NCBI GenBank assembly: GCA_964409765.1
Contig: CAYPEM010000019.1
Location: 1,429-65,428, forward strand
From: an uncultured Chitinophagaceae bacterium
GTDB lineage: Bacteria; Bacteroidota; Ignavibacteria; UBA10030; UBA8401
Length of the DNA stretch: 64,000 nt
Direction of reading: 5' to 3'
Shown here: piece after piece, positions 1-64,000 of the stretch
How the letters are laid out: every line of letters begins with the position of its first letter
How positions within the stretch are numbered: position 1 is the first letter of the stretch
Notes under the pieces: model-generated
Databases searched by the model: none
The model's input: the letters and a program-made list of their open reading frames with translations, nothing else
What the model was told of the DNA's origin: nothing
Translations under genes and position numbers: made by a program

Positions 1-940
1 GCTCGTTAATCTTCTCTTCTGTAATCCTGCCATTTCTCTTTACGATGAGCGCATGACCTGGTTTTACTTCTTTTATACTCTCAACAGGCACATTGAATGC
101 CGTCTGTATCGTCGGACGTTCACTCGTAACAACTACCACTTCTTCGTCTTTGTAATAATACGCCGGACGTATTCCCGCAGGATCTCTCAACACAAATGCA
201 TCGCCATGTCCAAGCAAACCGGCAATGGTATAACCGCCATCCCAGTTTTTCGAAGAGTTGCGAAGTATTTTGGCAATGTCGATATGCTCGGCGATCAGCG
301 GTGATATTTCCTGCTTACTGTTTCCCAGCTGACGGAATTTCTGATACATCCTCTCGTTCTCTTCGTCGAGGATGTGGCCGATGTTTTCCATCACCGTAAC
401 CGTATCCGCTTTTTCTTTCGGATGCTGCCCGATTGCAATCAGGTCGTTAAAAAGTTCATCCACATTCGTCATGTTGAAGTTCCCCGCTACCACCAGGTTT
501 TTCGTCATCCAGTTGTTCTGCCGGAGAAACGGGTGACAGGCTTCTACACTATTTCCTCCATAAGTACCATATCGTAAATGTCCAAGCCAGAGCTCACCTG
601 TAAACGGCAGGTTTTTCTTCAGCCATTGTGGGTCGTTGAGGTATGCCGGATTTTGCTTTGCCGCATCTTCAAACCGCATCTGGATGCGACGAAAGATGTC
701 TGCTATCGCCTGCTTATGATTCGACCTGTATCTGCTGATATAGCGTGTTCCCGGTTCCACATCAAATTTGATGTTCGCCACACCCGCTCCATCCTGACCC
801 CTGTTATGCTGCTTTTCCATCAGCAAATAGGTTTTATTCAGTCCGTAAAAAGCCGTATGGTATTTTTTCTGGTAATAGGATAGCGGCTTTAAAAGCCTCA
901 CCAATGCTATTCCGCACTCGTGTTTTAGATTGTCTGACAT
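1..940 (-). CDS. purF: Amidophosphoribosyltransferase-like class II glutamine amidotransferase (N-terminal ~313 aa; C-terminus runs off the window start)
   Basis: Manual translation of the minus strand from the ATG at 940 gives MSDNLKHECGIALVR...MEKQHNRGQDGAGV...GHLRYGTYG...AGNFNMTN. The Cys nucleophile directly after the N-terminus and the RGQD(A/G)AG, GHxRY and N-terminal nucleophile hydrolase motifs align to PurF. This ORF is absent from the ORF track because it is truncated by the window edge. Confidence 0.65.
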   Translation of the reverse strand, partial: MSDNLKHECGIALVRLLKPLSYYQKKYHTAFYGLNKTYLLMEKQHNRGQDGAGVANIKFDVEPGTRYISRYRSNHKQAIADIFRRIQMRFEDAAKQNPAYLNDPQWLKKNLPFTGELWLGHLRYGTYGGNSVEACHPFLRQNNWMTKNLVVAGNFNMTNVDELFNDLIAIGQHPKEKADTVTVMENIGHILDEENERMYQKFRQLGNSKQEISPLIAEHIDIAKILRNSSKNWDGGYTIAGLLGHGDAFVLRDPAGIRPAYYYKDEEVVVVTSERPTIQTAFNVPVESIKEVKPGHALIVKRNGRITEEKINE

Positions 941-1681
941 CTGCGACAAAGATAAGCCTTTTACCCGGGATTTCGAATTTTGCCCTTGGTGGCTTATGTT
1001 AAGTTTGGATAAATATGGAGTTAAAACATGGTGGTTTAATGTAATTGATCATCTACCACCATCTTTGAACCTGGAACCTATTTGATTATTTATATTTATC
1101 TGTTTGTCCTGTAGGGACGTAATGTTTAAAAATTTAAATGAGGGTTTTTTCCTTCCGTCCCTACTGGACAGTTTTGTCGGAGAGGGGTTTTTTCTACCGG
1201 CATTTTGTTCCTAAGGGACAGATATAAAACAACTGTTGAATTTTATAGCTTAGAAAATTATTTTAATCAAATCATTCCTTTTCGGGTAATATAAACACAA
1301 ATTTTTCCTTATAAATACTTACTCCTTTGTCCCGTAGGGACATTATATCGGTAGAAAACATTCAACACATTCCTTTCGTCCCGTAGGGCAATGTCATTAA
1401 GTTAAGCGAAATGGATCCTAAACAGGATCCTCAAATGAAATTTATTCATTTTATTCGTGTATTCGTGGCAATTTTAAAAATATTTGATTGCCACGAATGC
1501 ACGAATTTTTGAAAAATAACTTTTTATAATTCTTAACTTAATGACATTGCCCGTAGGGGCGTAATATTAAAAGTGCGATCGGAGAATCAAACATTCCGTC
1601 TCTACTGGGCGTTTTCGCGTGGTGGCTTTTTTCTACCGACATTTAGTCCCAACAAGAAAGATATAAAAAAATTTAATTAGA
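941..1681. repeat. Cluster of REP-like GC hairpins. Two copies of a ~120-bp unit (about 1106-1228 and 1549-1668) flank a long imperfect inverted repeat (arms 1385-1405 and 1533-1553) with nested palindromes (ggatcctaaacaggatcc at 1413-1430; 1450-1471 against 1487-1506).
   Basis: Direct reading: at least 6 occurrences of gtccc-(N3)-gggac-type hairpins (cctgtagggacg, ccgtccctactggac, cctaagggac, gtcccgtagggac, gtcccgtagggc, gcccgtaggggc). The arm caatgtcattaagttaag and its exact reverse complement cttaacttaatgacattg are present. Confidence 0.7.
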
Positions 1682-2971
1682 TCAGGCTTCAATCTCCTCC
1701 GCATCCACGCTTACCTTCTGAAAAGCGATCGTGAATGTGTGCAGGCCATTCACATAATCGTAGTTGATCGAAAAATTATCGTGGTCGATTATCTTCTTCA
1801 CGATTGCAAGACCAAGGCCGACTGAGTCCGGCGAATCTCCTTTCTTAAATCGCTCAAATACCTCCCGGCCCGAAATCGTCAGCGGATCACCACTGTTTGC
1901 AATTACTATTTTCTCTTTCGTTAACGTTACAAAAAGATCTCCTCCGTTCTTGTTATACTTGATTGCATTCGACAGCAGGTTCGTAAATAATATTCCTGCC
2001 AGATTCGGATTCATCTTTACAACCACGCTGTCGTCAATATCCGTGTGTACTTTGATTTCTCTCGATGAAATAAAAAGCTCCAGGTCTTCCAGTTGCTTCC
2101 TCAGCAACTGCCCGAACGACAGCATCTGTCCTCCCGCATACTGATCATTTTCAATCCTCGTCAGCAGGATCAATCCCTTATTCATCTTCGAAAGCCTGTT
2201 TACGGAATCGAGTGTTCCCAAAATCTGCTGAACCTGCTCCTCATCGTGGGCATTCTGAAGCAACAATTCGAGCTTCGACCGGATGATCGCAAGCGGCGTC
2301 TGCGTTTCGTGCGACATATTCTCGGTAAACTCCCGGAGGTTTTTATAGTCTCTCGAAACTTTATCAGTAAGCCGTGTAAGTTCGGAATTGAGCGTGTTGA
2401 ATTCGTCCACTTTACTTTTCTGAAATTTAACAACGCCCCCTTTCTGCAGATCAAAATTTTTAAGAATGTTCAGCGCCCTGTAAAACGGATTCCATACCCG
2501 GCTGGAAAACCATCTGTTCAGGAAATAAAAACAAATAATTATGTCGAGCGAAACCAATATTAACGTAATAAAAATTCCACTCACAAGCTGTTCGTTTTCT
2601 GTAAGCCTTCTCGAGATTTTTACATTGTAACTCTTTCCTTTGACCAGCTGCTGATAGGATAATACACGAAACGGAACTTTCTTTTTTTCATACAGGTCGT
2701 AGATCGTCGTATCTTTTATTGAGACCCTGAAGGAAGAAAATTTGTCGATAGGTTCTATTTCGAGCCTGTCGCCGATGATGAAATGTACATCCTGTAAGTC
2801 CTTCTGCAAAGCGAGCTGTTTCTCAATTTCCAGTTTCTCGTATAACATGTGTTCCGAAATTTCATTGTCAACGATGTACACAACCCTGTAAGCAAGAAAA
2901 GCACTGCTCACAAGTAATAACACTAAAGCGATGATAATGTAATAACGATTTGTAATATTGAGCAGCTTCAT
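1682..2971 (-). CDS. Sensor histidine kinase (N-terminal TM, HisKA H-box, HATPase_c)
   Basis: H-box FTENMSHETQTPLAIIRS; N/G-box region NAIKYNKNGGDL...GLGLAIVKKI. The stop overlaps the start of the downstream response regulator gene. Confidence 0.85.
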   Translation of the reverse strand: MKLLNITNRYYIIIALVLLLVSSAFLAYRVVYIVDNEISEHMLYEKLEIEKQLALQKDLQDVHFIIGDRLEIEPIDKFSSFRVSIKDTTIYDLYEKKKVPFRVLSYQQLVKGKSYNVKISRRLTENEQLVSGIFITLILVSLDIIICFYFLNRWFSSRVWNPFYRALNILKNFDLQKGGVVKFQKSKVDEFNTLNSELTRLTDKVSRDYKNLREFTENMSHETQTPLAIIRSKLELLLQNAHDEEQVQQILGTLDSVNRLSKMNKGLILLTRIENDQYAGGQMLSFGQLLRKQLEDLELFISSREIKVHTDIDDSVVVKMNPNLAGILFTNLLSNAIKYNKNGGDLFVTLTKEKIVIANSGDPLTISGREVFERFKKGDSPDSVGLGLAIVKKIIDHDNFSINYDYVNGLHTFTIAFQKVSVDAEEIEA

Positions 2972-3645
2972 TCAGCGACAAATTTGTAGCCCACCCCATA
3001 AACAGATTTCAGGTAATCATTCCCTCCATTGTCAGTGATTTTTTTGCGGAGATTCTTAATATGACTGTATATAAAATCAAAAGAGTCGGCTATGTCGGCA
3101 TGATCACCCCAGAGATGTTCAGCAATGGATTCCTTTGTTAGCACCTTGTTCTGATTGTTGATCATATACAATAAAAGTTCGTGCTCCTTTTTCGTAAGGC
3201 TGACCATTTTATCGTTGACGAACATCTGCATCTCTTCCGGAATTACGCGAAGTTCATTGAATACGATTTCCTTCTTCTCCTGCACCGAACGCCTCCTCAC
3301 TACCGATTTAATCCTCGCAACAAGCTCAGGCATGTAAAACGGCTTTGTCACGTAATCATCCGCACCAAAATTCAATCCCACGAGGCGGTCGTCCAGCGAA
3401 TTTTTTGCAGAAACGATAACAATAGCAGTATGATTTTCTTTATTCTGCATTTCATTTATCACCTTCAGCCCGCTGCCGTCGGGCAGGCCTATGTCGAGCA
3501 CAATGCAATCGTATATATTATGGTCAATCTGCTTTATGGCCTCGTTCAGGTTCGTCGCCTGGTCGCAAGTCATTCCCGACTCTTTCAAAAAGGTCATCAT
3601 CGAATCGAGGAGCTGCTTTTCATCTTCTACAATAAGTATTTTCAT
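2968..3645 (-). CDS. OmpR-family response regulator (receiver plus winged-helix DNA-binding domain)
   Basis: MKILIVEDE...DLGLPDGSG...KP receiver motifs. C-terminal winged-helix trans_reg_C-like YGVGYKF. There is a 4-bp overlap with the kinase gene. Confidence 0.9.
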   Translation of the reverse strand: MKILIVEDEKQLLDSMMTFLKESGMTCDQATNLNEAIKQIDHNIYDCIVLDIGLPDGSGLKVINEMQNKENHTAIVIVSAKNSLDDRLVGLNFGADDYVTKPFYMPELVARIKSVVRRRSVQEKKEIVFNELRVIPEEMQMFVNDKMVSLTKKEHELLLYMINNQNKVLTKESIAEHLWGDHADIADSFDFIYSHIKNLRKKITDNGGNDYLKSVYGVGYKFVAE

Positions 3646-3822
3646 AAGAACTTATTTATTAACGTGGTGAATTTTGTCTATCCCGCCAGATAGTTTTGTA
3701 AATATAATTATCCTTTGTCAAATTTCATTTTAAATATAGTATCATGAGAAGGGATTGGTTTACATTTGCTACATAATACATATAAAACCAACCATTTCAT
3801 CCGTTATTTAGTCTACTCTGAC

Positions 3823-4677
3823 ATGAAACGCTCTCTGTATTTTACCCTGGCTCTTCTAACGGCAGGAATCATGTTTTCAGCAGGTATGATGGACGACAAT
3901 GGCCGGGCCGGGTACACTGCTTCTCCCGGTGAAACAACATGCAATACCACCAACTGCCATAATTCCTTTACCTTAAATTCCGGCGGTGGATCTATCATTG
4001 CCACGAGTACGATGAACAACTGGACATACGATCCATTGACGACCTATTCCATCAGCATTAAGGTTGAAAAAACGGGATTTGCACTTTTCGGTGTCGGAGT
4101 TGAAATACTTACCGGCACGAATGCAAATGCCGGTACTATCACAGTGACCGATGCTGCTCACACCCAGATAAAATCGCGGGTCGTGAGTGGCGTTACGAGG
4201 AGGAATCTCGTTCATACGCTGAATGGCGGCGCCTCACAGGATTCCATGATTTTCACATTTAACTGGACGTCGCCTGATACGACTACCGGTCCCGTCACCA
4301 TGTATTTTGCCGGTAATGCAGCAAATTCGAGCGGCTCAAGGACTGGCGATTATATATATAACTCATCACTGATAATTTCTCCTTCGTCCGGAAATCATAC
4401 TGGTGATCTGAAGGTAATCGATTCGTTTTCCATACATCCCAATCCGGCAAAGGAGCGCGTTACAATCCATTTTACTCTTGCGAAATACGAAAACGTAAAT
4501 ATCCGGCTCAGCGACCTGCAGGGAAAATATACGGCAGTACTTTTCGATGAAAACAAACCCGCCGGAAATTACGACGAAGTACTTATTCTTCCGGCCGATT
4601 GCGAAGCGGGGTTGTATCTCCTGAGTATTGCAAGTGCTTCCGGCAAAGCCTGTAAAAAACTGTTAGTTCTGGAATGA
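3823..4677 (+). CDS. Secreted hypothetical protein with a T9SS (Por) C-terminal sorting domain
   Basis: Signal peptide MKRSLYFTLALLTAGIMFSAG (internal Met of the ORF 3766..4677). C-terminal motif IHPNPAKERVTIHF...GLYLLSIAS...KLLVLE is typical of a T9SS CTD. Confidence 0.6.
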   Translation: MKRSLYFTLALLTAGIMFSAGMMDDNGRAGYTASPGETTCNTTNCHNSFTLNSGGGSIIATSTMNNWTYDPLTTYSISIKVEKTGFALFGVGVEILTGTNANAGTITVTDAAHTQIKSRVVSGVTRRNLVHTLNGGASQDSMIFTFNWTSPDTTTGPVTMYFAGNAANSSGSRTGDYIYNSSLIISPSSGNHTGDLKVIDSFSIHPNPAKERVTIHFTLAKYENVNIRLSDLQGKYTAVLFDENKPAGNYDEVLILPADCEAGLYLLSIASASGKACKKLLVLE

Positions 4678-4810
4678 AGCGCGGAACAGAACTCATAAAA
4701 AATCTCATTCGGCAGTCTGTTTTCCCCGTTGAGTAAATTATTTTACACGTCTATGGTTCATTTAATAATTTTGTGAGGTAAATGTGTTTCAAAAGCAATA
4801 ATACTCCGTA

Positions 4811-5182
4811 ATGAATAGAAGGCTTCGATATATTTTTGTTTCGCTTTTATGTATGATGGTGTCTTCCTGCGTTCATGAAACGGATCTTTCAAATTTAAAG
4901 AGCATGTCGTTTTCTTCGGACATACAACCGATTCTTGCGGGTAATTGCACACAGAGCGGTTGTCATGCTGCCACCGGAGGTGAATTCCCCCTGGTGACTT
5001 ATGACGATGTGATGTCGAACGGAGACATTGAGCCGGGAAATGCACACAAGAGTAAACTCTATGAAGTAGTAAGCGGAAAAGAAGGAGATGAACCCATGCC
5101 GCCTCCGCCCCGGCCGGCACTATCAACAGAACAATTACAGTTTATATACCTATGGATTGAACAGGGAGCAAAAAATAATTAA
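4811..5182 (+). CDS. Small lipoprotein with a Cys-x4-Cys-His motif (possible non-canonical heme c or metal site)
   Basis: Signal/lipobox MMVSSC. Motif AGNCTQSGCHAATGGEF, and a C-terminal LWIEQGAKNN shared with the next gene and with the N-terminal domain of CDS 36436..37890. Confidence 0.5.
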   Translation: MNRRLRYIFVSLLCMMVSSCVHETDLSNLKSMSFSSDIQPILAGNCTQSGCHAATGGEFPLVTYDDVMSNGDIEPGNAHKSKLYEVVSGKEGDEPMPPPPRPALSTEQLQFIYLWIEQGAKNN

Positions 5183-5186
5183 TTAT

Positions 5187-5579
5187 ATGAAAAGTACTTT
5201 GAGTGCCATTGCATTGATTGCAATGTTTACAGGATGCTATTACGATAATCTTGAGGAATTACATCCAAATACTGAACCTTGCGATACAACCGGAACAATA
5301 TCATATATTAACGACATAAACCCGATCATGTTGCACAGTTGCGGAAGCCAGGATTTAGCCTGTCATAATACTGATGCTTCTCAAAGTGGTTATGGATTAG
5401 GAACATATGATGATGTAATAAATACTATTGATAATAGCGGAATATTTTTAGAAACAATAAAACATGATCCGTCGATAAGTTCTGCGAAATGGATGCCTAA
5501 AAACTCCAGCTCGATGATTGACGACTGCAGCATACAAAAAATCGAAGCCTGGATAAACAGGGGCCGGCCAAATAACTAA
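5187..5579 (+). CDS. Small lipoprotein, paralog of the previous gene (Cys-x6-Cys-His motif)
   Basis: Internal Met of the ORF 5088..5579 gives MKSTLSAIALIAMFTGC (lipobox). Motif LHSCGSQDLACHNTDASQ. C-terminal AWINRGRPNN. Confidence 0.5.
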   Translation: MKSTLSAIALIAMFTGCYYDNLEELHPNTEPCDTTGTISYINDINPIMLHSCGSQDLACHNTDASQSGYGLGTYDDVINTIDNSGIFLETIKHDPSISSAKWMPKNSSSMIDDCSIQKIEAWINRGRPNN

Positions 5580-5586
5580 TTTTACC

Positions 5587-6480
5587 GTGATGAACATAAG
5601 AAAAATAATTATCGCATGCATATTACCTCTCTCGCTTTCGACTGTAAAAGCACAGGATATGCTGAGCGAACTCGACGCGGGTTCCGACGAACCAAAGGAT
5701 TATGTAATTGCAACATTTAAAACTACACGACTTGTAAATCAGCATACGCTTGAGTCGCTTGGGCCGCGGACGCTCGACTTTCGCATCTCTCACCGATTTG
5801 GACCCGTGAATTCGGGATCGTATGGCGCCTGGGGAATTGATGGTCCTGCCAACATCAGGCTTTCACTTGAATATAGTCCGGAGGGGCGCTTCATGTTTGG
5901 TATCGGCAGAAGTTCTTATGATAAGGTTGTAGATGGTTTTCTGAAATACCGCCTGCTGCGACAAACAACAGATAACAGCATGCCATTAAGCATGACTCTT
6001 TTTGCGGGGGCTTATTATACAGCCATCAAGGATCCGAATGCAGAGGCAAACGGATATGATAAATACGAATACACATCGAGCCGCATGTCGTATTGTTTCG
6101 AAATGATGCTTGGCCGCAAGTTCAGTCCGAAATTTTCGCTGCAGGTTGCTCCCTGGTTTGTGCATTATAACCTCGTCGAAAACATCACCGACAAGAACGA
6201 CGCTTATGGTGTTGCCGGATTATTCAGATTTAAGTTTACCAAACGTTCTGCGATAACATTCGAGTATGGATATCGCATCAACGAGTATTCCGTCGAAAAA
6301 AAATACTACGACAGCATGGCCATCGGATATGAACTTGAAACCGGAGGACACGTTTTCCAGATTCACTTTACGAATAGCTTCGGAATTGTCGAAAGCCAGT
6401 TTTTCCCTCATACTGACTCGCAGTGGAATGATATGGGGATACGACTTGGATTTAATATTTCCCGGGTGTTTACATTGTAA
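5587..6480 (+). CDS. Hypothetical outer-membrane/secreted protein (signal peptide, beta-rich)
   Basis: Signal peptide MMNIRKIIIACILPLSLSTVKAQ. Alternating hydrophobic pattern. Lies in an apparent operon with the two Cys-His lipoproteins. Confidence 0.45.
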   Translation: MMNIRKIIIACILPLSLSTVKAQDMLSELDAGSDEPKDYVIATFKTTRLVNQHTLESLGPRTLDFRISHRFGPVNSGSYGAWGIDGPANIRLSLEYSPEGRFMFGIGRSSYDKVVDGFLKYRLLRQTTDNSMPLSMTLFAGAYYTAIKDPNAEANGYDKYEYTSSRMSYCFEMMLGRKFSPKFSLQVAPWFVHYNLVENITDKNDAYGVAGLFRFKFTKRSAITFEYGYRINEYSVEKKYYDSMAIGYELETGGHVFQIHFTNSFGIVESQFFPHTDSQWNDMGIRLGFNISRVFTL

Positions 6481-6481
6481 T

Positions 6482-6604
6482 TTAACACAGAGGCACGGAT
6501 TACACAGAGGTACACGGAGTATATTAAAAGCTATTGGGGAATTATTATTAAATTATTTAATCAAATCTCTGTGGACCTCTGTGTAATCCGTGGCGCTGTG
6601 TTAA
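6482..6604. terminator. Long imperfect inverted repeat (about 30-bp arms) forming a hairpin between convergent genes; probable bidirectional terminator
   Basis: ttaacacagaggcacggattacacagaggt (6482-6511) against acctctgtgtaatccgtggcgctgtgttaa (6575-6604). The internal cacagagg motif is repeated. Confidence 0.5.
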
Positions 6605-6610
6605 AAATTT

Positions 6611-7327
6611 TCATCGAACTTTCACTGCCGCCAAAATCTTCATCGTCTGCTTATGCTGCACAAAAGCTATGAGCCGATGTTTTTCTGAAAGTTTAATTCC
6701 TTTTAGCGGAACCTTTGCCTGACCCGTAGCACCGGGATTATCCCTGGAAATAAAAATCCTGACCACATGATCATGATGCAAAACCTTTCCTTTGTTTTCT
6801 CCGCCGGTTACCGTGCTGCTCAAATCATTTTCCGTAATCACACATTTCAAAACAAAATTCTGATTGGGAACTGATAATTGATAGTTTAGAAAAATGGTAT
6901 CGTTTGCTATCGAATCGATGCCAGCAGTTAAGTTCATTTGAGGAGGTATCGACAACGCTTTTGTAATGTATTCATTCATCTTGCTTTCATTCGAACCGGT
7001 AAATGAAAACGATCCATTGATAACCGCTTCCGGTGTATACAATTCCTTCTCGGTTAAAACGCGTGTGTAATTTTCCTGTCGCAGGGTGAATTGATTCCTG
7101 CTGAACGGATCTTTCCATCCGCCTTTGTTCCAATAGTCGACGTGGTATTCGAGGAAGAAGACATTCTGATTATTTTTTTCTGCATTCTTTGCGACTTTGC
7201 TTAATACGCCATCGGCGGGCGGGCAGGATAAACAACCTTCTGAGGTAAATAATTCGACGACGGCAAATGGTTTTTGGGCGAAAGAAATTGTTGTAATGAA
7301 GAAAAATAAAATCAATGTTGATTTCAT
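6611..7327 (-). CDS. DUF1223-like thioredoxin-fold protein
   Basis: Signal peptide, then ELFTSEGCLSCPPAD, the hallmark CxxC segment of the DUF1223 family. Confidence 0.6.
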   Translation of the reverse strand: MKSTLILFFFITTISFAQKPFAVVELFTSEGCLSCPPADGVLSKVAKNAEKNNQNVFFLEYHVDYWNKGGWKDPFSRNQFTLRQENYTRVLTEKELYTPEAVINGSFSFTGSNESKMNEYITKALSIPPQMNLTAGIDSIANDTIFLNYQLSVPNQNFVLKCVITENDLSSTVTGGENKGKVLHHDHVVRIFISRDNPGATGQAKVPLKGIKLSEKHRLIAFVQHKQTMKILAAVKVR

Positions 7328-7338
7328 GAAGGTTGAAT

Positions 7339-9174
7339 TTAAATTTTCAACAATCTGCCAAACGCAAAACTTCCATAATTTGTTTTCAGGGTATAAAAAT
7401 AAACTCCTTCAGGAAAAGCCGAAAGGTCAATTTCACTTTTATCTGTGGATAAAATTTTTTGACCGAATAAATTCATTATTTCGATTTCAAGGATAACATT
7501 TGAATTATCGGGTCTAAAAACAAAGATCCCATTGGAAGGATTGGGTAAAACAGAAATTAATTGAGTGCCCTCGGTTTTTGAAATTCCTATCAGGCTATAA
7601 TAAAATTCCTCGGAATAACCGCGACAACCGATTGAATCAGTAATCTCAACTACATAATCACCGTCTTGTATCGGTATATAATCCTGCGATACAGCCCCGG
7701 CAATTAAATTACCGTTCAGAAACCACTGATAGGAAACTGCGCTTGTTGAATGCAATATGCCATTGACAATTGAAACAAACGGTTTAACGGTATTGCAACC
7801 GATCTTAGCAGTTAATGCGTTGTTATCTATACAATTTAATATTGTCGCACCCAATGTTATTGACACACTATAACGACCGGTAATAAAACAAGAACCAAAA
7901 TTATCAGCTGAAATTCCAAACCCGACTCCTCTACCATCACTCGATGTTATCATCCAGACCAAATTTCCATTGTTATCAAATTTTGCAGTCAAAATTGAAT
8001 TGGTGCCATTATCGAAAAGTGTGTCACTATCAAAGATAATAGTATCACTGAATTCTCCGGTAATAAAACTGTTGCCATAAATATCGGTTGAAATACTGTT
8101 AGCCGAATTAAAATTCCCTGGATTCGCAACATCATGTTTTGCCCATTGCTCATTTCCGGATGAATCATACTTTGCTATGAATATTCCATTACCCACCGTT
8201 GTATCAGTATCAAACACTGCCCCGTCTGAGGCATAACCGGTGATATAAATATTTCCTGAACCATCGGTTGAAATACCATTAGATTCGTCCGCTATAATTG
8301 AACTTCCGCCAGCGTCTTTGGCCCAAATCACATTTCCGGTTGTATCATATTTTACCAGGAAAATATCGGTACCACCTGCGCTGATTAATGTGTCTTGTGA
8401 AAATATTACCGCAGGTCCGAAATTTCCTGTAACTAAAATATTACTATCAAATAAAGTAACACTGTTTCCTATGCTGCCAGTTGCACCTCCGACTTGCTTT
8501 GCCCAACGTCGGTTTCCTGAAGAATCATAAGCCGCAACAAAATAATGGGTGTGTGCTATATCGCCAATTAATGTATCAGCGCCAATAATTAATGTGTCCT
8601 GGAAAAATCCGGTTATAAAACTATTTCCAGTACTGTCTGCTACAATACTTTTACCCAGGTCAATATAATTTCCTCCCTCCTGTTTTACCCACTGAAATAT
8701 TCCTGACGTGTCATATTTCGCAATGAAAATATCTTCACTATTGTTTTTACTAATAATTGTATCATTACCAAAAACAGCTGTGTCCCTGAAGTTACCGGTT
8801 ACATATACATTTCCAATTTTATCCAGTGAAATTCCATAACCACGGTCATGCGCAGTTGGTGAAGCAACATTTATATTGCCGCCTCTGTTAACCCAAATTA
8901 CTCTTCCTAAAGAATCATACTTTACAACAAAAACAGCATGTTGTCCTATTTCATTGCTATTTAACGCGATTCCGTCAAAATATGCCGGCGTCCCGCTAAA
9001 GCCTCCGGTAACATATGTATTTCCGCTACCATCTGTGATTATTGCATTACCAACTGTGCCTCTCGCAACAGGAGCTGTTGCCCACCACCAGTCTGCTGAT
9101 TGGGAAAAAATGAAATTTCCAATGAATAAAAATAATGTAGTCAGCAGGAATTTTTTGTTTAATTTATTATTCAT
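7339..9174 (-). CDS. SBBP-repeat beta-propeller protein with T9SS C-terminal sorting domain
   Basis: Many repeats of the SGN.YVTG.F type (TDGSGNTYVTGGFSG, DKIGNVYVTGNF, DSTGNSFITGFF, and others). C-terminal VLPNPSNGIFVF...GVYFYTL...LLKI. Confidence 0.8.
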   Translation of the reverse strand: MNNKLNKKFLLTTLFLFIGNFIFSQSADWWWATAPVARGTVGNAIITDGSGNTYVTGGFSGTPAYFDGIALNSNEIGQHAVFVVKYDSLGRVIWVNRGGNINVASPTAHDRGYGISLDKIGNVYVTGNFRDTAVFGNDTIISKNNSEDIFIAKYDTSGIFQWVKQEGGNYIDLGKSIVADSTGNSFITGFFQDTLIIGADTLIGDIAHTHYFVAAYDSSGNRRWAKQVGGATGSIGNSVTLFDSNILVTGNFGPAVIFSQDTLISAGGTDIFLVKYDTTGNVIWAKDAGGSSIIADESNGISTDGSGNIYITGYASDGAVFDTDTTVGNGIFIAKYDSSGNEQWAKHDVANPGNFNSANSISTDIYGNSFITGEFSDTIIFDSDTLFDNGTNSILTAKFDNNGNLVWMITSSDGRGVGFGISADNFGSCFITGRYSVSITLGATILNCIDNNALTAKIGCNTVKPFVSIVNGILHSTSAVSYQWFLNGNLIAGAVSQDYIPIQDGDYVVEITDSIGCRGYSEEFYYSLIGISKTEGTQLISVLPNPSNGIFVFRPDNSNVILEIEIMNLFGQKILSTDKSEIDLSAFPEGVYFYTLKTNYGSFAFGRLLKI

Positions 9175-9196
9175 TGGTGGAGATATGAATTAAAAT

Positions 9197-10240
9197 CTAA
9201 TCCCGGGTTCTATGTCCAAAAACTTCAACCCCCTTCACAAACTGCTCCTTCCTCAACCCCAACCACTCCAAAGCCGTCCCGCTCATTAGCCTCTCTTTAA
9301 TCTTCTCGTCGTATGGCATCGATTCAATCAATTTCCCCGGCGAAAGTTCTCCCAGCGGAAAAGGATAATCAGTTCCAAGAGCAAGACGATCCGGTCCCAT
9401 CAGCTTCATCAGCAAATCCATCATCAACTGATCGTGCACAAGCGTGTCGAGGTAAAATTGCTTCAGATACTTTCTCGGGTTTTCTTTATTGTCAACCGCA
9501 ACCAAATCCGGTCGCACGTTAAAACCATGTTCGATGCGGCCGATCGTCGCAGGAAAAGATCCGCCGCCATGAGCAAATGCAACTTTCAGTTTCGGCAGTC
9601 TTTCGAATACACCCCCGAATATCATCGAGCAAATCGCAAGCGATGTCTCCGCCGGCATTCCGACTAACCATGGCAGCCAGTATTTCTGCATCTTCTCTTT
9701 TCCAACCATATCCCACGGATGAACGAAGATCGCCGCGCCCAGCTCCTGCGCCGCTTCGAAGAATTGAAAGAGCTCCGGCGCATTCAGGTTCCAGTCATTT
9801 ATATGTGACCCGATCTGTACACCGCGCAAACCGATTTTCATGCAACGCTCCAGCTCGTTGATCGCTACCGACGGATCCTGCAATGGTACCGTTCCCAATC
9901 CGATAAATCGTTCAGGATATTTATTTACGATTCCTGCAATGTGATCGTTCAGGTACATCGATAGATCAAGCGCATCTACTGCCTTCGCCCAGTAGCTGAA
10001 CATCACCGGTATCGTCGACAACACCTGTGCATGCACATGATGATGATTGCAGTCCTTTATCCGCACCTCCGCATCCCAGCAATTATCCTGTATCTCCCTG
10101 AAAAATTTTCCGTCGATCATCATCTTCGCGCAACACGGTTTGTAATGATCGAGCGAAATAAATCCGCCGTAACCGTATTTCTTTTTCAGGTCAGGCAGAT
10201 TTTCCGGAATGATATGCGTGTGTATGTCAATTTTTAGCAT
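9197..10240 (-). CDS. Amidohydrolase-2 family enzyme, ACMSD-like (2-amino-3-carboxymuconate-6-semialdehyde decarboxylase family)
   Basis: N-terminal MLKIDIHTHIIPE metal-binding HxH. 347 aa, a typical length. Sits in the genomic context of 3-hydroxyanthranilate dioxygenase. Confidence 0.7.
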   Translation of the reverse strand: MLKIDIHTHIIPENLPDLKKKYGYGGFISLDHYKPCCAKMMIDGKFFREIQDNCWDAEVRIKDCNHHHVHAQVLSTIPVMFSYWAKAVDALDLSMYLNDHIAGIVNKYPERFIGLGTVPLQDPSVAINELERCMKIGLRGVQIGSHINDWNLNAPELFQFFEAAQELGAAIFVHPWDMVGKEKMQKYWLPWLVGMPAETSLAICSMIFGGVFERLPKLKVAFAHGGGSFPATIGRIEHGFNVRPDLVAVDNKENPRKYLKQFYLDTLVHDQLMMDLLMKLMGPDRLALGTDYPFPLGELSPGKLIESMPYDEKIKERLMSGTALEWLGLRKEQFVKGVEVFGHRTRD

Positions 10241-12239
10241 GGCTCGTCGCTTTCACCTGTTGAAATAACCGCTCATATTTTTCTCCGTTTGCCGCATCGC
10301 CGATGTTCCTGTATGTAACCGCTACCAGGCGATAAGGTTCTGTGAATTCAGGATCCGCTTCAATAGACTTCAGGAAATATGCTATTGCCAAGTTGAAGTT
10401 TTCTCTCGCCTGCCTCGAGTGTTTGTCCCTGTTTGCCGGATCTTTCGTCATCATCTCCGTTTCACCCAATCCGTACACACCGTAAACACTGGCGACATTA
10501 TTCAGCGCATGTGCATAATTCGGATTGTAACGCACGGCCTGTTTGAAATTAGTCATGGCTTCCTCGTATCTCTTCTGGTCGAAACAAAGCGTGCCGTAAT
10601 TATTATAAACGATCGGATGCGATGGGTTGTAGCGCAATGCCAGCTTGTAATCTTCTTCGGCTTGTTTATAATTTTTCAGGTGACTGTATATCAATCCGCG
10701 TCGCTGGTAACCGTCAGCATACTGCGGGAATATTTTTACCGCACGGTTCAGATATTCCATCGCTTCGAGTCTTGCCCGTAAAACCATCGTATCCGGCTTC
10801 CCCTCAAGATAATCCTCGTTCGAAATATGATTGGCGAGGTAAAACAACATGTGGGCGCTGTTCGGGACATTCTGAACATCGGTTGTGTACAACGAAAGAT
10901 TATTCTTCCATGTCTCGTTTCTTGCCATGGTAGGGAAAGCAAATAAAACGACGATAATACCAATCGCCGCGATCGCTTTCAGATTATCGTTTATGAATGA
11001 TTTGAAACCGGCATACGCCTCATTCGCCTTTTCACTGCTAAGCAGCCGGGAAATGAGAACGGCTACGATCAGGCAGAAGCCAAGGGATGGCACAAACATC
11101 AGCCTTTCGCCATAATTTGTACCGATAAGTATGATGACATTAGATATAATGGAAGCGGTGATAAAAAAATACAGGATCGAAAAACTGATGATGTCTTTTT
11201 TCTTAAAGCGGATGATTGCATAAACTGCCGCACCGGTTAAAATCACGAATGGTATTAAAAATTTCCAGCTTGACAATCCCACAGGAGGAAACGTATTATA
11301 AGATGCATCGGAGATCAATGGGTAAGGATAAACCAGCTTGGACAAATACACTCCCAAAATATAAATCGCATTTGCTCTCTGAAGCAGGAAGCCCTTTATG
11401 GCTACGATCGAATTATCTTCCATCGGGATAAGGGATTCCACGTGTCCTAATATTTTCGAGCGTATCAACAGGAACACGAGCGTAACCGAAATCATTCCAG
11501 CGAGTGTTTTAATGTATTTATCCCTCCCTGCATTGGTAAAAAAGTAATACATCAGCGGCACAACTGCAATAAACGTTATGGCCGACTCCTTAGCGAACAA
11601 TGAAACAAAAAAGCAACCGATGCCGGCAACATAGGCCCTTGTCGATCCCTTCGTTATATAACTGTGCAGCGACCAAATGGCGGTAAGCACCAGCAGGAAA
11701 CAGACGATTTCGTCGCGGCTTTTAATGTTTGCAACAACCTCGGTATGCAGCGGATGCGCAGCAAAGATCATCGCGGTGATGAATGGTATGAGCATGGCGC
11801 CGTTCATGTATTTGCTCAGCGTCCGGAAAAGGACATAACACAGGAGTGCATAGAAAAGGACGTTTATCCAGTGACTGAGTGCAGGTTTATCGGGGGCGAT
11901 CTCCCATTCGATTGCAAACATGGCTTTCGTAAGTGGGCGATAGAGCTGATAGTCGGTGATGTTCATGCCAAACCGGTACGAAGATTTGAAAATGGCAGGC
12001 ACCGCGCTGATGCCCTGTTTGGTCTGAGTGTTATCCCTGATGAGCCCGAAATCGTCGAGCACATAGTCGTGGTTTAGCGTATTCGAATAAAGTAAAAAAC
12101 CGGTGATGGCGACAAGCAATCCCAACAGGCGGAGCAGCGATCGTTTGCTTTTTTCCTGTTTCTGAATTTGTTTGGCCGAAACAGCCGGCGCATTTTTCTG
12201 CTGCGCGATCTTATCTTTCCTCGTTAATTTCTCAGCCAT
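10227..12239 (-). CDS. Polytopic membrane protein with C-terminal TPR repeats (GT39/DUF2723-like architecture)
   Basis: About 11 predicted TM helices, then TPR-like repeats (YQRRGLIYSHLKNYKQAEEDYKLALRYNP, AHALNNVASVY). Confidence 0.6.
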   Translation of the reverse strand: MAEKLTRKDKIAQQKNAPAVSAKQIQKQEKSKRSLLRLLGLLVAITGFLLYSNTLNHDYVLDDFGLIRDNTQTKQGISAVPAIFKSSYRFGMNITDYQLYRPLTKAMFAIEWEIAPDKPALSHWINVLFYALLCYVLFRTLSKYMNGAMLIPFITAMIFAAHPLHTEVVANIKSRDEIVCFLLVLTAIWSLHSYITKGSTRAYVAGIGCFFVSLFAKESAITFIAVVPLMYYFFTNAGRDKYIKTLAGMISVTLVFLLIRSKILGHVESLIPMEDNSIVAIKGFLLQRANAIYILGVYLSKLVYPYPLISDASYNTFPPVGLSSWKFLIPFVILTGAAVYAIIRFKKKDIISFSILYFFITASIISNVIILIGTNYGERLMFVPSLGFCLIVAVLISRLLSSEKANEAYAGFKSFINDNLKAIAAIGIIVVLFAFPTMARNETWKNNLSLYTTDVQNVPNSAHMLFYLANHISNEDYLEGKPDTMVLRARLEAMEYLNRAVKIFPQYADGYQRRGLIYSHLKNYKQAEEDYKLALRYNPSHPIVYNNYGTLCFDQKRYEEAMTNFKQAVRYNPNYAHALNNVASVYGVYGLGETEMMTKDPANRDKHSRQARENFNLAIAYFLKSIEADPEFTEPYRLVAVTYRNIGDAANGEKYERLFQQVKATSHAKN

Positions 12240-12242
12240 AAT

Positions 12243-12770
12243 TTACGCCGGCATTACAGGGGGTTCCATGACGTGTCCGCATTTTTTACAGGTGCGCAGA
12301 TCTTTATTACTGTAAAAATTATTCATGACTTTCGGCAATTGTGTTACGATGTCGGTCATGAGAAAATATTCGTCATGTAATTTGTTCTGGCAGCGCTCAC
12401 AATACCAGATGAAACCATCCTTCATGCCGGGGCGGCGCTGGACTTCCATCACGAGGCCGATGGTATTTTTGCCGCGCTGCGGGGAGTGAGGTGTTTTTGC
12501 AGGAAGGAGATAAATTTCGCCTTCCTTTATGGGAATATCGATGTGCTTACCATCGTCGACGATTTTCACGGTGATATCACCTTCGAGCTGGTAGAAAAAT
12601 TCTTCAGTCTCGTTATAGTGGTAGTCCTTGCGGGCATTCGGTCCGCCGACGACCATTACAATAAAATCCTGTTCGGGTTTATAAATGACCTGGTTTCCAA
12701 CGGGTGGTTTTAGGAGGTGCCTGTTTTCGTCGATCCACTTTTTGAAATTAATAGCCTTAGTAGCTGCCAT
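12243..12770 (-). CDS. 3-hydroxyanthranilate 3,4-dioxygenase (cupin with C-terminal rubredoxin-like CxxC...CxxC)
   Basis: EFFYQLEGDI cupin motif and C-terminal YCERCQ...CKKCGH. Size 175 aa. Confidence 0.75.
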   Translation of the reverse strand: MAATKAINFKKWIDENRHLLKPPVGNQVIYKPEQDFIVMVVGGPNARKDYHYNETEEFFYQLEGDITVKIVDDGKHIDIPIKEGEIYLLPAKTPHSPQRGKNTIGLVMEVQRRPGMKDGFIWYCERCQNKLHDEYFLMTDIVTQLPKVMNNFYSNKDLRTCKKCGHVMEPPVMPA

Positions 12771-12882
12771 GATTATGATATTTTATGAGGTTATCTTTGA
12801 AACAAACAGAATGCAAAGATTATTAATAGTTTTGTGATTCTTACTTTTCAAAAATAAAGAAACTTTATTCAAATCAAAGCCG

Positions 12883-13665
12883 ATGAACATCGATTTGCAG
12901 GGAAAAAAAGCAATAGTCTGCGGGAGCACAAAGGGAATAGGAAAAGCCGTGGCTGTGGAACTTGCTGCCATGGGAGCAGAAATCATTCTGGTGGCCAGGA
13001 ATGAGACCGAATTGAAAAAAGTTGTTTCCATCTTGAAATTCGGCCCGAAACACACATACATCGTTGCGGATTTCGAAAGACCGGCAGAATTAGGTGAGAA
13101 AGTCAGAAATTACCTTTCAGAAAACGGGCCGGTTCATATCCTGGTAAACAATACCGGCGGGCCGCCGGGCGGACCCATCACGACAGCCGCTGCTGACGAA
13201 TTCACAAAAACATTTTCGAATCACCTGGTCTGCAACCACATTCTCGCGCAGGCCGTCCTTGAAGGAATGAGGAAAGAAAACTATGGTCGCATCATCAACA
13301 TCATTTCGACTTCTGTGAAAGTGCCCTTGAAAAATCTCGGCGTTTCGAATACGGTGCGCGCAGCTGTTGCAAACTGGGCAAAGACATGGGCGAATGAGGT
13401 GGCGCGATTCGGAATTACTGTAAATAATGTTTTGCCGGGCGCAACGCTTACCGACAGGCTTCGCTCCATCATCGATTCGAAGGCAGAAAAATTAAACATC
13501 AGCAAAATTGAAATAGAAAAAGATATGATTGAAGAGATACCAATGAAGCGTTTTGGTATGGCGGAAGAAGTTGCGAATGCAGTTGCTTTCCTTGCTTCGC
13601 CGGCAGCGTCATACATTACGGGGATAAATGTTCCTGTTGATGGTGGAAGGACGGGGGCGTTATAA
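12883..13665 (+). CDS. SDR-family oxidoreductase (3-oxoacyl-ACP reductase-like)
   Basis: GSTKGIGKAVA Rossmann motif, NNTG motif, catalytic S...Y...K spacing. Confidence 0.8.
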   Translation: MNIDLQGKKAIVCGSTKGIGKAVAVELAAMGAEIILVARNETELKKVVSILKFGPKHTYIVADFERPAELGEKVRNYLSENGPVHILVNNTGGPPGGPITTAAADEFTKTFSNHLVCNHILAQAVLEGMRKENYGRIINIISTSVKVPLKNLGVSNTVRAAVANWAKTWANEVARFGITVNNVLPGATLTDRLRSIIDSKAEKLNISKIEIEKDMIEEIPMKRFGMAEEVANAVAFLASPAASYITGINVPVDGGRTGAL

Positions 13666-13782
13666 TTTTTTTCTGCAAAAGCCGCAGAGAAGAATGCACT
13701 ATATAATTCAGAAATATTCATTACTGTTCAATTCCATTTTTTATTTTATTTCCCGTTAATATTTCGTTTCGGACCGTTGCTG

Positions 13783-14688
13783 CTACTTTGCACTTGTTGC
13801 GATAAATTTCTTAGTTGTGCCGGGGCTTCTTCCAAAATGTTTCCTGTACGATTTACTAAAAGCATGCACATTCGAAAAACCGGTGTTCTCGGCTACATCT
13901 GTTACTGACATCTGATGCTTTTTCAATAATTCATTTCCCCGACTAAGTCGCTTTCCAATTATGTATTGCAACGGACTCTTTCCAAATGCCGATTTAAACA
14001 TTCTGTAAAAATGGTACTCGGACATGCCGCTCTCTTTTGCAACTTCTGCTACACTTAAATTCTCTAAGAACAATAAATCAATGTACTCTTTGCCGCGCAT
14101 CAGCCGGTGATACAAATCTTTTTTAGCGCTGGCTTTTATTGCCCTGATCGACTGTAACTGTCGATAAACAGGTATGTGATCCAGTAAAATATTCTCTGCC
14201 AGACCGAAATAAAACTCCCGGGAAAACTCAGGCTTATCCTGCTGATCTGAAATCGGTGCTCTCTCAATCCCCCTCAACATTCTTCCCACATTCGTTTCAG
14301 AAACATTATATTTATTCTCAAGAAAATCACGAGAGTTGAAAAAAACATCGAGTCCCGGATCCGAAACGGGTGTATCCGAACGAAGGTAACTCGCAACAAC
14401 TTCAGAGAGAAGATCAGGAGCAACGTCAATACAAATTCCCTTTACCGTTTTGTCAATCTCAACATATCCCTCCGAAAAATGATTTGCTAATAAATAGCTT
14501 CCGCCTTCAATTGTATATGTGCGGCCATTTACATAATATTTCTCCACTCCACCGGTAACATACTTGATCGAAAAACTTCTAAAGGGCGCCACACAAAACA
14601 ATTCACTCAAGGTGGAAAAATTGATCAGGCAGCTCTTCTTCGGTAAATGCCAGTCCGTGCTGCTTTCAACAGTAAATACATTGGTCAT
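13783..14688 (-). CDS. AraC-family transcriptional regulator
   Basis: C-terminal dual HTH: VAEVAKESGMSEYHFYRMFK...VTDVAENTGFSNVHAFSKSYRKHFGRSP. Confidence 0.8.
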   Translation of the reverse strand: MTNVFTVESSTDWHLPKKSCLINFSTLSELFCVAPFRSFSIKYVTGGVEKYYVNGRTYTIEGGSYLLANHFSEGYVEIDKTVKGICIDVAPDLLSEVVASYLRSDTPVSDPGLDVFFNSRDFLENKYNVSETNVGRMLRGIERAPISDQQDKPEFSREFYFGLAENILLDHIPVYRQLQSIRAIKASAKKDLYHRLMRGKEYIDLLFLENLSVAEVAKESGMSEYHFYRMFKSAFGKSPLQYIIGKRLSRGNELLKKHQMSVTDVAENTGFSNVHAFSKSYRKHFGRSPGTTKKFIATSAK

Positions 14689-14761
14689 ACGGTACGTATC
14701 GTGCGACTGTAAAAATAATTTTATTTGTTACACGCAGAAATTTCCCGTTGATCCATTAACC

Positions 14762-16183
14762 TTATTTAACAATTTTTAAGGCGTCTCTGAAAACTTCATC
14801 CTGATAAACGGCCAGAAAATAAATTCCCTGAGGAAGATCGCCCAGGCCGCTGAAAACCACCTTCTGAACCGAAGATGATGTTTGCTGCTCTTCTTTCCTG
14901 TAAATACATTTCCCGGTTACGTCTCTTAACTCACAACGAATAGCATGAGTGCCCTCAGAATAAATCGGCAATATAAAATTCACATAATCGGTAAACGGAT
15001 TTGGAAAGGCTATACCGCTTTGGTTTCTGAGAACAACATTTTCAACTGCATTAATTGTATTCCATTGAATGTAAGTTTGCAATAACGCTTCAACCACGGG
15101 GCCCAGTTCCCAGGAATTGATCTGGTTGTCGTTGTTCAAAACTGAAATGCTGATGTCGAAATCCGAGAAATACCAGGACGTTGCCGAATAAGACAAATCG
15201 CCACCGTGACCATAGGCCTCCCAGCCCAGGAAAAATTTATGCATGAGTCCGAGACCATAGGTCGTCCCGGGAAGCCCTGGCGCAAAATGAGTCGTCTTTG
15301 CTTCCGCCATCATCTGAATAGAAAGTAAATCACCTCTCATATACGTTCGCATCCATTTCGACAAATCTATTGCATTTGAATAATAGCATCCCGCCGCACC
15401 CCCGGCAGAATTAAGCGAAAGCATATTGTAGTAGAATGAATGAGCATCGTCCTGAACTCCATCGCCGTTCAGATCGATCCACACATGTGCTACCGGAGAG
15501 CTTACTGTTTCGAAGGACGGAGTTGCAATTGTACTTAACGACAACGGAGTAAAAAAACGATTTCTCAATTCCGTATAAAATGGATTTCCGGTCGCGCGTT
15601 GAATGATCATTCCCAGTAACATGTAATTAGTATTGCAATAGGCCCAATTCACTCCCGGTTGCGAAGGTGGCGACTGGATAAATGTATTTATGAGGTCGGC
15701 GGCGTCCCAGATTGAATCAGGATTTGCCTGTAGGGTGGGAAACGTCAGTGGATTTGAGAGTACATCATACAGCCCGCTCTCATGACGGAGCAGCTGGCGA
15801 ATGGTAATGTTCGGATCGATAAATGGTATCGTGTCAGTCCATTCGTAAAGACTGTCGTCGAGATTCAGTACCTGCTGCTCTGCCAATTGAAGAATACAGG
15901 CAGACGTCATCGTTTTTGTAACGCTTCCAATCAGGTAAATGTGGTTTGTATTTGCGTTTACGATAGGATTATTTGATGATCTGCCTGAAGCATTCGCCCA
16001 TTGAAAATTGTTCGGCATCTGGATAGCAGCGCTAAGCGATTTATTCGCCATGTCGTTGTGCACACTGTCGAGAGTATAATCAAGCATTGAATCCAGAACT
16101 GCCGAAATGCTTTGTGAACTGCACGGTAATGATTGAAATACTAAAACCCAGGAGATAATTATTATTCCGATGTTCATTTTCAT
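14762..16183 (-). CDS. Beta-lactamase-family serine hydrolase with T9SS C-terminal sorting domain
   Basis: Signal peptide. SVTK (SxxK) active-site motif in IGSVTKTMT. C-terminal NPFTDYVNF...GIYFLAV...KIVK. Confidence 0.7.
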   Translation of the reverse strand: MKMNIGIIIISWVLVFQSLPCSSQSISAVLDSMLDYTLDSVHNDMANKSLSAAIQMPNNFQWANASGRSSNNPIVNANTNHIYLIGSVTKTMTSACILQLAEQQVLNLDDSLYEWTDTIPFIDPNITIRQLLRHESGLYDVLSNPLTFPTLQANPDSIWDAADLINTFIQSPPSQPGVNWAYCNTNYMLLGMIIQRATGNPFYTELRNRFFTPLSLSTIATPSFETVSSPVAHVWIDLNGDGVQDDAHSFYYNMLSLNSAGGAAGCYYSNAIDLSKWMRTYMRGDLLSIQMMAEAKTTHFAPGLPGTTYGLGLMHKFFLGWEAYGHGGDLSYSATSWYFSDFDISISVLNNDNQINSWELGPVVEALLQTYIQWNTINAVENVVLRNQSGIAFPNPFTDYVNFILPIYSEGTHAIRCELRDVTGKCIYRKEEQQTSSSVQKVVFSGLGDLPQGIYFLAVYQDEVFRDALKIVK

Positions 16184-16386
16184 TATCTGATCATTTGATC
16201 TTACAATATTAAAAAGAGATTTCTGCTATCATTTGTCAAATCCTGCTAATTTTGGAATAAAAAAGTTTTAAATTTCAATTTGCCGCTAAAATCGTTTGAA
16301 GAAATTGTTTCTAACTTTCCGGAAATTTATCCCGAATCTTAAATTAAAAAGGATATCGTCGCGCAGTAATAAATATTCAACTCCAA

Positions 16387-17832
16387 ATGAAAAAAATCCT
16401 CAACTATATAAACGGCGAGCTCGTTGCACCAAAGAGTGATAAATACCTGGACAATGTAAACCCCGCCACCGGCGAAGTCTACAGCCTCATCCCGGACTCG
16501 GACGAGAGGGATGTGGAACTGGCCGTACAGGCTGCATCTGCAGCCTTTGAAGAATGGTCGAACATGCACAAGGATAAACGCTCGGCTATCCTTGTCCGCA
16601 TCTCCGAAATGATTCATGCTCAACTTCCTGAATTTGCTCTTGCTGAATCCATCGATAACGGAAAACCACTGAGTCTCGCCAGCACTGTCGACATTCCGCG
16701 GGCTGTTTCCAATTTTCATTTCTATGCTACTGCCGCTCTTCATACTTCCACGAATGCTCATTCGATGGAAAGCTCGGCAATCAATTATACACTTCGTACA
16801 CCGGTCGGCGTGGTCGGATGCATTTCGCCGTGGAACCTTCCGCTTTATCTCTTCAGCTGGAAAATCGCTCCGGCACTCGCAAGCGGATGTTGCGTCGTAG
16901 CCAAGCCTTCGGAAATTACTCCCATGACGGCTTTCATGCTGAGTAATGTTTGTATCAAAGCCGGACTTCCCAAAGGAGTGTTAAACATCGTTCACGGCCT
17001 CGGACATAAAGCAGGAATGGCCATCGTCTCACATCCGAAGATTGCAGCCATCAGTTTCACGGGAGGAACCAAAACGGGCGAGACTATTGCAAGGGCTGTC
17101 GCTCCTCAGTTCAAGAAATTATCACTCGAACTTGGCGGTAAGAATCCAAATATCATCTTCGCCGATTGCGATTTCGAAAAGGCAGTTCACACGTCAATCC
17201 GTTCTTCGTTCTCTAACCAGGGCGAGATCTGCCTCTGCGGATCACGCATATTCGTCGAGCAGCCTGTCTATGAAAAATTTAAAAAGGCATTCGTCGAACA
17301 AACAAAAAAATTAACCGTCGGCAACCCATTGGATGAACATACGAAGATCGGTGCCATCGTCTCAAAACCACATTACGAAAAAATCCTCTCGTATATCAGT
17401 CTTGCAAGAGAAGAAGGCGGCACGATTCTCACCGGAGGAAATTCAGTGAATCCCGGAGGCGGGAATAAAAACGGATTTTTCATCGAGCCCACAGTCATTG
17501 AAGGACTCACCTACGATTGCCGCACCAACCAGGAAGAAATCTTCGGCCCCGTTGTCACCATCATGCCATTCACGACAGAAGAAGAAGCGCTAAAATATGC
17601 CAACAGCACCCAGTATGGGCTGGCTGCCACCGTCTGGACCCAAAATCTCAGCAAGGCTCACCGTGTCGCAGCAAAAATCGAAAGCGGTATCATCTGGATC
17701 AACTGCTGGCTACTCCGTGATTTGCGCACTCCATTCGGCGGAATGAAAAATTCCGGCATCGGAAGAGAAGGTGGATTTGAGGCGCTCAACTTTTTTACGG
17801 AGGAGAAGAATGTTTGTATTAGAATTAGTTGA
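16387..17832 (+). CDS. NAD-dependent aldehyde dehydrogenase (2-aminomuconate/2-hydroxymuconate semialdehyde dehydrogenase-like)
   Basis: ALDH glutamate motif LELGGKNP and cysteine motif FSNQGEICLCGSR. 481 aa. Confidence 0.8.
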   Translation: MKKILNYINGELVAPKSDKYLDNVNPATGEVYSLIPDSDERDVELAVQAASAAFEEWSNMHKDKRSAILVRISEMIHAQLPEFALAESIDNGKPLSLASTVDIPRAVSNFHFYATAALHTSTNAHSMESSAINYTLRTPVGVVGCISPWNLPLYLFSWKIAPALASGCCVVAKPSEITPMTAFMLSNVCIKAGLPKGVLNIVHGLGHKAGMAIVSHPKIAAISFTGGTKTGETIARAVAPQFKKLSLELGGKNPNIIFADCDFEKAVHTSIRSSFSNQGEICLCGSRIFVEQPVYEKFKKAFVEQTKKLTVGNPLDEHTKIGAIVSKPHYEKILSYISLAREEGGTILTGGNSVNPGGGNKNGFFIEPTVIEGLTYDCRTNQEEIFGPVVTIMPFTTEEEALKYANSTQYGLAATVWTQNLSKAHRVAAKIESGIIWINCWLLRDLRTPFGGMKNSGIGREGGFEALNFFTEEKNVCIRIS

Positions 17833-17962
17833 TTCGTTAATTCGTTGATTCGTTAATTAGCCGCGTGAAAATGTAACTACAACTATTATATCTAATTGTA
17901 CTGCGCAATCTGGTAATACGCAGCATAATTAACGAATTAACTAATCAACGAATTACTCAACC
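17829..17962. terminator. Long imperfect inverted repeat between convergent genes (arms about 17829-17858 and 17928-17962), with an inner GC hairpin; probable bidirectional terminator
   Basis: ttgattcgttaattcgttgattcgttaatt against aattaacgaattaactaatcaacgaattactcaa. Inner ctgcgcaatctggtaatacgcag. Confidence 0.45.
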
Positions 17963-20900
17963 ACGATCGACATCGTCTTCGAAAAATCATTCGACCTCAC
18001 GGTAACGAAATAAATTCCTTTAGCAAAATCAGACATGTTGATTGTCTGGGAATTTATTCCATTGAAAAGCTTGAAATTTTCTCTGTATAATTCCTTGCCT
18101 GTGATGTCGTGAATAATAAACTCCGACTTCAGATTCTTCTTGCTTTCCAGTCGAATGGTGAGCATGTCTTTCACAGGATTCGGATAGATGTTGATCGAGC
18201 CTTCAATTGCACTGATCTCCTGTAATCCCAATACAACAGTAACGGTTACCGAAGATACATTGGTACATCCATTCAGCCCCACTTCTACAGAATATGTATT
18301 CGAACTGTTCACGGTAATTTTACGCGTAGTGGCGCCGGTCGACCAGCTGTAAAAATCATATCCGGGTCCTGCGTCGAGATTGATCGATGAGCCTGACTCA
18401 ATTACAGTATCGGGGCCCAGAGAGATATCCGGATTCGGGAATACGGTTGCAACAACCGGCTGTGGAGTGCTGGAGCAGTTAGAGATGGCAACAGCATAAA
18501 AAGTTGTCGTGGAATCGAGCACAGGCGTAGTGTATGAATTTCCCATTGCGAGAACGGTTCCGCCCGTTGGCTGTGAGAACCAGAAGATCGGCTCATTCGC
18601 CTGCGCACTCAGGAATGCAGAGCCGCTGCCACAGATGATGGCATCGCTGCCAACCGGCGTTTGGGCTCTTGGTTCGATGATGGCTCGTATCGGTGTCCTT
18701 ACCGGGCTTGAACACAGGTCATATGCTTCGGCATAAAATGTTGTGCTTGTTGAAATCGAAGGGGTATTAAACAAAGATCCCGAAGCCAGAGCCGTACCTC
18801 CTGTTGGAGTATCATACCAGAATATCTGTACGTCTGCAGTTGCATAAAGTGAAACAACTCCGCCCTCACAGAATGTGCTGTCAGACCCTGCCGGAGCATC
18901 CGGAATGGTATTTATCATGGCCAATGCAGGAACGCGTTCACTCGCACATCCGTTATTTGATTCGGCATAATATGTTTTTGTTTCGGAAAGAACAGGCGTA
19001 GTGAAATTCACGCCGGCTCCGACCTGGTGACCGGCAACGACAGAATCATACCAGAAGATGGGCGCAAGTGCGCTTGCTGTGAGAGTAAGTGTACCGTCAC
19101 CACAACGCGATACATCCCTCACAAGCGGCGGCGATGCAGAATTGACGACAACATTTACCGCAACGCGTTCACTTACACAAACGGTTCCCGCTTCGCAATA
19201 AAATATTGTGTCGTGAGGTATGAATCCCGTTACAAAAGTATTTCCGGTAAAGAGAAGACCTCCGCCTGTACTTGCATTGTACCAGTTCACTACGGCTGTA
19301 TCAATCGCCTGTATCGTCACCGATCCTGCTCCGCAACGGGAAACATCCGAAACGACTGGCGTCGCGGTAATTTCATTTATTATTGCGTCTACAGGAACCT
19401 TTACACTCGGGCAGCTCAGACTCGTTTGCGCATAGTATGTGGTAGTGTTCGTGAGTGTAGGTGTTGTGAATGTGGTTCCCGTACCAACGATATTTCCATT
19501 TGGCGCATCAAACCAGTAGATCGAATCCGGTGCTGACGCAGTAAGAGTCACTATTCCCTCTCCGCATCTGGATACCGTATTTGCAACCGGAGCCTGTCCG
19601 CTCGATACAATCGTAACCTCTAATGTGTCTGAGTATCCCGAACAGCCCTGGTTCGACACCCTGACGGTATACTCTCCTCCGGAAACTGCCGTGTACGTTG
19701 TATCGGTTGCTCCTGGAATATCAGAGCCATTCAAAAGCCATTGATAGTTGTAACCGGCCGTGTGATTTGCCGTGAGAACTGTATATCCCCCTTGGCAAAA
19801 TGATGTATTTCCTTCCACATGTGTTGCTGTGGTAATGCCAGAACTCCTCTGCGCACCCGGCGAGCCGCCAAGACATCCTATCTCCCAGTTATTCCCATCG
19901 CCCGGATTGGCAGTATTAGACGTTAGCTCACACGTATACCCCTGCCCATCGGCTTCTACGGGCCATGGCGAAACATCCTGGTAATAAAACGAGATCAGCA
20001 CCTGATCGTTTGCATCCAGCAGCCTGATCTGGTCGCCGCCATTCGAGAGGCTGAATCCCAATTCTCCCATAACATTGTTTACTGACGGGAAAACGCCGGA
20101 AAATTTTGTCAGATCCTGGGCAACCACCAAATACCCGTGAGAAGGAATTGCAGTTCCTACCGGAAACACGTATGTATTCAGATCGTCCGAATCCTTTAGC
20201 TTCCACCCGCTGATATTTATGGAGCTCGAACTGTAGTTGTGTAACTCTATCCAGTCGCCGGAATTCAACGCCCCGTCCGAATTATAATTGAACTCGCTGA
20301 TGCATACCGAAGGCGCCTGGGAAGAGCCTGAAAAATAAGCGGTAATCGATTCAGTGGCATTGGCAAAATCGTAGGTAGTCGTCTGGTTGTGATCATTTGA
20401 AATGGCATGATTCGAATTCCATCTGTCAAACGTATATCCGGGGTTTGGAATCGCAGTAATCGTAACCGGATTTCCATTGAAATAAACTCCCGTCCAGGGA
20501 TAAGAAGTCGGAACAACCGTGGAGACCTGTATTCTTCCTGCGCCACTTGGATTTACATTAAATGTAAGTGTAACCTGGCGGTTCAAATTAAACTGGCTCT
20601 CGATCTGGTCACGAGCAACTGCAGGACGGTTATTGATAAAACTCTGCATGGAGTTAATGTGGCTATGCCAGTTGCTCACTGTGCTTCCCCATTTCGCAAA
20701 ATGCTTCGTCATATCGTACTCCATTGAGTCTTGGAAAGAATGCATGATGCCCAGCATGTACGAGGGCTTGAAGATCGTATTAATCAGGTCGGCATAACGA
20801 TTTATAAATTCGCGTTTGAATTGCGGATTATTAAGCATCGACCTGAACATATTAGATGAATTACTATTTGCTGTTGGGTTAATAGCAATTGCAAGCCTGT

Positions 20901-23100
20901 TATCATTATAGTTTCCACTGCCTCCACAGCCAAAATCGAGGTCATAAAGCAAATACCTAAGCTTTCCTCCCGGCTCCGAGGGCCTCCACAGCTTGATGTT
21001 ATTCGTCCAGTCGCCGATCCAGTCCCCATTATTGTAATAGGTCTCACAGATAAAATAGTCCTTGTAATTATCCATGTCCCAGAAATTACTCATCTCATTA
21101 TAATAACCGGCAGAGGTCGGATTTTGCGATGTTGCATAGTTGTACGATTCCCAGAATACATCATCACTGCCCCTTTTTACTTCGATGGAACTTCCCGACT
21201 CTATCATATAATCGACAACTTCATCATCATACCCAAAATTATTTTTGATCCAGTGCTGATCATGGTTTTCATGAATGGTAAATACTCCCCAATATGAGCC
21301 GTTCAGGTACATCACCGCGGGCTCTGTACCGATATACCCGGTGTGTGATGGCTTCATCACCCTTTCCATGAAAGCATCACGGAAATGAACAACATTCCAG
21401 TCTGTTCCGCCATTTCTCAAAACAATGTTTTTAACCTTGTCGATGTATGGCTTGTCCGGGATGAAAGTATAATTCAATTCTCCCGTTCCGTAGCGATCAC
21501 TGAGAGAAATCTCCATGCTTTTTTGCGGTTTCGCCCTCGAGTAGTTCCCATAAATTTCAATCTCTGCATCGAAATTAAAAATGAGATTTTTATTCTTGTC
21601 GTAATATTCGACCGTGGCCAGCTTTTGCCAGTCCTGCCAGAAGTTAGCGCCCTTGTATGGCGATGTCGATTCTGCATTCGGACCCATTACATAAATCCCA
21701 TCGTTGTAATCCCACAGGTTCAGTGAATCAGTGGTGATGCAGAATACCGGAAGTTTAATGGTCGTGTTTATGACGTATGTATTCGTCACAACGGCGCTTG
21801 GCAAATAACCGGATGCAAACACCCGTGCACGAATGGTCTTAGAGGAAGATATATGTAATGTGGAAGAATATGTCGGTGAAGAGGTTGTTGGTATATCGCC
21901 ATTAGTCGTATACCTGATCACGCCACCGGGTGTATTATTCGTAAGTGTCACATTCTGTGTGGAAGAATAAAAACCCGGAGCTACGGAAAATACCGGTGGA
22001 TTGGCATAGCCGGAATAACAGGTCGAAGAATTGTTGGATGCTTCGGGAGTCGGATTTTTAATCAGGCACCAGTTAGATCCCCCATCAGGCTTGCGGCCCA
22101 TGGAATGATCGGACTGCATATTGGAATATGACTGCTGATCTATTGTGGTTCCGGAACTATTGGTGAGGTATATTGTTTCACCCGCACGGCTCAATTTAAA
22201 TTTTGCGCTGAAGGATTCATGAGAATGGTTACCGAACCAGGACGGAGTTGATGAAAAAGTTGAGCCGCTTGTTTTCATTCCGAATGATAAAAACGGAATT
22301 GCGCTCAGGTCGTTTGAGGATGAGGTCTGGTTGTGTACTTCTACGGCGAGCACATTTGTTCCCTCTATTAAAATTGTCTTCAGGTATGTGGGATCAATGT
22401 AAAAAGAATCGGGATCATCCCCCTGGTACATCACAGCTTCGTGAGAAGAAATTGCAAAGTCGTTATAGTTTGGCCGGTCACCCGGTACGCCTAAATTTGC
22501 ACGCGCAATTTCATGACCGTTTAAGAAAGCAACAAATCCATCATCATAATCGATATTAAAAATTGCCTTGAGTATGTCGCTCGTATCGTTCACGGTAAAG
22601 CTCTTTCTCATCATCACGGATCTTGCGCTTGTGGTGATTGTCTTCTGATCATCACCATCGCCATATCCAATACCCCCTGTACCGCTCGACCAGCCTGAAT
22701 CGTCGAAGGAGAGATTTCTCCAGTTGGTGTCGGGCTGACTTGTGCCGGCAAAATATTTCCATGATGTACTGGCCTTAACCGCCGTCTCCCAGTGATCGAC
22801 AGGGAGATTATTATTTACATCATTTGCAAAAACGATAAGGTAATCACCCGCACCGAGTGAGTAAGATGGAAAACGAAAAAGATATGGCTGGCTTGCATCG
22901 TCGGAAAGACCGTACCCGCTTAGATTTACCGAAGATGAACCATCATTGTAGATTTCAATCCAGTCATCATATTCTCCAGTGCTGCTTGTTAGTCCGTCGA
23001 TGTTTGCCGGAACAAATTCATTAATAACGATTTGGCCGCTTGTAAAACGAGCGGTCAGTAAAAGCAATAAAAATACAGAAGCTAGAAAAGCTTTTTTCAT
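17953..23100 (-). CDS. Giant secreted multidomain protein: 2 lamin-tail domains, CotH-like domain, at least 5 tandem ~80-aa Ig-like repeats, T9SS C-terminal sorting domain
   Basis: Signal peptide MKKAFLASVFLLLLLTA. LTD-like IVINEFVPAN...DWIEIYN and CISEFNYNSDGALNSGDWIELHN. Repeats of the form RCGxGxVTLTASA..IFWYD..GG...G..FTTP....TTFYA. C-terminal IYPNPVKDMLTI...GIYFVTV. Confidence 0.7.
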   Translation of the reverse strand: MKKAFLASVFLLLLLTARFTSGQIVINEFVPANIDGLTSSTGEYDDWIEIYNDGSSSVNLSGYGLSDDASQPYLFRFPSYSLGAGDYLIVFANDVNNNLPVDHWETAVKASTSWKYFAGTSQPDTNWRNLSFDDSGWSSGTGGIGYGDGDDQKTITTSARSVMMRKSFTVNDTSDILKAIFNIDYDDGFVAFLNGHEIARANLGVPGDRPNYNDFAISSHEAVMYQGDDPDSFYIDPTYLKTILIEGTNVLAVEVHNQTSSSNDLSAIPFLSFGMKTSGSTFSSTPSWFGNHSHESFSAKFKLSRAGETIYLTNSSGTTIDQQSYSNMQSDHSMGRKPDGGSNWCLIKNPTPEASNNSSTCYSGYANPPVFSVAPGFYSSTQNVTLTNNTPGGVIRYTTNGDIPTTSSPTYSSTLHISSSKTIRARVFASGYLPSAVVTNTYVINTTIKLPVFCITTDSLNLWDYNDGIYVMGPNAESTSPYKGANFWQDWQKLATVEYYDKNKNLIFNFDAEIEIYGNYSRAKPQKSMEISLSDRYGTGELNYTFIPDKPYIDKVKNIVLRNGGTDWNVVHFRDAFMERVMKPSHTGYIGTEPAVMYLNGSYWGVFTIHENHDQHWIKNNFGYDDEVVDYMIESGSSIEVKRGSDDVFWESYNYATSQNPTSAGYYNEMSNFWDMDNYKDYFICETYYNNGDWIGDWTNNIKLWRPSEPGGKLRYLLYDLDFGCGGSGNYNDNRLAIAINPTANSNSSNMFRSMLNNPQFKREFINRYADLINTIFKPSYMLGIMHSFQDSMEYDMTKHFAKWGSTVSNWHSHINSMQSFINNRPAVARDQIESQFNLNRQVTLTFNVNPSGAGRIQVSTVVPTSYPWTGVYFNGNPVTITAIPNPGYTFDRWNSNHAISNDHNQTTTYDFANATESITAYFSGSSQAPSVCISEFNYNSDGALNSGDWIELHNYSSSSINISGWKLKDSDDLNTYVFPVGTAIPSHGYLVVAQDLTKFSGVFPSVNNVMGELGFSLSNGGDQIRLLDANDQVLISFYYQDVSPWPVEADGQGYTCELTSNTANPGDGNNWEIGCLGGSPGAQRSSGITTATHVEGNTSFCQGGYTVLTANHTAGYNYQWLLNGSDIPGATDTTYTAVSGGEYTVRVSNQGCSGYSDTLEVTIVSSGQAPVANTVSRCGEGIVTLTASAPDSIYWFDAPNGNIVGTGTTFTTPTLTNTTTYYAQTSLSCPSVKVPVDAIINEITATPVVSDVSRCGAGSVTIQAIDTAVVNWYNASTGGGLLFTGNTFVTGFIPHDTIFYCEAGTVCVSERVAVNVVVNSASPPLVRDVSRCGDGTLTLTASALAPIFWYDSVVAGHQVGAGVNFTTPVLSETKTYYAESNNGCASERVPALAMINTIPDAPAGSDSTFCEGGVVSLYATADVQIFWYDTPTGGTALASGSLFNTPSISTSTTFYAEAYDLCSSPVRTPIRAIIEPRAQTPVGSDAIICGSGSAFLSAQANEPIFWFSQPTGGTVLAMGNSYTTPVLDSTTTFYAVAISNCSSTPQPVVATVFPNPDISLGPDTVIESGSSINLDAGPGYDFYSWSTGATTRKITVNSSNTYSVEVGLNGCTNVSSVTVTVVLGLQEISAIEGSINIYPNPVKDMLTIRLESKKNLKSEFIIHDITGKELYRENFKLFNGINSQTINMSDFAKGIYFVTVRSNDFSKTMSIVVE

Positions 23101-23364
23101 GTGTGGTACAGAATATGCCGATTTTCAGGAGGAATTTCCGGATACGAAGATAAAAACCTAATGAATAGCGGCGTGAGTTTTTTGACTAACTGTTAGTATT
23201 GGTTGGTAAAGTTTTTAACGTTGAAACCCGTTCAACATCGCAAAAGTACGGGCTTTCAGCTTTTCCCGTTTAGACGAATCCCAAATTAATCAGGAAGTAA
23301 CTAACAATCCCGTTGTGAATATCCCTAATGAAATATTTTTTAGCTTTGATTCAAATAGGAAACG

Positions 23365-24090
23365 ATGGACAAATCCCGCAGAAGTTTTTTACGCAAAGGA
23401 TCGCTGCTGACCCTCGCCGGCATTGGCGCACAAGTGTTTTCAAATCAGATTATTAACGCAATGTCGCTCCCCGATGGACTTTCCGGCGATCAGCCTTTTA
23501 CGCTACCTGATTTGCCCTATGAAACTGATGCATTGGAGCCCTTCATCGACAAGATGACCATGGAAATCCACCACGCAAAACATCACCAGGCATATGTTGA
23601 TAACTTGAACAAGGCCATGGCTGCGGGGAACATCAAGGCTACCCTGGATGAGCTAATATCAAAGGCCGGTACTTTTCCGCCAACGGTAAGGAATAACGCC
23701 GGCGGCCACTGGAATCATTCCTTTTTCTGGAAGCTTATGAAACCCGGAGGCGGAGGCCCGCCTGACGGCCCCATAGTAGAAATGATTGAGGAGACGTTTG
23801 GAACATTCGATGTGATGAAGACTCAGCTGGAGGATGCTGCACTAAAGCGTTTCGGATCGGGCTGGGCATGGCTCGTCGTGAGTCCCGATAACAAGCTCGC
23901 CATTGGCTCAACGCCAAACCAGGATAATCCGCTGATGGATGTGTCCGATTTTAAAGGCAAACCGGTTCTCGGAATCGATGTATGGGAACATGCATATTAT
24001 CTGAAGTACCAGAATCGCCGCGGCGAATATTTAAAGTCGTGGTGGAATGTGATTAACTGGATCGAGGTGAATAAAAACCTTGAAATGTAA
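23365..24090 (+). CDS. sodA: Fe/Mn superoxide dismutase with twin-arginine (Tat) signal peptide
   Basis: RRSFLRKGSLLTLAGIGA Tat signal. HHAKHHQAYV and DVWEHAYYL metal-ligand motifs. Confidence 0.85.
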   Translation: MDKSRRSFLRKGSLLTLAGIGAQVFSNQIINAMSLPDGLSGDQPFTLPDLPYETDALEPFIDKMTMEIHHAKHHQAYVDNLNKAMAAGNIKATLDELISKAGTFPPTVRNNAGGHWNHSFFWKLMKPGGGGPPDGPIVEMIEETFGTFDVMKTQLEDAALKRFGSGWAWLVVSPDNKLAIGSTPNQDNPLMDVSDFKGKPVLGIDVWEHAYYLKYQNRRGEYLKSWWNVINWIEVNKNLEM

Positions 24091-24163
24091 TTTGAGAATT
24101 TGAAAATGACTTCTCCGCACGGGGGATCTCATTTTCAAATTAGCACATTTTCAAATTCTCAAA

Positions 24164-25087
24164 TTAAACTAATTCAATATCAAACTGAACAAGGTTAATA
24201 AACTGGTGTACGCGTTCATCGATTTCCGCTTGTGTCAGGCTTGCCAGTCTTTCTATGCCGAATTTTTCCACGCAGAAGGAGGCCATGGCCGAGCCATAGA
24301 TAATTCCCCTTTTCATGTTGTCGAATGATATATCGCGGGTTTGTGCCAGGTAGCCGATAAATCCTCCTGCAAACGTATCGCCGGCGCCAGTAGGATCGAA
24401 GACATCCTCGAGAGGAAGTGCGGGAGCAAAAAAGACCTGCTCTTTGTTAAAGAGCAGAGCGCCGTGTTCCCCTTTCTTTATGATTAAGTATTTGGGTCCC
24501 ATATTGAGAATTTTCTGGGCTGCGCGGACTAAAGAATATTCCTTTGTGAGTTGCCTGGCTTCGGAATCATTGATGGTGAGTACATCGACGAGTTTGATAG
24601 TCTCTATGAGCGAGTCCCATTGTGTTTCCATCCAGAAATTCATTGTATCCATGACGACCAGGCGGGGTCTTTTGTTGAGTCGCTCGATGACTTTTTTCTG
24701 AAGCTGGGGCATGAGATTGCTGAGCATGAGAAATTCGCAGTCCTGGTAGGAATTTGGAATTTCCGGGTCAAAGTCGAGCAGAACATTCAATTGAGTATCG
24801 AGTGTATCCCGGGTATTCATGTCAACATGATATCGCCCTGACCAGAAAAAGGTTTTTTGACCTTTTTTAACCTGGAGGCCTTCGGTTCCGATGCCCATTT
24901 CGGTGAATTTGCTGATCATTTCGCGAGGGAAATCGTCGCCAACAACAGAAACCAGTTTGATTCCTTTTGTAAAGAAGGAGGCGGAAATGCCTGAGTATGT
25001 GGCAGCGCCGCCGATAATTTTATCTGTTTTTCCGAATGGTGTTTCGATGGCATCGAAAGCAACTGTGCCGACAACGACGAGGCTCAT
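24164..25087 (-). CDS. PfkB-family carbohydrate kinase (ribokinase-like)
   Basis: C-terminal DPTGAGDTFAGGFIGYL anion-hole/ATP motif. Confidence 0.8.
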   Translation of the reverse strand: MSLVVVGTVAFDAIETPFGKTDKIIGGAATYSGISASFFTKGIKLVSVVGDDFPREMISKFTEMGIGTEGLQVKKGQKTFFWSGRYHVDMNTRDTLDTQLNVLLDFDPEIPNSYQDCEFLMLSNLMPQLQKKVIERLNKRPRLVVMDTMNFWMETQWDSLIETIKLVDVLTINDSEARQLTKEYSLVRAAQKILNMGPKYLIIKKGEHGALLFNKEQVFFAPALPLEDVFDPTGAGDTFAGGFIGYLAQTRDISFDNMKRGIIYGSAMASFCVEKFGIERLASLTQAEIDERVHQFINLVQFDIELV

Positions 25088-25251
25088 TTTATTTCAAAAT
25101 TTTGGGTGAAGATATTGTATTTCATCGAATATTCTTTACTTTTGTCGCCCCTAAAACCTCGTTTCTGTGTGCTTTAGTCCGCCAGCCGGCGGATGGCTTG
25201 AGAAGTGGGCGGGTGGTTTTTCTCCTTGAATTTGACAAAGAGAAAGTCTAT

Positions 25252-25328
25252 TCTTCCTTAGCTCAGCTGGTTAGAGCATCTGACTGTTAATCAGAGGGTC
25301 CCTGGTTCGAGCCCAGGAGGGAGAGCCA
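25252..25328 (+). tRNA. tRNA-Asn (anticodon GTT)
   Basis: Manually folded cloverleaf. Acceptor tcttcct/agggaga (one G-U pair). D-arm gctc...gagc. Anticodon stem tctga/tcaga with loop ctGTTaa. T-arm cctgg-ttcgagc-ccagg. Discriminator G plus encoded CCA. Confidence 0.85.
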
Positions 25329-26832
25329 ATTCAAGAAGGTCAGCAATTCGCTGGCCTTTCTTGTTTACTCCATTTTGTAATTGCTTGTGAACCTGAGTGA
25401 TGAGCTGAACTGCAGGGCTCAATTTTGCGGTTCGAACTTTTTCCTCCTCAAAAACCATATTTTGGACTAATATCGAACCAAGAAGTTTCTGTTTTACTTC
25501 TAATTTACTGTCAACATAAAACTCTCCAATATTATTACATAACCTGAAAAGGAAATTGAATGAGTGATTATAGCTCTTGTTACCAGTGACCTTTTCATTA
25601 AGATTGGATTGCATAGACAATAATTCTTCATGCAACTTTTTCTTCATTTCTGAATACGTTGATTTGTCGATTTCATCTGCAATGAATTTCCTATTCAGAG
25701 ATTCAATGAGCAATTGGTGGGATTCAATTTTTTGATTGAGAGAATTGATTTTTGAATGCTGATTTTTATCAGGACCATCTTTCATTTGTTTGACCAATTG
25801 TTTTGAAATCTGTTTTGATTGGTCCGTCAATTTTGATAACAACTCATCTAAAAACAAATGTGCTCGTGTTGCAGGAATCCGGAAATCACAATTGTATTTT
25901 GTTTGGCAATGGTAATAGTTGTAAAGCGATTTGTTTCTGCTCCTGGAAGAAGATGCCGTCAACTTCTGGCCGCATTTCGGACAATCTAAAAATCCCCTGA
26001 GCGGAAAAATAACACTGCGGGTAGTATTGACTTTGATTCTCCTTTTGCCGGAAAGATAATCCTGGACGGCATTAAATGTCTCCCATGAAATTATTGGCGG
26101 ATGTTTCCCTTCTACAATTTCTTCCACTTCATCACGCCAGGTTCTGATTAGAATCTTTCCTGTATAAATAGGATTGCGAAGTAAATTCAAGAATTGCTGC
26201 TTGCTGCAGATAAACCCCTTTTGTCTTATTTGCCTTCTTACTTCTTCTGCAGGATGCATTCCGGTTGCCATCATTTCAAACGCCTCCTTTATGTAAGGAG
26301 CGGTCTCATCATCAATGTCAATCGATTTATTAGCTGGAACATTTTTATAGCCAAATGGAGCACGCCACATCCAGCGTCCCTGTCTTAAGCCATGACGCAT
26401 TGCAACTTTTGTATTCAGACCTCTCCGGTCATTCTCGACCTGGGCCAGCGTACTATCAAGAACATAATAGAAATAATCTTCCGGAGTTCGAATTGTGTAA
26501 TCTTTCTCCACAGTTCGAAATTCGATTTTCATCTCCTGGAACCTTCGTAACATTTGCAGGCTCTCCATAAGATTCCTGCTGAATCTGTCTAAACGAACGC
26601 ATACAAAAGCATCCGGCTGGATTTTTTTAGTCTGTAAGTCATTAATAAATCGATTGAAAGAAGGCCGGTTGAATGATTTTGCCGAAACATCGTCCTGGTA
26701 ATGGGCAATTATTTCAAAATCATTCCGGATACAATATTTCCGTAACCGGTCTTCTTGTTCTTGAAGTGAAATTCCTGATACACGCTGGTCTTCAGTCGAT
26801 ACCCGGCTGTAAATTACTACCTTCTTTTTCAT
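25291..26832 (-). CDS. Large serine recombinase (resolvase domain, recombinase domain, zinc ribbon); the 3' end overlaps the 3' end of tRNA-Asn
   Basis: MKKKVVIYSRVSTEDQ...SLQEQ catalytic Ser region (internal Met of the ORF 25291..26925). CPKCGQKL...YYHC zinc-ribbon region. The C-terminal residues are read through the tRNA sequence. Confidence 0.8.
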   Translation of the reverse strand: MKKKVVIYSRVSTEDQRVSGISLQEQEDRLRKYCIRNDFEIIAHYQDDVSAKSFNRPSFNRFINDLQTKKIQPDAFVCVRLDRFSRNLMESLQMLRRFQEMKIEFRTVEKDYTIRTPEDYFYYVLDSTLAQVENDRRGLNTKVAMRHGLRQGRWMWRAPFGYKNVPANKSIDIDDETAPYIKEAFEMMATGMHPAEEVRRQIRQKGFICSKQQFLNLLRNPIYTGKILIRTWRDEVEEIVEGKHPPIISWETFNAVQDYLSGKRRIKVNTTRSVIFPLRGFLDCPKCGQKLTASSSRSRNKSLYNYYHCQTKYNCDFRIPATRAHLFLDELLSKLTDQSKQISKQLVKQMKDGPDKNQHSKINSLNQKIESHQLLIESLNRKFIADEIDKSTYSEMKKKLHEELLSMQSNLNEKVTGNKSYNHSFNFLFRLCNNIGEFYVDSKLEVKQKLLGSILVQNMVFEEEKVRTAKLSPAVQLITQVHKQLQNGVNKKGQRIADLLELALPPGLEPGTL

Positions 26833-28330
26833 TATCCTTTCCTTTAACTTCTTTTTGTAGAAGCTTAAAGTTAGGATTAAATTGTAAATTCCGAATCTTG
26901 TCCTTTTCAAAGGTAATTGAACCATCTATGATAGTATCAAGCAATTCGTACTGACAATCAATAACTGCGGTCCAAAAGAATGAATTAAAGTCCTTCAGGA
27001 GATGGTTGTGTGTTCGAGTATATATACTGTATGACGATTCTATTTTCGCCAATGAATCCAATTCTTCATCGTACATTTTCCTGTCGGTTTTTAATCTACT
27101 AAGAAGTAAATCATATTCCTCCTTTTCAATTTTTTTCCCGGCTAACAAATCGACCAGCTCGATGTGCTTTATTTTAATATTATTCGTGAGCTCTTCCAAT
27201 TGCTTAATGCGATTTGTGCGGGTCGAATCATCCATAGCAAAGACATTTTCAAGAACCATCAAGTATGCCTTTTGTATAGAGGTGCTAAATTGAATACCCT
27301 TAAGTACATTCTCAAATAAATTATGAGCTACATCAATTCCAAAATTGAATGAACACGTTTTGTTTTTTCTTTGGCAATTATAATAATGGAAGTATGTACC
27401 ATTACGACTTTTACTTCCTCCTGCTGTCAATTTTTCACCGCAGTCAGGACAAATCAAAAACCCTCGTAAAGGATACCTTGGGTTTCTTTTTTTCTGCGAT
27501 ATCCCTTTTCGACTGCGCTCAGCAAGCCTTTCCTGAACCAAATACCAGGTCGTTTCACTGACTAATGCAGGATGTTTACCTTTTACAAGTGTCACAATGC
27601 CTTGTTCATCTGTATATTTCAAATACCCCATATAAAAAGGGTTATGTAACACATTGTAGAATGTTTGCTTCTGAATTTTCAAGCCATATTTTTTGTTTAA
27701 ATATTTGCGAGCGCCTTCACCGGTAAAGGCTCCTGACGCTATTATTGAAAACGCTTCACGCCAAATATGGGCAGTCTTTTCGTTAAAAACGGTTTGTGAT
27801 TCTGTCCTTTTCAAAGGGTCCTTGTGTTTATTTCCTAAAATTTTCTTGTATCCAGGACCTACACGAAAAGGCGCATTTCCATTTCTGATTTGCTGCTTTA
27901 TCCCACTTTCAGCCTTTGCTGCCCGGCTCATATTGTCGTCTTGTGCACGATAAGCATCATGAACATATTCACGTCTGCCAGCTACTGAATGGAGGTTATA
28001 CTTCTTTTCAAGGGTGTATAACTCAATGCCTGCATTCATAAGAATTGGAATTAAATCTTGTGCTGTTGATACATCACGACTGAACCTGTCGAAAGAAATA
28101 CAAAGAATAGAATCAAATCGAGATGTTTTTGCTTTCATTTCTTTGATTATTTTAGAAATATATTTTCGTTTGAAATTCTTGGCCGGACAAATCTCATGTA
28201 TTATCTCGACTATAATCCATCCTCGGCTATTGCAATATTCTTTCAATCGATATTCTTGGTCTTCCAGGGACATACCGTAAATGGATTGTTTAAGGGAAGA
28301 CACTCTACAATAAAGAATTACTTTTTTCAT
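26792..28330 (-). CDS. Large serine recombinase, second of a tandem pair
   Basis: MKKVILYCRVSSLKQS...SLEDQ. CPDCGEKL...YYNC. 512 aa. Start overlaps the downstream recombinase gene. Confidence 0.8.
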   Translation of the reverse strand: MKKVILYCRVSSLKQSIYGMSLEDQEYRLKEYCNSRGWIIVEIIHEICPAKNFKRKYISKIIKEMKAKTSRFDSILCISFDRFSRDVSTAQDLIPILMNAGIELYTLEKKYNLHSVAGRREYVHDAYRAQDDNMSRAAKAESGIKQQIRNGNAPFRVGPGYKKILGNKHKDPLKRTESQTVFNEKTAHIWREAFSIIASGAFTGEGARKYLNKKYGLKIQKQTFYNVLHNPFYMGYLKYTDEQGIVTLVKGKHPALVSETTWYLVQERLAERSRKGISQKKRNPRYPLRGFLICPDCGEKLTAGGSKSRNGTYFHYYNCQRKNKTCSFNFGIDVAHNLFENVLKGIQFSTSIQKAYLMVLENVFAMDDSTRTNRIKQLEELTNNIKIKHIELVDLLAGKKIEKEEYDLLLSRLKTDRKMYDEELDSLAKIESSYSIYTRTHNHLLKDFNSFFWTAVIDCQYELLDTIIDGSITFEKDKIRNLQFNPNFKLLQKEVKGKDNEKEGSNLQPGID

Positions 28331-28467
28331 TTGATTATTTTTTATGATTTTTTGTATGATATGAATGCTCTATGTCGGCCAACCTTTTGAGCGTTTGGAT
28401 TACAAGCTTCAACTCTTCTTCGTTAATTTTAACGGGGCCGGAATTGATAATTTTCTTTAATTCTGCT

Positions 28468-28818
28468 TCAGTCACTATCGGAAAGTGTTGTATCAGTCTT
28501 CCGGTTTATGGGCGTGGCTGATGGATTTCCGGATGTGCTTTTTAAAGCAAGTGGAATAGAATGTTTGATTGATAATTCCTGAGCCACCTTTTTGCCAGCT
28601 CTCTTCTTTAAAGAGAAATCGACATCAGGCCTGGAACCGATTATATCGTGAAATGGAGTATCAACAGGAAATTTCCTGGTAACTGTGATTGGAATCAATC
28701 CGTTTTTTACCGGACCGATTAAAATTTCCTGGTCCGGATTCTTTAAATAATCTTCCAGGAATGAAAAGATTGGATGTTCTTTCATTGCTAATCGGGTTAA
28801 CTTAGAATTACAAGACAA
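28468..28818 (-). CDS. Hypothetical protein. The coding sequence appears to continue in another frame toward 28340, so a frameshift or a small overlapping gene is possible.
   Basis: ORF track. Manual reverse-complement reading of 28345-28470 gives a further peptide (..PIVTEAELKKIINSGPVKINEEELKLVIQTLKRLADI..) in a different frame. Confidence 0.3.
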   Translation of the reverse strand: MSCNSKLTRLAMKEHPIFSFLEDYLKNPDQEILIGPVKNGLIPITVTRKFPVDTPFHDIIGSRPDVDFSLKKRAGKKVAQELSIKHSIPLALKSTSGNPSATPINRKTDTTLSDSD

Positions 28819-29450
28819 CCCCGATTACAACAGACATCAATACCGACATTCACATGACATCAAAACATGATGCATGAATATGTATTTTCAGGAAACTCTT
28901 CCGGAAGACTCAAGGATATGGCTACGCCACTTAAAAACCGTCCTTGGCTTTCAGATAGAGCTTCGCTAAAGGAACAAAGTGTTCCGAAGTGAAGTAATCG
29001 GGATTGTTGCCGGGATTCTAAGTTGAAAAGCTCCGAAAAGCCGTCACCACATGGGGTGAACACTCAACTATATAAGATAACAGTAGGCAACAGTTACTGC
29101 ATCGATGCAAAAATATATAATTTTTTTGAGACCGCACAAATAAATCTAAAAGTTTTTTATTTAATCCGCAATTTTTAAAATTAAATGGGACAATAATATT
29201 TTCGAAAATTAAATTCAGAATTAATTTGTTGGAAGATTTTATATTCGATTAAAATGAATGGTTCATAGAAATTTAAAGAGATTTTTTATCGCCCAAATCG
29301 AAAAAAAAATTTTTGCCTTCACGGAAAATCTGACGTTTTTAATTTTGAATGTTCGCTGAAAATGCTGGATTTACGCTGGATTCGAAGATTTTTCATGTGT
29401 AACATTTTGAAAAAAGAGCGTTTAAAGTGGTATAATCAAAAATTAAAATT

Positions 29451-29996
29451 ATGTCACAAAAAACAAAAACATCAAAAGGAATTGCGTCAAAGAAAAATGT
29501 CGCAAATCAAAATGCTTTAGAAAAAGCTAATCCACATTTAAAAAACCCTGACGTATTCTATCACATCAAGCCAGTAGGCAAGGTCGATAAAATTATTAAG
29601 GAAGGATTAAAATCTTATGGAGGTGAAATTTTTGTAGTCACAAGCCATGACATCAAAATAGCTGGACAGAACATTATTGAGCGAATCGCCCGCACTCAAA
29701 TGTTCCTGGAAGAGTATGCACTATTAAAAATTGAAGCTACTGGAATAACCGGAAAGATTACTGAAGATAATGTAGGGGAGTATACTGCACCATACCATCG
29801 AGTTATCCTTCAGGACATTATTTCTCCTGAATTCATTACTCTGGTTGAGAAAGTCAAACTAAAACCGATTGGGGATTTACTACGACAGCAACTAAAAAAT
29901 TCCGGCTTGAATGCAAATGATATCGAAAAGCTTGTCAAAAGTGAAGAAGATTTAATCACCTATACCGCAAAATCGAAATCAGGACGGATAAAATAA
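29451..29996 (+). CDS. Hypothetical protein (island cargo)
   Basis: ORF track; no recognisable motif. Confidence 0.4.
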   Translation: MSQKTKTSKGIASKKNVANQNALEKANPHLKNPDVFYHIKPVGKVDKIIKEGLKSYGGEIFVVTSHDIKIAGQNIIERIARTQMFLEEYALLKIEATGITGKITEDNVGEYTAPYHRVILQDIISPEFITLVEKVKLKPIGDLLRQQLKNSGLNANDIEKLVKSEEDLITYTAKSKSGRIK

Positions 29997-30005
29997 CAAA
30001 ATATC

Positions 30006-31928
30006 TTAACCCGTCTTTTTCACTGTATCAAATTGAAATTGCCATTTGTCCGTGGAAGACTCACAGATAGATTGATTTCTGAATTCCTCTGAATGGAAAT
30101 CAATCATCTGTGAGCTTTCATTTTTATCCTGGCAGGTAGCACCATTATTCCTTCCGTTAGCTACCATAATTGTAAAGTTGTCCTTTTGAATACTCTCCTT
30201 TATTTGTCGTCTAACCTCAGCTAAATGCTTTTTAGCTGTATCAATATAAATCGAGAGGTTTTCAGCAATTAACCTTGCTGTCGGCTTTCTTTTTTGACTA
30301 ACAAGTCTATAATATTCATCCTTTACTTTATCAAAATAAGATAGAGGGGTAACCTGGGTAAACTCTCCAATAATAGAATAAGAGGATTCAATATTATCTT
30401 GTTCCTTTACCTGACCACCCCCCAATCCCATATGCTTTTTTCTACTGAGGTGATATTTAACCGTTTCGAAATTTATGTCAGCCAAATCGGAAACCAGCCG
30501 ACAGAAATGATTTTGACTTTTAATCTCTATTTTCCGTGATTGAATAAATAAGAGTGCTCTTTTCTTAATCTCTGTCCACCGATACAAAGCAGATGCATTT
30601 TTCAGTTCATTTAATAATCGCTTATATACAATGAGTGGAGCCTCATTTTCATTTATTCTTTCATCGATAAAATGCTTATTGCAGATGGATGACCTGGTTG
30701 AGAATTTTGGAGATAAAGTATTATTGGTGTAATGTTGATAAGCAAAGGAAGTAATGGATTTAAGTTCACTTTCGATTACGGGAAACTTGTTACCATGTTC
30801 ATCGAGACATTGTTCGTTTAAACAAAATGCAAGGCTATACAGTTTAGATTTTGAAACCGGTTTCTCATATACTTTCTGAATAAATAGGTATCCGCAAAGG
30901 ATTGCTATAAGCATATCAAATCGCTTACCTGAATAAATCATCAAATCTTTCTTAAATAAAATCTTGTATGCAATGGCCGGTTCCTGTAATAGAGCAATTG
31001 TATTTGATTTGTTATGCCATTCCTGATTGGAGATAAGTGTTTTCGGAAAGTATTTTGCCAGTGTATGTTTATTGTAATCAAATGTGAAATCTGATGTGCT
31101 TAGTTCCGGCAATCCGGAATGCTTGTCGATTACAACATGGTTTACACTATAGCCCTTTTCAATTTGTTTTGTAAAGTACAGGTAATGGCTCCGGTCCAGA
31201 TATATTTCAGGGTCAGCTAAAATTTTCTTTAGCTTACCTGATGACAGACCTTTTCCCGACCTTCCATTGTTCTTAGATTCCTTTTTTAAATGCTCCTGGT
31301 AGTAATCCTCAGATGATTTATCAAATACATATTTAAAGGTAGTTGCATGCTCATTAAACATGATTGCCGGGTCATAGGGCAAATAGGTACGTTGAGTGGT
31401 ATTACATGCACCATCACAAAGTTTGTAACCCAGTTGATTATAAATACGAGTTGACAATTGGTGATACATGTATTCATAATCTTCAAACGATTGGATTCCA
31501 TCTACTCTAATGATAGCATGTACACCGAAGGTTGTGGACCTATACACCATTATCACAAAAGGCAAAGCGGCAATTTCATTTTTTACGTCTTCGATTTCCT
31601 TTTCTTCGATATCATCGATATCAAGCAGGGCAAATCCTGTGAATGATTGCAAATTCTCTGCATCAATACAAGGATAGAATTTCGCATGCCATGTTACATT
31701 TGGATAATGCGTTTTGCGTAGCCTTATTTCCTTTTCAGAAAGTGCTCCAGAGCGTAATATCTCCTGGTCATCGTACCGCCAATCCTTTGTCCGGATTGTT
31801 TCAATAATTTGTAATGGGGATTTTACCTGACCGGCACTTGTAGTATATACATCCGGGAAATACTGAATTTCATCATTAGAAAAGTGTGAGTTTGTTTCAG
31901 TGTGTAAATAATTTGTCTCTTCATGCAT
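30006..31928 (-). CDS. Hypothetical 640-aa protein, possibly a primase/replication-related protein of Bacteroidetes mobile elements (VirE/BT4734-like N-terminal region)
   Basis: Size, position next to the recombinases and N-terminal segment resemblance. Low-confidence recognition without a search. Confidence 0.3.
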   Translation of the reverse strand: MHEETNYLHTETNSHFSNDEIQYFPDVYTTSAGQVKSPLQIIETIRTKDWRYDDQEILRSGALSEKEIRLRKTHYPNVTWHAKFYPCIDAENLQSFTGFALLDIDDIEEKEIEDVKNEIAALPFVIMVYRSTTFGVHAIIRVDGIQSFEDYEYMYHQLSTRIYNQLGYKLCDGACNTTQRTYLPYDPAIMFNEHATTFKYVFDKSSEDYYQEHLKKESKNNGRSGKGLSSGKLKKILADPEIYLDRSHYLYFTKQIEKGYSVNHVVIDKHSGLPELSTSDFTFDYNKHTLAKYFPKTLISNQEWHNKSNTIALLQEPAIAYKILFKKDLMIYSGKRFDMLIAILCGYLFIQKVYEKPVSKSKLYSLAFCLNEQCLDEHGNKFPVIESELKSITSFAYQHYTNNTLSPKFSTRSSICNKHFIDERINENEAPLIVYKRLLNELKNASALYRWTEIKKRALLFIQSRKIEIKSQNHFCRLVSDLADINFETVKYHLSRKKHMGLGGGQVKEQDNIESSYSIIGEFTQVTPLSYFDKVKDEYYRLVSQKRKPTARLIAENLSIYIDTAKKHLAEVRRQIKESIQKDNFTIMVANGRNNGATCQDKNESSQMIDFHSEEFRNQSICESSTDKWQFQFDTVKKTG

Positions 31929-32193
31929 TGCGATTTAGAATTTTACATTGCTGTTGTTCGGTGTTTTATAGTTGCCGGGTGAAGTAATCGCAATGTTCAA
32001 CCCTCACCGGCAACTCGCTCCCCATGGTACGGACCCGTTTTGCATACAAGGTCCGAGAGCAACTTTTTGTTATTTCATCATATTTCAGTGATAAATAAAA
32101 ATAATCAATTTCCTTAATAAATACAAATAAAATTTCAAAACCATTAAATATCAATGATTAATAAAAGAAAAATAAAAAATAATCAAGATTCAA

Positions 32194-32616
32194 CTAAACC
32201 TTTGTCCATGTCATCGAACTATGATGCTGCGGATTATGGCTCATAAAATAGCAATGGCTTGCATCATGACCTGTCAAATCCCAATCATCATCACATTCCC
32301 ATAAAACCGAATGGTCATCGCAACCCATGATATGGAAATGACACATTGAATGATTACTATCGTTGTAACTCCAACTGCAGTCATAAGAGTTTGTATGACC
32401 GGCAATGGTCATCACTCCATTCGAATTGCAGGTAAAAGTATAACCGGCAAACTGACTGGCCAGTTCAACGCTGTCCTTTATGAAGGAGCTAACTCGCCAA
32501 GTCCCGACAAGTGGTTCCGTTGTGGGAGATGTTGTAGGGCTGGAGCTGTCTTTTTTACAAGCATTGCCGAGAACTGTGATAATTAATACAATTCCGAATA
32601 CTAAATATCTTTTCAT
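32194..32616 (-). CDS. Cys/His-rich lipoprotein (lipocalin-like size); paralog of CDS 57787..58200
   Basis: Lipobox LGNAC. Shared motifs with the paralog: GTWRVSSFIKD.VE.A.QFAGYTF.CN.NG.M...CHFHIMGCD...ECDDDWD...CYF. Confidence 0.55.
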   Translation of the reverse strand: MKRYLVFGIVLIITVLGNACKKDSSSPTTSPTTEPLVGTWRVSSFIKDSVELASQFAGYTFTCNSNGVMTIAGHTNSYDCSWSYNDSNHSMCHFHIMGCDDHSVLWECDDDWDLTGHDASHCYFMSHNPQHHSSMTWTKV

Positions 32617-32617
32617 T

Positions 32618-33991
32618 TTACTTTATTATTTGAAGCTTTTCAGAATATTTTCTGTCTGCTGAAATAAGAGTAACGAAATATATCCCATTACTTAAATTAC
32701 CTACAGGAATATCTTCCTGATAAACACCAACAGAAATTGCACCTTCATTTTGTTCAAAGAGAACCCTACCAGTAATATCCGTAATAATCAAATTTATTTT
32801 TGATGAGAGCTCGTTCGTCCAACTTATCTTAACAAAATCACTTGCCGGATTAGGATAAACATTCATGGAAATTACATTACCATTAACTGGTTGAATACCG
32901 GTATTTGCAGAATACTTTGCAATATTGTTTACAGAAGTTCCAGCAGCATTGGTGAAAGCACCTGCGATGTAAAGTTCATTGTGATAAACGGCCAGTGAAT
33001 TGACCACACCATTCATTCCAATTCCAATACTGGACCAGGAAGAACCATCCCACATCCCTAAATTATTTGATGAAGTCGAGCCGCAGGAACCAAAATTTCC
33101 ACCAATAAAAAGGTGCCCGTTATAAGCACACATGGCACTAACTACATTATCACCCATTCCAGAACCATCGATATCTCCAATGGAGGACCAACTTGAACCA
33201 TTCCACATCGCCAGGTTGTGCATGTCCATTGTTCCGGCATGCTCAAACATCCCACCTGCATATAGATTGCCATCATAAACGCAAAATGAGTGTACCATGC
33301 ATTGGCCACCCATTCCTGTAGTGAAGCCTGTACCAACTGCAGAAAAAGTAGTGCCATCCCATTTACAAATACGATTCATTGCAATTCCACCAGCCATTGT
33401 AAAGTCCCCACCAATATATAAAGCATTATTCCAAACACACATCGCTTCAACATCGTCATTCGTTCCTCCATTAACCTGGTTCCACTGTGCTCCATTCCAT
33501 TTTCCGAGATAATTGACAGTCGTAGTTCCTGATGAAGTGAATTCTCCTCCCGCATAAAGTTCGTTGTTATATACAGCCAGAGCATGTACTTCATGATTAA
33601 ATCCATCACCAACCGGATACCAGGATGTTCCGTCCCATCTTGCAATGTGATTACAAGCTACTCCACCGGCTTGAGTAAAATTTCCTCCAACGTATGCATC
33701 TCCATTAAACATGACAAAACACCAAACTGAATCATTACAACCATTTTGACCCATCATGTTCATTGGATGATACGTTGTGTCATTCCAATAACAACAATAG
33801 TTCATCGTATCAGTACCTGAATTATGAAATCCACCACCAATAAATAAACAATTGCGCAGTGAGTCGTTATACATACAATGTATACCTCCGTTAGTTCCAT
33901 TTCCGGCAGGATTACATTGTGCTTTGGTGCTTGTATTGATAACAGCTACAGAAAGTAGAACTAAGAGTTGAAGTAGAAGTATTTTTTTCAT
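32618..33991 (-). CDS. Kelch-like beta-propeller protein with T9SS C-terminal sorting domain
   Basis: Signal peptide MKKILLLQLLVLLSVAV. Six repeats of the YxGGxF....G......KW.G..W type. C-terminal VYPNPASDFVKISW...GIYFVTL...KLQIIK. Confidence 0.65.
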   Translation of the reverse strand: MKKILLLQLLVLLSVAVINTSTKAQCNPAGNGTNGGIHCMYNDSLRNCLFIGGGFHNSGTDTMNYCCYWNDTTYHPMNMMGQNGCNDSVWCFVMFNGDAYVGGNFTQAGGVACNHIARWDGTSWYPVGDGFNHEVHALAVYNNELYAGGEFTSSGTTTVNYLGKWNGAQWNQVNGGTNDDVEAMCVWNNALYIGGDFTMAGGIAMNRICKWDGTTFSAVGTGFTTGMGGQCMVHSFCVYDGNLYAGGMFEHAGTMDMHNLAMWNGSSWSSIGDIDGSGMGDNVVSAMCAYNGHLFIGGNFGSCGSTSSNNLGMWDGSSWSSIGIGMNGVVNSLAVYHNELYIAGAFTNAAGTSVNNIAKYSANTGIQPVNGNVISMNVYPNPASDFVKISWTNELSSKINLIITDITGRVLFEQNEGAISVGVYQEDIPVGNLSNGIYFVTLISADRKYSEKLQIIK

Positions 33992-34167
33992 CTTATTATC
34001 TTTATACTGTTTAAAAATTAACATGTAAAGTTTCAGAATGAAAAACTAAAATGCTATGATAATAGTCATCGGGAAATATGTCTTTTATCAAGCAATTTAA
34101 TACCCAAAACAATCCAAATAAGATAAAAAAGAGGATTGTGATAACTTGAAGATAAAAATGAAAATAC

Positions 34168-36051
34168 TTAGTTGAATTTCATCAACCTCAAACTCACCAA
34201 AATCACAATCAACGTCACACCCACATCAGCAGCAATCGCCAGGACCAGGTTACTATATCCGAAAAGCGCCAAGGCAATAAATAATATCTTAATCAGTATC
34301 GCTCCGGCTGTATTAAATCTTATAGTCGTTAGTGTCCGCCTGCTTAGACGAATCAGAAATGGTATCAGCGAAAGCTTATCATTCATCAATGCAATGTTGG
34401 CCGTCTCGATGGCTGTATCACTTCCTGCTGCTCCCATCGCAATCCCGACTGACGATTGTGCAAGTGCCGGAGCATCGTTAATTCCGTCTCCTACCATCGC
34501 CACGGAGCCGTATTCTTGCAGAAGCTGATTTATCTTTTCCACTTTGTCTTCCGGAAGCAGTCCGCCATACGCTTTCGATATGCCGACCTGGTTGCTTAGA
34601 TATTGAGCTGCCTTACCGCTGTCCCCAGACAGCATTACAGGCTCTACGCCTAATTCTTTTATCGCCTGGATGGATTCCTTACTATCCGGCTTTACTTCGT
34701 CTGTAAGCCCGATAATGCCTGCTACGCCATCGCCAAAACTGACGACTACACTTGTTTTACCCTGGTTAGTCAAATCCTCAACTGTTTTCTCTGCCTTGTC
34801 ATCAATCGGCTGGTGCTCTTTGATAAAACTTAATTTGCCGATGAAGATTGTCTCATCTTCACATACCAGGCATTCAGCAATCGCACCTTTGCCGGGAATA
34901 CTCTTGAACTTATGGACCGCATGAGCTTTGTATCCGGCTTCGTTTGATGCATCCACAATCGCTTCTGCAAGTGGATGCTCAGAAAACAGCTCCGCTCCCG
35001 CTGCACAGGCTAAAAGTTCTTCCTTTGACGAGACGTTCATCGGTATCAAATCAGATACTTTAGGCTTACCAAACGTGATGGTCCTTGTTTTGTCTAATGC
35101 AATTGCTTTTATCCTTGCCATGATTTCCAAATACTTTCCGCCTTTTACCAAAATTCCTTTAGAAGAAGCATTGCCAATTGCAGCGTATATTGCCACCGGA
35201 GTTGATATCACTAACGCACACGGACAGGCAATCACAAGCAAAGTAACTGCCTGCTCCAACCACTTATTAAAATCCTGATGATAGATAAATACCGGTATTA
35301 CAAATATGCCAGTCGCAATCACAATTATTGTAGGTGTGTAAATCTTTGAGAATCGCTGAATGAATTGCTGAGATTTAGATTTTGTCGCCTGTGCCTGAAA
35401 GGTGAGTTTAACAATTTTGGAAAAAGTTGTATCAACTGAAAGGCTTGTTGTCTTAATCTCAATCAGACCGTTTCTGTTTAACGTCCCCGCAAAAACCTTA
35501 TCTCCTTCATGCTTGTCCTTTGGAATTGGCTCACCCGTTATAGCCGCCTCATCAATTGTTGTATTACCACTTGTAATTACACCATCAATAGGAATGAATT
35601 CTCCTGGCTTAATGAGTAAGATGGTACCGACTTCTATTGAATCGATTGGCATTTCCTTCAGTCCGTTCTTTATTATTGCAGTTTTAGGTGTCTTTGATAC
35701 TAATTCACTCAATGCTGATTGTGAACTTTCAATGCCAATATCTTCCAGTCGCTCTCCTAATACATATAAGGCAATAACTACTGCCGCTTCCGGATATTCC
35801 TTGAGATAAAAAGCTGCAACAACAGCAATAAGCATGAGCAAACTAATGCTGCTGAATTTTAATTTCAGCAACGCTCTTAACCCATTCCATAATACTTTAT
35901 ATCCTACTGATAAAATCAAAATCCCGAATACAACCGGTGCATATGGCATGGGTATATGCAAACCTGTTAAGGACAATACTTCAAGAGCGATTACTCCCGA
36001 TACAGTCGCTAACAGGAAAATGAATTTTTTGTCTTTAAGTGGAAGTATCAT
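34168..36051 (-). CDS. P1B-type heavy-metal translocating ATPase (CPC type, probably Zn/Cd/Pb or Cu+). It lacks a fused N-terminal HMA domain, and its phosphorylation motif reads DKTRT instead of DKTGT.
   Basis: ACPCALVISTP (CPC), SEHPLAEAIV (HP), MVGDGINDAPAL hinge. Codon 323 is AGG (Arg); this was checked on the DNA at 35083-35085. Confidence 0.8.
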   Translation of the reverse strand: MILPLKDKKFIFLLATVSGVIALEVLSLTGLHIPMPYAPVVFGILILSVGYKVLWNGLRALLKLKFSSISLLMLIAVVAAFYLKEYPEAAVVIALYVLGERLEDIGIESSQSALSELVSKTPKTAIIKNGLKEMPIDSIEVGTILLIKPGEFIPIDGVITSGNTTIDEAAITGEPIPKDKHEGDKVFAGTLNRNGLIEIKTTSLSVDTTFSKIVKLTFQAQATKSKSQQFIQRFSKIYTPTIIVIATGIFVIPVFIYHQDFNKWLEQAVTLLVIACPCALVISTPVAIYAAIGNASSKGILVKGGKYLEIMARIKAIALDKTRTITFGKPKVSDLIPMNVSSKEELLACAAGAELFSEHPLAEAIVDASNEAGYKAHAVHKFKSIPGKGAIAECLVCEDETIFIGKLSFIKEHQPIDDKAEKTVEDLTNQGKTSVVVSFGDGVAGIIGLTDEVKPDSKESIQAIKELGVEPVMLSGDSGKAAQYLSNQVGISKAYGGLLPEDKVEKINQLLQEYGSVAMVGDGINDAPALAQSSVGIAMGAAGSDTAIETANIALMNDKLSLIPFLIRLSRRTLTTIRFNTAGAILIKILFIALALFGYSNLVLAIAADVGVTLIVILVSLRLMKFN

Positions 36052-36407
36052 TTCTTTTTACAGCATTCATCAAGATTTGTATATGCTTCCGGGTCCGCCT
36101 TCACATCATCGGCATCATAACCATATTTTGAAATTTTCATTTTGATTTCTTCAGGCGTTGTTTTCTTCGGGTTATATGTTACAGTTATCGTCATGGCCTT
36201 ATCATCAAGCTTGACTAATTTAATTCCCCTTTCAAAGCCCAGGTCTTTCTCAATTTTACCTCCACAACTGCCGCATACTTGACAATGGTCACAGTAGATG
36301 TTGGTTTTAATTTTGATGGTCTCTGAATTATTCGCTTTTGCAGAATAAAAAAATGTTGCGAATGCAATAATGAATATTGCTTTTGATTTTTTTAGATAGC
36401 TATCCAT
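36048..36407 (-). CDS. Exported heavy-metal-associated (HMA-fold) metal-binding protein. Its stop overlaps the ATPase start by 4 bp.
   Basis: Signal peptide. Then ETIKIKTNIYCDHCQVCGSCGG...GI..V, which has the HMA ferredoxin-like layout with a CDHC metal motif in place of CxxC. Confidence 0.6.
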   Translation of the reverse strand: MDSYLKKSKAIFIIAFATFFYSAKANNSETIKIKTNIYCDHCQVCGSCGGKIEKDLGFERGIKLVKLDDKAMTITVTYNPKKTTPEEIKMKISKYGYDADDVKADPEAYTNLDECCKKK

Positions 36408-36435
36408 GATTTAAGTTTTAAGATTTAGAATTCGA

Positions 36436-37890
36436 TTAATGCATAATACCTATTCCATACGGGTCAACACTCACTTCAACTTTGAAATCGTTTATCACAC
36501 TTAAAGTTGCCAGATTAATTGCAGACACACTTCCATTTCGGCCACCACATACACTTGCATGATGTGGTGCCGGTCCGCCCTGAATGTTTCTATTTGTAAT
36601 GAAGGCAATGTCGGAGACGTTATCAATGGCAATACCATGTGGTTGCCAACCTGTATAAAACGAAGATATAACTTGCAAGGTATTCGTGTCGATAATTTTG
36701 ATTGAGCCTCGTTTATTGGGGTCGCTAAAAGTAGACACATCTTCCATACAACTGACAAGTAAGTAGGGATGAACACCTGATAAAGCCATTTCAACTGGTG
36801 ATTCTCCAACTGAAATAATTGCTAAAAGAGAATCATTCGAAGATTGAAAGACTCTTACTTCATTTGATTTTTGACATGTCACATAATACTTTGACTCATC
36901 CGTAGATAATAAAATTTCATGCGGGTCAAGAGAAGAGCTTGTAGAGGGCATTTGTCCAGGCTGTAAGACAACTTGATTTACATCTGGTAAAAAAATATTC
37001 GAAATGTCAATTTTGTAAATGAAATTACCATATTGTGCCGTAACATATAATACAGTCATATTTTGATTTAAATAACTACCATGTGGCCATGATAACGCTC
37101 CATAGGTTGTAATCAAAGTCATAGTTTCAAGATTAACAACTGCAATTCTTCCCGATGTGCTCCAATCAACTATAAATGCAAATTTCGAGTCTGCTGAAAT
37201 AGCAAATGTATTCCATGAACCACCTGTAATATTAACATCCCCGACAAAACCATTATCAGAGGTGCGATACTTTTGTATTACATTTCCAGCATAAAATATC
37301 GTATACCAATATTGATTATCATAGGAAACTTTGACCTGATGCGGCACTTCATGACCTGGACCGGTTCCTACATCGATATATCGAATGGGAATTTTTAATT
37401 CGCTATCGAAAACCGTCACAACATCACATCCTTGATTTGAAACATAAAACTTTTTACGGTTAGGATACTCAGAAAGAAATGCGGTTCCATCAATGCATGG
37501 CGCTCCATTCTGTATCCATGTTTTCAAAGTGTTATACTCAGAAGTTGAAAGAGGAGGTGCATTATACGGCATTCTGGGACTTAAAACTAAACCTTGAGTA
37601 GAATCCGTATTAGTGTAATACAATATTAAACTATAATCCGGTCTATAGGGTATTACACTTGCACCACCTCTTCCACCTTCAAATAACTTATCCCAGGTCG
37701 ATAAATCCAATCCTGCGGCACCACTTTTACTTGCTGTATTATGACAGCCAGCAGTTGAACATTTATTTAGTATAATGTCTTCAACTTCTTTTGGATAACC
37801 ACTTACAAAAGTCTCCTCATCATGTTTGTCCTTCTTACATCCAAACAAAATAAGTAACAGAAATAAGAATTTGAGAATTGAGGGCTTCAT
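36436..37890 (-). CDS. Lipoprotein with an N-terminal Cys-x4-Cys-His domain (homologous to the small lipoproteins at 4811-5579) followed by a YVTN-type beta-propeller
   Basis: Lipobox LILFGC. KCSTAGCHNT...LKTWIQNGAPC. The C-terminal two-thirds carries YVTN/LVIVD-like repeats. Confidence 0.55.
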   Translation of the reverse strand: MKPSILKFLFLLLILFGCKKDKHDEETFVSGYPKEVEDIILNKCSTAGCHNTASKSGAAGLDLSTWDKLFEGGRGGASVIPYRPDYSLILYYTNTDSTQGLVLSPRMPYNAPPLSTSEYNTLKTWIQNGAPCIDGTAFLSEYPNRKKFYVSNQGCDVVTVFDSELKIPIRYIDVGTGPGHEVPHQVKVSYDNQYWYTIFYAGNVIQKYRTSDNGFVGDVNITGGSWNTFAISADSKFAFIVDWSTSGRIAVVNLETMTLITTYGALSWPHGSYLNQNMTVLYVTAQYGNFIYKIDISNIFLPDVNQVVLQPGQMPSTSSSLDPHEILLSTDESKYYVTCQKSNEVRVFQSSNDSLLAIISVGESPVEMALSGVHPYLLVSCMEDVSTFSDPNKRGSIKIIDTNTLQVISSFYTGWQPHGIAIDNVSDIAFITNRNIQGGPAPHHASVCGGRNGSVSAINLATLSVINDFKVEVSVDPYGIGIMH

Positions 37891-37911
37891 TAGCTTAGTT
37901 TTTGTAAAGGA

Positions 37912-38379
37912 TTATTCAGTAACCGGAATATTTAGGTTAACTTCTCCTGATGTCTGAGTTAGAATATAAGGTATCCCACCGGTAACAGTATCTGAAATAG
38001 ATGTATCAAAGGCGACTTCATAGATGTAGTATTTACCCGGCTTTAAGTTTTCGATTTCAATATGATTCTCAGTTGTGTCTGCGTCAACGACAAGGTCATA
38101 AAGCCAAGGGTCCGTTCCAGGTGAATCTTGCGCATTAAATTTTACATAAACATGATATGGCCGAGTATCAGCCCCATGATGTTTCGGGTAGGCAACTATT
38201 GTTGTACTGCCTCCCGTTCCGGCATATAAGCAACTGCCATCGTTTTCCTCAGCTTCTGAATTGTAGCTAATGGAATTAGGGTCCGTGCATCCTTTAACCT
38301 TATCTTTTTTACACGAAGTAAAAATAACAGTGCCTGCAATTATTGCAAGCGTCAAAACCATTGAGGATTTGTTTTTCAT
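37912..38379 (-). CDS. Small lipoprotein, hypothetical
   Basis: Lipobox FTSC. No recognisable catalytic motif. Confidence 0.45.
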   Translation of the reverse strand: MKNKSSMVLTLAIIAGTVIFTSCKKDKVKGCTDPNSISYNSEAEENDGSCLYAGTGGSTTIVAYPKHHGADTRPYHVYVKFNAQDSPGTDPWLYDLVVDADTTENHIEIENLKPGKYYIYEVAFDTSISDTVTGGIPYILTQTSGEVNLNIPVTE

Positions 38380-38420
38380 CTTTTTTGATTTTAGGGAGTT
38401 AATTATTTTTGATTTTAATA

Positions 38421-39743
38421 TTAATGTTCGTGTTCTCCTTCATTCGTCAGCATAGCCATAAGATAGAAAGAGCCGTTAACTACAACTTTTGCATCATGTG
38501 GTAATTCTTCGAGAGGAACTATTTCCGTAAATCCGGAGTCAGATACTCCTTTCTTAATCTGTATTCTATTAAATGAAAATTTGTTTTCTGGATGTCCATT
38601 TGAATCATTATGTTGCTCAGATTCTGAATGGTTATGTTCCTTGTGTTCGTCAGGTTTTTCGCCTTCCTGATGTTGATGATTTTTCTCTTCATCAGAATGT
38701 TCATGATTTTCATTCTCAGATTGAATAAAAATGTAATCATTTCCACCAAAACTTGCAATAGCAGATGAAGAAACAGAAAGTACACTATTGTTGCCAACGT
38801 TGATATTTGCAATTACGCTCATGCCTTCAATCAATCCCGATTTTTCACTCGTTAGCGAAGCATGTACAGGAATTGACTTGCTTTCTCCTTGAAATGCAGA
38901 ACCAATCGAAAATATCTTCGCATCGTAATGCTTCCCTGGCAAATTAGTCAGAAGAACATCAACGGTTTGTCCAATTTTTACTTTTGGTAAATCCTGTTCA
39001 AATACAAATAAATCAAGATGGAGTTGAGAATTGTCCACAACATCCATTAAATCCTTTGACGGCTCAACAGTGCTTCCTATATTAATTTCAATATTTGCGA
39101 TGTTTCCGGAAATGGGCGATTTAATATTAATAAATGAAGAAATATTTTCAGCTGTGAGCGCTGCAGTATTAATATTCAACAAAGTCAATTGTTGTTTCAA
39201 TGCATTCAGGGTCGCTTTAAGCGTTTGATAATTTGATGTTACCTGCTGAAATGACTTTTGAGAAGCAACATTTTTTTCTGATAATTCCTTCTGACGATTA
39301 TAATCTGCTTCGGCAAAAATGATTTGACTTTGAGCCTCCAAATATTCACGCTGCATTCTTATAAATTCCTGATTTGCAATCGTAGCAACCGTTTGACCTT
39401 TCTGTACATGCTCGCCTTCCATTACTAAAATGCTATTAACCGTACCACCGATAATTGCAGTAATGTTTGCCTTGTTGGTAGGTGGCACTTTTAAAAAACC
39501 TGTCGCTTTAAGAGCAGTTGATAGATTTTTCATCTCAACATCTCCAAGTTGAATGTTCAGTTGTTTAAATTGGGCAGCATCAATTTCAACAGATGATGTT
39601 TCTTCGTGATGTTCATGTTCCTCTTCACCTTTAGGAATATCATTGTTTTTTTTGTCGCTGCACGAAACAGCAAAGACTGTGACAATAAAAAGGACAATAG
39701 TTTGTAATCGCCCTGACATATATTTTGAATTTCTCATTTCCAT
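38421..39743 (-). CDS. czcB: RND efflux membrane-fusion protein (CzcB/HlyD family) with His-rich metal-binding segments
   Basis: Lipobox AVSC. His/Glu-rich stretches EEHEHHEETS and NENHEHSDEEKNHQHQEGEKPDEHKEHNHSESEQHNDSNGHPE, plus C-terminal NEGEHEH. Biotinyl-lipoyl/beta-barrel MFP layout. Confidence 0.75.
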   Translation of the reverse strand: MEMRNSKYMSGRLQTIVLFIVTVFAVSCSDKKNNDIPKGEEEHEHHEETSSVEIDAAQFKQLNIQLGDVEMKNLSTALKATGFLKVPPTNKANITAIIGGTVNSILVMEGEHVQKGQTVATIANQEFIRMQREYLEAQSQIIFAEADYNRQKELSEKNVASQKSFQQVTSNYQTLKATLNALKQQLTLLNINTAALTAENISSFINIKSPISGNIANIEINIGSTVEPSKDLMDVVDNSQLHLDLFVFEQDLPKVKIGQTVDVLLTNLPGKHYDAKIFSIGSAFQGESKSIPVHASLTSEKSGLIEGMSVIANINVGNNSVLSVSSSAIASFGGNDYIFIQSENENHEHSDEEKNHQHQEGEKPDEHKEHNHSESEQHNDSNGHPENKFSFNRIQIKKGVSDSGFTEIVPLEELPHDAKVVVNGSFYLMAMLTNEGEHEH

Positions 39744-39751
39744 TTTTTTGT

Positions 39752-42700
39752 TTAATTATTGTAGTAAAAACTAATTTGAATAACAGACTGGTTAAAATTG
39801 TTGAGAGCATTCAAGTAATTATTCTTTATATCAATGCTCTGAGTAATAAGTGCAGTAAATTCAATATGACTGATTTCACCATTGCGATACGCAATCGTTG
39901 CTGCATTTAAAATTTCATCTGCCTGCTGCATTCCGATTGTTTCGTAATAGTTAACTAATGAACTGTTTTTTTGATATTCCTGATAGGCTCTTTTGTAACC
40001 CGTACTAAATTGCAATGAGTCGCTTATGTAATTCTTTTCAGAAATTTGCTGTTGTAGTTTTGCTGCCTGAATTTTTCCTTGCTGGCTCCAGAAGAACAAA
40101 GGTATTCCGATGCCTATTGAATAGCCATAATAGCCAGGTGTCTCATTATACCAATTTTGATTAAAATACCTTACCGAAATATCTGGCAACAATTTTCCTG
40201 ACTCTAATTTTTTTTGATAATGGGATAACGAAATTCTCTGCTGGCTTAATTGCAAAAATGGATGGTTAACATTGCCAGTTGGTTCAGGGTTTATTACTGC
40301 CGGAAGCTTTATCATTTTCTCAGCTATAGGCAAAATGGTATCTCCAGTATTTAGCAATTTCCTCATCTCCTGTTGAGCCATCACTACATTACTATTTGCG
40401 TTTTGCAAAGCAAGTTGTATTTCTTTATGCTTTGCTTGAGCTGAAATCTGTTCGAGTTTACCTGTTTCTCCTGAACTAAATCGTAACGTGGCTGCAGCCT
40501 CAAAATCGGTATAAATACTATCCTGCTGCTTTAACAAATTTTGTTGCTCGATTGCAAGCCACAGATAAAAATAGGCACTACGAACTTGTTGGACCAATTG
40601 TCGTTGTACAAGGGTAAGAGATGTTTCAGCAAAGCGGGTGTTCTGTTTGTTGAACTTCTTTTGAGTAATAAATCGTGTTGGAAACTCGATGGATTGAGAA
40701 AGACCAATTTTAAGAATTCCATCCTCAGCAGCGTTGTCCTTTATTAAATCCTCGTTCTCATAAAATATTTCTGTTCTGTTTAAATCTATAGCTGTTTTTT
40801 GGAGTTTCTTATTTCGTGTAACTTCTAATTGTGATGCCTGGAATGATGGATTATATTTTAATGCAGTGTCAACGCATGCCTCGATGCTTAAATGTTTTTC
40901 CTGAGCATGCATAATATTGCTTGGGAATAGAGCAACTGCGGCAACAATTGTAGCAGTAAGTTTACTATTAGATTTTCGCTTCTTGTTAGATGTAAATAAA
41001 AGATAAAGTGCAGGAAGTACAATTAGAGTTAAGGCAGTTGCTGAAACGAGTCCGCCAATAACAACTGTTGCTAACGGTTTCTGCACCTCAGCACCTGCTG
41101 AAGTTGATATCGCCATAGGCAGAAAACCAAAGGAAGCAACTGCAGCCGTCATTAGAACAGGACGAAGACGTATCCTGGTTCCTTTTCGTACACGTTCTAA
41201 AATATCAGTTACACCATCCTTTTCTAATTCATTGAAAGTAGAAATCAAAACTATTCCATTCAAAACTGCAACTCCAAATAAGGCAATAAATCCTACTCCT
41301 GCAGATATACTGAATGGCATATCTCGTAACCATAAAGCTAACACCCCTCCAATGGCACTCATCGGAATTGCAGTATATATCAGCAAGGCTTCACGAGTGG
41401 AACCAAATGTGAAAAACAACAAAACAAAAATGAGTAACAAAGCTACGGGAACAGCAATCATTAAACGAGCAGATGCTTCTTCAAGATTTTTAAAAGTTCC
41501 TCCATATGTAATATAATAGCCTGGAGGTAATTTTAAACTGCTAAGTTTATTTTGCAAATCGGAAACAACTGATTTAACATCACGACCACGCACATTAAAC
41601 CCGATAACTATTCTTCGCTTCGCCTCTTCACGACTTATTTGCGATGGACCAATAACATACTCAATCGTGGCAACCTGTTGCAACGGAATTTGACCTCCAT
41701 TAGGTAATGGAACATATAAATTTCTAACATCGTCAATCTCTGTTCTATTTTGATTTGCCAGCCGGACAACCATTTCAAATCTTCTCTCGTTCTCATACAC
41801 GGAACCTGTTGCTTCCCCGGCAAAAGCTGTCCGGACGATTCGATTGAGTTCACTAATCTGCAAACCATATTGAGCAACACGACTACGGTCATATTCAATT
41901 GTAATTTGAGGAAGTCCGGTTGTGCGTTCAGCTTGAGGTTCTGTTGCACCTTCCACTGACTGAATGATGTTAGAGACTTGCTGAGCGTAAAATGCAAGAG
42001 AGTCAATATTCTCTCCGAATATTTTTACTGCTACATCCTGCCTGACACCGGTCATCAATTCGTTAAAGCGCATTTGAATCGGCTGTGTTGCTTCGAAGAA
42101 AACTCCCGGTATTACAGAAAGAGCTTTCATCATTGTATCCTGTAAATCCTCTCGATTGTGTGCAGTGGTCCAATCATCTTTCTCTTTGAGAATTATCATC
42201 AGGTCAGTAGCATTGGGTGGCATCGGGTCAGTAGGGATTTCTGCGGCTCCGGATTTGCTGATAATCTCCTTTACTTCAGGGAAGCGTTTAATAATTTTCT
42301 CTACCTCATTGTTGTTGTCAATACTTTGGGAAAGTGATGCTCCTTCGGGTAATATGGAATGGAAAGCGAAATCGCCTTCCTCAAGAGTTGGAATAAATTC
42401 ACCACCCATACGTGTAAACATAAGTGCTGCACCTGCAAACAAACCTGTTGCAATTATTACAACTAAAATTCTTTTACGTATTGCATATTCTATAATAGGA
42501 GTATACATTCGTTGAAAGAAATTCATCATTCTATCACTGAAATTCTTTGTATGTGACGTTTTCCTGGGAAGAAATAAAGCGCTCATCATAGGAACATATG
42601 TTAATGATAATATTAATGCACCAACGATAGCGAATGAAACCACCTTGGCCATAGGTCCAAACATTTTTCCTTCAATACCAACTAACGTCAGTATTGGAAT

Positions 42701-44125
42701 GTATACGATAAGGATTATAATTTGTCCGAAAGTGGCGAAGTTCATCATACGTGAAGCGGAATGATATACTTCTTTATCCATTTGCTGATTTGTAAGAGAT
42801 GGCTTTTCTGAAAACTTCTGAGAATGGAGATTCGGATGGTCAGCTAATTCTGTCTTAAGGTTTGATACCCGGTGCAGGATTGCTTCAACAATTATTACTG
42901 CCCCATCCACAATCAAACCGAAATCAATGGCTCCCAAACTCATAAGGTTGCCTGTAATACCAAAAACATTCATCATGATAATTGCAAAAAGCATGGAAAG
43001 GGGAATGACCGATGCAACTATTAACCCTGCTCTAAAATTTCCAAGAAAAAGAACAAGTATAAAAATTACGATGAGTGCACCTTCCAATAAATTTTTCTCT
43101 ACTGTACCTACTGCACGTTTAACAAGATTAGTTCTGTCGAGGAATGGTTCTATGGTTATACCTTTCGGCAGAGCCTTTTGAATGTTAGGTAATTTCTCTT
43201 TTACTTTTTCTACCACTTCAGCACTATTTGCCCCTTTGAGCATCATAACTATTCCTCCCACTACTTCACCTTCACCATTACGTGTCATCGCTCCATAACG
43301 GATAGCATGACCGAATTGGGGCGTAGCAACATCTCTGATTAAAATGGGCGTTCCATTCGCATTCATTTTAACTACGATTTTTCCAATGTCTTCAAGCGAC
43401 CGAACCAAACCAACTCCTCGAATAAAATATGCATTAGGTTTCTTTTCGATATATGCTCCGCCTGTATTTTCATTATTGTTTTTTAAGGCATCAAATATTT
43501 CCGGAATAGAAACATTCATGCTTTTCAATCGGACAGGGTCAACTGCAACTTCATATTGCTTTAGTTTACCACCAAAGCTGTTGACTTCAGCAACTCCTGG
43601 CGTACCAATTAACTGCCGTGCAACAATCCAGTCCTGAAATGTCCTTAAATCAGCCGCAGAGTATTTGTCTTTATAAGCAGAATCGGCACTAATGACATAT
43701 TGGAAAATTTCTCCCAAACCTGTACTTACTGGAGCCATCTCCGGCTTACCAACTCCCGCTGGAATTTTCTCTTCCGCATCTTTTAATCGTTGGTCCACTA
43801 ACTGCCGAGCAAAATATATGTCAACTTTATCTTTGAATACTACAGTAACTACACTTAAGCCAAACCTTGAAATGCTTCTCATCTCTTCCAAGTCAGGAAG
43901 AGATGCAATTGATTGTTCAATGGGGGCCGTAACAAACTGTTCTACTTCTTGGGTAGCCAGGGTGGAAGAAACAGTAATAATCTGTACCTGATTATTAGTA
44001 ATGTCAGGTACAGCATCAATTGGTAGCTGTTGGAGAGAATAAGTACCATATATTATTAGCACGAGGGTAAACAAACCAATCGTGAATTTATTATGTATGG
44101 AAAACTGAATGATTCTATTTATCAT
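39752..44125 (-). CDS. czcA: Heavy-metal efflux RND permease (CzcA/CusA family, about 1040 aa) fused in-frame to a C-terminal TolC-like outer-membrane-factor domain (CzcC-like, about 400 aa)
   Basis: N-terminal MINRIIQFSIHNKFTIGLFTLVLIIYG...LPIDAVPDITNNQVQI (HME-RND). After residue ~1040 there is a hydrophobic segment KLTATIVAAVALFPSNIMHAQ, followed by OMF-like coiled/beta repeats through the C-terminus. It is a single uninterrupted 1457-aa ORF. Confidence 0.7.
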   Translation of the reverse strand: MINRIIQFSIHNKFTIGLFTLVLIIYGTYSLQQLPIDAVPDITNNQVQIITVSSTLATQEVEQFVTAPIEQSIASLPDLEEMRSISRFGLSVVTVVFKDKVDIYFARQLVDQRLKDAEEKIPAGVGKPEMAPVSTGLGEIFQYVISADSAYKDKYSAADLRTFQDWIVARQLIGTPGVAEVNSFGGKLKQYEVAVDPVRLKSMNVSIPEIFDALKNNNENTGGAYIEKKPNAYFIRGVGLVRSLEDIGKIVVKMNANGTPILIRDVATPQFGHAIRYGAMTRNGEGEVVGGIVMMLKGANSAEVVEKVKEKLPNIQKALPKGITIEPFLDRTNLVKRAVGTVEKNLLEGALIVIFILVLFLGNFRAGLIVASVIPLSMLFAIIMMNVFGITGNLMSLGAIDFGLIVDGAVIIVEAILHRVSNLKTELADHPNLHSQKFSEKPSLTNQQMDKEVYHSASRMMNFATFGQIIILIVYIPILTLVGIEGKMFGPMAKVVSFAIVGALILSLTYVPMMSALFLPRKTSHTKNFSDRMMNFFQRMYTPIIEYAIRKRILVVIIATGLFAGAALMFTRMGGEFIPTLEEGDFAFHSILPEGASLSQSIDNNNEVEKIIKRFPEVKEIISKSGAAEIPTDPMPPNATDLMIILKEKDDWTTAHNREDLQDTMMKALSVIPGVFFEATQPIQMRFNELMTGVRQDVAVKIFGENIDSLAFYAQQVSNIIQSVEGATEPQAERTTGLPQITIEYDRSRVAQYGLQISELNRIVRTAFAGEATGSVYENERRFEMVVRLANQNRTEIDDVRNLYVPLPNGGQIPLQQVATIEYVIGPSQISREEAKRRIVIGFNVRGRDVKSVVSDLQNKLSSLKLPPGYYITYGGTFKNLEEASARLMIAVPVALLLIFVLLFFTFGSTREALLIYTAIPMSAIGGVLALWLRDMPFSISAGVGFIALFGVAVLNGIVLISTFNELEKDGVTDILERVRKGTRIRLRPVLMTAAVASFGFLPMAISTSAGAEVQKPLATVVIGGLVSATALTLIVLPALYLLFTSNKKRKSNSKLTATIVAAVALFPSNIMHAQEKHLSIEACVDTALKYNPSFQASQLEVTRNKKLQKTAIDLNRTEIFYENEDLIKDNAAEDGILKIGLSQSIEFPTRFITQKKFNKQNTRFAETSLTLVQRQLVQQVRSAYFYLWLAIEQQNLLKQQDSIYTDFEAAATLRFSSGETGKLEQISAQAKHKEIQLALQNANSNVVMAQQEMRKLLNTGDTILPIAEKMIKLPAVINPEPTGNVNHPFLQLSQQRISLSHYQKKLESGKLLPDISVRYFNQNWYNETPGYYGYSIGIGIPLFFWSQQGKIQAAKLQQQISEKNYISDSLQFSTGYKRAYQEYQKNSSLVNYYETIGMQQADEILNAATIAYRNGEISHIEFTALITQSIDIKNNYLNALNNFNQSVIQISFYYNN

Positions 44126-44228
44126 TTTGGATATAAATAATTGAAGTTTGATGCCGGAAATACCGGCATAAATAAATTCAGCAGTTATATAAAATTTAAC
44201 TGCAACTAAAGAAAATCAGGAAAAGCTG

Positions 44229-44540
44229 TTAAGAAATTCGTGGCGGCTGCCAGAAATCATACGGACCGGAATTCGGAACGTGTGGTTGATAAAAAGTAAA
44301 ACTAACACCAGCGTAAAATTGAGGACATGAATAAGATGTTGTTCCAATGATAACAACAAATCCCTGGCAACATGAACAGATACAAAATGGTGTACAGCAA
44401 TCAGACAATGGTTCGGCATCATCACTACAAGCAGATGAAATGCTTGTCGATGACACAACTGCTTCTGCATGAGCATCATTACAAGGCATGACGCTTATGA
44501 GGCATACATAAAAAGCTAATATAAAGGTGAAAAATCGCAT
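44229..44540 (-). CDS. Small secreted Cys-rich protein at the head of the czc operon (possible periplasmic metal-binding protein)
   Basis: Signal peptide MRFFTFILAFYVCLISVMPCNDAHA. Cys cluster CSDDAEPLSDCCTPFCICSCCQG. Confidence 0.4.
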   Translation of the reverse strand: MRFFTFILAFYVCLISVMPCNDAHAEAVVSSTSISSACSDDAEPLSDCCTPFCICSCCQGFVVIIGTTSYSCPQFYAGVSFTFYQPHVPNSGPYDFWQPPRIS

Positions 44541-45099
44541 TTACCGGACAAATATAGTGATTACTGTCAAAAACACAAACCTGCCTCTTCCTCCTCAAGA
44601 GCTATACAACAATGTTGAATGAAATTGGAACAATTCATTAAAAATTTGAAAATAAATTTTTGAGCGAAAATTTGGAAGAAAAAATTTTGGAGAAAAAAAA
44701 TTTCAGAATTACGTTGGTTGAAAAAAGTTTACAAAAACTCATTTCGGCCTACTTTATCTGTCTATTTGATAACCTCATCTTAAATTGAGTGCCAAATAAG
44801 GATAAATACGAGCCTAAAATAGACATCTAATATAAGGGCTTTAAATAAGATTTTATTTTCCGATTACTATAAGATTTTCTCATGCTGTTCCGTATATAAG
44901 TATATGATATATCTGCCGGTGAATTCTAAACTTATTAAAAAATATTTTCAAATAAGTATAAGATTACGGAGGCAAATTTTGTATTATAGAGTATAGGCAA
45001 TAACATTCCGAAAAATAAATCCGTACATAGGATATGTAAGCTCCGCCATCAACAAGCTTCAATTTTCACTCTCACATTTACTAACTAAAACCAAAACAC

Positions 45100-45897
45100 A
45101 TGGGTCAAAGAAGCCAGGTATTCATCTATTGTATCAATCCAGTTAACGGATTAAAAGAGCAATTCAAATCATTAAAGAAGTACGGTAAAGATAAAAATGA
45201 GCTGGAGCTTCTAAAATCCAAGATTGAGAAATATGAACAGGCTTTTGGAACTAAACAGCACACGGTGATAAGCTATCATCACCAGTGGCTATATGGAAGA
45301 GCATCACTCTTGGCCAGTGCGCATATAATTGAATTTAATAAATTTTGTGAGAAAGAATCGAATCCGTTGAAAACACAAACTAATATTTCAGGGGATGAAT
45401 ATCTGAGCTTCCTTACTAATCTTCTTGGAATATTCAATAGTAAACTCGCTAAAACTATTGGGAGATTTGGTATTGAACACTTCCGGTTACTGAACTTCAT
45501 TGACCCTGATATGCGAACGGATTGCACTCGTGGTGACAACAATGATGGGATATTCGTTATCGATTGCGTGAATGACTCATACTGCTTCACGTCTGTAGGG
45601 AATGGAGATGCCACTATTTCACAACTTTCCCCTATGGTTCCTGTGACTGCCGGTCAATATGTTCGGCTTTACTATCCTGAACAACAAAGTGACAGTAACA
45701 CTGCAAATGTTCCGGATGCTATTGAAGAACAGGAAGCAAACTTCACAAATAATCGCAGAATGAACAAACTGTTCATAAAACCTTTCAACGATTATAGATT
45801 AATGACTAACTCTGAATTGAAAAAACTTTTTCCTGCATCGTTTCAAACTCAAACACCGGAATCTAATCCGGTCCAGTCAAATAATAACCAAATGTGA
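45100..45897 (+). CDS. Hypothetical protein (defense/mobile islet)
   Basis: ORF track; no recognisable motif. AT-rich gene downstream of an A-tract-rich spacer. Confidence 0.4.
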   Translation: MGQRSQVFIYCINPVNGLKEQFKSLKKYGKDKNELELLKSKIEKYEQAFGTKQHTVISYHHQWLYGRASLLASAHIIEFNKFCEKESNPLKTQTNISGDEYLSFLTNLLGIFNSKLAKTIGRFGIEHFRLLNFIDPDMRTDCTRGDNNDGIFVIDCVNDSYCFTSVGNGDATISQLSPMVPVTAGQYVRLYYPEQQSDSNTANVPDAIEEQEANFTNNRRMNKLFIKPFNDYRLMTNSELKKLFPASFQTQTPESNPVQSNNNQM

Positions 45898-46179
45898 TTG
45901 CCAACATCAACTAATCAATCGACAATGGAAAAGAAAAAAACAAAAGCAGATATCGTTTACAGCTTATGCGAAGCAGTTGCAGACATCGCTTACATAGCTG
46001 GCTACAAACATCACTATTCAGGAGACTCACGGGGAGACATGGCCAGTTACATATCATGGGCTCAGGAGTTCGAGAAGAAATGGAAAGGCAAGGAATGGGG
46101 TGCCGATGACACGGCTGATGATTACATGGATGAGATAACAAAATTTGCAGAATCAAAAATCCAATTGAGAAATGGATAA
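45898..46179 (+). CDS. Hypothetical small protein
   Basis: ORF track. The start abuts the stop of the upstream gene. Confidence 0.35.
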   Translation: MPTSTNQSTMEKKKTKADIVYSLCEAVADIAYIAGYKHHYSGDSRGDMASYISWAQEFEKKWKGKEWGADDTADDYMDEITKFAESKIQLRNG

Positions 46180-46540
46180 ACACGTAAAGGAGTCCTCTCT
46201 CTTGCGGAAATCGCTGTTGGGAATACGAGTAACGCCATTTACAACTCCACCACTATTTCAAATTCTGGATTGGAATGTTTTCGATGCAGGAGTTGTCCAG
46301 CTTCTTCCACCGGACGACCGGATGAGAAACAAGAATTTCCAGATTGAAAGAGGCGAGAATGAAAAAATCCTTGTCAGAATGTTTTTGTCGAGTGATAAAT
46401 CAACTATTGAACGGACTAAGTATTTCTATCTTTTGAAAAATAGCGATGAAGAATGCACGTTATATATCGTCCTCGCACTTTTGGCAAGAGTGCAGTACAA
46501 AATAAGTTCGGACCATGAGCTTCTCCCCTTTGGCTTCTGA
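46172..46540 (+). CDS. Hypothetical small protein
   Basis: ORF track. 8-bp overlap with the upstream gene. Followed by the hairpin gtttcacttccctggaagtgaaac. Confidence 0.35.
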   Translation: MDKHVKESSLLRKSLLGIRVTPFTTPPLFQILDWNVFDAGVVQLLPPDDRMRNKNFQIERGENEKILVRMFLSSDKSTIERTKYFYLLKNSDEECTLYIVLALLARVQYKISSDHELLPFGF

Positions 46541-46666
46541 CAAGTTTCACTTCCCTGGAAGTGAAACAACATAGTTAATAACACTGAAATACAGTGAGTA
46601 ATGAAGATTTATAATTTCATAGGTTCAGAAATAGTGGTATTAAATCGAAAATGAAACTTAAATATC

Positions 46667-47242
46667 ATGGCAAAAAAAAATCAACGCACCGTATGTACAG
46701 GCATGGAATGGTCGGACTTTTTATTTGTGGTCGAGACATTAAAAAGAAAGCAGGAGTATAAGTTTATGCTCCTTATTGCAGCCGGAGTTTTTCTTGGGCT
46801 TCGTGCAAGTGATATCCTTCAACTGCAATGGGATTCCCTTCTTAATGAGGAAACATTCTCATTGAAGGAAAAGAAAACTGGTAAGAGCCGTTTGGTTACT
46901 GTAAATCCGGCACTGAAAGAGGTGGCACAAATTGCTGCAGAGAATATACGTCTGCCGGGTATACCATTTATTGCCACCAACAGAAAAGGCAAACCTATCT
47001 CTATACAATACTTCAATCGAAAACTTCATTTCATTTTCAGTGAATGTAATGTTGCGGCAGGTAACGGCAGCACCCATACACTTCGCAAAACTTTCGGTAA
47101 GCGCATATTTTTATTAAATAACAAGTCTGAGAATAGCTTGATACTATTGAGCAAGGTCTTTAATCATAGCAGTACTGCTATGACACGTGAGTACCTCGGA
47201 TATACTCAATCGGACATTAATCAAATTTTCTTAAGTCTTTGA
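46667..47242 (+). CDS. Tyrosine recombinase/integrase, catalytic domain only (191 aa; no N-terminal core-binding domain)
   Basis: Catalytic residues in order: GLRASD (R), KTGK (K), HTLRKTF (HxxR), NHSS (H), REYLGYT (Y). Confidence 0.65.
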   Translation: MAKKNQRTVCTGMEWSDFLFVVETLKRKQEYKFMLLIAAGVFLGLRASDILQLQWDSLLNEETFSLKEKKTGKSRLVTVNPALKEVAQIAAENIRLPGIPFIATNRKGKPISIQYFNRKLHFIFSECNVAAGNGSTHTLRKTFGKRIFLLNNKSENSLILLSKVFNHSSTAMTREYLGYTQSDINQIFLSL

Positions 47243-47243
47243 G

Positions 47244-47690
47244 ATGAAAACAAAATTCAGTCTGATTTTAGTATTTACATCATTTTATTTTGCTCATGGA
47301 CAAAATGAAAAAGTCGATTTCTCTAATCCTGCGTTAATAAATGGAAGCTCGTGGGGAGCAGTCTTTCAACGATTCTATAAGAATGGAGACTTCGACTCGA
47401 TGATGAAATTAACGTCTGATGAGTCGCTCCGGAAATTCGGCAGAGATACTATTCGCAATTATTATGAGCGAATGGATTTTGGATACAAACTCAAATTGAA
47501 ATCCTGGACAAGAACTAAAAATCACTTCTCCCTCAATTACGAAGCAGATATACTTGCGACCAGAGTTATAATTAGAATGGAGCTTGAGTCTGTCAGCGGA
47601 AGTGCAAAAAGCGACAGTGCAAAAAGTGACAGTGTTAAAATTATTTTACCAGATAATTTCAAAACTAAAAAGTACTTTCTCTACCAATGA
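47244..47690 (+). CDS. Hypothetical secreted protein
   Basis: Signal peptide MKTKFSLILVFTSFYFAHGQ. Internal SAKSDSAKSDS repeat. Confidence 0.4.
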   Translation: MKTKFSLILVFTSFYFAHGQNEKVDFSNPALINGSSWGAVFQRFYKNGDFDSMMKLTSDESLRKFGRDTIRNYYERMDFGYKLKLKSWTRTKNHFSLNYEADILATRVIIRMELESVSGSAKSDSAKSDSVKIILPDNFKTKKYFLYQ

Positions 47691-48073
47691 AGATTTTAAG
47701 CCTGGCAAGTAAAAAGTTGAACTTGATGTTTGGTTCGGAGCATGAATGCCGGGAACAAATATTCAAGGAATATTACTTGCTGCACTGGTATAAAGTAATA
47801 CGAAATTCACCCGGACTTACATTAAAGCAGACAGAGGAGTTTTGTCGTGATTGTAATAAGTTTGACATACAGGTATTAGGTTTCGAAACCTCCTATGAAA
47901 GTCGTCATGGATTAAACACATACTGCTTTGAGGAATACGATGATGTTTACCAAGATGAATGGTGGTATGCTGCCTTTCATGACCTGCATTTAAACGGCAT
48001 CACTGATTCAATCATTCCCTACATCCACATTCCTCAGGAAACGCTTGATAACTATCTCCCTGATGCTAAGTGA
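47687..48073 (+). CDS. Hypothetical protein
   Basis: ORF track. 4-bp overlap with the upstream gene. Confidence 0.35.
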   Translation: MKILSLASKKLNLMFGSEHECREQIFKEYYLLHWYKVIRNSPGLTLKQTEEFCRDCNKFDIQVLGFETSYESRHGLNTYCFEEYDDVYQDEWWYAAFHDLHLNGITDSIIPYIHIPQETLDNYLPDAK

Positions 48074-48707
48074 GAGCAGGACCGAACGCTATTATTGTAA
48101 GGATGAAATTGGCAAGGACTTATTCTATATCGAGTTAGTATTTGATGATGAGATGCAATGGGCGTACATGAATTCATCCCTCGATTATGATTTTAAGGAG
48201 AATAAACTCATCGAGGAATTACACCGTAGAATTACCGATTACAATCTGAACCCATCATTCAGAGAAAAGTGGATTGAAGAATTGTTTTCTGTTATCCGGT
48301 CTCTCCCCGGCATCGAGAAATATTATTTCCCTCCGGAATTCCTGGACAAAACCGGCAGGCATGTTCCGGAGTACTCTGCGGTTTTGAAAAACCTTATCCA
48401 GCATAAAGACTTTCCGGATTACACAGTTTTCTCCCCAAACGAAAACGCATATTATTTTGAGTATTCTCTTTCATTTTTGGTCACCAAACTTGCTGAAGAT
48501 GGAGGTAAAGAAATAGATAAAATACTCTTCGAAAAACTGATTAAAAATGACATCACTTTGACTACTGAATATGTTGAATGGATGTCGGATAATTCGGAGT
48601 TTTTTCATGTATTTTTAGGGGATGAAAAAACTCAGTACGACTGCTTCGTTATGATGCAGGAGAATGAGATAAAATTATTTTTTGTGCGAGAGATAGTTTC
48701 AACCTGA
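48045..48707 (+). CDS. Hypothetical protein
   Basis: ORF track. Overlaps the upstream gene, so translational coupling is plausible. Confidence 0.35.
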   Translation: MITISLMLSESRTERYYCKDEIGKDLFYIELVFDDEMQWAYMNSSLDYDFKENKLIEELHRRITDYNLNPSFREKWIEELFSVIRSLPGIEKYYFPPEFLDKTGRHVPEYSAVLKNLIQHKDFPDYTVFSPNENAYYFEYSLSFLVTKLAEDGGKEIDKILFEKLIKNDITLTTEYVEWMSDNSEFFHVFLGDEKTQYDCFVMMQENEIKLFFVREIVST

Positions 48708-48746
48708 TTTTGTTTCCTTTCGACTATTTATAGTTGGAATCGTTGG

Positions 48747-49202
48747 TTGACTTTTTGGATGGTCCATAAAGTAGAAAATACGGTCCACATAAGAAGTATG
48801 TCATACGCATGCACACAAGCGAAGTGCAACAATTTTGGCCATCTCCCACCTCGTGAAGCGCTCATTTCTCTCTATAATTGCTACAAGTATTCTCTTGTTG
48901 AAAATGCTGAGTGGCGAGAAATACCTGGATTTCCTGGCTATGAAATTAGCTCCGCTGGGCAGGTTCGAAATCTTAAAAGTTACGGAGGTAAGCCACGAGT
49001 TTTAATTCCAACCTTAAGGTTTAATAAATACTTCTACGTAACACTTACTTCAAATGAAAAAAAACGAATCGGAATAGCGATTGACCGCTTGATGGGAATT
49101 GCTTTTAAAGATATGCAGTTTAAGGAACTAAGAAAAGTGATTCATATCGATGATTATCGATACAATAACCAAATTGTTAATCTAAGATTTATTACCTGGT
49201 AA
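48747..49202 (+). CDS. NUMOD4-motif protein with a degenerate HNH-like segment (homing-endonuclease-related)
   Basis: ENAEWREIPGFPGYEISSAGQVRNLKSYGG matches the NUMOD4 consensus. This is followed by YFYVTLTSNEKKRIGIAIDRLMGIAF, which resembles an HNH_3 core but has Asp where the catalytic His is expected. Confidence 0.5.
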   Translation: MTFWMVHKVENTVHIRSMSYACTQAKCNNFGHLPPREALISLYNCYKYSLVENAEWREIPGFPGYEISSAGQVRNLKSYGGKPRVLIPTLRFNKYFYVTLTSNEKKRIGIAIDRLMGIAFKDMQFKELRKVIHIDDYRYNNQIVNLRFITW

Positions 49203-49365
49203 TTCAAATACGACTTAAGATTACATAACAGTCATTTCCGAAGTTTCAAAATACATAATAGTTTGATATTATCTTGAATTTTTTTCGTCCTGTTTTAACC
49301 TAAACTGGTTGAAAAGTAGTTGTTTCTATGAGGCATTACCGGGTTATATTTGAGACCCCAAATAA

Positions 49366-50886
49366 ATGGCCATGAACAAAGAAGCAATCGCATCTCTAAA
49401 TAAAGAAGAAACGGCACCTAATCAAATAATGCCAATTAGGGACACGATATTTATTGGACACGCTAACCCGGAAGACAATGAATTTACTCTTTGGCTTCGG
49501 TCGAAATTAATTAACGAAGGTTATAAGGTTGAATGCGATTTGACATTTCTCCTTGGAGGAGAGAATGATTACTGGAAATCTCTTCAAGAATTATTAGAGA
49601 GCGGAACAATCAAATATTTACTTGTTTACAGTAAAAACACTTTTCTAAAACAAGGAGTTATTGATGAATGGGAGCAAGCAAAAGCAGTTGGCTCAGACAC
49701 CGGAATTCAAGACTTCAGAATAGTGTGCAAAATTGATGATGTTAGTTTTTCATCACGCATTGGACTTAACGTGATGAACCAAATAAGGTTTGACCGTTCC
49801 TGGAGCATAGGCTTAAAGCAAGTTCTAAGGAAGCTACGAAGAGACCAGGTGCCACGAGGCGCTAAGAATAATTATTCCGTTGATGATTGGTTCAAAAATC
49901 GATATACAACTGAGTATAATTTGAAAAAAAAGAACGAATCATATTATTCCAACTGGTTTGAGTTACCAGAGTTGCCAGAGACATTATTTATTCATGAGTA
50001 CGATACGCCCGCCCAAGCAAAATTAATAGCTAATGAGATATCGAGTTATCCTGCATTTGCACATGATAAATACTTAGTCACTTTTTTAGAAAATGTCCCT
50101 ACTTCCGGCAAAGAAAAAATCGATGAGCTAAATGGAGCTACAAAATTAATTGATATCGACATTGTGGCAAGAAACAAGCAATGTATACCTACACGATTAT
50201 ATAAAGATAATCATGATAGCTATCCATTCCCAGGAAATGTTGATTTAAAAAAGTTCATGGTTCGACTTTTAAGGGACGCATTCTTTAAATTTCTTAATTT
50301 GAAAAATGTTCCATTTCATGAGATGTCCAACAAGCTTCGCTGCTTTTACTATAGAGAAGGACAAATTGAAAATAATAAAGTTTCATACCTCTATCGAGGA
50401 AATTGGAGTAGACCAAAACAAATTTTGGGAGATTACTTTGAGCATACATGGCATTATGGTATAAGTGTTAAACCCATATTGCGTCCGGTGTTACGTTTTG
50501 CAATTAAGGGTCACCTATTATTTTCAGATGATGGAGAGAATATTTGGGAAAAGAAAAATGAACTTGCTTCCGCCAGGCGTAGCAAAGGCAAAGGATTTTA
50601 TAATGCAGATTGGAGAAACCTAATGTTAGCGTTCATGCATAGTATTGCTGATGATGAAGGCAACATATCAATGGCCCTCTCCGATATTTTTACCGTTACA
50701 ATAAGTGCAAGCCCTATAATTTTTCATTCAACATATGGATATGTTGAACCAACTTCAAATGCACGACTGGTTCCAGTGGATTCAGAGTTTGAGTCATTTA
50801 TGGAAGAGGAAGAAATGTATGATGCAGAAGAAATAGAAGATGCAGAAGAAAATAATGAAACTAACGAAAATGATATTGAATTATGA
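49366..50886 (+). CDS. TIR-APAZ protein (SPARTA-type partner of a short pAgo). It has an N-terminal TIR domain, an APAZ region and an unusually long acidic C-terminal tail.
   Basis: N-terminal IFIGHANPEDNEFTLWLRSKL...KYLLVYSKNTFLKQGVIDEWEQA is TIR-like, with a candidate catalytic Glu in DEWE. 506 aa. Ends with EEEEMYDAEEIEDAEENNETNENDIEL. The stop overlaps the start of the downstream pAgo gene by 4 bp. Confidence 0.7.
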   Translation: MAMNKEAIASLNKEETAPNQIMPIRDTIFIGHANPEDNEFTLWLRSKLINEGYKVECDLTFLLGGENDYWKSLQELLESGTIKYLLVYSKNTFLKQGVIDEWEQAKAVGSDTGIQDFRIVCKIDDVSFSSRIGLNVMNQIRFDRSWSIGLKQVLRKLRRDQVPRGAKNNYSVDDWFKNRYTTEYNLKKKNESYYSNWFELPELPETLFIHEYDTPAQAKLIANEISSYPAFAHDKYLVTFLENVPTSGKEKIDELNGATKLIDIDIVARNKQCIPTRLYKDNHDSYPFPGNVDLKKFMVRLLRDAFFKFLNLKNVPFHEMSNKLRCFYYREGQIENNKVSYLYRGNWSRPKQILGDYFEHTWHYGISVKPILRPVLRFAIKGHLLFSDDGENIWEKKNELASARRSKGKGFYNADWRNLMLAFMHSIADDEGNISMALSDIFTVTISASPIIFHSTYGYVEPTSNARLVPVDSEFESFMEEEEMYDAEEIEDAEENNETNENDIEL

Positions 50887-52397
50887 AAATGCAACATAAA
50901 ATATACTATTTAAAGGAGCCAGAATTAAAATTTGCATATAATCAAAGCGTAGTTGACCCAAGGGATGGCTTAACGCTTTTTGGTCCTTATGATAAAGGGA
51001 AAGTATCCGACCTATCGGTAGGAATCATTGGCACCGCAGATGGAATTGTTAAGTGTAAAAATTGGTTAACTAAAATTCAAAGACCTGTTTTTCATCCCAC
51101 TCATGATATTGCCAAGCCTTTCTTTCCTGGATTTGATTCTGCATTTTTCGTTTCGATGAACATGGAATCAATACCAACTTTGCAAATTGATGACTCGACA
51201 CTGGATAGTCTATATAAGTATTCAGATAGTCATATACGAGTGGCCGAAATTGTTGATTTGTATATTAACAAACTACATGAGTACCTAAAGGAAAACGAAA
51301 AACAACCTCGATTATGGTTCGTAATAATTCCGAATAAGGTTTATACATTATGCCGTCCCAAAAGTATCGTTCCCAAAAAAGGTTCTATTAAAGTTGGCTT
51401 CTCTGATGACTACTCTCGTAAAGTAGTAAGCATGTTTGAAAATGAAGAAGCTGGTAGATGGAGGAAAGCATACGACTATGAAAATCATTTTCATAATCAG
51501 CTTAAAATTAAATTACTAAATCAACGCATTCTAACGCAAATCATCAGAGAGGACACAATAGCCTTTGAGGATAAACCCAACGTTACTCCGAAAAAATTAA
51601 AAACCTATCAAAATCAAGTCACGGCAATAACCTGGAATCTTGCAAATTCAATTTATTATAAAGCGGGCGGCATACCGTGGAAGTTGGCCAATGTTCGTAA
51701 AAACGTTTGCTATATTGGTCTTACTTTCAAACGAGACGAAACGCATCATGATACGAGAATTGCATGTTGCGCTGCACAAATGTTTCTTGATACCGGTGAT
51801 GGGGTTGTCTTTCGAGGTCGAGTTGGACCTTATTATAATCCAACAACAAAAGAATATCATCTGACAGAAGAAAAAGCATATGAGCTATTATCAAAAGTGC
51901 TAACATCATTTAAAAAAGACAATGAATCTGAAATTCCAGAGAAAATTTTCATCCACGGAAAAACTTTTTTTAATGATGAAGAGTGGGCTGGCTTTGAAAG
52001 AGCTGCCAATGGTAAATGCCATGTTTATGGGGTTCGCATAACACATGAGAAAGATTTTAAATTATTCCGGGAAGGAGAGTATCCAATATATAGAGGAGCT
52101 TTTTATAAAAGACATAATAAGGCAGCATTTCTATGGACGAAAGGCTTTATGCCAAGGATTCAATCTGTACTTGGCCTTGAAACCCCGAATCCTTTACATG
52201 TTGAAATAATTCGAGGAGATGAAGACATTCAGACTGTTTGCAAGGATATAATGATGCTGACAAAGCTTAATTATAATGCATGCATTTATTGTGATGGAAC
52301 TCCCGTAACACTAAAATTTGCGGACTTAATTGGAGAGATTCTCACTGCAGGTCCGAATGAAGATTTAGAAATTCTTCCGTTCATGTATTACATCTAA
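50883..52397 (+). CDS. Short prokaryotic Argonaute (MID-PIWI only), predicted catalytically inactive
   Basis: 504 aa. Translationally coupled to the TIR-APAZ gene. PIWI-like region ..ITWNLANSIYYKAGGIPWKL..VCYIGLTFKRDETHHD.. lacks the GxDV(S/T)H and RDG catalytic aspartates. This call is from the architecture and was not verified by a search. Confidence 0.65.
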   Translation: MKMQHKIYYLKEPELKFAYNQSVVDPRDGLTLFGPYDKGKVSDLSVGIIGTADGIVKCKNWLTKIQRPVFHPTHDIAKPFFPGFDSAFFVSMNMESIPTLQIDDSTLDSLYKYSDSHIRVAEIVDLYINKLHEYLKENEKQPRLWFVIIPNKVYTLCRPKSIVPKKGSIKVGFSDDYSRKVVSMFENEEAGRWRKAYDYENHFHNQLKIKLLNQRILTQIIREDTIAFEDKPNVTPKKLKTYQNQVTAITWNLANSIYYKAGGIPWKLANVRKNVCYIGLTFKRDETHHDTRIACCAAQMFLDTGDGVVFRGRVGPYYNPTTKEYHLTEEKAYELLSKVLTSFKKDNESEIPEKIFIHGKTFFNDEEWAGFERAANGKCHVYGVRITHEKDFKLFREGEYPIYRGAFYKRHNKAAFLWTKGFMPRIQSVLGLETPNPLHVEIIRGDEDIQTVCKDIMMLTKLNYNACIYCDGTPVTLKFADLIGEILTAGPNEDLEILPFMYYI

Positions 52398-55339
52398 TTT
52401 ACCTGATTAGTGCCTTGGACTATTTTAATTTCTTCCGGAGTTAATTCATAAAGTTGATATACAATCTGATTTATTTTCTCCTCACAAAAATCAATCTTAC
52501 TTTGAATTTGAATTAATTTGTTTTCGAGTTTTAATTCTTCCTTCTCTTTATTCAATTCCTGCAATTGTTTAACAAGATTCGCAAGTCCAGATTCTTGCTT
52601 TCCGTTTATTGGAAATGGCAATTCATTCAAGTATACTGCTTTTACTTGTGGTATCACTCTTTGGCCACCTTGAATTAAAGTATCATATAGAAATTGAAAT
52701 AGTTTTGAATGGAAAATCGCTAAAACTACATTTACATTAATTCCTGATTTGGTCTTAAAGAGATACAGTGAATCTGTAGCATAAAATCCAAATTCATCAT
52801 ATGCAACCGTAAGTTTTTTTGTAGTTGTAAGTCCAATGAATTTATTTGAAGAAAATATTTCAGGATTTCTTGGTCTATGTAATGCAAACCATGGGTGTTT
52901 GCCCTCGGCAACTTCACGACATGTAATAAATTTTTTAAATTCAGATAAATGTTTTTTAGCATTTGGGTAATCGTTGATATTATCTTTGGATGTGAGATAA
53001 AGGATTACATCATTGGTATGTATTGTGTTGAATCTTTGTATATGCTTGCCTAATACAAGTGGCCGTAATATTTTCTTCTCTATTTTTTTCTCTGCAGCTT
53101 CATTTGCATTCAACACAAACGCCTTTGAATAGTCAGGGCTAATTCCTCTTTGTATTTCACCGTCTATTATATCTCTGAATGTTGCAAACCTCCCTTGCAA
53201 CTTCTTCAACAAAGAAACATTCGAAGTACTGAAAGTAAAGTAAGTGAATAATCCATCCTTTTTTACTAATTCAGTCCACTGAGATTTATCTGTTGATTGA
53301 ATACTATTTAGATTTCTTTCCTTTTCTTCCGGACTTACATCTCTTAGGTCCGCTATATACAAAGGTGAACTCTCTGAAGGAGATTTTGTAAATACAAGAA
53401 TTGTAGAAGTGTTTAAAACTTTAGGCCCAAAAACCTTTTCGCCAAGATTTATTACAATTTCAAGATTAAATTTTTCAGCTATCAATTTACGTAAAAGTTG
53501 CACATCGCTTTGGTTCAAGAATGTACTTGGTATTATCATTCCAAAGGAGCCATCTTTTTTCAGAAGTTCAAGAGAATGATTAATAAAGTACATGTAAGAA
53601 TCAATCATCCGAACAATGATAGCATTATGTCTGCTCCTTAAATAATCAAGAGACTCATCCGATAAATCAGCACCCCACGGTGGATTTCCAACTACAATAT
53701 CAAAACCACCTTGTGAAAAAATATTTGGAAAACCAGTTTTCCAATTAAATGGTTTTATTTTTTTATCCTCGCCAAAATCAAATTTCCCCTCATAGAAATC
53801 CACATCAATCAAACTATTCCCACTCTTAATATTATTTTCTAACGATGGCAAAACTCGTTCATTCCACAAACTCATCTGCGAAGCAATACTTGCTTCAGTT
53901 TCGCCTTCCATGCATTTCAGAAGTAAACTGAGCTTCGTTACTTCCACAGCATTTACATCGATGTCTACTCCGTAGATGTTATTCTGGAGAATACGTTTTT
54001 TCTCAGCCGTAGTAAGGTGACCCTCCGGGGTTAATGGATTATCTTTCTTTCCTTTCGATGCCGGACCATTCCTGGTGTAATAGTCTTTATGGTAATCGAG
54101 CAGATATTGATATGCACCCAGGAGAAAACTCCCAGAGCCGCATGCGATATCGGCAATTGTTATTTCGGAAATTTCTTTCGGAGTTTTACCTTCGATGAGT
54201 TTGCCGACTGTGTTTTTTACAATATAATCTACTATGTACTGTGGAGTGTAGTATACTCCGCCTGCTTTACGAACTTCCGGCTTCTCTTCAATCTTCGCCC
54301 TATGAGCGCTATCGATGCGAATTTGTTTCCCAAGGAACTGTTCATAAGCATTGCCCAGGATTTCGACAGACAGGACCGAAAACTCGTAAGGTGATTCCGG
54401 ATAATAAAGTTCATTGATAATAGTCTTGATAACCTTGTTATCGACTTTGATATTTTCCGAAATCTTATCCTTCTTGAAATCAAAAATACCGGAGTTGTAT
54501 TTCTCATCAGCCTTATGAAAAATATCGAAGAGATTTTTATAATAATCCCCCGAACTAATCGAATGTTTGAGATTGCCATATGGTTCAACACTTCTGTCCT
54601 CAGCAATTCGCAGAAAGATTAGCCGGTCGATAGTTTGTTGGACCACAAAATTGATTTCATCCTCATCCAGGTTTTTGTTATTCCAGCTAATGCTTGTGGC
54701 CAAATAGGTCCGCCATTCATCGAGCGACTGCAGGAATTCTTTATCGACTGTTGTTGTTCCTTTTTTATTTGCTGTTGATGCAACAAACTTGTCGAAACTG
54801 CCTTTCAGTACTTTCTCTTTGCTGAATGTGTCGTATATGAATTCAAACTCTTTAAGGTAATCACGGAAGGTGATGTATCGTATCCTGGCCACAGACGCTT
54901 TATCTGCCGGCAAAGGTTTCTTTGTACAATCATATACTGCAAACTCTTCAAAGTCTGTTATAATGGAAATGGGGAGCTTCGCAGACCATCCGTAACGTCT
55001 TATTTGATATGCCGGAATGATTTCATCCTTTACTACAATATGTGGCTTCTTTGCTTCCACAAAAAATAGGCGCTTGCCTCCCGATAACCGGAACGAATAA
55101 TCCGGAGCCTTGATTGCACCACTAATCCTTATTTTGTCTTCATGGATAACTTCTCGATAAGCTTCTGCGAACCCCTGAGCGTTGTTCATATCCCAGCCCA
55201 ATGCCGAGAAAAACGGGTCGATGAAATCCTTCCGTGTTAAAGTCTCATTATACCCGGACCGTTTGTAAGACTCGTATTGTTCTTCAAATCTGTCAATCAG
55301 GTCACTAATTATTTCTCTTGCTGAATCCTTAGTTGTCAT
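52394..55339 (-). CDS. Type IIG (MmeI/Eco57I-like) restriction-modification enzyme: N-terminal PD-(D/E)xK nuclease, gamma-class N6-adenine methyltransferase, C-terminal target-recognition domain
   Basis: Nuclease motif ..APDYSF...LFFVEAKKP. MTase motif I DIACGSGSFLLGAY and motif IV VVGNPPWG. 981 aa. Its 3' end overlaps the pAgo 3' end by 4 bp, tail-to-tail. Confidence 0.75.
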   Translation of the reverse strand: MTTKDSAREIISDLIDRFEEQYESYKRSGYNETLTRKDFIDPFFSALGWDMNNAQGFAEAYREVIHEDKIRISGAIKAPDYSFRLSGGKRLFFVEAKKPHIVVKDEIIPAYQIRRYGWSAKLPISIITDFEEFAVYDCTKKPLPADKASVARIRYITFRDYLKEFEFIYDTFSKEKVLKGSFDKFVASTANKKGTTTVDKEFLQSLDEWRTYLATSISWNNKNLDEDEINFVVQQTIDRLIFLRIAEDRSVEPYGNLKHSISSGDYYKNLFDIFHKADEKYNSGIFDFKKDKISENIKVDNKVIKTIINELYYPESPYEFSVLSVEILGNAYEQFLGKQIRIDSAHRAKIEEKPEVRKAGGVYYTPQYIVDYIVKNTVGKLIEGKTPKEISEITIADIACGSGSFLLGAYQYLLDYHKDYYTRNGPASKGKKDNPLTPEGHLTTAEKKRILQNNIYGVDIDVNAVEVTKLSLLLKCMEGETEASIASQMSLWNERVLPSLENNIKSGNSLIDVDFYEGKFDFGEDKKIKPFNWKTGFPNIFSQGGFDIVVGNPPWGADLSDESLDYLRSRHNAIIVRMIDSYMYFINHSLELLKKDGSFGMIIPSTFLNQSDVQLLRKLIAEKFNLEIVINLGEKVFGPKVLNTSTILVFTKSPSESSPLYIADLRDVSPEEKERNLNSIQSTDKSQWTELVKKDGLFTYFTFSTSNVSLLKKLQGRFATFRDIIDGEIQRGISPDYSKAFVLNANEAAEKKIEKKILRPLVLGKHIQRFNTIHTNDVILYLTSKDNINDYPNAKKHLSEFKKFITCREVAEGKHPWFALHRPRNPEIFSSNKFIGLTTTKKLTVAYDEFGFYATDSLYLFKTKSGINVNVVLAIFHSKLFQFLYDTLIQGGQRVIPQVKAVYLNELPFPINGKQESGLANLVKQLQELNKEKEELKLENKLIQIQSKIDFCEEKINQIVYQLYELTPEEIKIVQGTNQVN

Positions 55340-55478
55340 TCAAATGGGCGGAATTTTGACAAATATAAGGTATTAAGGGTACAGAAATCAGGGTGAATTT
55401 TGGGTAAGTATCTGCCTGCAGATTGCATTCAAACGAGCCGTAAACATGGTAACTTTACTCTCGTTAACCGGACCCATA

Positions 55479-57218
55479 ATGAAAAGCATTATTACCACGA
55501 TTACCATATGCATGTATGGCATTGCACTTAGTGCCCAAACCGAAACGGTGACCATCGATGCCGACAGCACACGACAAACTATCGAAGGATTTGGAGCTAC
55601 CACCCTACCACTTGTGTATGGCTCCCAGGACAATCTCGGCATCTATCGTGCAGATGCATTGGCCAAAGCCTACAACGATGTTAAACTGACCATGGGTAAC
55701 ATTTCAGCCGGTAATATTGAAATGGATTCCAGCCTGGTCTTCGGTACATCAACTAATGATGACAACGACCCTTTCAATTATGACTGGTCTGGATTCAATT
55801 TTAAGTATTCCAAAAACGATATTCAATATCTAATCAATCCTGCGGCTCAATATGGGTTCAATAATTTCATGATAGAAAGTAAAATTAATCACCGTTGGGG
55901 CACGACCTGGATGCCGGCTCTTCGAAGCAGTAACTATAATCAGTATCTCGATGAATGTGCGGAGTATGTTCTGGCCGTTCATAAATACTGGCGAGACAGC
56001 CTGGGAATCGTACAGCCTTATGCGATGATTTTTAATGAGCCACTAACGGGCAATGGAGAATTGAATGGCGGAACGGTCCAGGAAGTAGTAGATATCATAA
56101 AGCGTGTTGGTGACCGGTTCCGTGCCGAAGGTTTCGACAGCATTATGATTATTGCTCCGAATGAAGAGACGCTTACTCAAACTCTTACCGATGTAACAGC
56201 TATTCTTGCCGACAGCGCTGCAAGAAAATACATCGGTGCGATTGGATATCATACATATCCATATGGTTCACCTTATGCAGAAGCTTCGAATATCCTGGCA
56301 CAATCCGGAACCGGAAATCCGGATGCAAATGAAATTAACAAACGAACACAGTTAAAAGCAATGTGTGATTCATTCAACATTCCGCTTTGGTTTACAGAAG
56401 TATGCTGCAGTTCGTTACCATTGTTTTCGATGGACCTGCTTCGTGGAAGAGCAATTCACATTCATGATGAGATGTTGTATGCCGGAGTATCAGCTTACTT
56501 CGGAATGAATACCCTGTGGGATTACCAATCGCAACTTGACCATTTTGGCAGTGGGGCCGGATTTAACAACGAAGCGGAGATAGTTCAGATAGACAGCAAT
56601 GGTGTTTCACGAATTACATCGACAGGCTATGCGATTGGCCACTACGCAAGGTGGTTACAAAAAGGTGCGAAGAGAGTTGAATCGACAAGCTCAGATTCAC
56701 TGGTCCAGATAAGTTCATTCAAGGATGAGTCTTCAAACAAGTTTACAGTTATTGCAATTAATAACAATTCTGTAAGTAAAACTGTTCAGTTTGATTTCTC
56801 CGGAATTAATCTTATCGATTCGGTTCATGGTGAACAATCATATGATTCAACACGATGGGAGTCCATTCCACCGGTGACTCCGCTATCTAATCAATTTTCA
56901 TATACTCTTCTTCCAAATAGTGTTACTTCATTTGGTGGAACATTCTCAATACCAACTGGAATAAATCATATTGACAGGAATAATTTCGTATCGGTTTCAC
57001 CAAATCCTGCAAACTCCGTAATTGAAATTAAGATTGCCGGTACATCAAAATCAGAAACAAATCACTATGTAGTAGAAATCTTCAATACAATTGGTGAAAA
57101 AGTCTTACAATCACAAAACGAATCTATAATTAATGTTTCAAATTTGGTTAGCGGAATGTATTTCCTAAAAATTAGACTGGAAAATAAATTTCTTACTAAA
57201 ATATTTGTTAAGCAGTAA
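55479..57218 (+). CDS. Clan GH-A glycoside hydrolase (GH30-like) with T9SS C-terminal sorting domain
   Basis: Signal peptide MKSIITTITICMYGIALSAQ (internal Met of the ORF 55446..57218). Candidate acid/base MIFNEPL and nucleophile WFTEV. C-terminal VSPNPANSVIEIK...GMYFLKI...IFVKQ. Confidence 0.6.
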   Translation: MKSIITTITICMYGIALSAQTETVTIDADSTRQTIEGFGATTLPLVYGSQDNLGIYRADALAKAYNDVKLTMGNISAGNIEMDSSLVFGTSTNDDNDPFNYDWSGFNFKYSKNDIQYLINPAAQYGFNNFMIESKINHRWGTTWMPALRSSNYNQYLDECAEYVLAVHKYWRDSLGIVQPYAMIFNEPLTGNGELNGGTVQEVVDIIKRVGDRFRAEGFDSIMIIAPNEETLTQTLTDVTAILADSAARKYIGAIGYHTYPYGSPYAEASNILAQSGTGNPDANEINKRTQLKAMCDSFNIPLWFTEVCCSSLPLFSMDLLRGRAIHIHDEMLYAGVSAYFGMNTLWDYQSQLDHFGSGAGFNNEAEIVQIDSNGVSRITSTGYAIGHYARWLQKGAKRVESTSSDSLVQISSFKDESSNKFTVIAINNNSVSKTVQFDFSGINLIDSVHGEQSYDSTRWESIPPVTPLSNQFSYTLLPNSVTSFGGTFSIPTGINHIDRNNFVSVSPNPANSVIEIKIAGTSKSETNHYVVEIFNTIGEKVLQSQNESIINVSNLVSGMYFLKIRLENKFLTKIFVKQ

Positions 57219-57238
57219 AGTTATTAATGTAAACAAAC

Positions 57239-57739
57239 TCACATACCCGGCATCATTCCACAACCCATTTTCATTTTCTCAGGCTTTGCTTTCTTACCGT
57301 CATTGGACGCTGGTTTAATTATCAACTCCATACCACACTTAGGACATTTTCCTGGGATAGCTGACTGAATTTCCGGATGCATTGAACAAGTATAAATGAC
57401 TGAATTGTGCTGCGTAGTATCAATTACAACCTCCGGTTTATTCATCATACTTGAATTTCCATTTCCCATCTCGTTCATATCCATGCCGTGCATCATTCCG
57501 CAATCCATTTTCATTTGATGATTACTGCCTCCATCTGAATATGACTTCTGAATTAACTGCATTCCGCATTTTGGACATTCTCCTGGACCGACAGCCTTTA
57601 TTTCGGGATGCATGGAACATGTATAATAAACCGAATCGATTTGCTTTACTGGAATATTCGAATTAACATTTTGCGCAGAAGTGGCAAGTGAAGCACAAAT
57701 AGCAAAAACAAGAAAAGGGATAATTAATTTTATGTGCAT
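57239..57739 (-). CDS. Periplasmic protein with two heavy-metal-binding domains (HMBD; YxCxMHP...CPKCGM)
   Basis: Signal peptide. Two copies of YTCSMHPEI...G.CPKCGM.LI.K. A Met/His-rich linker MKMDCGMMHGMDMNEMGNGNSSMM. Confidence 0.65.
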   Translation of the reverse strand: MHIKLIIPFLVFAICASLATSAQNVNSNIPVKQIDSVYYTCSMHPEIKAVGPGECPKCGMQLIQKSYSDGGSNHQMKMDCGMMHGMDMNEMGNGNSSMMNKPEVVIDTTQHNSVIYTCSMHPEIQSAIPGKCPKCGMELIIKPASNDGKKAKPEKMKMGCGMMPGM

Positions 57740-57786
57740 TTTAAAATTTTCTGTCTTCTGTTATTTAAAATTAAATAGAATTGTAT

Positions 57787-58200
57787 CTATACTCTATGCA
57801 GAGTCATTGTCCGGGTATGTTGTGGATTACGATTTGAGAAATAACAATAGTTAGCATCACGGCTTGTAATATCCCAATCATCATTACATTCCTCTAAAAT
57901 CGCATTTTTATCACAACCTATAATACTAAAATGAACCATCGAATGATTATCATGAATGAAGTTCCAACGACAATTGTATAAATGAGAATTATTCCGAATA
58001 ATCATTGCGCCATTCACATTACAATCAAAAGTATAACCTGCAAACTGGTTTGCTATTTCGACATCATCTTTGATAAATGAGCTTATTCGCCATGCTCCAG
58101 GTGTCGGTTCCACTGTTAAAGACAGGTAGGTAGATTCTTTCTTACAAGAATTAATCACAACCATAAAAGGAATTAGGACAAGGAATAAGAGCGTTTTCAT
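57787..58200 (-). CDS. Cys/His-rich lipoprotein, paralog of CDS 32194..32616
   Basis: Lipobox VINSC. Shares GAWRISSFIKDDVEIANQFAGYTFDCNVNG...VHFSIIGCD...ECNDDWD...CYF with the paralog. Confidence 0.55.
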   Translation of the reverse strand: MKTLLFLVLIPFMVVINSCKKESTYLSLTVEPTPGAWRISSFIKDDVEIANQFAGYTFDCNVNGAMIIRNNSHLYNCRWNFIHDNHSMVHFSIIGCDKNAILEECNDDWDITSRDANYCYFSNRNPQHTRTMTLHRV

Positions 58201-58375
58201 TGTTTCATACTTTCAGAACGATTCAAACTCATGTAAGCCAATTAATGGCGAAAACAATTGCTAAAGCTCCATAATAAATACTTGCAATGAAATGATATCT
58301 ATCATAGTTATAAGTACGAATTCATATCTAATAACAGAAAGATGAAAATTTATAGTTACTGAAAATCTCGTAGGT

Positions 58376-60418
58376 TTAAGGTAGCGATTTCAACTTCAAC
58401 ATTCTTGCATTTATTGCAACCACAATCGTACTAACACTCATTAATACTGCACCGGCTGCTGGACTTAGCAAAATACCATATGAATATAAAACTCCTGCAG
58501 CAAGTGGAAGTGCCACAACATTGTAGCCAGTAGCCCAAATAAGATTCTGAATCATCTTTCGATAAGTCGCTTTCCCGAATAGTATCAGGTTTGCAATATC
58601 CTTTGGATTACTATTCACCAGGATGATTCCAGCTGTCTCTGCAGCAATATCGCTTCCGCTTCCGACTGCAATACCCACATCTGCTTGCGCTAATGCAGGA
58701 GCATCATTAACTCCGTCACCTGTCATTGCAACAAATTCTCCATTCGTTTGAAGCTCTTTAATTTTTTCGAGCTTTTGATGAGGTAGAACTTCGGCAAAGA
58801 AACCGTCCATCTTCAGTTCATCGCTTACACTTTTTGCAACCCTGGAATTATCACCGGTCAATAAAATTGATTTAATTCCATTTTCATGTAAGGTCTTTAT
58901 AGCTTCGTATGATTCACTTCTTATTTTATCAGCTAAAGCGATGAAACCGGCCACTGCATCGTTCATCAAAAGATAAACGACAGTTTCATTTTCCTTTCCT
59001 TCTGTATCCATTTGAGCTGAAGGAAATTTCTCTTTCACATATTTCGGACTTACAATCAAGATTTCATTTCCATCGATAATTCCTTCCACGCCTTTTCCGG
59101 TTATCGCTTCGAATCCTTGAACCTTCGGCAATGACAAATTCAACTCCTTTGATTTTGCAACTACTCCGGTTGCTATCGGATGTTCTGAATTCTGTTCAAT
59201 GGCTGCGGCCATCTGTATTAATTTTTCATCGCTGATATTATTCAGATATGATTTATAACGGACCACCTGAAATTTCCCAATCGTCAATGTTCCAGTTTTA
59301 TCGAAAATAATCGTAGTTATCTTCCTCGCATTTTCAAAAGCAGTTCTGTTCTTAATTAGTAATCCGCTTTTAGCAGAAATGGAAGTTGATATCGCTACGA
59401 CCAATGGAACGGCAAGTCCTAATGCATGCGGACAACAGATGACAATAACGGTTACCATTCGCTCCAATGCAAAGACGAATGGCTCTTTTAACATAGACCA
59501 CCAGACAAAAAATGTTGTAAAGCCTGCAACTAATGCAACGATTGTAAGCACTCGTGCTGCCTGGTCAGCGAGTAATTGCGTTTGGGATTTGGTTTTTTGT
59601 GCATCATCTACAAGTTTAATCACTCTTGCTAAATAGGAGTCTTTCGATGAATGACTGACAGATACTTTTAATGAACCATTTCCATTTATTGAACCTGCAA
59701 TAACCTTTTCACCTTTTTGTTTTTTAACCGGAACAGATTCGCCCGTAAGCATCGATTCATTCAGGTAACTTTCTCCATCTGAAATAATACCATCTGCAGC
59801 TACCTTTTCTCCAGGCTTAATCAATATGATATCACCTTCTTTGAGAGAATCGGTTTTTACCTCGTGAATCATTTCGCCCATTACCATATGCGCTTCGGAT
59901 GGCATTAGCTGGACCAACAATTCTAATTCCTTTGATGCACCTGCTACTGATTTCATTTCAATCCAATGTCCCAATAGCATGATTAAAATTAGTGTGCAGA
60001 GCTCCCAGAAGAAATCCATTCCCTGCAAACCAAAAACCGTAGCAACGCTGTATGCGTATGCTGAAGTGATTGCCACCGCAATGAGTGTCATCATTCCGGG
60101 CTTTTTCTGTTTCAGCTCTTCTACTATACCTGTCAAAAACGGCCATCCGCCATATAAGAATACAACAGTTGAAAGTGCAAATAGTAAATAGGTTGAACCA
60201 TTGAATGCAATATTGAAATGAAACCATTGCTGTATCATTGGTGACAGTAACATGACAGGAATGGTAATGATAAGCGTCACATAAAATCTACGCTTGAAAT
60301 CATCAATCATCATTTTGTGATGGTCATGATGCATTGTTCCCATTGGGGGATTAGAATGATTTGTAATTCCCGTGTTGTCCTGTGCTGTATGTTGATGTTC
60401 CATTTCAGAATTTTCCAT
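58376..60418 (-). CDS. copB: P1B-3-type heavy-metal ATPase (CPH motif) with a His-rich N-terminal extension; CopB-like copper exporter
   Basis: N-terminal HQHTAQDN...MHHDHHKMM. CCPHALGLAVP (CPH). Canonical DKTGTLT. SEHPIATGVV. TGDGVNDAPAL. Confidence 0.8.
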   Translation of the reverse strand: MENSEMEHQHTAQDNTGITNHSNPPMGTMHHDHHKMMIDDFKRRFYVTLIITIPVMLLSPMIQQWFHFNIAFNGSTYLLFALSTVVFLYGGWPFLTGIVEELKQKKPGMMTLIAVAITSAYAYSVATVFGLQGMDFFWELCTLILIMLLGHWIEMKSVAGASKELELLVQLMPSEAHMVMGEMIHEVKTDSLKEGDIILIKPGEKVAADGIISDGESYLNESMLTGESVPVKKQKGEKVIAGSINGNGSLKVSVSHSSKDSYLARVIKLVDDAQKTKSQTQLLADQAARVLTIVALVAGFTTFFVWWSMLKEPFVFALERMVTVIVICCPHALGLAVPLVVAISTSISAKSGLLIKNRTAFENARKITTIIFDKTGTLTIGKFQVVRYKSYLNNISDEKLIQMAAAIEQNSEHPIATGVVAKSKELNLSLPKVQGFEAITGKGVEGIIDGNEILIVSPKYVKEKFPSAQMDTEGKENETVVYLLMNDAVAGFIALADKIRSESYEAIKTLHENGIKSILLTGDNSRVAKSVSDELKMDGFFAEVLPHQKLEKIKELQTNGEFVAMTGDGVNDAPALAQADVGIAVGSGSDIAAETAGIILVNSNPKDIANLILFGKATYRKMIQNLIWATGYNVVALPLAAGVLYSYGILLSPAAGAVLMSVSTIVVAINARMLKLKSLP

Positions 60419-60776
60419 TTTTTAAAAGTGAGGGCATACTCATTTATGACCACTGCACATGTAATAGTAATTAGCAGTGGTAAAATTGAGAGCCAGGCAT
60501 TCTACATTCCTTACTTAATTTATTTTTTCCGCCTGTATCTTAAAACAAATATTACTATAAGAATAATGAGAAGCGGAATAGTCCACATACCCCAACCCAT
60601 TCCCCAACCCCAAGTATTATCGTGCATCTTTTTATTTTTTAATAAGTTCCAATTGATTCGCTATTCATCCAAGGTAATTTTTTAATTTATAAGTAATATG
60701 CAATTGAAGCAAATAATTACATGATTTACACATTGCAGTGATTCGAAATGATGGTTCATTGAATACTGGTATTCCA

Positions 60777-61328
60777 TCATAATATTTTTTCAAGATTTCT
60801 TTTGGTGTCATTTAACATATTACTTAAACACCAGCTGCAGTACCATCTTGCAAGGAAAAAGGAAAGAATTTTATTGTACCCCTCCTTTGGAGGCAAGTAG
60901 CTAATAGAGAGCCTTGCTTGTGTTCCATCCCCGTCCGGCATGATATCAAACCACATCCGATACCAAGCCATTATAATGATTTTAGCCTCGCCTATAGTTT
61001 CCCATTCCTTCAAAAAAGGGGGTTGCCATTTAGTAACAGCCTCATTGAAATCGATGGTCATTCCCATCATCTTTCCGTACCACCGGTACTTTGCACCTAT
61101 TCCTGTAGCAATTGGTGAGAGTTGTTCGAGATTTAATTTACTGCCCATCATCATCATCGAGCTTTCGCTCATGTGCATTCCGGTTTTGGAGAAGTCGTCC
61201 ATCTGGGAGAATACTTTTTCTGGAGACGCATGAATATAGATGCTTTTAGTTTTGCTCCTCATTTTAAATCTATTTTGCAATTTTCTCCATAATTGCATGA
61301 TTATCACCAAATTTACATAGTGCATCAC
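60777..61328 (-). CDS. SRPBCC (START/Bet v1-like) family protein
   Basis: 183 aa. Pattern [15 protein letters not shown]...W..W typical of polyketide_cyc2/SRPBCC proteins. Low-specificity recognition. Confidence 0.45.
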
Positions 61329-62505
61329 AATTCTTTTGCAATTCTGAAAACAGAATATATTTTAACGGGATGTTTATTTTTTTAATTGATGGTCGAGCTA
61401 ATTGCATCATAACATCTTTCTCACGATTATCCGGGACTACCAGGTAAAATGTTTCATCCCCATCGGAGACTGTATATGACAGGTCTGTTAATCTCAATAT
61501 GCCGGAATAAATACTTGTACTCTTCTCAACTTCAAATGCACATAAAACATTGCTCGTCCCTTTCTGAAACCACAATACATCGATAAGCTTTATTGTAGAA
61601 AGTGTTTCCTTTTCAGTAGTGAGTGTCGGAAATTCATTACAGCATAGAAAAGAAAAATTCTTTCCGTTAAAGGATTTAGATTTATCATTGCTTGCGCTGA
61701 AAACGTCATAACCGAGAGAATGACCAATTTTTAACAAATGATATTGCATTTCTGTATGCAAACTTTCTTCCTTTTCATCCTGTCTTATCTCTGCCTGCCG
61801 GTTGACTATTAGCCGTTCCAGTTTTTTTCTTTCGTCTTCCGATAAATATTCATCACTGCCTAACACAATTTTTTGAGAACCGATTTCAAATAACATTCCG
61901 GCAAATGCACCTAAATCATTGGACAATTCGGATTTGTATGTATTATTAGTGTTTAAGATTACCTCTCTAATTTTTAAATATTCATTCCACGACCCTAATT
62001 TCTTTTTGTCTTTGAATAAGAAATTGAAACCATTTACTATTGCTGTATTGAATGGCGGTAAGATTGTCGGGTGCAAAAAGTAAAGAATACTTGCCACAGC
62101 AGGACCAAGCCCCTTAATTTTCCTTTCATCGAGTTTTGTAATCTCTTTTATAAGCTGGTCTTCACGAGTAGAGTTGTAGCAACTTTCTAAAAATTGTCCG
62201 AATGCTTTTTTATTATTCTCATTCTCATAAATATCAGGTATGCGCAATTTAGGTTTCCAATAAAAAGGATGAGCCGCACCAATAAAAACCTGCTTTTGTT
62301 CAGTTATACTGTTTAATACCAATTCAAGTGAGCTGTTCTTAAAATCATTCCCAAACGTATTATTCTTGATGTCATCAATCACCTGTTTAACACCTCTCCT
62401 GATTGCACGAAATGCCTTTAACCTTTCATCATTATTTATAAACCATGTGTTATAAACAGACTGTGAATCGGATTTATACTGATTTATGATTTGTTGTATG
62501 TTCAC
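61270..62505 (-). CDS. Hypothetical 411-aa protein with an HhH-like segment and a possible PD-(D/E)xK nuclease motif; located directly after a truncated cusA
   Basis: [17 protein letters not shown] resembles a helix-hairpin-helix motif. [22 protein letters not shown] fits D...ExK. No search was performed. Confidence 0.35.
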
Positions 62506-62538
62506 TTCTGGTTATTTTATTTATTTAACTAAGCATTA

Positions 62539-63807
62539 TTATTTTTTCAATTGCGCCTCGCTCAAATGCCTGTAAGCATTTTCAACCATTACAATACCAT
62601 CATCAACAATAACTCCGATTGCCAATGCAATTCCTGTTAATGACATTATGTTAGAAGAAAAACCAAGAGCATTCAACAGGATGAAAGCCGATGCAACTGA
62701 AATGGGAATCTGGATAAGAATGATGATGGCGCTGCGCCAATGAAAAAGGAAAATCAAAATAATAATTGAAACATTGATGAATACTTCCAGTAACGTTTCT
62801 TTTACCGAACCGATGGCTTCCTCAATCAATCCGCTTCTGTCATAGTCAATATTTATCTTGATTCCTTCAGGCAAACCCTTCTGCACTTCTTCCATTTTTG
62901 TTTTTACATTATGGATTACTGCATCGGCATTTTCCCCATAGCGCATTACTACAATACCACCAACTTTTTCGCCTTCACCATTCTCATCAAAAATACCATA
63001 GCGAATGTCGCCACCCATTTGTACTGCACCCACATCTTTTATTCGAATAGGTACATTATTCGAAGTACTGATAGCGATGTTTTCAATCTCCCCAATTGAT
63101 TTGATGTAACCCAATCCACGCACGATGTATGACTTATCACTCATTTCAAATTTCCTTCCGCCAACATCATTGTTATTTGATTTCACAGCCTTCAGTATAT
63201 CCATCATGGAGAGGTTATAGAAATTCAATTTCACAGGGTCAATAATCACCTGGTATTGCCTTTGAAATCCACCGAAGGAGGCAACTTCACTAACACCAGG
63301 AACCGTTTGTAAAGCAAACTTGATATACCAGTCCTGCAAGGCACGTTGTTCTCCAAGGTCATAACCCTTTGCATCCAGAGTATACCAAAAGATGTGTCCC
63401 ACACCCGTTCCATCCGGACCAAGTGTTGGAGAGATTCCTTCCGGCAAAAGCTTCTGTGCAAAATTCAATCGTTCTGCTACTCTCGTTCTTGCCCAATAGA
63501 TATCAACATTATCTTCAAACACGAGATAAACGAAACTCATTCCGAACATAGATGCACCCCTGATGTTTTTCAATTTCGGAATACCCTGCAGGTTTGCTAC
63601 AAGCGGATAAGTAACCTGGTCTTCTATCACCTGCGGACTGCGACCCATCCATTCCGTAAAAACAATTACCTGGTTTTCGGAGAGGTCAGGAATTGCATCC
63701 ACAGGATTGTGCTGCACTTCATATATGCCCCATCCAAACATACCTGCTGCAATAAGCAACACGATAAAGCGATTACGTAATGAAAAAGAAATGAGCCGTT
63801 CGACCAT
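62539..63807 (-). pseudogene. cusA: N-terminal 422-codon remnant of a CusA-type heavy-metal RND permease (full length would be about 1040 aa)
   Basis: MVERLISFSLRNRFIVLLIAAGMFGWGIYEVQHNPVDAIPDLSENQVIVFTEWMGRSPQVIEDQVTYPL aligns to the CusA N-terminus. The ORF ends at ..VENAYRHLSEAQLKK-stop, and no C-terminal continuation is found downstream. Confidence 0.65.
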
Positions 63808-63821
63808 TGTTGTATGAATTA

Positions 63822-64000
63822 TAGTTTCTTCACTTCAGATAAGTCCATTCCGCAAGAAGGGCAAGCACCGGGCTTATCAGAGAGGACCTCCTTGTCCATA
63901 ACACATTGGTAAAATGTTTCGCCACTTTTCAACTTTGTTGTATCAAGGTTGAAGATTTGAGCAGTGTTTACACTTTGCGTGGTTGTGGTGTCAGTTGATT
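63822..64000 (-). CDS. 3' end of a gene whose C-terminus carries a heavy-metal-binding domain (likely a CusB-like membrane-fusion protein); truncated by the window end
   Basis: Manual reverse-complement translation gives ...CPSCGMDLSEVKKL-stop, with the stop at 63819-63821. This matches the CPKCGM motif of HMBD. Confidence 0.4.

What the first reader, a model, noticed from the sequence alone, without database searches (positions are those of the whole stretch)
25252..28330. Tandem pair of large serine recombinases integrated at the 3' end of tRNA-Asn
The 3' 38 nt of tRNA-Asn(GTT) are overlapped by the C-terminal coding sequence of a large serine recombinase. A second large serine recombinase overlaps that one head-to-tail. 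The paired arrangement recalls ccrA/ccrB of staphylococcal SCC elements. Here it sits at a tRNA attachment site in a Bacteroidetes genome and opens an island that carries metal-resistance and defense cargo. No attR repeat of the tRNA 3' end was found in the window, so the element is large (over 38 kb) or degenerate.
Basis: partly seen in the sequence, partly recalled or inferred. Interest (0 to 1): 0.6.

Follow-up and report, generated by a model that had tools for sequence, protein, structure and literature searches.

The report
Paired serine integrases at tRNA-Asn island
Two intact, related DNA-cutting enzymes sit at the edge of a genomic island of at least 52 kb inserted in a tRNA gene; one belongs to a large, little-studied Bacteroidota family whose gene runs across the insertion site and rebuilds the tRNA end, and the other is a fast-changing partner of unknown role.

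Summary
tRNA-Asn(GTT) lies at 25252-25328. LSR1 (25291-26832, minus strand) overlaps its last 38 nt. LSR2 (26792-28330) overlaps LSR1 by 41 nt. Both are complete large serine recombinases, 30% identical to each other, so they are not one frameshifted gene.

LSR1 belongs to a large Bacteroidota family. In 56 of 80 genomic loci the gene's 3' end is antisense to a tRNA. In relatives the same gene occurs with either a tRNA-encoded tail or a conserved tail of about 40 aa that is encoded at the element's far end. This places the crossover in the acceptor-stem 3' strand. LSR1's last ~25 codons mimic the tRNA 3' end plus its terminator.

A corrected probe also finds no attR out to about 77 kb, so the island is at least 52 kb.

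Family members are usually solo. The pair, preceded by a conserved 46-aa small ORF (sORF), is confined to a small clade. LSR2 keeps its catalytic residues but is exchanged independently of LSR1 (35% versus 82% identity at the same host locus).

The resemblance to CcrAB is an analogy, not homology. LSR2's role remains inferred.

The parts
25252..25328 (+). tRNA-Asn(GTT), the attachment target. T-loop 25306-25312, T-stem 3' strand 25313-25317, acceptor 3' strand 25318-25324, discriminator 25325, encoded CCA 25326-25328.
   Evidence: ARAGORN; sequence read.
25318..25366 (+). Element-supplied arm of attL (P' arm): acceptor 3' strand, CCA and a terminator mimic, lying antisense inside LSR1's last ~25 codons. 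The crossover is predicted at about 25320-25324. The position is inferred, not observed.
   Evidence: Inferred by analogy with relatives. L011 has a 46-nt direct repeat covering exactly this kind of segment. P0052 and P0039 diverge after the codons '...APPS'. The T-loop motif is offset by 5 nt between the tRNA arm and the element arm, as published for large serine recombinase attB and attP sites (PMC3783163).
25335..25359 (+). Terminator-like hairpin with a T-rich tail, 7 nt after the tRNA CCA. On the other strand it encodes LSR1 residues '...KKGQRIADL...'.
   Evidence: Terminator scan. Fold energy -18.1 kcal/mol, z-score -5.6.
25291..26832 (-). LSR1, a 513-aa large serine recombinase and the presumed tRNA-Asn-specific integrase. 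Catalytic motif YSRVS; four Zn-ribbon Cys. The last ~50 aa are a tail beyond the conserved fold.
   Evidence: Pfam; PHROG 95, integrase; aligns to the SPbeta integrase SprA over residues 15-460; family alignment A1.
26792..28330 (-). LSR2, a 512-aa paralogous large serine recombinase. Catalytic R9/S11/D81/R82/R85 and four Zn-ribbon Cys are conserved. It has a clade-specific insert, GNKHKDPLKR, and no tRNA or terminator-mimic tail.
28335..28475 (-). Conserved small ORF (sORF): 46 codons, GTG start, sequence VTEAELKKIINSGPVKINEEELKLVIQTLKRLADIEHSYHTKNHKK. It ends 4 nt before the LSR2 start. No known family. Candidate accessory or directionality factor (inferred).
   Evidence: Homologous small ORFs sit directly upstream of many solo family members. 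No Pfam or PHROG match.
26821..28437 (-). Exchangeable cassette: most of the sORF plus LSR2. It has no DNA similarity to the related locus L099, although both flanks are about 79% identical. Coordinates are approximate, converted from the BLAST hit ends.
   Evidence: blastn and blastp of L099 against the window. Identity jumps at the LSR1 start codon in a four-way alignment.
28468..28785 (-). 105-aa ORF of unknown function, conserved next to the module (69% aa identity in L099).
   Evidence: No family hit.
30006..31928 (-). Protein with a BT4734-like N-terminal domain (Pfam PF08800). Its function in this island is not established.
   Evidence: Pfam PF08800.
34168..44125 (-). Metal-efflux cargo: P-type ATPase, HMA protein, a CusB-like protein, and a 1457-aa CusA-like RND pump fused to an outer-membrane factor domain.
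   Evidence: Pfam.
49366..52397 (+). SPARTA-like defence pair: TIR-APAZ protein plus short prokaryotic Argonaute (pAgo).
   Evidence: Pfam; PADLOC hits at 1e-111 and 5e-189.
52394..55339 (-). Type IIG restriction-modification enzyme.
   Evidence: Pfam; PADLOC hit at 2e-191.
57239..63807 (-). Further metal cargo: an HMBD protein, a second P-type ATPase, and a CusA N-terminal fragment followed by an NmeDI-like restriction endonuclease. The island runs off the window end.
23365..25087 (.). Host flank: superoxide dismutase (+ strand) and a PfkB-family kinase (- strand). The PfkB gene is 91% identical in the related host carrying L099.
   Evidence: The gene names are inferred from the translations read and were not checked against a domain library.

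Best explanation
The region is the tRNA-proximal junction (attL) and the recombination module of an integrative genomic island of at least 52 kb in tRNA-Asn of a Bacteroidota genome.

LSR1 is the tRNA-specific integrase. It belongs to a large Bacteroidota clade of large serine recombinases. These enzymes recombine inside the acceptor-stem 3' strand of a tRNA gene.

The att site lies within the 3' end of the integrase gene. The last ~25 codons, read antisense, supply a replacement acceptor strand, CCA and terminator hairpin for the tRNA. In the integrated state the ORF reads on into the host T-arm and stops in the anticodon arm. In relatives, after excision, the ORF reads into the other end of the element and gains a conserved tail of about 40 aa.

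The T-loop sequence TCGAACC probably serves as the motif bound by the zinc-ribbon domain. It lies 5 nt closer to the crossover in the tRNA (attB) than in the element (attP).

The sORF and LSR2 form a second, intact recombinase module found only in this clade. It is transcribed as one overlapping unit with LSR1. The most likely role is that LSR2, helped by the sORF, works together with LSR1 as a two-recombinase integration and excision system, functionally like CcrA/CcrB.

Shown: the anatomy, the family-wide tRNA overlap, the two junction states in relatives, the intactness of LSR2 and its independent exchange.

Inferred: the crossover position in this window, current mobility, and any cooperation between LSR1 and LSR2.
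For: - Domains and paralogy.
- Family-wide antisense overlap with nine kinds of tRNA: 56 of 80 genomic loci and 84 of 114 homologue tails.
- The same gene in two states: P0052 and P0039 are 99.8% identical up to residue 505 and then diverge; P0057 and P0045 do the same at 98.6%.
- Contigs with the alternative tail carry mobile-element genes and no tRNA downstream.
- The alternative tail is encoded at the far end of the integrated elements L011, L025 and L055, on the same strand as the integrase. In L025 the host gene UvrB lies just outside that end.
- L011 has a 46-nt direct repeat made of the terminator plus the acceptor strand.
- The TCGAACC motif is offset by +5 nt, matching the published attB/attP rule (PMC3783163).
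- The window has a terminator hairpin inside the LSR1 tail.
- The sORF-LSR2-LSR1 arrangement, with 4- to 41-nt gene overlaps, recurs in 9 sequenced contigs from at least 6 distinct lineages, next to different cargo.
- LSR2's catalytic and Zn-binding residues are invariant across its clade.
- No LSR2-clade gene was seen without LSR1 downstream. LSR1 in this clade lacks the sORF or MerR-like partner that every solo relative has directly upstream.
Against: - No attR, far-end tail or empty site was found for this island, although the sequence was followed to window-equivalent 77.2 kb.
- The island is a mosaic. It holds CusA fragments and a truncated tyrosine recombinase, so it may be composite or decaying.
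- A related host carries the same left end at the same locus, with the divergence of a host gene (about 79% DNA identity). This fits long residence.
- LSR1 and LSR2 do not co-diverge. Between L087 and L091 LSR1 is 87.5% identical and LSR2 45%; between the window and L099 the figures are 82% and 35%. This is not what strict co-adaptation of a heteromer predicts.
- Solo relatives integrate without a second recombinase, so LSR2 is not needed for tRNA targeting as such.
Confidence: 0.6

Rival explanations
1. The sORF plus LSR2 is a self-contained recombination cassette with its own specificity, not a partner of LSR1. It could be a nested or accreted element, or a module exchanged between LSR1-bearing islands. 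It would act on another site, such as the LSR1 5' end or the island's far end.
For: - The trees of LSR1 and LSR2 are incongruent.
- DNA identity jumps from about 50% to 80-90% exactly at the LSR1 start codon.
- At the same host locus, only the sORF-LSR2 segment is replaced by a 35%-identical version, while both flanks stay at about 79% DNA identity.
- An sORF directly followed by a recombinase is the standard module of many solo family members.
- In this family the att site lies at the 3' end of the recombinase ORF. For LSR2 that position is the LSR1 start.
Against: - No repeat of the LSR1 5' region occurs anywhere in the ~48 kb of island sequence then available (window plus L005).
- LSR2 lacks any att-like tail.
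- LSR2 is never seen without LSR1, and no member of the LSR1 clade was seen without LSR2.
- CcrA and CcrB allotypes are also shuffled, so incongruent trees do not exclude partnership. This point rests on my own knowledge and was not checked here.
Confidence: 0.28
2. The island is an old, fixed remnant. It no longer excises, and the recombinase genes persist by chance or have been domesticated for another role.
For: - The arrangement is the same at the same locus in a related host. LSR1, the 105-aa ORF region and the host PfkB gene are all about 79% identical in DNA.
- No far end was found within 52 kb.
- The cargo is mosaic and partly pseudogenised.
Against: - All three module genes are intact and keep their catalytic residues.
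- The sORF-LSR2 cassette has been replaced since the two hosts diverged.
- Site-specific integration alone would place related elements at the same tRNA in both hosts.
- G+C still differs from the host flank.
- Relatives show both integrated and free junction states.
Confidence: 0.2
3. LSR2 acts as a non-catalytic regulator, for example a directionality factor that binds LSR1's coiled-coil, rather than as a second recombinase.
For: - Excision by large serine recombinases needs an accessory factor.
- In this clade LSR2 occupies the upstream position that an sORF or a MerR-like protein holds next to the integrase in solo relatives.
- LSR2 evolves fast in all domains.
Against: The catalytic Ser/Arg set and the Zn ribbon are invariant across the whole LSR2 clade. 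A purely regulatory role would not require that. The sORF is still present as a separate candidate factor.
Confidence: 0.1
4. The two ORFs are halves or duplicate fragments of a single frameshifted gene.
For: None beyond their adjacency.
Against: Each ORF is a complete 512-513-aa recombinase with all three domains. They are only 30% identical along their full lengths. The pair is conserved in other genomes.
Confidence: 0.01

Closest known systems
CcrA/CcrB of staphylococcal SCCmec
   Same: Two paralogous large serine recombinases sit in one operon. CcrA and CcrB are 27% identical; LSR1 and LSR2 are 30% identical. The element inserts at the 3' end of a conserved housekeeping gene and keeps that gene intact. 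The island carries resistance cargo.
   Different: The pair arose independently: 23-27% identity to either Ccr protein, with both LSRs inside a Bacteroidota clade. The target is a tRNA, not rlmH. The genes lie at the element edge, and LSR1's ORF crosses the att site. The genes overlap by 41 nt and are preceded by an sORF. Whether both proteins are required was not tested.
Canonical phage large serine integrases (Listeria A118/LI Int, SPbeta SprA, phiC31, Bxb1)
   Same: The domain order is the same: catalytic domain, recombinase domain, zinc ribbon with coiled-coil. LSR1 aligns to SprA over residues 15-460. A recognition motif lies 5 bp closer to the centre in attB than in attP (PMC3783163).
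   Different: Identity is at most 26%. The family is not found in phage or plasmid collections. The target is a tRNA gene. The att site lies inside the integrase ORF, so the C-terminus depends on integration state. Only the T-arm side of the site could be compared between attP and attB.
tRNA-integrating islands with tyrosine integrases (P4-like islands; tycheposons)
   Same: Integration is at the 3' part of a tRNA gene, with the element carrying a replacement 3' segment. The integrase lies next to the tRNA. Cargo includes defence and adaptive genes. A minority of tycheposons carry a large serine recombinase (bioRxiv 10.1101/2020.12.28.424599).
   Different: The enzyme family and chemistry differ. 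In L011 the duplicated segment is the acceptor strand plus the terminator, not the T-arm or anticodon arm.
SSV1-type archaeal integrases (attP inside the int gene)
   Same: The att site lies within the integrase ORF, so integration changes the gene product. This comparison rests on my own knowledge.
   Different: SSV-type enzymes are tyrosine recombinases, and integration splits their gene in two. Here only the C-terminal tail is swapped and the enzyme core stays intact.
Elizabethkingia anophelis type II ICEs at tRNA-Leu-CAA
   Same: These are Bacteroidota integrative elements at a tRNA 3' end. One or two serine recombinases were noted in them (bioRxiv 10.1101/402107). The closest relatives of LSR1 outside its own clade also sit at tRNA-Leu-CAA (L007, L008).
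   Different: That report is an annotation only and has no att or pair analysis. Whether those recombinases belong to this family was not tested here.

Membership tests
Large serine recombinase (serine integrase) | N-terminal resolvase-type catalytic domain with a Ser nucleophile and conserved Arg/Asp residues | tested here: met
   PF00239 matches at 4e-28 (LSR1) and 2e-17 (LSR2). R/S/D/R/R are invariant in alignments A1 and A2.
Large serine recombinase (serine integrase) | Recombinase domain followed by a zinc ribbon | tested here: met
   PF07508 and PF13408 match in both proteins. LSR1's Zn-ribbon score of 24.6 bits is just under the 25.3-bit cut-off, but all four Cys are invariant. LSR1 aligns full-length to SprA. 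The coiled-coil insert was not examined separately.
Large serine recombinase (serine integrase) | Catalyses attP x attB recombination | not testable with these tools
   There is only indirect evidence, from the two junction states seen in relatives.
CcrA/CcrB pair | Orthology to CcrA and CcrB | tested here: not met
   Identity to CcrA or CcrB of pRM27 is 23-27%, below the 30% between LSR1 and LSR2. In the NJ tree Ccr falls as outgroup.
CcrA/CcrB pair | Two adjacent, co-oriented paralogous recombinase genes conserved as a unit | tested here: met
   The pair is present in the window and in L087-L091, L099, L100 and L101.
CcrA/CcrB pair | Both proteins required for integration and excision | not testable with these tools
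   Solo relatives manage with one recombinase, so a requirement for both is not implied.
CcrA/CcrB pair | Target at the 3' end of rlmH (orfX) | tested here: not met
   The target here is tRNA-Asn.
tRNA-integrated genomic island | tRNA gene at one boundary with the integrase adjacent | tested here: met
tRNA-integrated genomic island | Direct repeat of the tRNA 3' segment at the other boundary | tested here: inconclusive
The far end was not reached.
tRNA-integrated genomic island | Sporadic presence, with an empty site in relatives | tested here: inconclusive
   The one related host found (L099) is occupied. A look-up of the host flank gene returned nothing.
tRNA-integrated genomic island | Compositional difference and accessory cargo | tested here: met
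   G+C is 0.44 in the host flank and 0.36 in the island. Cargo is metal efflux, a SPARTA-like pair, a type IIG restriction-modification enzyme and CBASS.
   The LSR1 tail is ...LALPPGLEPGTL.
   Hairpin at 25335-25359, -18.1 kcal/mol. The same feature is seen in L011, L025, L092 and L094.
   LSR1 has LSR2 directly upstream instead. The sORF precedes LSR2.
   tblastn with the alternative tails found nothing in the window or its first extension, L005. The later extension contigs L095-L097 were not screened. The tail may differ in this clade.

The most novel reading that the evidence does not exclude
The integrase ORF crosses its own att site, so the enzyme's C-terminus reports the integration state. 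The integrated form ends in 12 residues encoded by the tRNA. The free form carries a conserved tail of about 40 aa (VLFSNQFKEDLxKIYELxxFIDV) encoded at the other end of the element. This tail swap could itself bias direction or expression. If so, it would be a built-in switch for a serine integrase. In the paired clade, the hypervariable sORF-LSR2 module would be an exchangeable subunit that sets element-arm specificity, letting many competing islands share one tRNA site.
Probability: 0.25. Interest if true: 0.85.

Novelty: new variant of a known kind. Interest (0 to 1): 0.66.

Why it matters
- Engineering. Large serine integrases are the main tools for inserting large DNA cargo, and their use is limited by the availability of natural attB sites. 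The family found here has members at nine or more tRNA species, which are conserved sites. The att logic can be read from the sequence: acceptor strand, T-loop motif and a 5-nt offset. That gives a ready source of integrases with predictable targets, at least in Bacteroidota.

- Mechanism. An att site inside the integrase ORF, a tRNA terminator encoded antisense in protein-coding sequence, and a C-terminus that depends on integration state together raise testable questions about how direction is controlled.

- The second recombinase. A partner recombinase that arose independently of CcrAB and is exchanged rapidly offers a second natural system for asking why some elements use two serine recombinases.

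- Ecology. These elements move defence systems (SPARTA-like, CBASS, restriction-modification, AbiE) and metal resistance among environmental Bacteroidota.

Tried and rejected
- Searches for attR. None matched in the window or in the extension contigs L005 and L095-L097.

- Search for the alternative-tail peptides in the window and L005. Nothing significant was found.

- Walking beyond the window. I used the last protein search to obtain P0240 and reached 77.2 kb, but not the island end.

- Empty-site test through the host PfkB gene. The look-up found no record. A look-up of the P-type ATPase also failed.

- Nested-element test. No second copy of the LSR1 5' region was found.

- Idea that LSR2 derives from the sORF-type solo subfamily. 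Rejected: LSR2 scores higher against the MerR-type group, roughly 185-225 bits against roughly 125-165 bits. The NJ tree leaves the three lineages unresolved.

- Phage or plasmid origin. No relative above 26-29% identity exists in the INPHARED, PLSDB or IMG/VR collections. The LSR2 clade is absent from IMG/VR and has only two loci in the JGI metagenomes.

- Contig breaks inside the tRNA in three Logan assemblies. I considered these as evidence of mixed occupied and empty sites and rejected that reading, because shared tRNA k-mers explain them.

- Per-domain divergence of LSR2. Not informative.


Full report
**Observation.** ARAGORN finds a single tRNA in the window, tRNA-Asn(GTT), at 25252-25328 on the + strand. 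On the minus strand, ORF 25291-26925 ends inside the tRNA, and ORF 26792-28330 lies directly upstream of it.

- The downstream gene, LSR1, really starts at 26832. It is 513 aa and identical to database protein P0001.
- Its last 12 codons (LALPPGLEPGTL) and its stop codon occupy the 3' 38 nt of the tRNA.
- The upstream gene, LSR2, is 512 aa. Its stop codon lies 41 nt inside LSR1.
- Both proteins have the Resolvase, Recombinase and Zn_ribbon_recom domains and match the phage serine-integrase family phrog_95 along their full length.
- They are 30% identical over about 500 residues. They are therefore two complete paralogues, not pieces of one frameshifted gene.

**The island.**

- G+C drops from about 0.44 to about 0.36 to the right of the tRNA.
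- The genes to the right encode a BT4734-like protein, two P-type ATPases, HMA and HMBD metal-binding proteins, CusB, and a CusA protein fused to an outer-membrane factor domain.
- They also encode a truncated tyrosine recombinase and a NUMOD4 homing-endonuclease-like protein.
- Defence cargo comprises a TIR-APAZ protein with a short pAgo (SPARTA-like) and a type IIG restriction-modification enzyme.
- Overlapping metagenome contigs extend the sequence to window-equivalent 77.2 kb. That stretch adds a multicopper oxidase, further Cus genes and a CBASS operon of phospholipase, cyclase and E2.
- No end of the island is reached. It is at least 52 kb long.
- A 53,392-bp Logan contig begins inside the tRNA.

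**LSR1's family overlaps tRNA genes.** Of the 114 full-length proteins among the 120 best homologues, 84 end in a peptide of the form APPxGLEPxTL.

- This peptide is the reverse-complement translation of a tRNA acceptor strand and T-arm.
- The two variable residues covary as the T-stem does: PPGLEPGT, PAGLEPAT, PSGLEPET, PLGLEPRT, PVGLEPTT.

In 80 loci retrieved from GTDB representative genomes, 56 have an ARAGORN-called tRNA antisense to the recombinase 3' end.

- The genomes are mostly Bacteroidota, with a few from other groups.
- The tRNAs are Asn, Leu, Glu, Arg, Lys, Gln, Val, Met and Ala.
- Most of the remaining loci are cut by a contig end or still show tRNA-like tails.
- The recombinase is single in 77 of these 80 loci. 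L033 and L038 carry a second, distant family member, and in L074 the gene is split.

**Two junction states of the same gene.** Thirteen homologues carry a conserved longer tail instead, VLFSNQFKEDLxKIYELxxFIDV....

- P0052, with the long tail, is 99.8% identical to P0039, with the tRNA tail, over residues 1-505. The two diverge immediately after ...LAPPS. P0057 and P0045 behave the same way at 98.6%.
- Contigs with the long tail have mobile-element genes and no tRNA downstream of the recombinase.
- The long-tail peptide is encoded at the far end of the integrated elements L011, L025 and L055, on the same strand as the recombinase. This gives element sizes of at least 4.6 kb (L011, which is cut by the contig end), about 8.5 kb and about 6.6 kb.
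- In L025 the host gene UvrB lies just outside that far end.
- The long-tail form is therefore the free, attP state. Excision fuses the recombinase ORF to the other end of the element.

**The duplicated segment and the corrected probe.**

- In L011 the two junctions share a 46-nt direct repeat with one mismatch. It consists of the tRNA terminator hairpin, CCA, the discriminator base and the acceptor 3' strand. Divergence begins at the T-stem.
- The duplicated segment thus extends downstream of the tRNA and does not reach into the T-arm.
Most of it lies in the T-arm, which is not part of the repeat in L011.
- In the window the equivalent segment is about 25318-25366. It includes a terminator-like hairpin at 25335-25359 (-18.1 kcal/mol, z-score -5.6). 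Read antisense, this hairpin encodes the LSR1 residues KKGQRIADL.
- A corrected 101-nt probe still finds no second copy in the window or its extensions.

**Geometry of the att site.**

- On the tRNA arm, the T-loop motif TCGAACC begins 8 nt past the acceptor strand.
- On the element arm it begins at +13 (L011, L025, L092) or +14 (L094).
- For LI integrase, and for most of the other systems examined in that paper, the motif bound by the zinc-ribbon domain lies 5 bp nearer the crossover in attB than in attP (PMC3783163).
- The match supports three readings: the tRNA is attB, the long-tail junction is attP, and the T-loop is the zinc-ribbon motif.
- By the published spacing, the crossover falls 4-5 nt inside the acceptor strand, at about 25320-25324 in the window. 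This is an inference.
- Some junction variants diverge a few nucleotides earlier, which is consistent with that position. These are the third tail type (APL[IV]D...) and the L087-L089 tail.
- LSR1 aligns to the SPbeta integrase SprA only through residue 460. The att-encoding C-terminus is therefore an appended tail.

**The pair.** LSR2's close relatives are few: 11 in the protein collection at 37-55% identity. Below that the hits are ordinary family members at about 30%. Every context recovered has the same layout, a small ORF, then LSR2, then LSR1.

- The contexts are the window, L087-L089, L090, L091, L099, L100 and L101.
- The gene overlaps are 4, 8 or 41 nt.
- The adjacent cargo differs: a type I restriction-modification system, an MmeI-like enzyme with an SNF2/PLD protein, and others.
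- tRNA-Asn follows LSR1 in the window and in L090, L091 and L099.
- In the window the sORF is at 28335-28475 with a GTG start. It matches no Pfam or PHROG family.
- Homologous sORFs, or alternatively a MerR_1-like protein of 265-320 aa, lie directly upstream of the solo recombinases.

LSR2 looks like an active enzyme.

- The clade keeps the catalytic Arg/Ser/Asp/Arg/Arg set and all four zinc-ribbon cysteines.
- It carries a private 10-residue insert.
- It lacks the tRNA and terminator-mimic tail.

**LSR2 is exchanged independently of LSR1.**

- Between L087 and L091, LSR1 is 87.5% identical and LSR2 only 45%. Across the six pairs the two sets of distances correlate weakly (r = 0.32).
- DNA identity jumps from about 50% to 80-90% at the LSR1 start codon.
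- L099 is the most telling case. It comes from a related host: PfkB is 91% identical in protein and 79% in DNA. It has LSR1 at 82% and the 105-aa ORF region at 79% DNA identity.
- Yet most of its sORF and all of its LSR2 share no DNA similarity with the window, and its LSR2 is 35% identical in protein.

**Comparison with CcrA/CcrB.**

- I recovered ccrA and ccrB from plasmid pRM27 (the identification as ccrA/ccrB rests on gene sizes, neighbouring genes and my knowledge of pRM27).
- CcrA and CcrB are 27% identical to each other.
- LSR1 and LSR2 are 23-27% identical to either of them.
- In a neighbour-joining tree, both LSR clades sit inside the Bacteroidota family with Ccr as outgroup. Bootstrap support is 99% for the LSR1 clade and 64% for the LSR2 clade, and the deeper order is unresolved.
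- The pairing is therefore an independent invention.

**Interpretation.**

- Well supported: this is the attL end and recombination module of a tRNA-Asn integrative island, and LSR1 is a member of a tRNA-targeting serine-integrase family with the att site inside its own ORF.
- Inferred: the exact crossover position, present-day mobility, and what LSR2 does.
- I favour cooperation between LSR1 and LSR2, working like CcrAB. The reasons are the invariant operon structure, the absence of either gene without the other, and LSR2's lack of an att tail of its own.
- The independent exchange of sORF-LSR2 keeps a 'separate cassette' reading alive.
- The occupied site in a related host, the unreached far end and the mosaic cargo keep 'old, possibly immobile island' alive.

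**Literature.** The paper searches turned up three relevant items.

- An annotation-level note of one or two serine recombinases in Elizabethkingia ICEs at tRNA-Leu-CAA (bioRxiv 10.1101/402107).
- A statement that a minority of tycheposons carry large serine recombinases.
- General statements about integrases and tRNA targets.

I found no description of this family, of the ORF crossing the att site, or of the pair. The library is incomplete, so prior description cannot be excluded.

Noticed in passing
window 49366-52397: A SPARTA-like short prokaryotic Argonaute system. The TIR-APAZ protein (506 aa) overlaps the short pAgo (504 aa) by 4 nt. PADLOC hits are 1e-111 and 5e-189.
   Followed up: partly
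window 39752-44125: A 1457-aa protein that fuses a full CusA/AcrB-type RND pump (residues 5-1044) to an outer-membrane efflux (OEP) domain (residues 1287-1454). This is an unusual single-chain architecture.
   Followed up: no
window 61270-63807: A CusA gene stops after 422 aa. It is followed directly by a 411-aa NmeDI_C-like restriction endonuclease. This looks like an insertion or a rearrangement scar inside the metal-efflux operon. Another CusA fragment (632 aa) lies further on in L005.
   Followed up: partly
L096 799-3885 (window-equivalent about 73.3-76.4 kb): A CBASS operon of phospholipase (patatin) effector, CD-NTase cyclase and E2-like protein lies on the same island beyond the window.
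   Followed up: partly
proteins P0073, P0080, P0089, P0111: A third, conserved C-terminal tail type, APL[IV]D...EYI.L.... It diverges 4 codons earlier than the attP-type tail, in lineages that also have tRNA and attP-type members. What it is joined to is unknown.
   Followed up: partly
L087 12975-13034; ends of L088 and L089: In one lineage of the paired clade, LSR1 ends in ...ELAPLLAGSCK. The DNA there forms a T-arm-like hairpin, CTTGC-GGGAAGT-GCAAG, with a non-canonical loop. Three independent assemblies all stop within 3 nt of each other at this point.
   Followed up: partly
L101 (WBZT01035835.1), last 120 nt: A paired-clade locus where LSR1 (P0009) ends in a strong bidirectional terminator hairpin. 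It has no acceptor-strand mimic and no tRNA nearby.
   Followed up: partly
L025 4415-8902: An 8.5-kb solo element at tRNA-Asn carries two further serine recombinases (224 aa and 451 aa) and a ParB-like protein in addition to its tRNA integrase.
   Followed up: no
window 46667-49202: A truncated tyrosine recombinase (191 aa, C-terminal catalytic part only) and a NUMOD4 homing-endonuclease-like gene lie in the middle of the island. They may mark the seam of a second, decayed element.
   Followed up: no
L012, L018, L057, L060, L067, L069, L071, L077, L080: The recombinase tails read like tRNA T-arms (for example ESEGFEPSSK and DTGFEPVTPCL), but my screen paired no ARAGORN-called tRNA with the ORF end. 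They may be partial or unusual tRNAs, tRNA-like decoys, or tRNAs missed by the screening window.
   Followed up: no
L001, L003, L004 ends (window 25268-25272): Three Logan contigs end in the D-arm of the tRNA and one (L002) reads through. Shared tRNA k-mers most likely explain this, rather than mixed occupied and empty sites.
   Followed up: partly

What the first reader, a model, noticed from the sequence alone, without database searches (positions are those of the whole stretch)
39752..44125. In-frame fusion of CzcA-type RND permease with a TolC-like outer-membrane factor (1457 aa)
A single uninterrupted ORF has a complete HME-RND permease (about 1040 aa). It is followed by a hydrophobic, signal-peptide-like segment (KLTATIVAAVALFPSNIMHAQ) and about 400 aa of OMF-like sequence. 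The topology works if that segment acts as a 13th TM helix and returns the chain to the periplasm. The result would be an inner-membrane pump covalently tethered to its outer-membrane channel. The upstream CzcB is His-rich and a small Cys-rich secreted protein leads the operon. No separate czcC gene is present.
Basis: seen in the sequence. Interest (0 to 1): 0.6.

Follow-up and report, generated by a model that had tools for sequence, protein, structure and literature searches.

The report
Metal pump and exit channel, one gene
One 1457-residue gene encodes both the inner-membrane metal-efflux pump and its outer-membrane exit channel; the joint looks like a normal cleavable export signal, so the cell most likely cuts the product into two ordinary proteins, and this layout is common in Bacteroidota.

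Summary
Window 39752-44125 on the minus strand is one uninterrupted 1457-aa ORF. Residues 1-1047 are a complete CusA/CzcA-type RND permease. Residues 1075-1457 are a complete TolC-fold outer-membrane factor (OMF). No other OMF gene lies in the window.

The "covalent tether" reading is not supported. The 27-residue joint (1048-1074, KKRKSNSK-LTATIVAAVALF-PSNIMHA|Q) has the three regions of a Sec signal peptide. Its hydrophobic core is only about 12 residues. A small residue followed by Gln sits just before the OMF fold. That [A/S/G]-Q site is present in all 245 fused sequences examined, against 21% of control windows. It matches the Bacteroidetes "Q-rule" for signal peptidase I substrates. In split relatives the same segment is the N-terminal signal peptide of a separate OMF gene. 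The OMF fold starts about 4 residues after the site, far too close to the membrane for an uncleaved chain to reach the outer membrane.

Most likely the product is a polyprotein cut by signal peptidase I into CzcA (keeping a short extra C-terminal helix) and a free OMF.

The architecture is widespread: 65 of 80 Bacteroidota/Ignavibacteriota genome loci, including RefSeq plasmids. It is annotated only as "CusA/CzcA", and I found no paper describing it. Cleavage is inferred, not shown.

The parts
44229..44540 (-). Leader gene: a 103-aa Cys-rich DUF6660 protein with an N-terminal hydrophobic helix. Function unknown.
   Evidence: Pfam DUF6660, E 1.3e-08, 35.7 bits against a cut-off of 27. A similar small ORF lies within 700 nt upstream in at least 30 of 59 complete fused loci. 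Shared motifs are P-C-x-D, CxPFCxCxCC and W/FQPPK/R.
39752..44125 (-). Whole fused ORF czcA::omf, 1457 aa plus stop codon.
40985..44125 (-). HME-RND permease part, residues 1-1047. TM12 ends at ...LPALYLLF (residue 1044). The TM4 motif reads DFGLIVDGAVIIVEA.
   Evidence: TIGR00914 scores 1204 bits. Full-length alignment to ZneA and CusA. Hydropathy profile.
40904..40984 (-). Internal signal peptide, residues 1048-1074. It comprises an n-region KKRKSNSK, an h-core LTATIVAAVALF and a c-region PSNIMHA. The predicted signal peptidase I cut is between A1074 and Q1075.
   Evidence: It is positionally equivalent to the N-terminal signal peptide of split homologues. No ATG, GTG or TTG codon lies between residues 1041 and 1071.
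39755..40903 (-). Predicted mature outer-membrane factor, residues 1075-1457 (383 aa). It has the TolC topology and is not a lipoprotein.
   Evidence: Pfam OEP x2. AlphaFold2 model with mean pLDDT 88.3, four beta strands and paired long and short helices. Foldseek matches TolC, SilC, CusC, CmeC and OprM over about 400 columns at E about 1e-16.
38421..39743 (-). Periplasmic adaptor (CzcB-like MFP), 440 aa, with His-rich ends and a likely lipobox (FAVSC). It starts 8 nt after the fused gene's stop codon.
   Evidence: TIGR01730 scores 139 bits against a cut-off of 94.9; Pfam HlyD_D23. An adaptor gene lies just downstream in essentially all related loci.
34168..38379 (-). Rest of the co-directional metal cluster. 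It holds a 155-aa and a 484-aa predicted lipoprotein (the latter with a CxxCH motif), an HMA-domain protein (36048-36407) and a P1B-type ATPase (34168-36051).
   Evidence: Gaps between successive genes are 41 nt or less, or a 4-nt overlap.

Best explanation
The gene encodes a polyprotein of a heavy-metal (probably divalent-cation) tripartite efflux system. The proposed route has four steps. (1) The 12-TM CzcA-type permease is inserted into the inner membrane with its C-terminus in the cytoplasm. (2) The following segment (residues 1048-1074) then acts as an internal Sec signal: its positive n-region stays inside, its short h-core spans the membrane, and the 383-residue OMF part is exported to the periplasm. 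(3) Signal peptidase I cuts between A1074 and Q1075. This frees an ordinary TolC-type OMF, probably with an N-terminal pyroglutamate, which is inserted into the outer membrane as a trimer. CzcA keeps the signal peptide as a short extra C-terminal helix. (4) The pump then assembles conventionally from CzcA trimer, adaptor hexamer and OMF trimer. The fusion guarantees equimolar production of pump and channel (3:3), which may matter in a phylum with weak Shine-Dalgarno-based coupling. Shown here: domain identity and completeness, the signal-peptide features and their conservation, and the distribution of the fusion. Inferred: export, cleavage and the benefit of the fusion.
For: Both parts are complete. 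The joint has an n-region with 5 K/R, an h-core of about 12 residues and a c-region ending HA|Q. Across 245 fused sequences the median K/R count in the n-region is 4, and every one has [ASG]Q between the h-core and the OMF motif, against 21% of control windows. Position -1 is A in 183, S in 45 and G in 17; position -3 is mostly A, L, S, V or T. In alignment A1, +1 is Gln in 53 of 54 sequences, split homologues included. Gln at +1 of signal peptidase I sites is the published Bacteroidetes Q-rule (PMC5837995, PMC10653852). The window is of Bacteroidota origin, as shown by a T9SS sorting domain, and other exported proteins in it follow the rule (...STKA|QCNP...FAHG|QNEK). Split relatives have czcA ending ...FNRKMKTK* and overlapping, via ATGA, an OMF gene that starts MKIKTKIKTILGAMVVLLISLSNATQAQA|Q. 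Split forms are scattered among fused ones, for example 84% and 96% identical to fused neighbours. Easy interconversion of this kind is expected if both layouts yield the same mature proteins. The window has no start codon that could give the OMF its own signal peptide, so export must go through the fusion. On geometry, the model gives N-terminus, then a helix of about 29 residues, then the first barrel strand, with long helices of 69 residues. This places the OMF N-terminus roughly 60 A above the channel's periplasmic tip, while only about 10 residues link it to the h-core.
Against: No experiment or proteomic data show cleavage, and no SignalP-type predictor was available. Position -3 in the window is Met, which is uncommon for signal peptidase I (Met occurs at -3 in 6 of 245 family members). 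I know of few documented bacterial cases of signal peptidase cutting after a polytopic domain; the B. japonicum FbcH cytochrome b/c1 precursor is recalled from memory and was not verified here. About half of the fused loci (31 of 65) keep an in-frame ATG before the h-core, so in those species independent initiation could also supply the OMF.
Confidence: 0.8

Rival explanations
1. One reading: the segment is a stable 13th TM helix, and the OMF stays covalently attached to the pump as a permanent inner-to-outer-membrane tether.
For: The ORF is uninterrupted and the fusion is conserved. Cleavage has not been shown experimentally.
Against: The hydrophobic core is about 12 residues, and only 10 are helical in the model. 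The -1/+1 signal peptidase signature is conserved in 245 of 245 sequences. Only 3-15 residues (median 6) lie between the site and the OMF fold, and no family member has a long linker. From the model's helix lengths and known pump structures, the OMF N-terminus sits more than 100 A from the inner membrane. Frequent harmless fission into two genes also argues against a needed tether.
Confidence: 0.04
2. Assembly or sequencing artefact: a one-base error merged two overlapping genes (czcA and omf), as arranged in the split relatives.
For: The closest OMF-only relatives (53-60% identity) are separate genes overlapping by 4 nt, so a one-base indel could fuse them. Reads are not available.
Against: The window's joint has no start codon for an OMF signal peptide, and the other two frames are full of stops. 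The three closest fused relatives (P0001, L005, L006) have the same Met-less in-frame joint. Sixty-five of 80 genome loci and closed plasmids of type strains carry the fusion.
Confidence: 0.03
3. The OMF is made mainly by independent translation from an internal start, and the full-length fusion product is a minor or irrelevant species.
For: Thirty-one of 65 fused loci keep an in-frame ATG in the n-region. Bacteroidota initiate without Shine-Dalgarno sequences (own knowledge), so internal starts are hard to exclude.
Against: The window and 11 of 65 loci have no ATG, GTG or TTG there, and 34 of 65 have no ATG. The reading frame is nevertheless maintained across the family.
Confidence: 0.05
4. 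The OMF part is released by some other protease or at another site, or the fused protein is a decaying or non-functional copy.
For: Cleavage chemistry is untested, and -3 Met is atypical.
Against: Both halves are full-length and conserved. The operon context with adaptor and leader gene is conserved. The [ASG]Q site is universal.
Confidence: 0.06

Closest known systems
CzcCBA / ZneCAB / CusCBA heavy-metal RND tripartite efflux systems (HME-RND family)
   Same: The same three components are present: an RND permease (best solved match ZneA, then CusA), a periplasmic adaptor (TIGR01730) and a TolC-fold OMF. The TM4 motif is of the DFG..DGA..VE type associated with divalent-cation HME pumps (sequence; motif assignment from my own knowledge of Nies 2003). 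The neighbourhood holds metal genes, namely an HMA protein and a P1B-ATPase.
   Different: The permease and OMF are one ORF, with gene order A::C-B rather than C-B-A. The OMF is a signal peptidase I substrate (Q at +1), not a NodT-type lipoprotein like CusC or CzcC. The adaptor carries long His-rich inserts. A DUF6660 gene leads the cluster.
Database-annotated fused 'CusA/CzcA family heavy metal efflux RND transporter' proteins of about 1430-1480 aa in Bacteroidota (e.g. Runella slithyformis pRUNSL02 WP_013931245.1, 1446 aa)
   Same: They have the same architecture, the same joint and an adaptor gene just downstream. Identity across the joint region is 30-61%.
   Different: The window's protein is not identical to any record. 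Its closest fused relatives are MAG proteins at about 60% identity. The annotations do not mention the OMF part.
Split czcA-tolC gene pairs in the same clade (L001-L004; Hymenobacter sp. BRD128 plasmid)
   Same: The OMF is 53-60% identical. The order czcA-omf-adaptor is the same, and the signal peptide ends in the same A|Q.
   Different: A stop codon and a start codon, overlapping by 4 nt or 37 nt, separate the two genes.
Bacterial membrane polyproteins cut at an internal signal peptide, e.g. the Bradyrhizobium japonicum FbcH cytochrome b/c1 precursor (recalled from memory; not found in the searchable library)
   Same: A polytopic inner-membrane protein ending in the cytoplasm is followed by an internal signal sequence and an exported partner of the same complex.
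   Different: Here the exported partner is destined for the outer membrane, and cleavage is only predicted.

Membership tests
HME-RND permease (CusA/CzcA, TIGR00914) | Whole-protein score above the curated cut-off | tested here: met
   1204 bits against a cut-off of 701.
HME-RND permease (CusA/CzcA, TIGR00914) | Complete 12-TM, two-large-loop architecture | tested here: met
   Residues 1-1044 align to 1-1015 of ZneA and 8-1045 of CusA. Hydrophobic segments fall at the expected positions.
HME-RND permease (CusA/CzcA, TIGR00914) | Charged TM4 proton-relay motif (D..D..E) | tested here: met
   DFGLIVDGAVIIVEA is present. The final Asn of the classical VEN is Ala. Assignment of the motif to divalent-cation pumps rests on my own knowledge.
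HME-RND permease (CusA/CzcA, TIGR00914) | Metal transport and substrate identity | not testable with these tools
   Only context is available: an HMA protein and a P1B-ATPase nearby.
Outer membrane factor (TolC/OEP family, PF02321) | Two OEP repeats above the Pfam threshold | tested here: met
   98.2 bits against a cut-off of 22, in two stretches.
Outer membrane factor (TolC/OEP family, PF02321) | Full protomer fold: 4 beta strands plus paired long and short helices | tested here: met
   AlphaFold2 model with pLDDT 88.3. Foldseek gives TM-scores of about 0.7 over about 400 columns to TolC, SilC, CusC and OprM.
Outer membrane factor (TolC/OEP family, PF02321) | N-terminal lipobox Cys (NodT/CusC/OprM subgroup) | tested here: not met
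   Q, not C, follows the predicted cut, and the site is [ASG]Q in all 245 sequences. It is therefore TolC-like and not a lipoprotein.
Outer membrane factor (TolC/OEP family, PF02321) | Trimerisation and outer-membrane insertion | not testable with these tools
   -
Sec / signal peptidase I signal peptide (Bacteroidetes Q-rule type) | Positive n-region, short h-core and polar c-region | tested here: met
   KKRKSNSK / LTATIVAAVALF / PSNIMHA. Family medians are 4 K/R in the n-region and a 16-residue uncharged run covering the h- and c-regions.
Sec / signal peptidase I signal peptide (Bacteroidetes Q-rule type) | Small residue at -1 and small or aliphatic residue at -3 | tested here: inconclusive
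   Position -1 is Ala, which fits. Position -3 is Met in the window, which is atypical. In the family -3 is A, L, S, V, T, I or G in 211 of 245 sequences.
Sec / signal peptidase I signal peptide (Bacteroidetes Q-rule type) | Gln at +1 | tested here: met
   Q1075 in the window, 53 of 54 in alignment A1, and 245 of 245 have [ASG]Q. The rule is described in PMC5837995.
Sec / signal peptidase I signal peptide (Bacteroidetes Q-rule type) | Actual cleavage | not testable with these tools
   Needs N-terminal proteomics or a Western blot.
   The core is 12 residues. No 19-residue window over the segment reaches the 1.5 threshold that flagged the RND TM helices. The model helix is 10 residues long, with pLDDT about 60.
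   About 10 residues lie between the h-core and the first ordered OMF residue. In the family, 3-15 residues follow the cut site. The distance required is more than 100 A, inferred from helix lengths and known pump structures.

The most novel reading that the evidence does not exclude
A widespread but undescribed biogenesis route in Bacteroidota and Ignavibacteriota: an outer-membrane channel is synthesised as the C-terminal part of its inner-membrane pump. It is exported through an internal signal peptide and released by signal peptidase I at a Q-rule site. The pump is left with a retained 13th short helix. This would be a bacterial membrane polyprotein that fixes 1:1 pump:channel stoichiometry.
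Probability: 0.7. Interest if true: 0.55.

Novelty: new member of a known kind. Interest (0 to 1): 0.4.

Why it matters
There are three practical points.

1. Annotation. Hundreds of Bacteroidota proteins named only "CusA/CzcA" or "RND permease" hide a complete outer-membrane channel. OMF counts and operon models for this phylum are therefore wrong, and such systems look as if they lack an exit duct.

2. Mechanism. If cleavage is confirmed, this is a natural, abundant example of an outer-membrane beta-barrel protein delivered from a polytopic inner-membrane precursor. It would be a useful model for Sec and signal peptidase handling of internal signals and for stoichiometric co-production of envelope machines.

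3. Expectation. It corrects the tempting but physically implausible idea of a covalent link between inner and outer membrane.

The system itself (a Zn/Co/Cd-type efflux cluster in a mobile-element-like context) is otherwise ordinary.

Tried and rejected
- A single-sequence search of the OMF part against PDB sequences found only the RND tail. A profile search with alignment A1 was also dominated by RND chains. The OMF fold was therefore established by structure prediction and Foldseek.
- The first attempt to scan genomes with the 54-sequence alignment failed because no conserved stretch was available. A 6-sequence OMF-only alignment worked.
- An exact-sequence look-up of the window's protein found nothing, so the source organism is not identified beyond Bacteroidota, probably Chitinophagales-like.
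- Literature searches for a described RND-OMF fusion found none. The library lacks most subscription journals, so absence is weak evidence.
- Searches for the FbcH polyprotein precedent found no citable paper, so it is cited from memory only.
- An all-against-all BLAST timed out and was replaced by a query-restricted run.
- The lipoprotein reading (Cys1084 in ...SIEAC) was rejected: the Cys lies 17 residues past the h-core and has no lipobox.
- The artefact reading was rejected; see the rival explanations.


Full report
OBSERVATION. ORF listing and translation show one uninterrupted ATG-to-stop reading frame of 1457 codons at 39752-44125, on the minus strand.
- Pfam finds ACR_tran over residues 5-1044 (E 3e-286) and two OEP repeats running to residue 1454 (E 7e-28).
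- NCBIfam places the protein in TIGR00914 (CusA/CzcA) at 1204 bits against a cut-off of 701.
- Residues 1-1044 align end to end with ZneA (4k0e, E 1.6e-196) and CusA (E 1.9e-178).
- An AlphaFold2 model of residues 1001-1457, built from a 54-sequence alignment, has mean pLDDT 88.3. From residue 1075 onward it reproduces the TolC protomer topology: a short helix, two strands, a 69-residue helix and a 36-residue helix, then the same pattern again.
- Foldseek against the PDB returns TolC, SilC, CusC, CmeC, OprM and similar chains over about 400 columns at E about 1e-16.
- An HMM of the OMF clade hits no other ORF in the window.

The only correction is orientation. The transcription order is DUF6660 (44540-44229), then czcA::omf, then the adaptor (39743-38421), then two predicted lipoproteins, an HMA protein and a P1B-ATPase. 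The adaptor is downstream, not upstream.

THE JOINT. After TM12 (...LPALYLLF, residue 1044) the sequence reads TSN-KKRKSNSK-LTATIVAAVALF-PSNIMHA-QEKHLSIEACVDTALKYNP.
- There are five basic residues, then a 12-residue hydrophobic core (10 residues helical in the model, pLDDT about 60), then a Pro-containing polar stretch ending Ala-Gln.
- No 19-residue window over the segment reaches the hydropathy threshold that flagged the RND TM helices.
- This is the n/h/c anatomy of a Sec signal peptide, not of a stable TM helix.

COMPARATIVE EVIDENCE.
- A search with residues 1001-1457 returned thousands of hits. The nearest OMF-only hits (53-60% identity) are separate proteins of about 410 aa, while most others span the joint.
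- In the split relatives czcA ends ...FNRKMKTK*. It overlaps, through ATGA, an OMF gene that begins MKIKTKIKTILGAMVVLLISLSNATQAQA|QTN..., followed by the adaptor gene. The window's internal segment is thus positionally equivalent to a bona fide N-terminal signal peptide.
- Of 261 retrieved homologues, 244 contain both the RND C-terminus and the OMF.
- An exhaustive search of 1.84 billion cluster representatives gave 585 hits at E<=1e-30. Nearly all of the top 150 align across the joint, and about 25 are full length at 1432-1463 aa.
- In the 245 fused sequences (window included), the n-region holds a median of 4 K/R. Every one has [A/S/G]-Gln between the hydrophobic core and the conserved OMF start, against 21% of same-length control windows. 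Position -1 is A in 183, S in 45 and G in 17. Position -3 is mostly A, L, S, V or T. Only 3-15 residues (median 6) separate the site from the OMF motif.
- In alignment A1 the Gln column is 53 of 54 and the preceding Ala 46 of 54, with split proteins included.
- Gln at +1 of signal peptidase I sites is the Bacteroidetes Q-rule (PMC5837995; PMC10653852).
- The window is of Bacteroidota origin, because it encodes a T9SS C-terminal sorting domain. Other exported proteins in it obey the rule.

DISTRIBUTION.
- An OMF-only profile scan of one genome per species returned 80 loci. Sixty-five are fused, 6 are cut by contig ends (most still show the TM12 motif), and 9 are split.
- Fused loci include cultured Lutibacter, Pontibacter, Pedobacter, Hymenobacter, Algoriphagus, Cecembia, Marivirga, Sediminibacterium, Daejeonella and Penaeicola. 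They also include the ignavibacterium Stygiobacter electus.
- An adaptor gene lies just downstream in essentially all loci. A DUF6660-like Cys-rich ORF lies upstream in at least 30 of 59 complete fused loci.
- Forty-one plasmid records carry the fused form. On Runella slithyformis pRUNSL02 it is a single 1446-aa CDS named only "CusA/CzcA family heavy metal efflux RND transporter". Hymenobacter sp. BRD128 has the split form with a 37-nt overlap.
- Split forms are scattered, and their nearest relatives are often fused (84% and 96% identity in two cases). Fusion and fission have therefore happened repeatedly.

MECHANISM. The best-supported reading is a polyprotein.
- The permease inserts with its C-terminus in the cytoplasm. 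The internal signal then exports the OMF part. Signal peptidase I cuts between A1074 and Q1075.
- The OMF continues to the outer membrane as an ordinary TolC-type protein. CzcA keeps the signal peptide as a short C-terminal helix.
- Two further arguments support this. First, the window has no ATG, GTG or TTG between codons 1041 and 1071, and the other frames are closed. The OMF can therefore only reach the periplasm as part of the fusion. The same holds for 11 of 65 fused loci, and 34 of 65 lack an ATG.
- Second, geometry. In the model the OMF N-terminus is connected by a helix of about 29 residues to the first barrel strand, while the long helices have 69 residues. The N-terminus therefore sits about 40 A below the outer membrane and about 60 A above the channel tip. 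Adding the roughly 70 A periplasmic height of an RND pump (known structures, my own knowledge) gives well over 100 A, to be bridged by about 10 residues. An uncleaved tether is incompatible with a canonical pump.
- The benefit of fusion (fixed 1:1 synthesis for a 3:3 complex in a phylum that does not rely on Shine-Dalgarno coupling) is speculation.
- Substrate: the TM4 motif DFG..DGA..VE, the best match to ZneA, and the neighbouring HMA and P1B-ATPase genes suggest divalent cations (Zn/Cd/Co). This is an inference.

CAVEATS. Cleavage is predicted, not shown. Position -3 is Met in the window, which is rare. No dedicated signal-peptide predictor was available, and reads could not be inspected. 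The literature library is incomplete, so "no published description found" is weak evidence of novelty.

VERDICT. The feature is real, and the fusion is genuine and common. The window's gene is a new member (about 60% identity to its nearest relatives) of an architecture already abundant in databases but hidden under a "CzcA" label and apparently uncharacterised. Interest is moderate, at 0.4.

Noticed in passing
window 49366-52397 (+): A TIR-APAZ protein (PADLOC Aga_TIR-PNTD1-PNTD2, E 1e-111) is followed, with a 4-nt overlap, by a short pAgo (pAgo_I, E 5e-189). This is a SPARTA-type short-Argonaute defence system.
   Followed up: partly
window 44229-44540 (-) and loci L006-L080: The DUF6660 leader protein is conserved upstream of fused czcA::omf genes. 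It has an N-terminal hydrophobic helix ending P-C-x-D, an acidic/His patch, a CxPFCxCxCC cluster and a C-terminal W/FQPPK/R motif. Its function is unknown; it may be a metal sensor or chaperone.
   Followed up: partly
window 26792-28330 (-), 30006-31928 (-), 46667-47242 (+): A large serine recombinase, a BT4734-like (primase-type N-domain) protein and a short tyrosine-integrase-family ORF flank the metal cluster. This suggests that the cluster sits on an integrative or mobile element.
   Followed up: no
window 32194-34024 (-): A beta-propeller protein with a T9SS C-terminal sorting domain (Por_Secre_tail) marks Bacteroidota origin. It is followed by a 140-aa His/Cys/Trp-rich predicted lipoprotein with no family match.
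   Followed up: no
window 34168-36407 (-): The P1B-type ATPase has no N-terminal metal-binding domain. A separate exported HMA-domain protein overlaps its start codon by 4 nt. The ATPase carries a CPC motif and N(x7)K / DxG-like motifs, which I recall as typical of Zn/Cd/Pb pumps (motif reading from memory).
   Followed up: no
window 36436-38379 (-): Two predicted lipoproteins lie between the adaptor and the HMA gene. The 484-aa protein has a CxxCH motif and a weak Planctomycete cytochrome c hit (E 5e-4, below threshold). The 155-aa protein has only a weak sub-threshold hit. Their role in the metal cluster is unknown.
   Followed up: no
L085 (Runella slithyformis pRUNSL02) and other plasmid hits H1-H15: RefSeq names the fused 1446-aa CDS only 'CusA/CzcA family heavy metal efflux RND transporter', so the OMF half is invisible in annotation. 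Forty-one plasmid records carry the fused form.
   Followed up: partly
L019 (Hymenobacter rubidus), junction: This fused homologue has a long Pro/Ala/Gly-rich insertion of about 30 residues on the cytoplasmic side of the internal signal peptide. The length of the n-region is therefore not constrained.
   Followed up: no

What the first reader, a model, noticed from the sequence alone, without database searches (positions are those of the whole stretch)
44541..55339. Defense islet: unknown genes, a recombinase-domain gene, a NUMOD4 protein, SPARTA and a Type IIG R-M enzyme, bounded on the left by an A-tract-rich spacer
About 10.8 kb between the czc operon and a GH30-like gene is AT-rich by eye and gene-dense. 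It holds seven hypothetical proteins (45100-46540 and 47244-48707), a catalytic-domain-only tyrosine recombinase, a NUMOD4/HNH-like gene, the SPARTA pair and an MmeI-like R-M enzyme. Defense systems cluster, so the uncharacterised overlapping gene sets are candidates for novel defense or anti-defense functions. The first set is three genes: 45100-45897, 45898-46179 and 46172-46540. The second is 47244-47690, 47687-48073 and 48045-48707. The SPARTA operon and the R-M gene are convergent and share 4 bp at their 3' ends (52394-52397). This arrangement favours antisense and terminator interplay.
Basis: partly seen in the sequence, partly recalled or inferred. Interest (0 to 1): 0.7.

Follow-up and report, generated by a model that had tools for sequence, protein, structure and literature searches.

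The report
Mobile-element gene cassette beside swappable defence genes
The region holds two ordinary, already-known defence systems (SPARTA and a Type IIG restriction enzyme), but the "unknown genes" next to them are one conserved eight-gene, phage-related cassette that recurs in other uncultured Bacteroidota, each time followed by a different set of defence genes.

Summary
All ORF coordinates, SPARTA (49366-52397), the Type IIG enzyme (52394-55339, minus strand), the 191-aa catalytic-domain-only tyrosine recombinase and the NUMOD4 gene are confirmed. The framing is not. The islet (GC 0.364) matches its flanks (0.374 and 0.381). The real compositional break is at 25.3 kb, where tRNA-Asn is followed by two large serine recombinases and a BT4734-like primase. 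The islet therefore lies inside an integrated island of at least 39 kb that also carries heavy-metal genes. The "two triplets", the recombinase and the NUMOD4 gene form one collinear eight-gene cassette (44585-49202). It has a conserved ~520-bp leader and an invariant 10-mer, CGTTGGTTGA, upstream of its first and last genes. The same cassette (41-74% aa identity) occurs in five other metagenomic loci. The four with sequence downstream each carry different defence cargo (Type I R-M; DUF2779/HsdR/AAA/GmrSD; Cas3-like helicase/BrxC-D-like/TerB; PLD/DUF4276-AAA/Type IIG-like); the fifth contig ends at the NUMOD4 gene. A rearranged four-gene core recurs beside a kinase/phosphatase/AbiEi cluster. 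ORF1 belongs to a 617-cluster family found in jumbo-phage contigs. ORF1 and ORF7 model confidently but match no solved structure. Best reading: a phage-derived backbone module of an integrative element, flanking a defence-cargo slot. Its biochemical function is unknown.

The parts
25252..25328 (+). tRNA-Asn (GTT). It marks the compositional break and the left edge of the larger island that contains the islet.
   Evidence: ARAGORN and Rfam tRNA at 65 bits. GC is 0.436 before it and 0.374 after it.
25291..28330 (-). Two large serine recombinases (25291-26925 and 26792-28330). They are the candidate integrases of the island.
   Evidence: Pfam Resolvase + Recombinase + Zn_ribbon_recom in both proteins.
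30006..31928 (-). BT4734-like (archaeo-eukaryotic-type) primase-like protein of 640 aa. It is the candidate replication gene of the island.
   Evidence: Pfam BT4734-like_N 2.9e-11; PADLOC PrimPol and VirE-PriCT2 models. A BT4734-like gene also lies beside the cassette in L023 and in the 28.5-kb JGI contig.
44585..45099 (+). Conserved non-coding leader of the cassette. It includes a degenerate AAATTTTGGAGAAA repeat array (44641-44708) and copy 1 of the invariant 10-mer CGTTGGTTGA (44712-44721).
   Evidence: Aligned with L004, L022 and L023; blastn 65-74% identity; TRF; 10-mer positions. No Rfam hit. Folding is not better than shuffled sequence, z about -1.
45100..45897 (+). ORF1, 265 aa. It belongs to a family with invariant MGQRSQ at the N-terminus plus HHQWLYG and GDNNDG motifs. 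Distant homologues lie on jumbo-phage contigs.
45898..46179 (+). ORF2, 93 aa from TTG (84 aa from the ATG at 45925). Acidic and predicted helical. Conserved in the cassette.
   Evidence: tblastn 46-60% identity in L004, L022 and L023. The 84-aa form is in the public protein collection.
46172..46540 (+). ORF3, 122 aa, the best-conserved cassette protein. It overlaps ORF2 by 8 bp.
   Evidence: 60-74% identity in L004, L022 and L023; 47 invariant columns. No PDB profile hit.
46667..47242 (+). Short tyrosine recombinase, 191 aa, catalytic domain only. All catalytic residues are present (R46, K70/K73, H137, R140, H167, Y176).
   Evidence: Pfam. Family of 73 clusters, 170-210 aa. Invariant residues. 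The profile matches only the C-terminal domains of XerA, XerH and XerD. Homologues occur in Bacteroides phage BS-TP1 and Cellulophaga phage phi46:1.
47244..47690 (+). ORF5, 148 aa, with a conserved N-terminal signal-peptide-like segment (a predicted exported protein). It starts 2 bp after the recombinase stop codon.
   Evidence: Alignment of 7 sequences, all with M-K plus a hydrophobic stretch. tblastn 35-49% identity in L004, L022, L023 and L008.
47687..48073 (+). ORF6, 128 aa, acidic (pI 5.0). Variably present: found in L022, L008 and the 70-kb contig, and deleted in L004 and L023, where N-terminal vestiges remain (17 codons in L004).
48045..48707 (+). ORF7, 220 aa from TTG (more likely 214 aa from the ATG at 48063). 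Acidic (pI 4.6), with two alpha/beta domains.
48741..48750 (+). Copy 2 of the invariant 10-mer CGTTGGTTGA, immediately upstream of (or overlapping the annotated TTG start of) the NUMOD4 gene.
   Evidence: Only two exact copies occur in the 64-kb window. In L004, L022 and L023 there are also exactly two copies, at the two homologous positions.
48747..49202 (+). NUMOD4 / partial-HNH protein (the start may be 48759 or 48798). It is the last conserved cassette gene, and the variable cargo begins after it.
   Evidence: Pfam NUMOD4 6.6e-11; HNH_3 matched only at profile positions 21-40 of 46. PADLOC HEase and PHROG HNH endonuclease hits. The short C-terminus is conserved in 4 loci.
49366..52397 (+). 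SPARTA operon: TIR-APAZ (49366-50886) and short pAgo (50883-52397), overlapping by 4 bp. A Bacteroidota-type -7 box, TATATTTG, lies at 49345.
52394..55339 (-). Single-chain Type IIG restriction-modification enzyme: HSDR_N-type nuclease, then Eco57I/N6_Mtase methylase, then a TaqI_C specificity domain.
   Evidence: The GNPPWG and PD...EAK motifs were read directly in the translation.

Best explanation
Window 44585-49202 is a conserved, phage-derived backbone module of an integrative genomic island of Bacteroidota. The DNA just downstream of its last gene is a cargo slot. In this genome the slot holds SPARTA and a Type IIG R-M enzyme.

Shown:
- The eight genes, their leader and two copies of one 10-mer are collinear and conserved in five other loci.
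- The downstream genes differ in each of the four loci that extend past the NUMOD4 gene, and they are defence-type.
- The islet lies within a low-GC island that begins at tRNA-Asn with two serine recombinases and a primase-like gene.
- In relatives the cassette directly abuts homologues of the window's primase-proximal region.

Inferred mechanism:
- The island integrates and excises through the serine recombinases.
- It replicates as a circle using the BT4734-like primase. The AT-rich, repeat-bearing leader is a candidate origin or regulatory region.
- The short Xer-like recombinase, which has a complete active site but no core-binding domain and has homologues in lytic Bacteroidota phages, resolves multimers of the circular form rather than integrating it.
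- The NUMOD4 protein, a DNA-binding module with a truncated HNH, binds the CGTTGGTTGA sites upstream of ORF1 and of its own gene and so controls the two transcription units.
- ORF1, ORF5, ORF6 and ORF7 form a functional unit that acts on or against phage. ORF5 acts outside the cytoplasm. The biochemistry is unknown.
- SPARTA (NAD+ depletion on guide-directed detection of invading DNA) and the Type IIG enzyme (cut-and-methylate) are independent cargo that protect the host and hence the element. A Bacteroidota-type -7 box lies upstream of SPARTA; no promoter was sought for the Type IIG gene.
For: Cassette synteny:
- L004 has 7 of 8 genes at 45-74% aa identity.
- L022, an uncultured Flavobacteriales MAG, has 8 of 8. 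L023 has 7 of 8.
- JGI contigs of 37, 70 and 28.5 kb show the same order of gene sizes and Pfam labels.

Variable defence-type genes after the NUMOD4 gene:
- Type I R-M.
- DUF2779, HsdR, AAA_15/21 and GmrSD_N.
- DEAD/Cas3-like_C, BrxC_BrxD, TerB_C and AAA_11/12.
- DprA-like, PLDc_2, DUF4276 with AAA_15, and a MmeI/Eco57I-type methylase.

Other evidence:
- A rearranged core, ORF7(-) ORF1(+) ORF5(+) ORF6(-), lies beside Metallophos, Pkinase-FHA and AbiEi_2 in L008.
- The leader and the 10-mer are conserved.
- Island context: tRNA-Asn, serine recombinases, primase-like gene, and shifts in GC and GC3.
- Junctions: L022 6462-6704 is 83% identical in DNA to window 32194-32437 (a truncated lipoprotein gene). 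L023 2787-2961 is 81% identical to window 31907-32078. Each abuts the left end of the cassette.
- The 28.5-kb contig reads integrase, BT4734-like primase, cassette, defence cargo.
- Phage ancestry: ORF1 on jumbo-phage contigs, the recombinase in cultured phages, and NUMOD4/HNH PHROG hits.
- Recombinase active site and Xer affinity.
- A related short recombinase lies near a core gene (aspS), at the opposite side from a full-length integrase gene, in Fluviicola loci that lack the other cassette genes.
Against: - No att repeats or right end of the island were found in the window, and no empty site in a relative could be retrieved.
- Excision, replication and mobility are therefore inferred.
- Several cassette loci show no integrase or primase within the ~10 kb available (L022; the 70-kb contig).
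- The left junctions in L022 and L023 are ragged (about 44627 and about 44585). That fits deletion or rearrangement as well as it fits modular insertion.
- The roles proposed for the NUMOD4 protein, the 10-mer, the leader and the short recombinase have no direct test here.
- The leader has no significant single-strand fold and only a weak consensus RNA structure.
- Constant association with defence genes is equally what a defence or anti-defence system would show.
Confidence: 0.55

Rival explanations
1. The conserved genes are themselves a new multi-gene anti-phage defence system, either the four-gene core ORF1-ORF5-ORF6-ORF7 or the whole cassette. On this reading it sits in defence islands like any other system, and the recombinase and NUMOD4 genes are accessory.
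For: Every cassette-type locus with flanks is embedded in defence-type genes. The four-gene core keeps together even when its order and strands change and the recombinase is lost (L008). That is a classic sign of functional linkage. Defence genes with phage homologues are known. ORF1 has enzyme-like invariant polar motifs.
Against: There are no hits to 5027 PADLOC models. Most of the ORF1 family lies on large phage contigs, without ORF5, ORF6 or ORF7. The cassette is the constant element while the neighbouring defence systems vary. It has a fixed orientation and position relative to the cargo, and in three loci it is linked to a BT4734-like primase and/or an integrase. ORF6 is dispensable: it is deleted in L004 and L023.
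Confidence: 0.2
2. The cassette is an anti-defence or establishment module of the mobile element, analogous to the leading-region anti-restriction genes of plasmids. Acidic ORF6 and ORF7 would act as inhibitors or DNA mimics, and ORF1 as a phage-type counter-defence enzyme.
For: ORF7 (pI 4.6) and ORF6 (pI 5.0) are acidic. ORF1 homologues lie among small unannotated same-strand genes of large phages, where counter-defence genes are common. All cassette genes are co-oriented behind a long conserved leader.
Against: The leader does not form the long single-strand hairpin expected of ssDNA promoters (z about -1). No relaxase, oriT or conjugation genes are seen. There is no similarity in sequence or fold to known anti-defence proteins. 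An exported protein (ORF5) does not fit this role easily.
Confidence: 0.12
3. The cassette is a decaying prophage fragment with no current function. Its nearness to defence genes only reflects shared residence in a recombination-prone island.
For: Three of the eight genes have phage relatives. The NUMOD4/HNH protein lacks the end of the HNH motif. ORF6 is lost in two loci.
Against: Eight intact ORFs are kept in the same order at 41-74% aa identity across loci whose DNA has diverged to about 65%. Conserved catalytic residues, overlapping start and stop codons, a conserved non-coding leader and the invariant 10-mer all indicate purifying selection.
Confidence: 0.05

Closest known systems
tRNA/tmRNA-integrated defence-carrying genomic islands without transfer genes ('phage defence elements'; I55-family islands transduced by a jumbo phage, Zhao et al. 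PNAS 2025, PMC12595487)
   Same: The island lies next to a tRNA gene, has recombinases at its edge, carries a small set of conserved backbone genes of unclear function plus replication-type genes, has variable defence cargo, and shows no conjugation genes in the part seen (paper read).
   Different: The phylum is different (Bacteroidota). The edge recombinases here are serine, not tyrosine. The backbone genes differ: no RadC, YqaJ or AlpA were found. The heavy-metal cargo is large. No att repeats were found. Mobility and helper phage are untested.
Phage satellites with defence hotspots (P4-like elements, PICIs)
   Same: Integrase plus primase plus a few small conserved genes, followed by a variable accessory region rich in defence systems. 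Some genes have phage ancestry.
   Different: No capsid-remodelling, packaging (terS) or helper-derepression genes are recognisable. The island is at least 39 kb, larger than typical satellites. The cassette genes have no homologues in known satellites, apart from distant short recombinases such as that of Streptococcus satellite Javan297.
SPARTA (short pAgo / TIR-APAZ; Koopal et al. Cell 2022, PMC9097488)
   Same: The gene order, 4-bp gene overlap, protein sizes and full-length similarity match solved SPARTA complexes (pAgo 1e-134, TIR-APAZ 2e-52). A Glu (E101) aligns with the Glu of the GV(L/I)xE segment of a solved TIR-APAZ.
   Different: This is a new sequence variant only. TIR-APAZ has about 24 extra N-terminal residues and an acidic C-terminal tail. 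Activity is untested.
Type IIG single-chain R-M enzymes (Eco57I / MmeI class)
   Same: An N-terminal PD-(D/E)xK-type nuclease, a gamma-type N6-adenine methylase (NPPW) and a C-terminal TaqI_C-like specificity domain in one 981-aa protein. The PADLOC Type IIG model is matched end to end.
   Different: It is closer to Eco57I-type than to MmeI-type methylase profiles. Recognition sequence and cleavage offset are unknown.
Xer-type tyrosine recombinases (XerA, XerH, XerD)
   Same: The catalytic domain is present with the complete R-K-H-R-H-Y set, and the best PDB profile matches are XerA and XerH.
   Different: The whole N-terminal core-binding domain is missing. This short form is a stable architecture (73 clusters of 170-210 aa) shared with lytic Bacteroidota phages. 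Its DNA site and partner are unknown.

Membership tests
SPARTA | Adjacent co-oriented TIR-APAZ and short pAgo genes | tested here: met
   49366-50886 and 50883-52397, + strand, 4-bp overlap.
SPARTA | TIR domain with the catalytic glutamate, fused to APAZ | tested here: met
   Pfam TIR_2 at residues 28-124. PADLOC Aga_TIR-PNTD1-PNTD2 at 1e-111 over residues 25-486. E101 aligns with the Glu of solved chain 8qlo_A. The catalytic role of that Glu is taken from PMC9097488.
SPARTA | Short pAgo (MID + PIWI only) | tested here: met
   504 aa. Residues 6-504 align to residues 3-507 of solved SPARTA pAgo chains at E = 8e-134. Pfam Piwi at residues 206-467.
SPARTA | Catalytically inactive PIWI; guide- and target-dependent NADase activity | not tested
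   The DEDX positions were not examined. The activity needs biochemistry.
Type IIG restriction-modification | Nuclease, N6A methylase and specificity domain in one polypeptide | tested here: met
   HSDR_N 64-141, Eco57I 453-637, N6_Mtase 326-694 and TaqI_C 813-908. PADLOC REase_MTase_IIG at 2.4e-191, covering positions 8-1004 of 1011.
MmeI family specifically | MmeI-type helicase-like, methylase, TRD and C-terminal domains | tested here: inconclusive
   Only MmeI_Mtase is hit (8.7e-10), and it overlaps a much stronger Eco57I hit. No MmeI_hel, MmeI_TRD or MmeI_C domain was reported at E<=0.01.
Tyrosine recombinase / phage integrase | Catalytic R-K-H-R-H-Y residues | tested here: met
   R46, K70/K73, H137, R140, H167 and Y176 are invariant in 12 family members.
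Tyrosine recombinase / phage integrase | N-terminal core-binding (SAM-like) DNA-binding domain | tested here: not met
   The 191 aa align only to residues 141-311 of XerA, 183-351 of XerH and 136-288 of XerD. All 73 relatives are 170-210 aa.
HNH homing endonuclease (NUMOD4 + HNH_3) | NUMOD4 DNA-binding module | tested here: met
   Pfam NUMOD4 6.6e-11, above the cut-off.
HNH homing endonuclease (NUMOD4 + HNH_3) | Complete HNH (beta-beta-alpha-metal) nuclease motif | tested here: inconclusive
   HNH_3 scores below its cut-off and covers only profile positions 21-40 of 46. The protein ends there in all four loci. H133, D135, N140, N141 and N145 are invariant.
Integrated genomic island / integrative element | Next to a tRNA gene, with recombinase genes at the edge and a compositional shift | tested here: met
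   tRNA-Asn at 25252-25328, two serine recombinases, GC 0.436 falling to 0.374 and GC3 about 0.5 falling to about 0.3.
Integrated genomic island / integrative element | Defined ends (att repeats) and absence from close relatives | tested here: inconclusive
   No repeat of the tRNA region at or above 13 nt and no convincing flanking repeats were found. The right end may lie beyond the window. The empty-site look-ups returned nothing.
Phage satellite (PICI / P4-like) | Integrase plus primase/replicase | tested here: met
   Serine recombinases and a BT4734-like primase in the window. Tyrosine integrase plus BT4734-like primase in the 28.5-kb contig.
Phage satellite (PICI / P4-like) | Packaging or capsid-hijack genes; helper-phage-induced excision and transfer | not testable with these tools
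   No such genes are recognisable. Induction needs experiments.
Known or candidate defence systems (PADLOC-DB v2) | Any of the six hypotheticals or the short recombinase matching a defence model | tested here: not met
   Zero hits at E<=0.1 for the ORFs 45100-48707, including the recombinase.

The most novel reading that the evidence does not exclude
The cassette is the core of a previously unrecognised family of Bacteroidota islands that parasitise large (jumbo) phages. ORF1, whose wider family lies on jumbo-phage contigs, would be a captured helper-phage gene used to sense or hijack the helper. The short recombinase and the leader would handle the circular replicating form. The slot after the NUMOD4 gene would be the element's exchangeable defence payload. 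A close alternative is that the ORF1-ORF5-ORF6-ORF7 core is itself a new phage-directed defence or exclusion system with an exported component.
Probability: 0.12. Interest if true: 0.8.

Novelty: new variant of a known kind. Interest (0 to 1): 0.5.

Why it matters
SPARTA and the Type IIG enzyme add nothing new by themselves.

The useful result is an anchor: a compact, recognisable eight-gene cassette with a conserved leader and a 10-mer signature. In uncultured Flavobacteriales-like bacteria it marks a place where defence systems are swapped in and out. Such anchors are how defence hotspots were exploited for system discovery in E. coli and Pseudomonas, and few are described for Bacteroidota.

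The cassette also provides two well-modelled proteins with no solved structural relative. One of them is shared with jumbo phages. It further provides a stable catalytic-domain-only class of tyrosine recombinase whose DNA-targeting mode is unknown.

If the cassette proves to be a satellite or hijack module, it would extend jumbo-phage-mediated island transfer (PMC12595487) to another phylum.

Tried and rejected
1. Family searches. Pfam, PADLOC, PHROGs and NCBIfam on all six hypotheticals gave nothing usable. Weak hits were judged uninformative: DUF2682 for 3 of 12 ORF7 relatives, Oxygenase-NA for 6 of 34 ORF1 relatives at E>=0.011, and a single TPR-like hairpin in ORF5.
3. Fusions in the ORF1 family. 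Eight longer proteins (307-981 aa) carried no Pfam domains.
4. Conserved neighbours of ORF1 in phage loci: none.
5. ORF1 and a central family member against GenBank phages, and ORF1 against PLSDB plasmids: no match.
6. ssDNA-promoter or structured-RNA reading of the leader. Folding was no better than shuffled sequence, the consensus structure was only -6.5 kcal/mol, and there was no Rfam hit. Rejected.
7. att or terminal repeats around the islet or island. Only short matches, judged likely chance.
8. Sigma-70 promoter and terminator scan. Fewer sites than in shuffled sequence. Uninformative for Bacteroidota.
9. Scans for the cassette with the ORF7 profile. Only 2 loci in the genome collection, 1 in the metagenome collection and none in IMG/VR. 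A single narrow peptide pattern was used for the genome and metagenome scans (two for IMG/VR), so this is a lower bound.
10. Empty-site search by exact look-up of the flanking PfkB and DUF6660 proteins: not on record.
11. A concatenated ORF1+ORF2+ORF3 query returned only ORF1 relatives, although ORF2 and ORF3 are in the collection. The word-index search therefore misses short proteins in concatenated queries. It also missed the 59-65%-identical ORF1 copies of L022 and L023.

Full report
OBSERVATION

The annotated genes check out as follows.
- 46667-47242 is a Phage_integrase catalytic domain (Pfam 5.7e-13).
- 48747-49202 carries NUMOD4 (6.6e-11) and a sub-threshold, C-terminally cut HNH_3 match.
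- 49366-50886 and 50883-52397 are TIR-APAZ and short pAgo (PADLOC 1e-111 and 5e-189). They resemble solved SPARTA complexes over their full length (pAgo 8e-134, TIR-APAZ 2e-52).
- 52394-55339 on the minus strand is a complete single-chain Type IIG enzyme (HSDR_N, Eco57I/N6_Mtase, TaqI_C; PADLOC REase_MTase_IIG 2.4e-191 end to end).
- The convergent genes overlap by four bases.
- The left neighbour is an RND-OEP fusion with a HlyD partner and DUF6660.

Three details needed correction. There are six hypotheticals, not seven. 'MmeI-like' is loose, because the Eco57I profile fits far better. The 'GH30-like' call rests on a domain exactly at its cut-off.

COMPOSITION AND THE LARGER CONTEXT

The islet is not a compositional island within its surroundings. 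Its GC is 0.364, against 0.374 for 25330-44540 and 0.381 for 55340-64000. Tetranucleotide correlations with those flanks are 0.93-0.96, against 0.86 with 1-25250.

The real break is at about 25.3 kb. GC falls from 0.436 to 0.374, and gene GC3 falls from about 0.5 to about 0.3. At that point lies tRNA-Asn. It is followed by two large serine recombinases and a BT4734-like, AEP-type primase-like gene (family described in PMC5862659). Two heavy-metal gene sets follow (P-type ATPases, CzcB/CzcA-C, HMBD, paralogous His/Cys lipoproteins).

The islet is therefore one segment of an integrated island of at least 39 kb. No right end, and no repeat of the tRNA region, is visible in the window.

THE UNKNOWN GENES ARE ONE CONSERVED CASSETTE

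ORF1 (45100-45897) has a 66%-identical homologue on JGI contigs. There the neighbouring genes have the same sizes and order: 264 aa, 122 aa, 190-aa Phage_integrase, 136 aa, 216 aa, 136-aa NUMOD4.

tblastn shows that ORF1, ORF2, ORF3, the recombinase, ORF5, ORF7 and the NUMOD4 protein are all conserved there (45-74% identity). Only ORF6 is missing, and it leaves a 17-codon vestige.

Further copies are as follows.
- L022, a 91-kb contig of an uncultured Flavobacteriales MAG, has all eight genes.
- L023 has seven of the eight.
- JGI contigs of 70 kb and 28.5 kb show the same series of gene sizes.
- A fragment with ORF6 and ORF7 comes from an Ignavibacteria MAG.

Within the window the genes are tightly packed. 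ORF2 and ORF3 overlap by 8 bp. ORF5 starts 2 bp after the recombinase stop. ORF5 and ORF6 overlap by 4 bp, and ORF6 and ORF7 also overlap. The recombinase therefore sits inside the 'second triplet' operon rather than beside it.

In L008-L010 only ORF7(-), ORF1(+), ORF5(+) and ORF6(-) occur together, in a different order and orientation and without the other four genes. That marks these four as a functionally linked core.

WHAT FOLLOWS THE CASSETTE VARIES AND IS DEFENCE-TYPE

- Window: SPARTA, then Type IIG.
- 37-kb contig (L004): Type I R-M, with HsdR, a 1103-aa protein and HsdS.
- L022: DUF2779, HsdR, a 283-aa protein, AAA_15/21 ATPase and GmrSD_N.
- 70-kb contig: DEAD/Cas3-like_C helicase, BrxC_BrxD, TerB_C and an AAA_11/12 helicase. 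A second TIR_2 (490 aa) plus 502-aa pair lies upstream of the cassette.
- 28.5-kb contig: DprA-like, PLDc_2, DUF4276 with AAA_15, and a 1186-aa MmeI/Eco57I-type methylase.
- L008: Metallophos, Pkinase-FHA and AbiEi_2.

NON-CODING FEATURES

The 'A-tract spacer' is conserved with the cassette. blastn gives 65-74% identity running from the leader into ORF1-ORF3, and the four-way alignment has long invariant runs. It contains a degenerate AAATTTTGGAGAAA repeat array.

An exact 10-mer, CGTTGGTTGA, occurs only twice in the 64-kb window (44712 and 48741). It occurs exactly twice in each of L004, L022 and L023, at the homologous places: about 380 bp (297-388 bp across the loci) upstream of ORF1, and immediately upstream of the NUMOD4 gene.

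The leader has no Rfam match. Its single-strand fold is no better than shuffled sequence (z about -1), and its consensus RNA structure is weak. I therefore read it as DNA-level signals: promoter or operator, possibly an origin.

A Bacteroidota-type -7 box (TATATTTG) lies 21 bp before the SPARTA start. This fits SPARTA being an autonomous cargo unit.

JUNCTIONS

In L022 the DNA abutting the left end of the cassette is 83% identical to window 32194-32437. That segment is the 3' part of the His/Cys lipoprotein gene, which is truncated in L022.

In L023 the abutting DNA is 81% identical to window 31907-32078. That segment is the non-coding stretch upstream of the primase-like gene. It lies next to a very divergent BT4734-like gene.

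Relative to these loci, the window has about 12 kb of heavy-metal genes between the primase region and the cassette. This ties the cassette to the island backbone. The junctions are ragged (about 44585 and about 44627), so they do not define a precise mobile unit.

THE PROTEINS

ORF1
- Its family has an invariant N-terminus (MGQRSQ) plus HHQWLYG and GDNNDG motifs.
- A profile search of 1.84 billion representatives finds 617 clusters. Nearly all of the 150 best hits listed are stand-alone proteins under 300 aa.
- Eleven IMG/VR loci carry it, several on contigs of 125-345 kb. There it has no ORF5, ORF6 or ORF7 partner and no conserved neighbour.

ORF7

ORF5, ORF6 and ORF7
- ORF5 has a conserved signal-peptide-like N-terminus in all homologues.
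- ORF6 and ORF7 are acidic.

The recombinase
- Its family has 73 clusters, 170-210 aa long.
- R, K, H-x-x-R, H and Y are invariant.
- It aligns only to the catalytic domains of XerA, XerH and XerD.
- Relatives occur in Bacteroides phage BS-TP1 (beside ligase, dUTPase and a NUMOD1 gene), in Cellulophaga phage phi46:1, and in Streptococcus phages and a satellite.
- A 47%-identical copy lies near aspS, at the opposite side from a full-length integrase gene, in Fluviicola loci that lack the other cassette genes.

The NUMOD4 protein
- It ends at the same point, within the HNH motif, in all four loci.

INTERPRETATION

Confidence is about 0.55 that the cassette is a phage-derived backbone module of an integrative island, and that the position after the NUMOD4 gene is a cargo slot for defence systems.

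The following steps are inferred, not shown.
- Integration by the serine recombinases.
- Circular replication by the primase-like protein, with the leader as a candidate origin or control region.
- Multimer resolution by the short Xer-like recombinase.
- Regulation through binding of the NUMOD4 protein to the 10-mer.
- A phage-directed role for ORF1, ORF5, ORF6 and ORF7.

The rivals are a new defence system (0.2), an anti-defence or establishment module (0.12) and an inert prophage remnant (0.05).

SPARTA is expected to work as described: guide-directed detection of invading DNA activates the TIR NADase (PMC9097488). The Type IIG enzyme is expected to act as a cut-and-methylate enzyme. Neither was tested functionally here.

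COMPARISON AND NOVELTY

The closest described class is the tRNA/tmRNA-linked defence-carrying island without transfer genes. That class includes the I55 family, which is moved by a jumbo phage (PMC12595487). P4-like and PICI satellites with defence hotspots are also close.

The present case shares the architecture but none of the backbone genes. It occurs in a different phylum, and its mobility is unproven. I rate it a new variant of a known kind, with moderate interest (0.5). The known defence systems are ordinary. The conserved cassette, its signature motif and its two fold-orphan proteins are the part worth following up.

Noticed in passing
window 31907-32078: A non-coding stretch upstream of the BT4734-like primase gene carries interleaved inverted repeats (CATTGCGATT...AATCGCAATG and AGTTGCCGG...CCGGCAACT). 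It is 81% identical to L023 2787-2961, although the adjacent primase-like proteins are barely alignable. It could be an origin, an oriT or a regulatory RNA. The RNA fold z-score is only -1.7, and there is no Rfam hit.
   Followed up: partly
window 32194-32616 and 57787-58200: These are two paralogous His/Cys-rich lipoproteins of 140 and 137 aa (70% DNA identity over 256 bp). One lies in each of the two heavy-metal gene sets that flank the islet, and neither has a Pfam family. A truncated 83%-identical copy abuts the cassette in L022.
   Followed up: partly
window 39752-44125 (-): A single 1457-aa ORF fuses an RND pump (ACR_tran, residues 5-1044) to an outer-membrane factor (OEP, residues 1287-1454). 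This is a CzcA-CzcC-type fusion.
   Followed up: partly
window 25291-25328: The ORF of the first serine recombinase (25291-26925, minus strand) overlaps the 3' end of tRNA-Asn (25252-25328, plus strand) by 38 nt. This may mark the integration junction.
   Followed up: no
window 46544-46567: A perfect 11-bp-stem hairpin (GTTTCACTTCC CT GGAAGTGAAAC) follows ORF3 directly. A shorter hairpin with different sequence (GTTCACT...AGTGAAC) sits at the same place in L022. A TTTCAC motif recurs about 75 bp downstream in all loci.
   Followed up: partly
JGI 70-kb contig (no DNA held), genes 2375-5352: A second TIR_2 (490 aa) plus 502-aa gene pair, probably another SPARTA, lies upstream of that cassette copy. 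An RmuC gene (527 aa, minus strand) directly precedes the cassette both there and in the 37-kb contig.
   Followed up: no
L006 8308-9132 and 10933-11769 (also L007): This phage-like contig carries two diverged paralogues of ORF1 about 1.8 kb apart.
   Followed up: no
window 49306-49315: TGGTTGAAAA, which is the last seven bases of the cassette 10-mer plus the AAA that follows it at copy 1 (44715-44724), recurs 39 bp upstream of the SPARTA -7 box. There are three exact copies in the window against 0.54 expected.
   Followed up: partly
window 55446-57218: The 'GH30-like' protein has a T9SS C-terminal sorting domain (1.4e-11). Its only glycoside-hydrolase evidence is the GH30 beta-sandwich domain at exactly the Pfam cut-off, so its enzymatic identity is unverified.
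   Followed up: no
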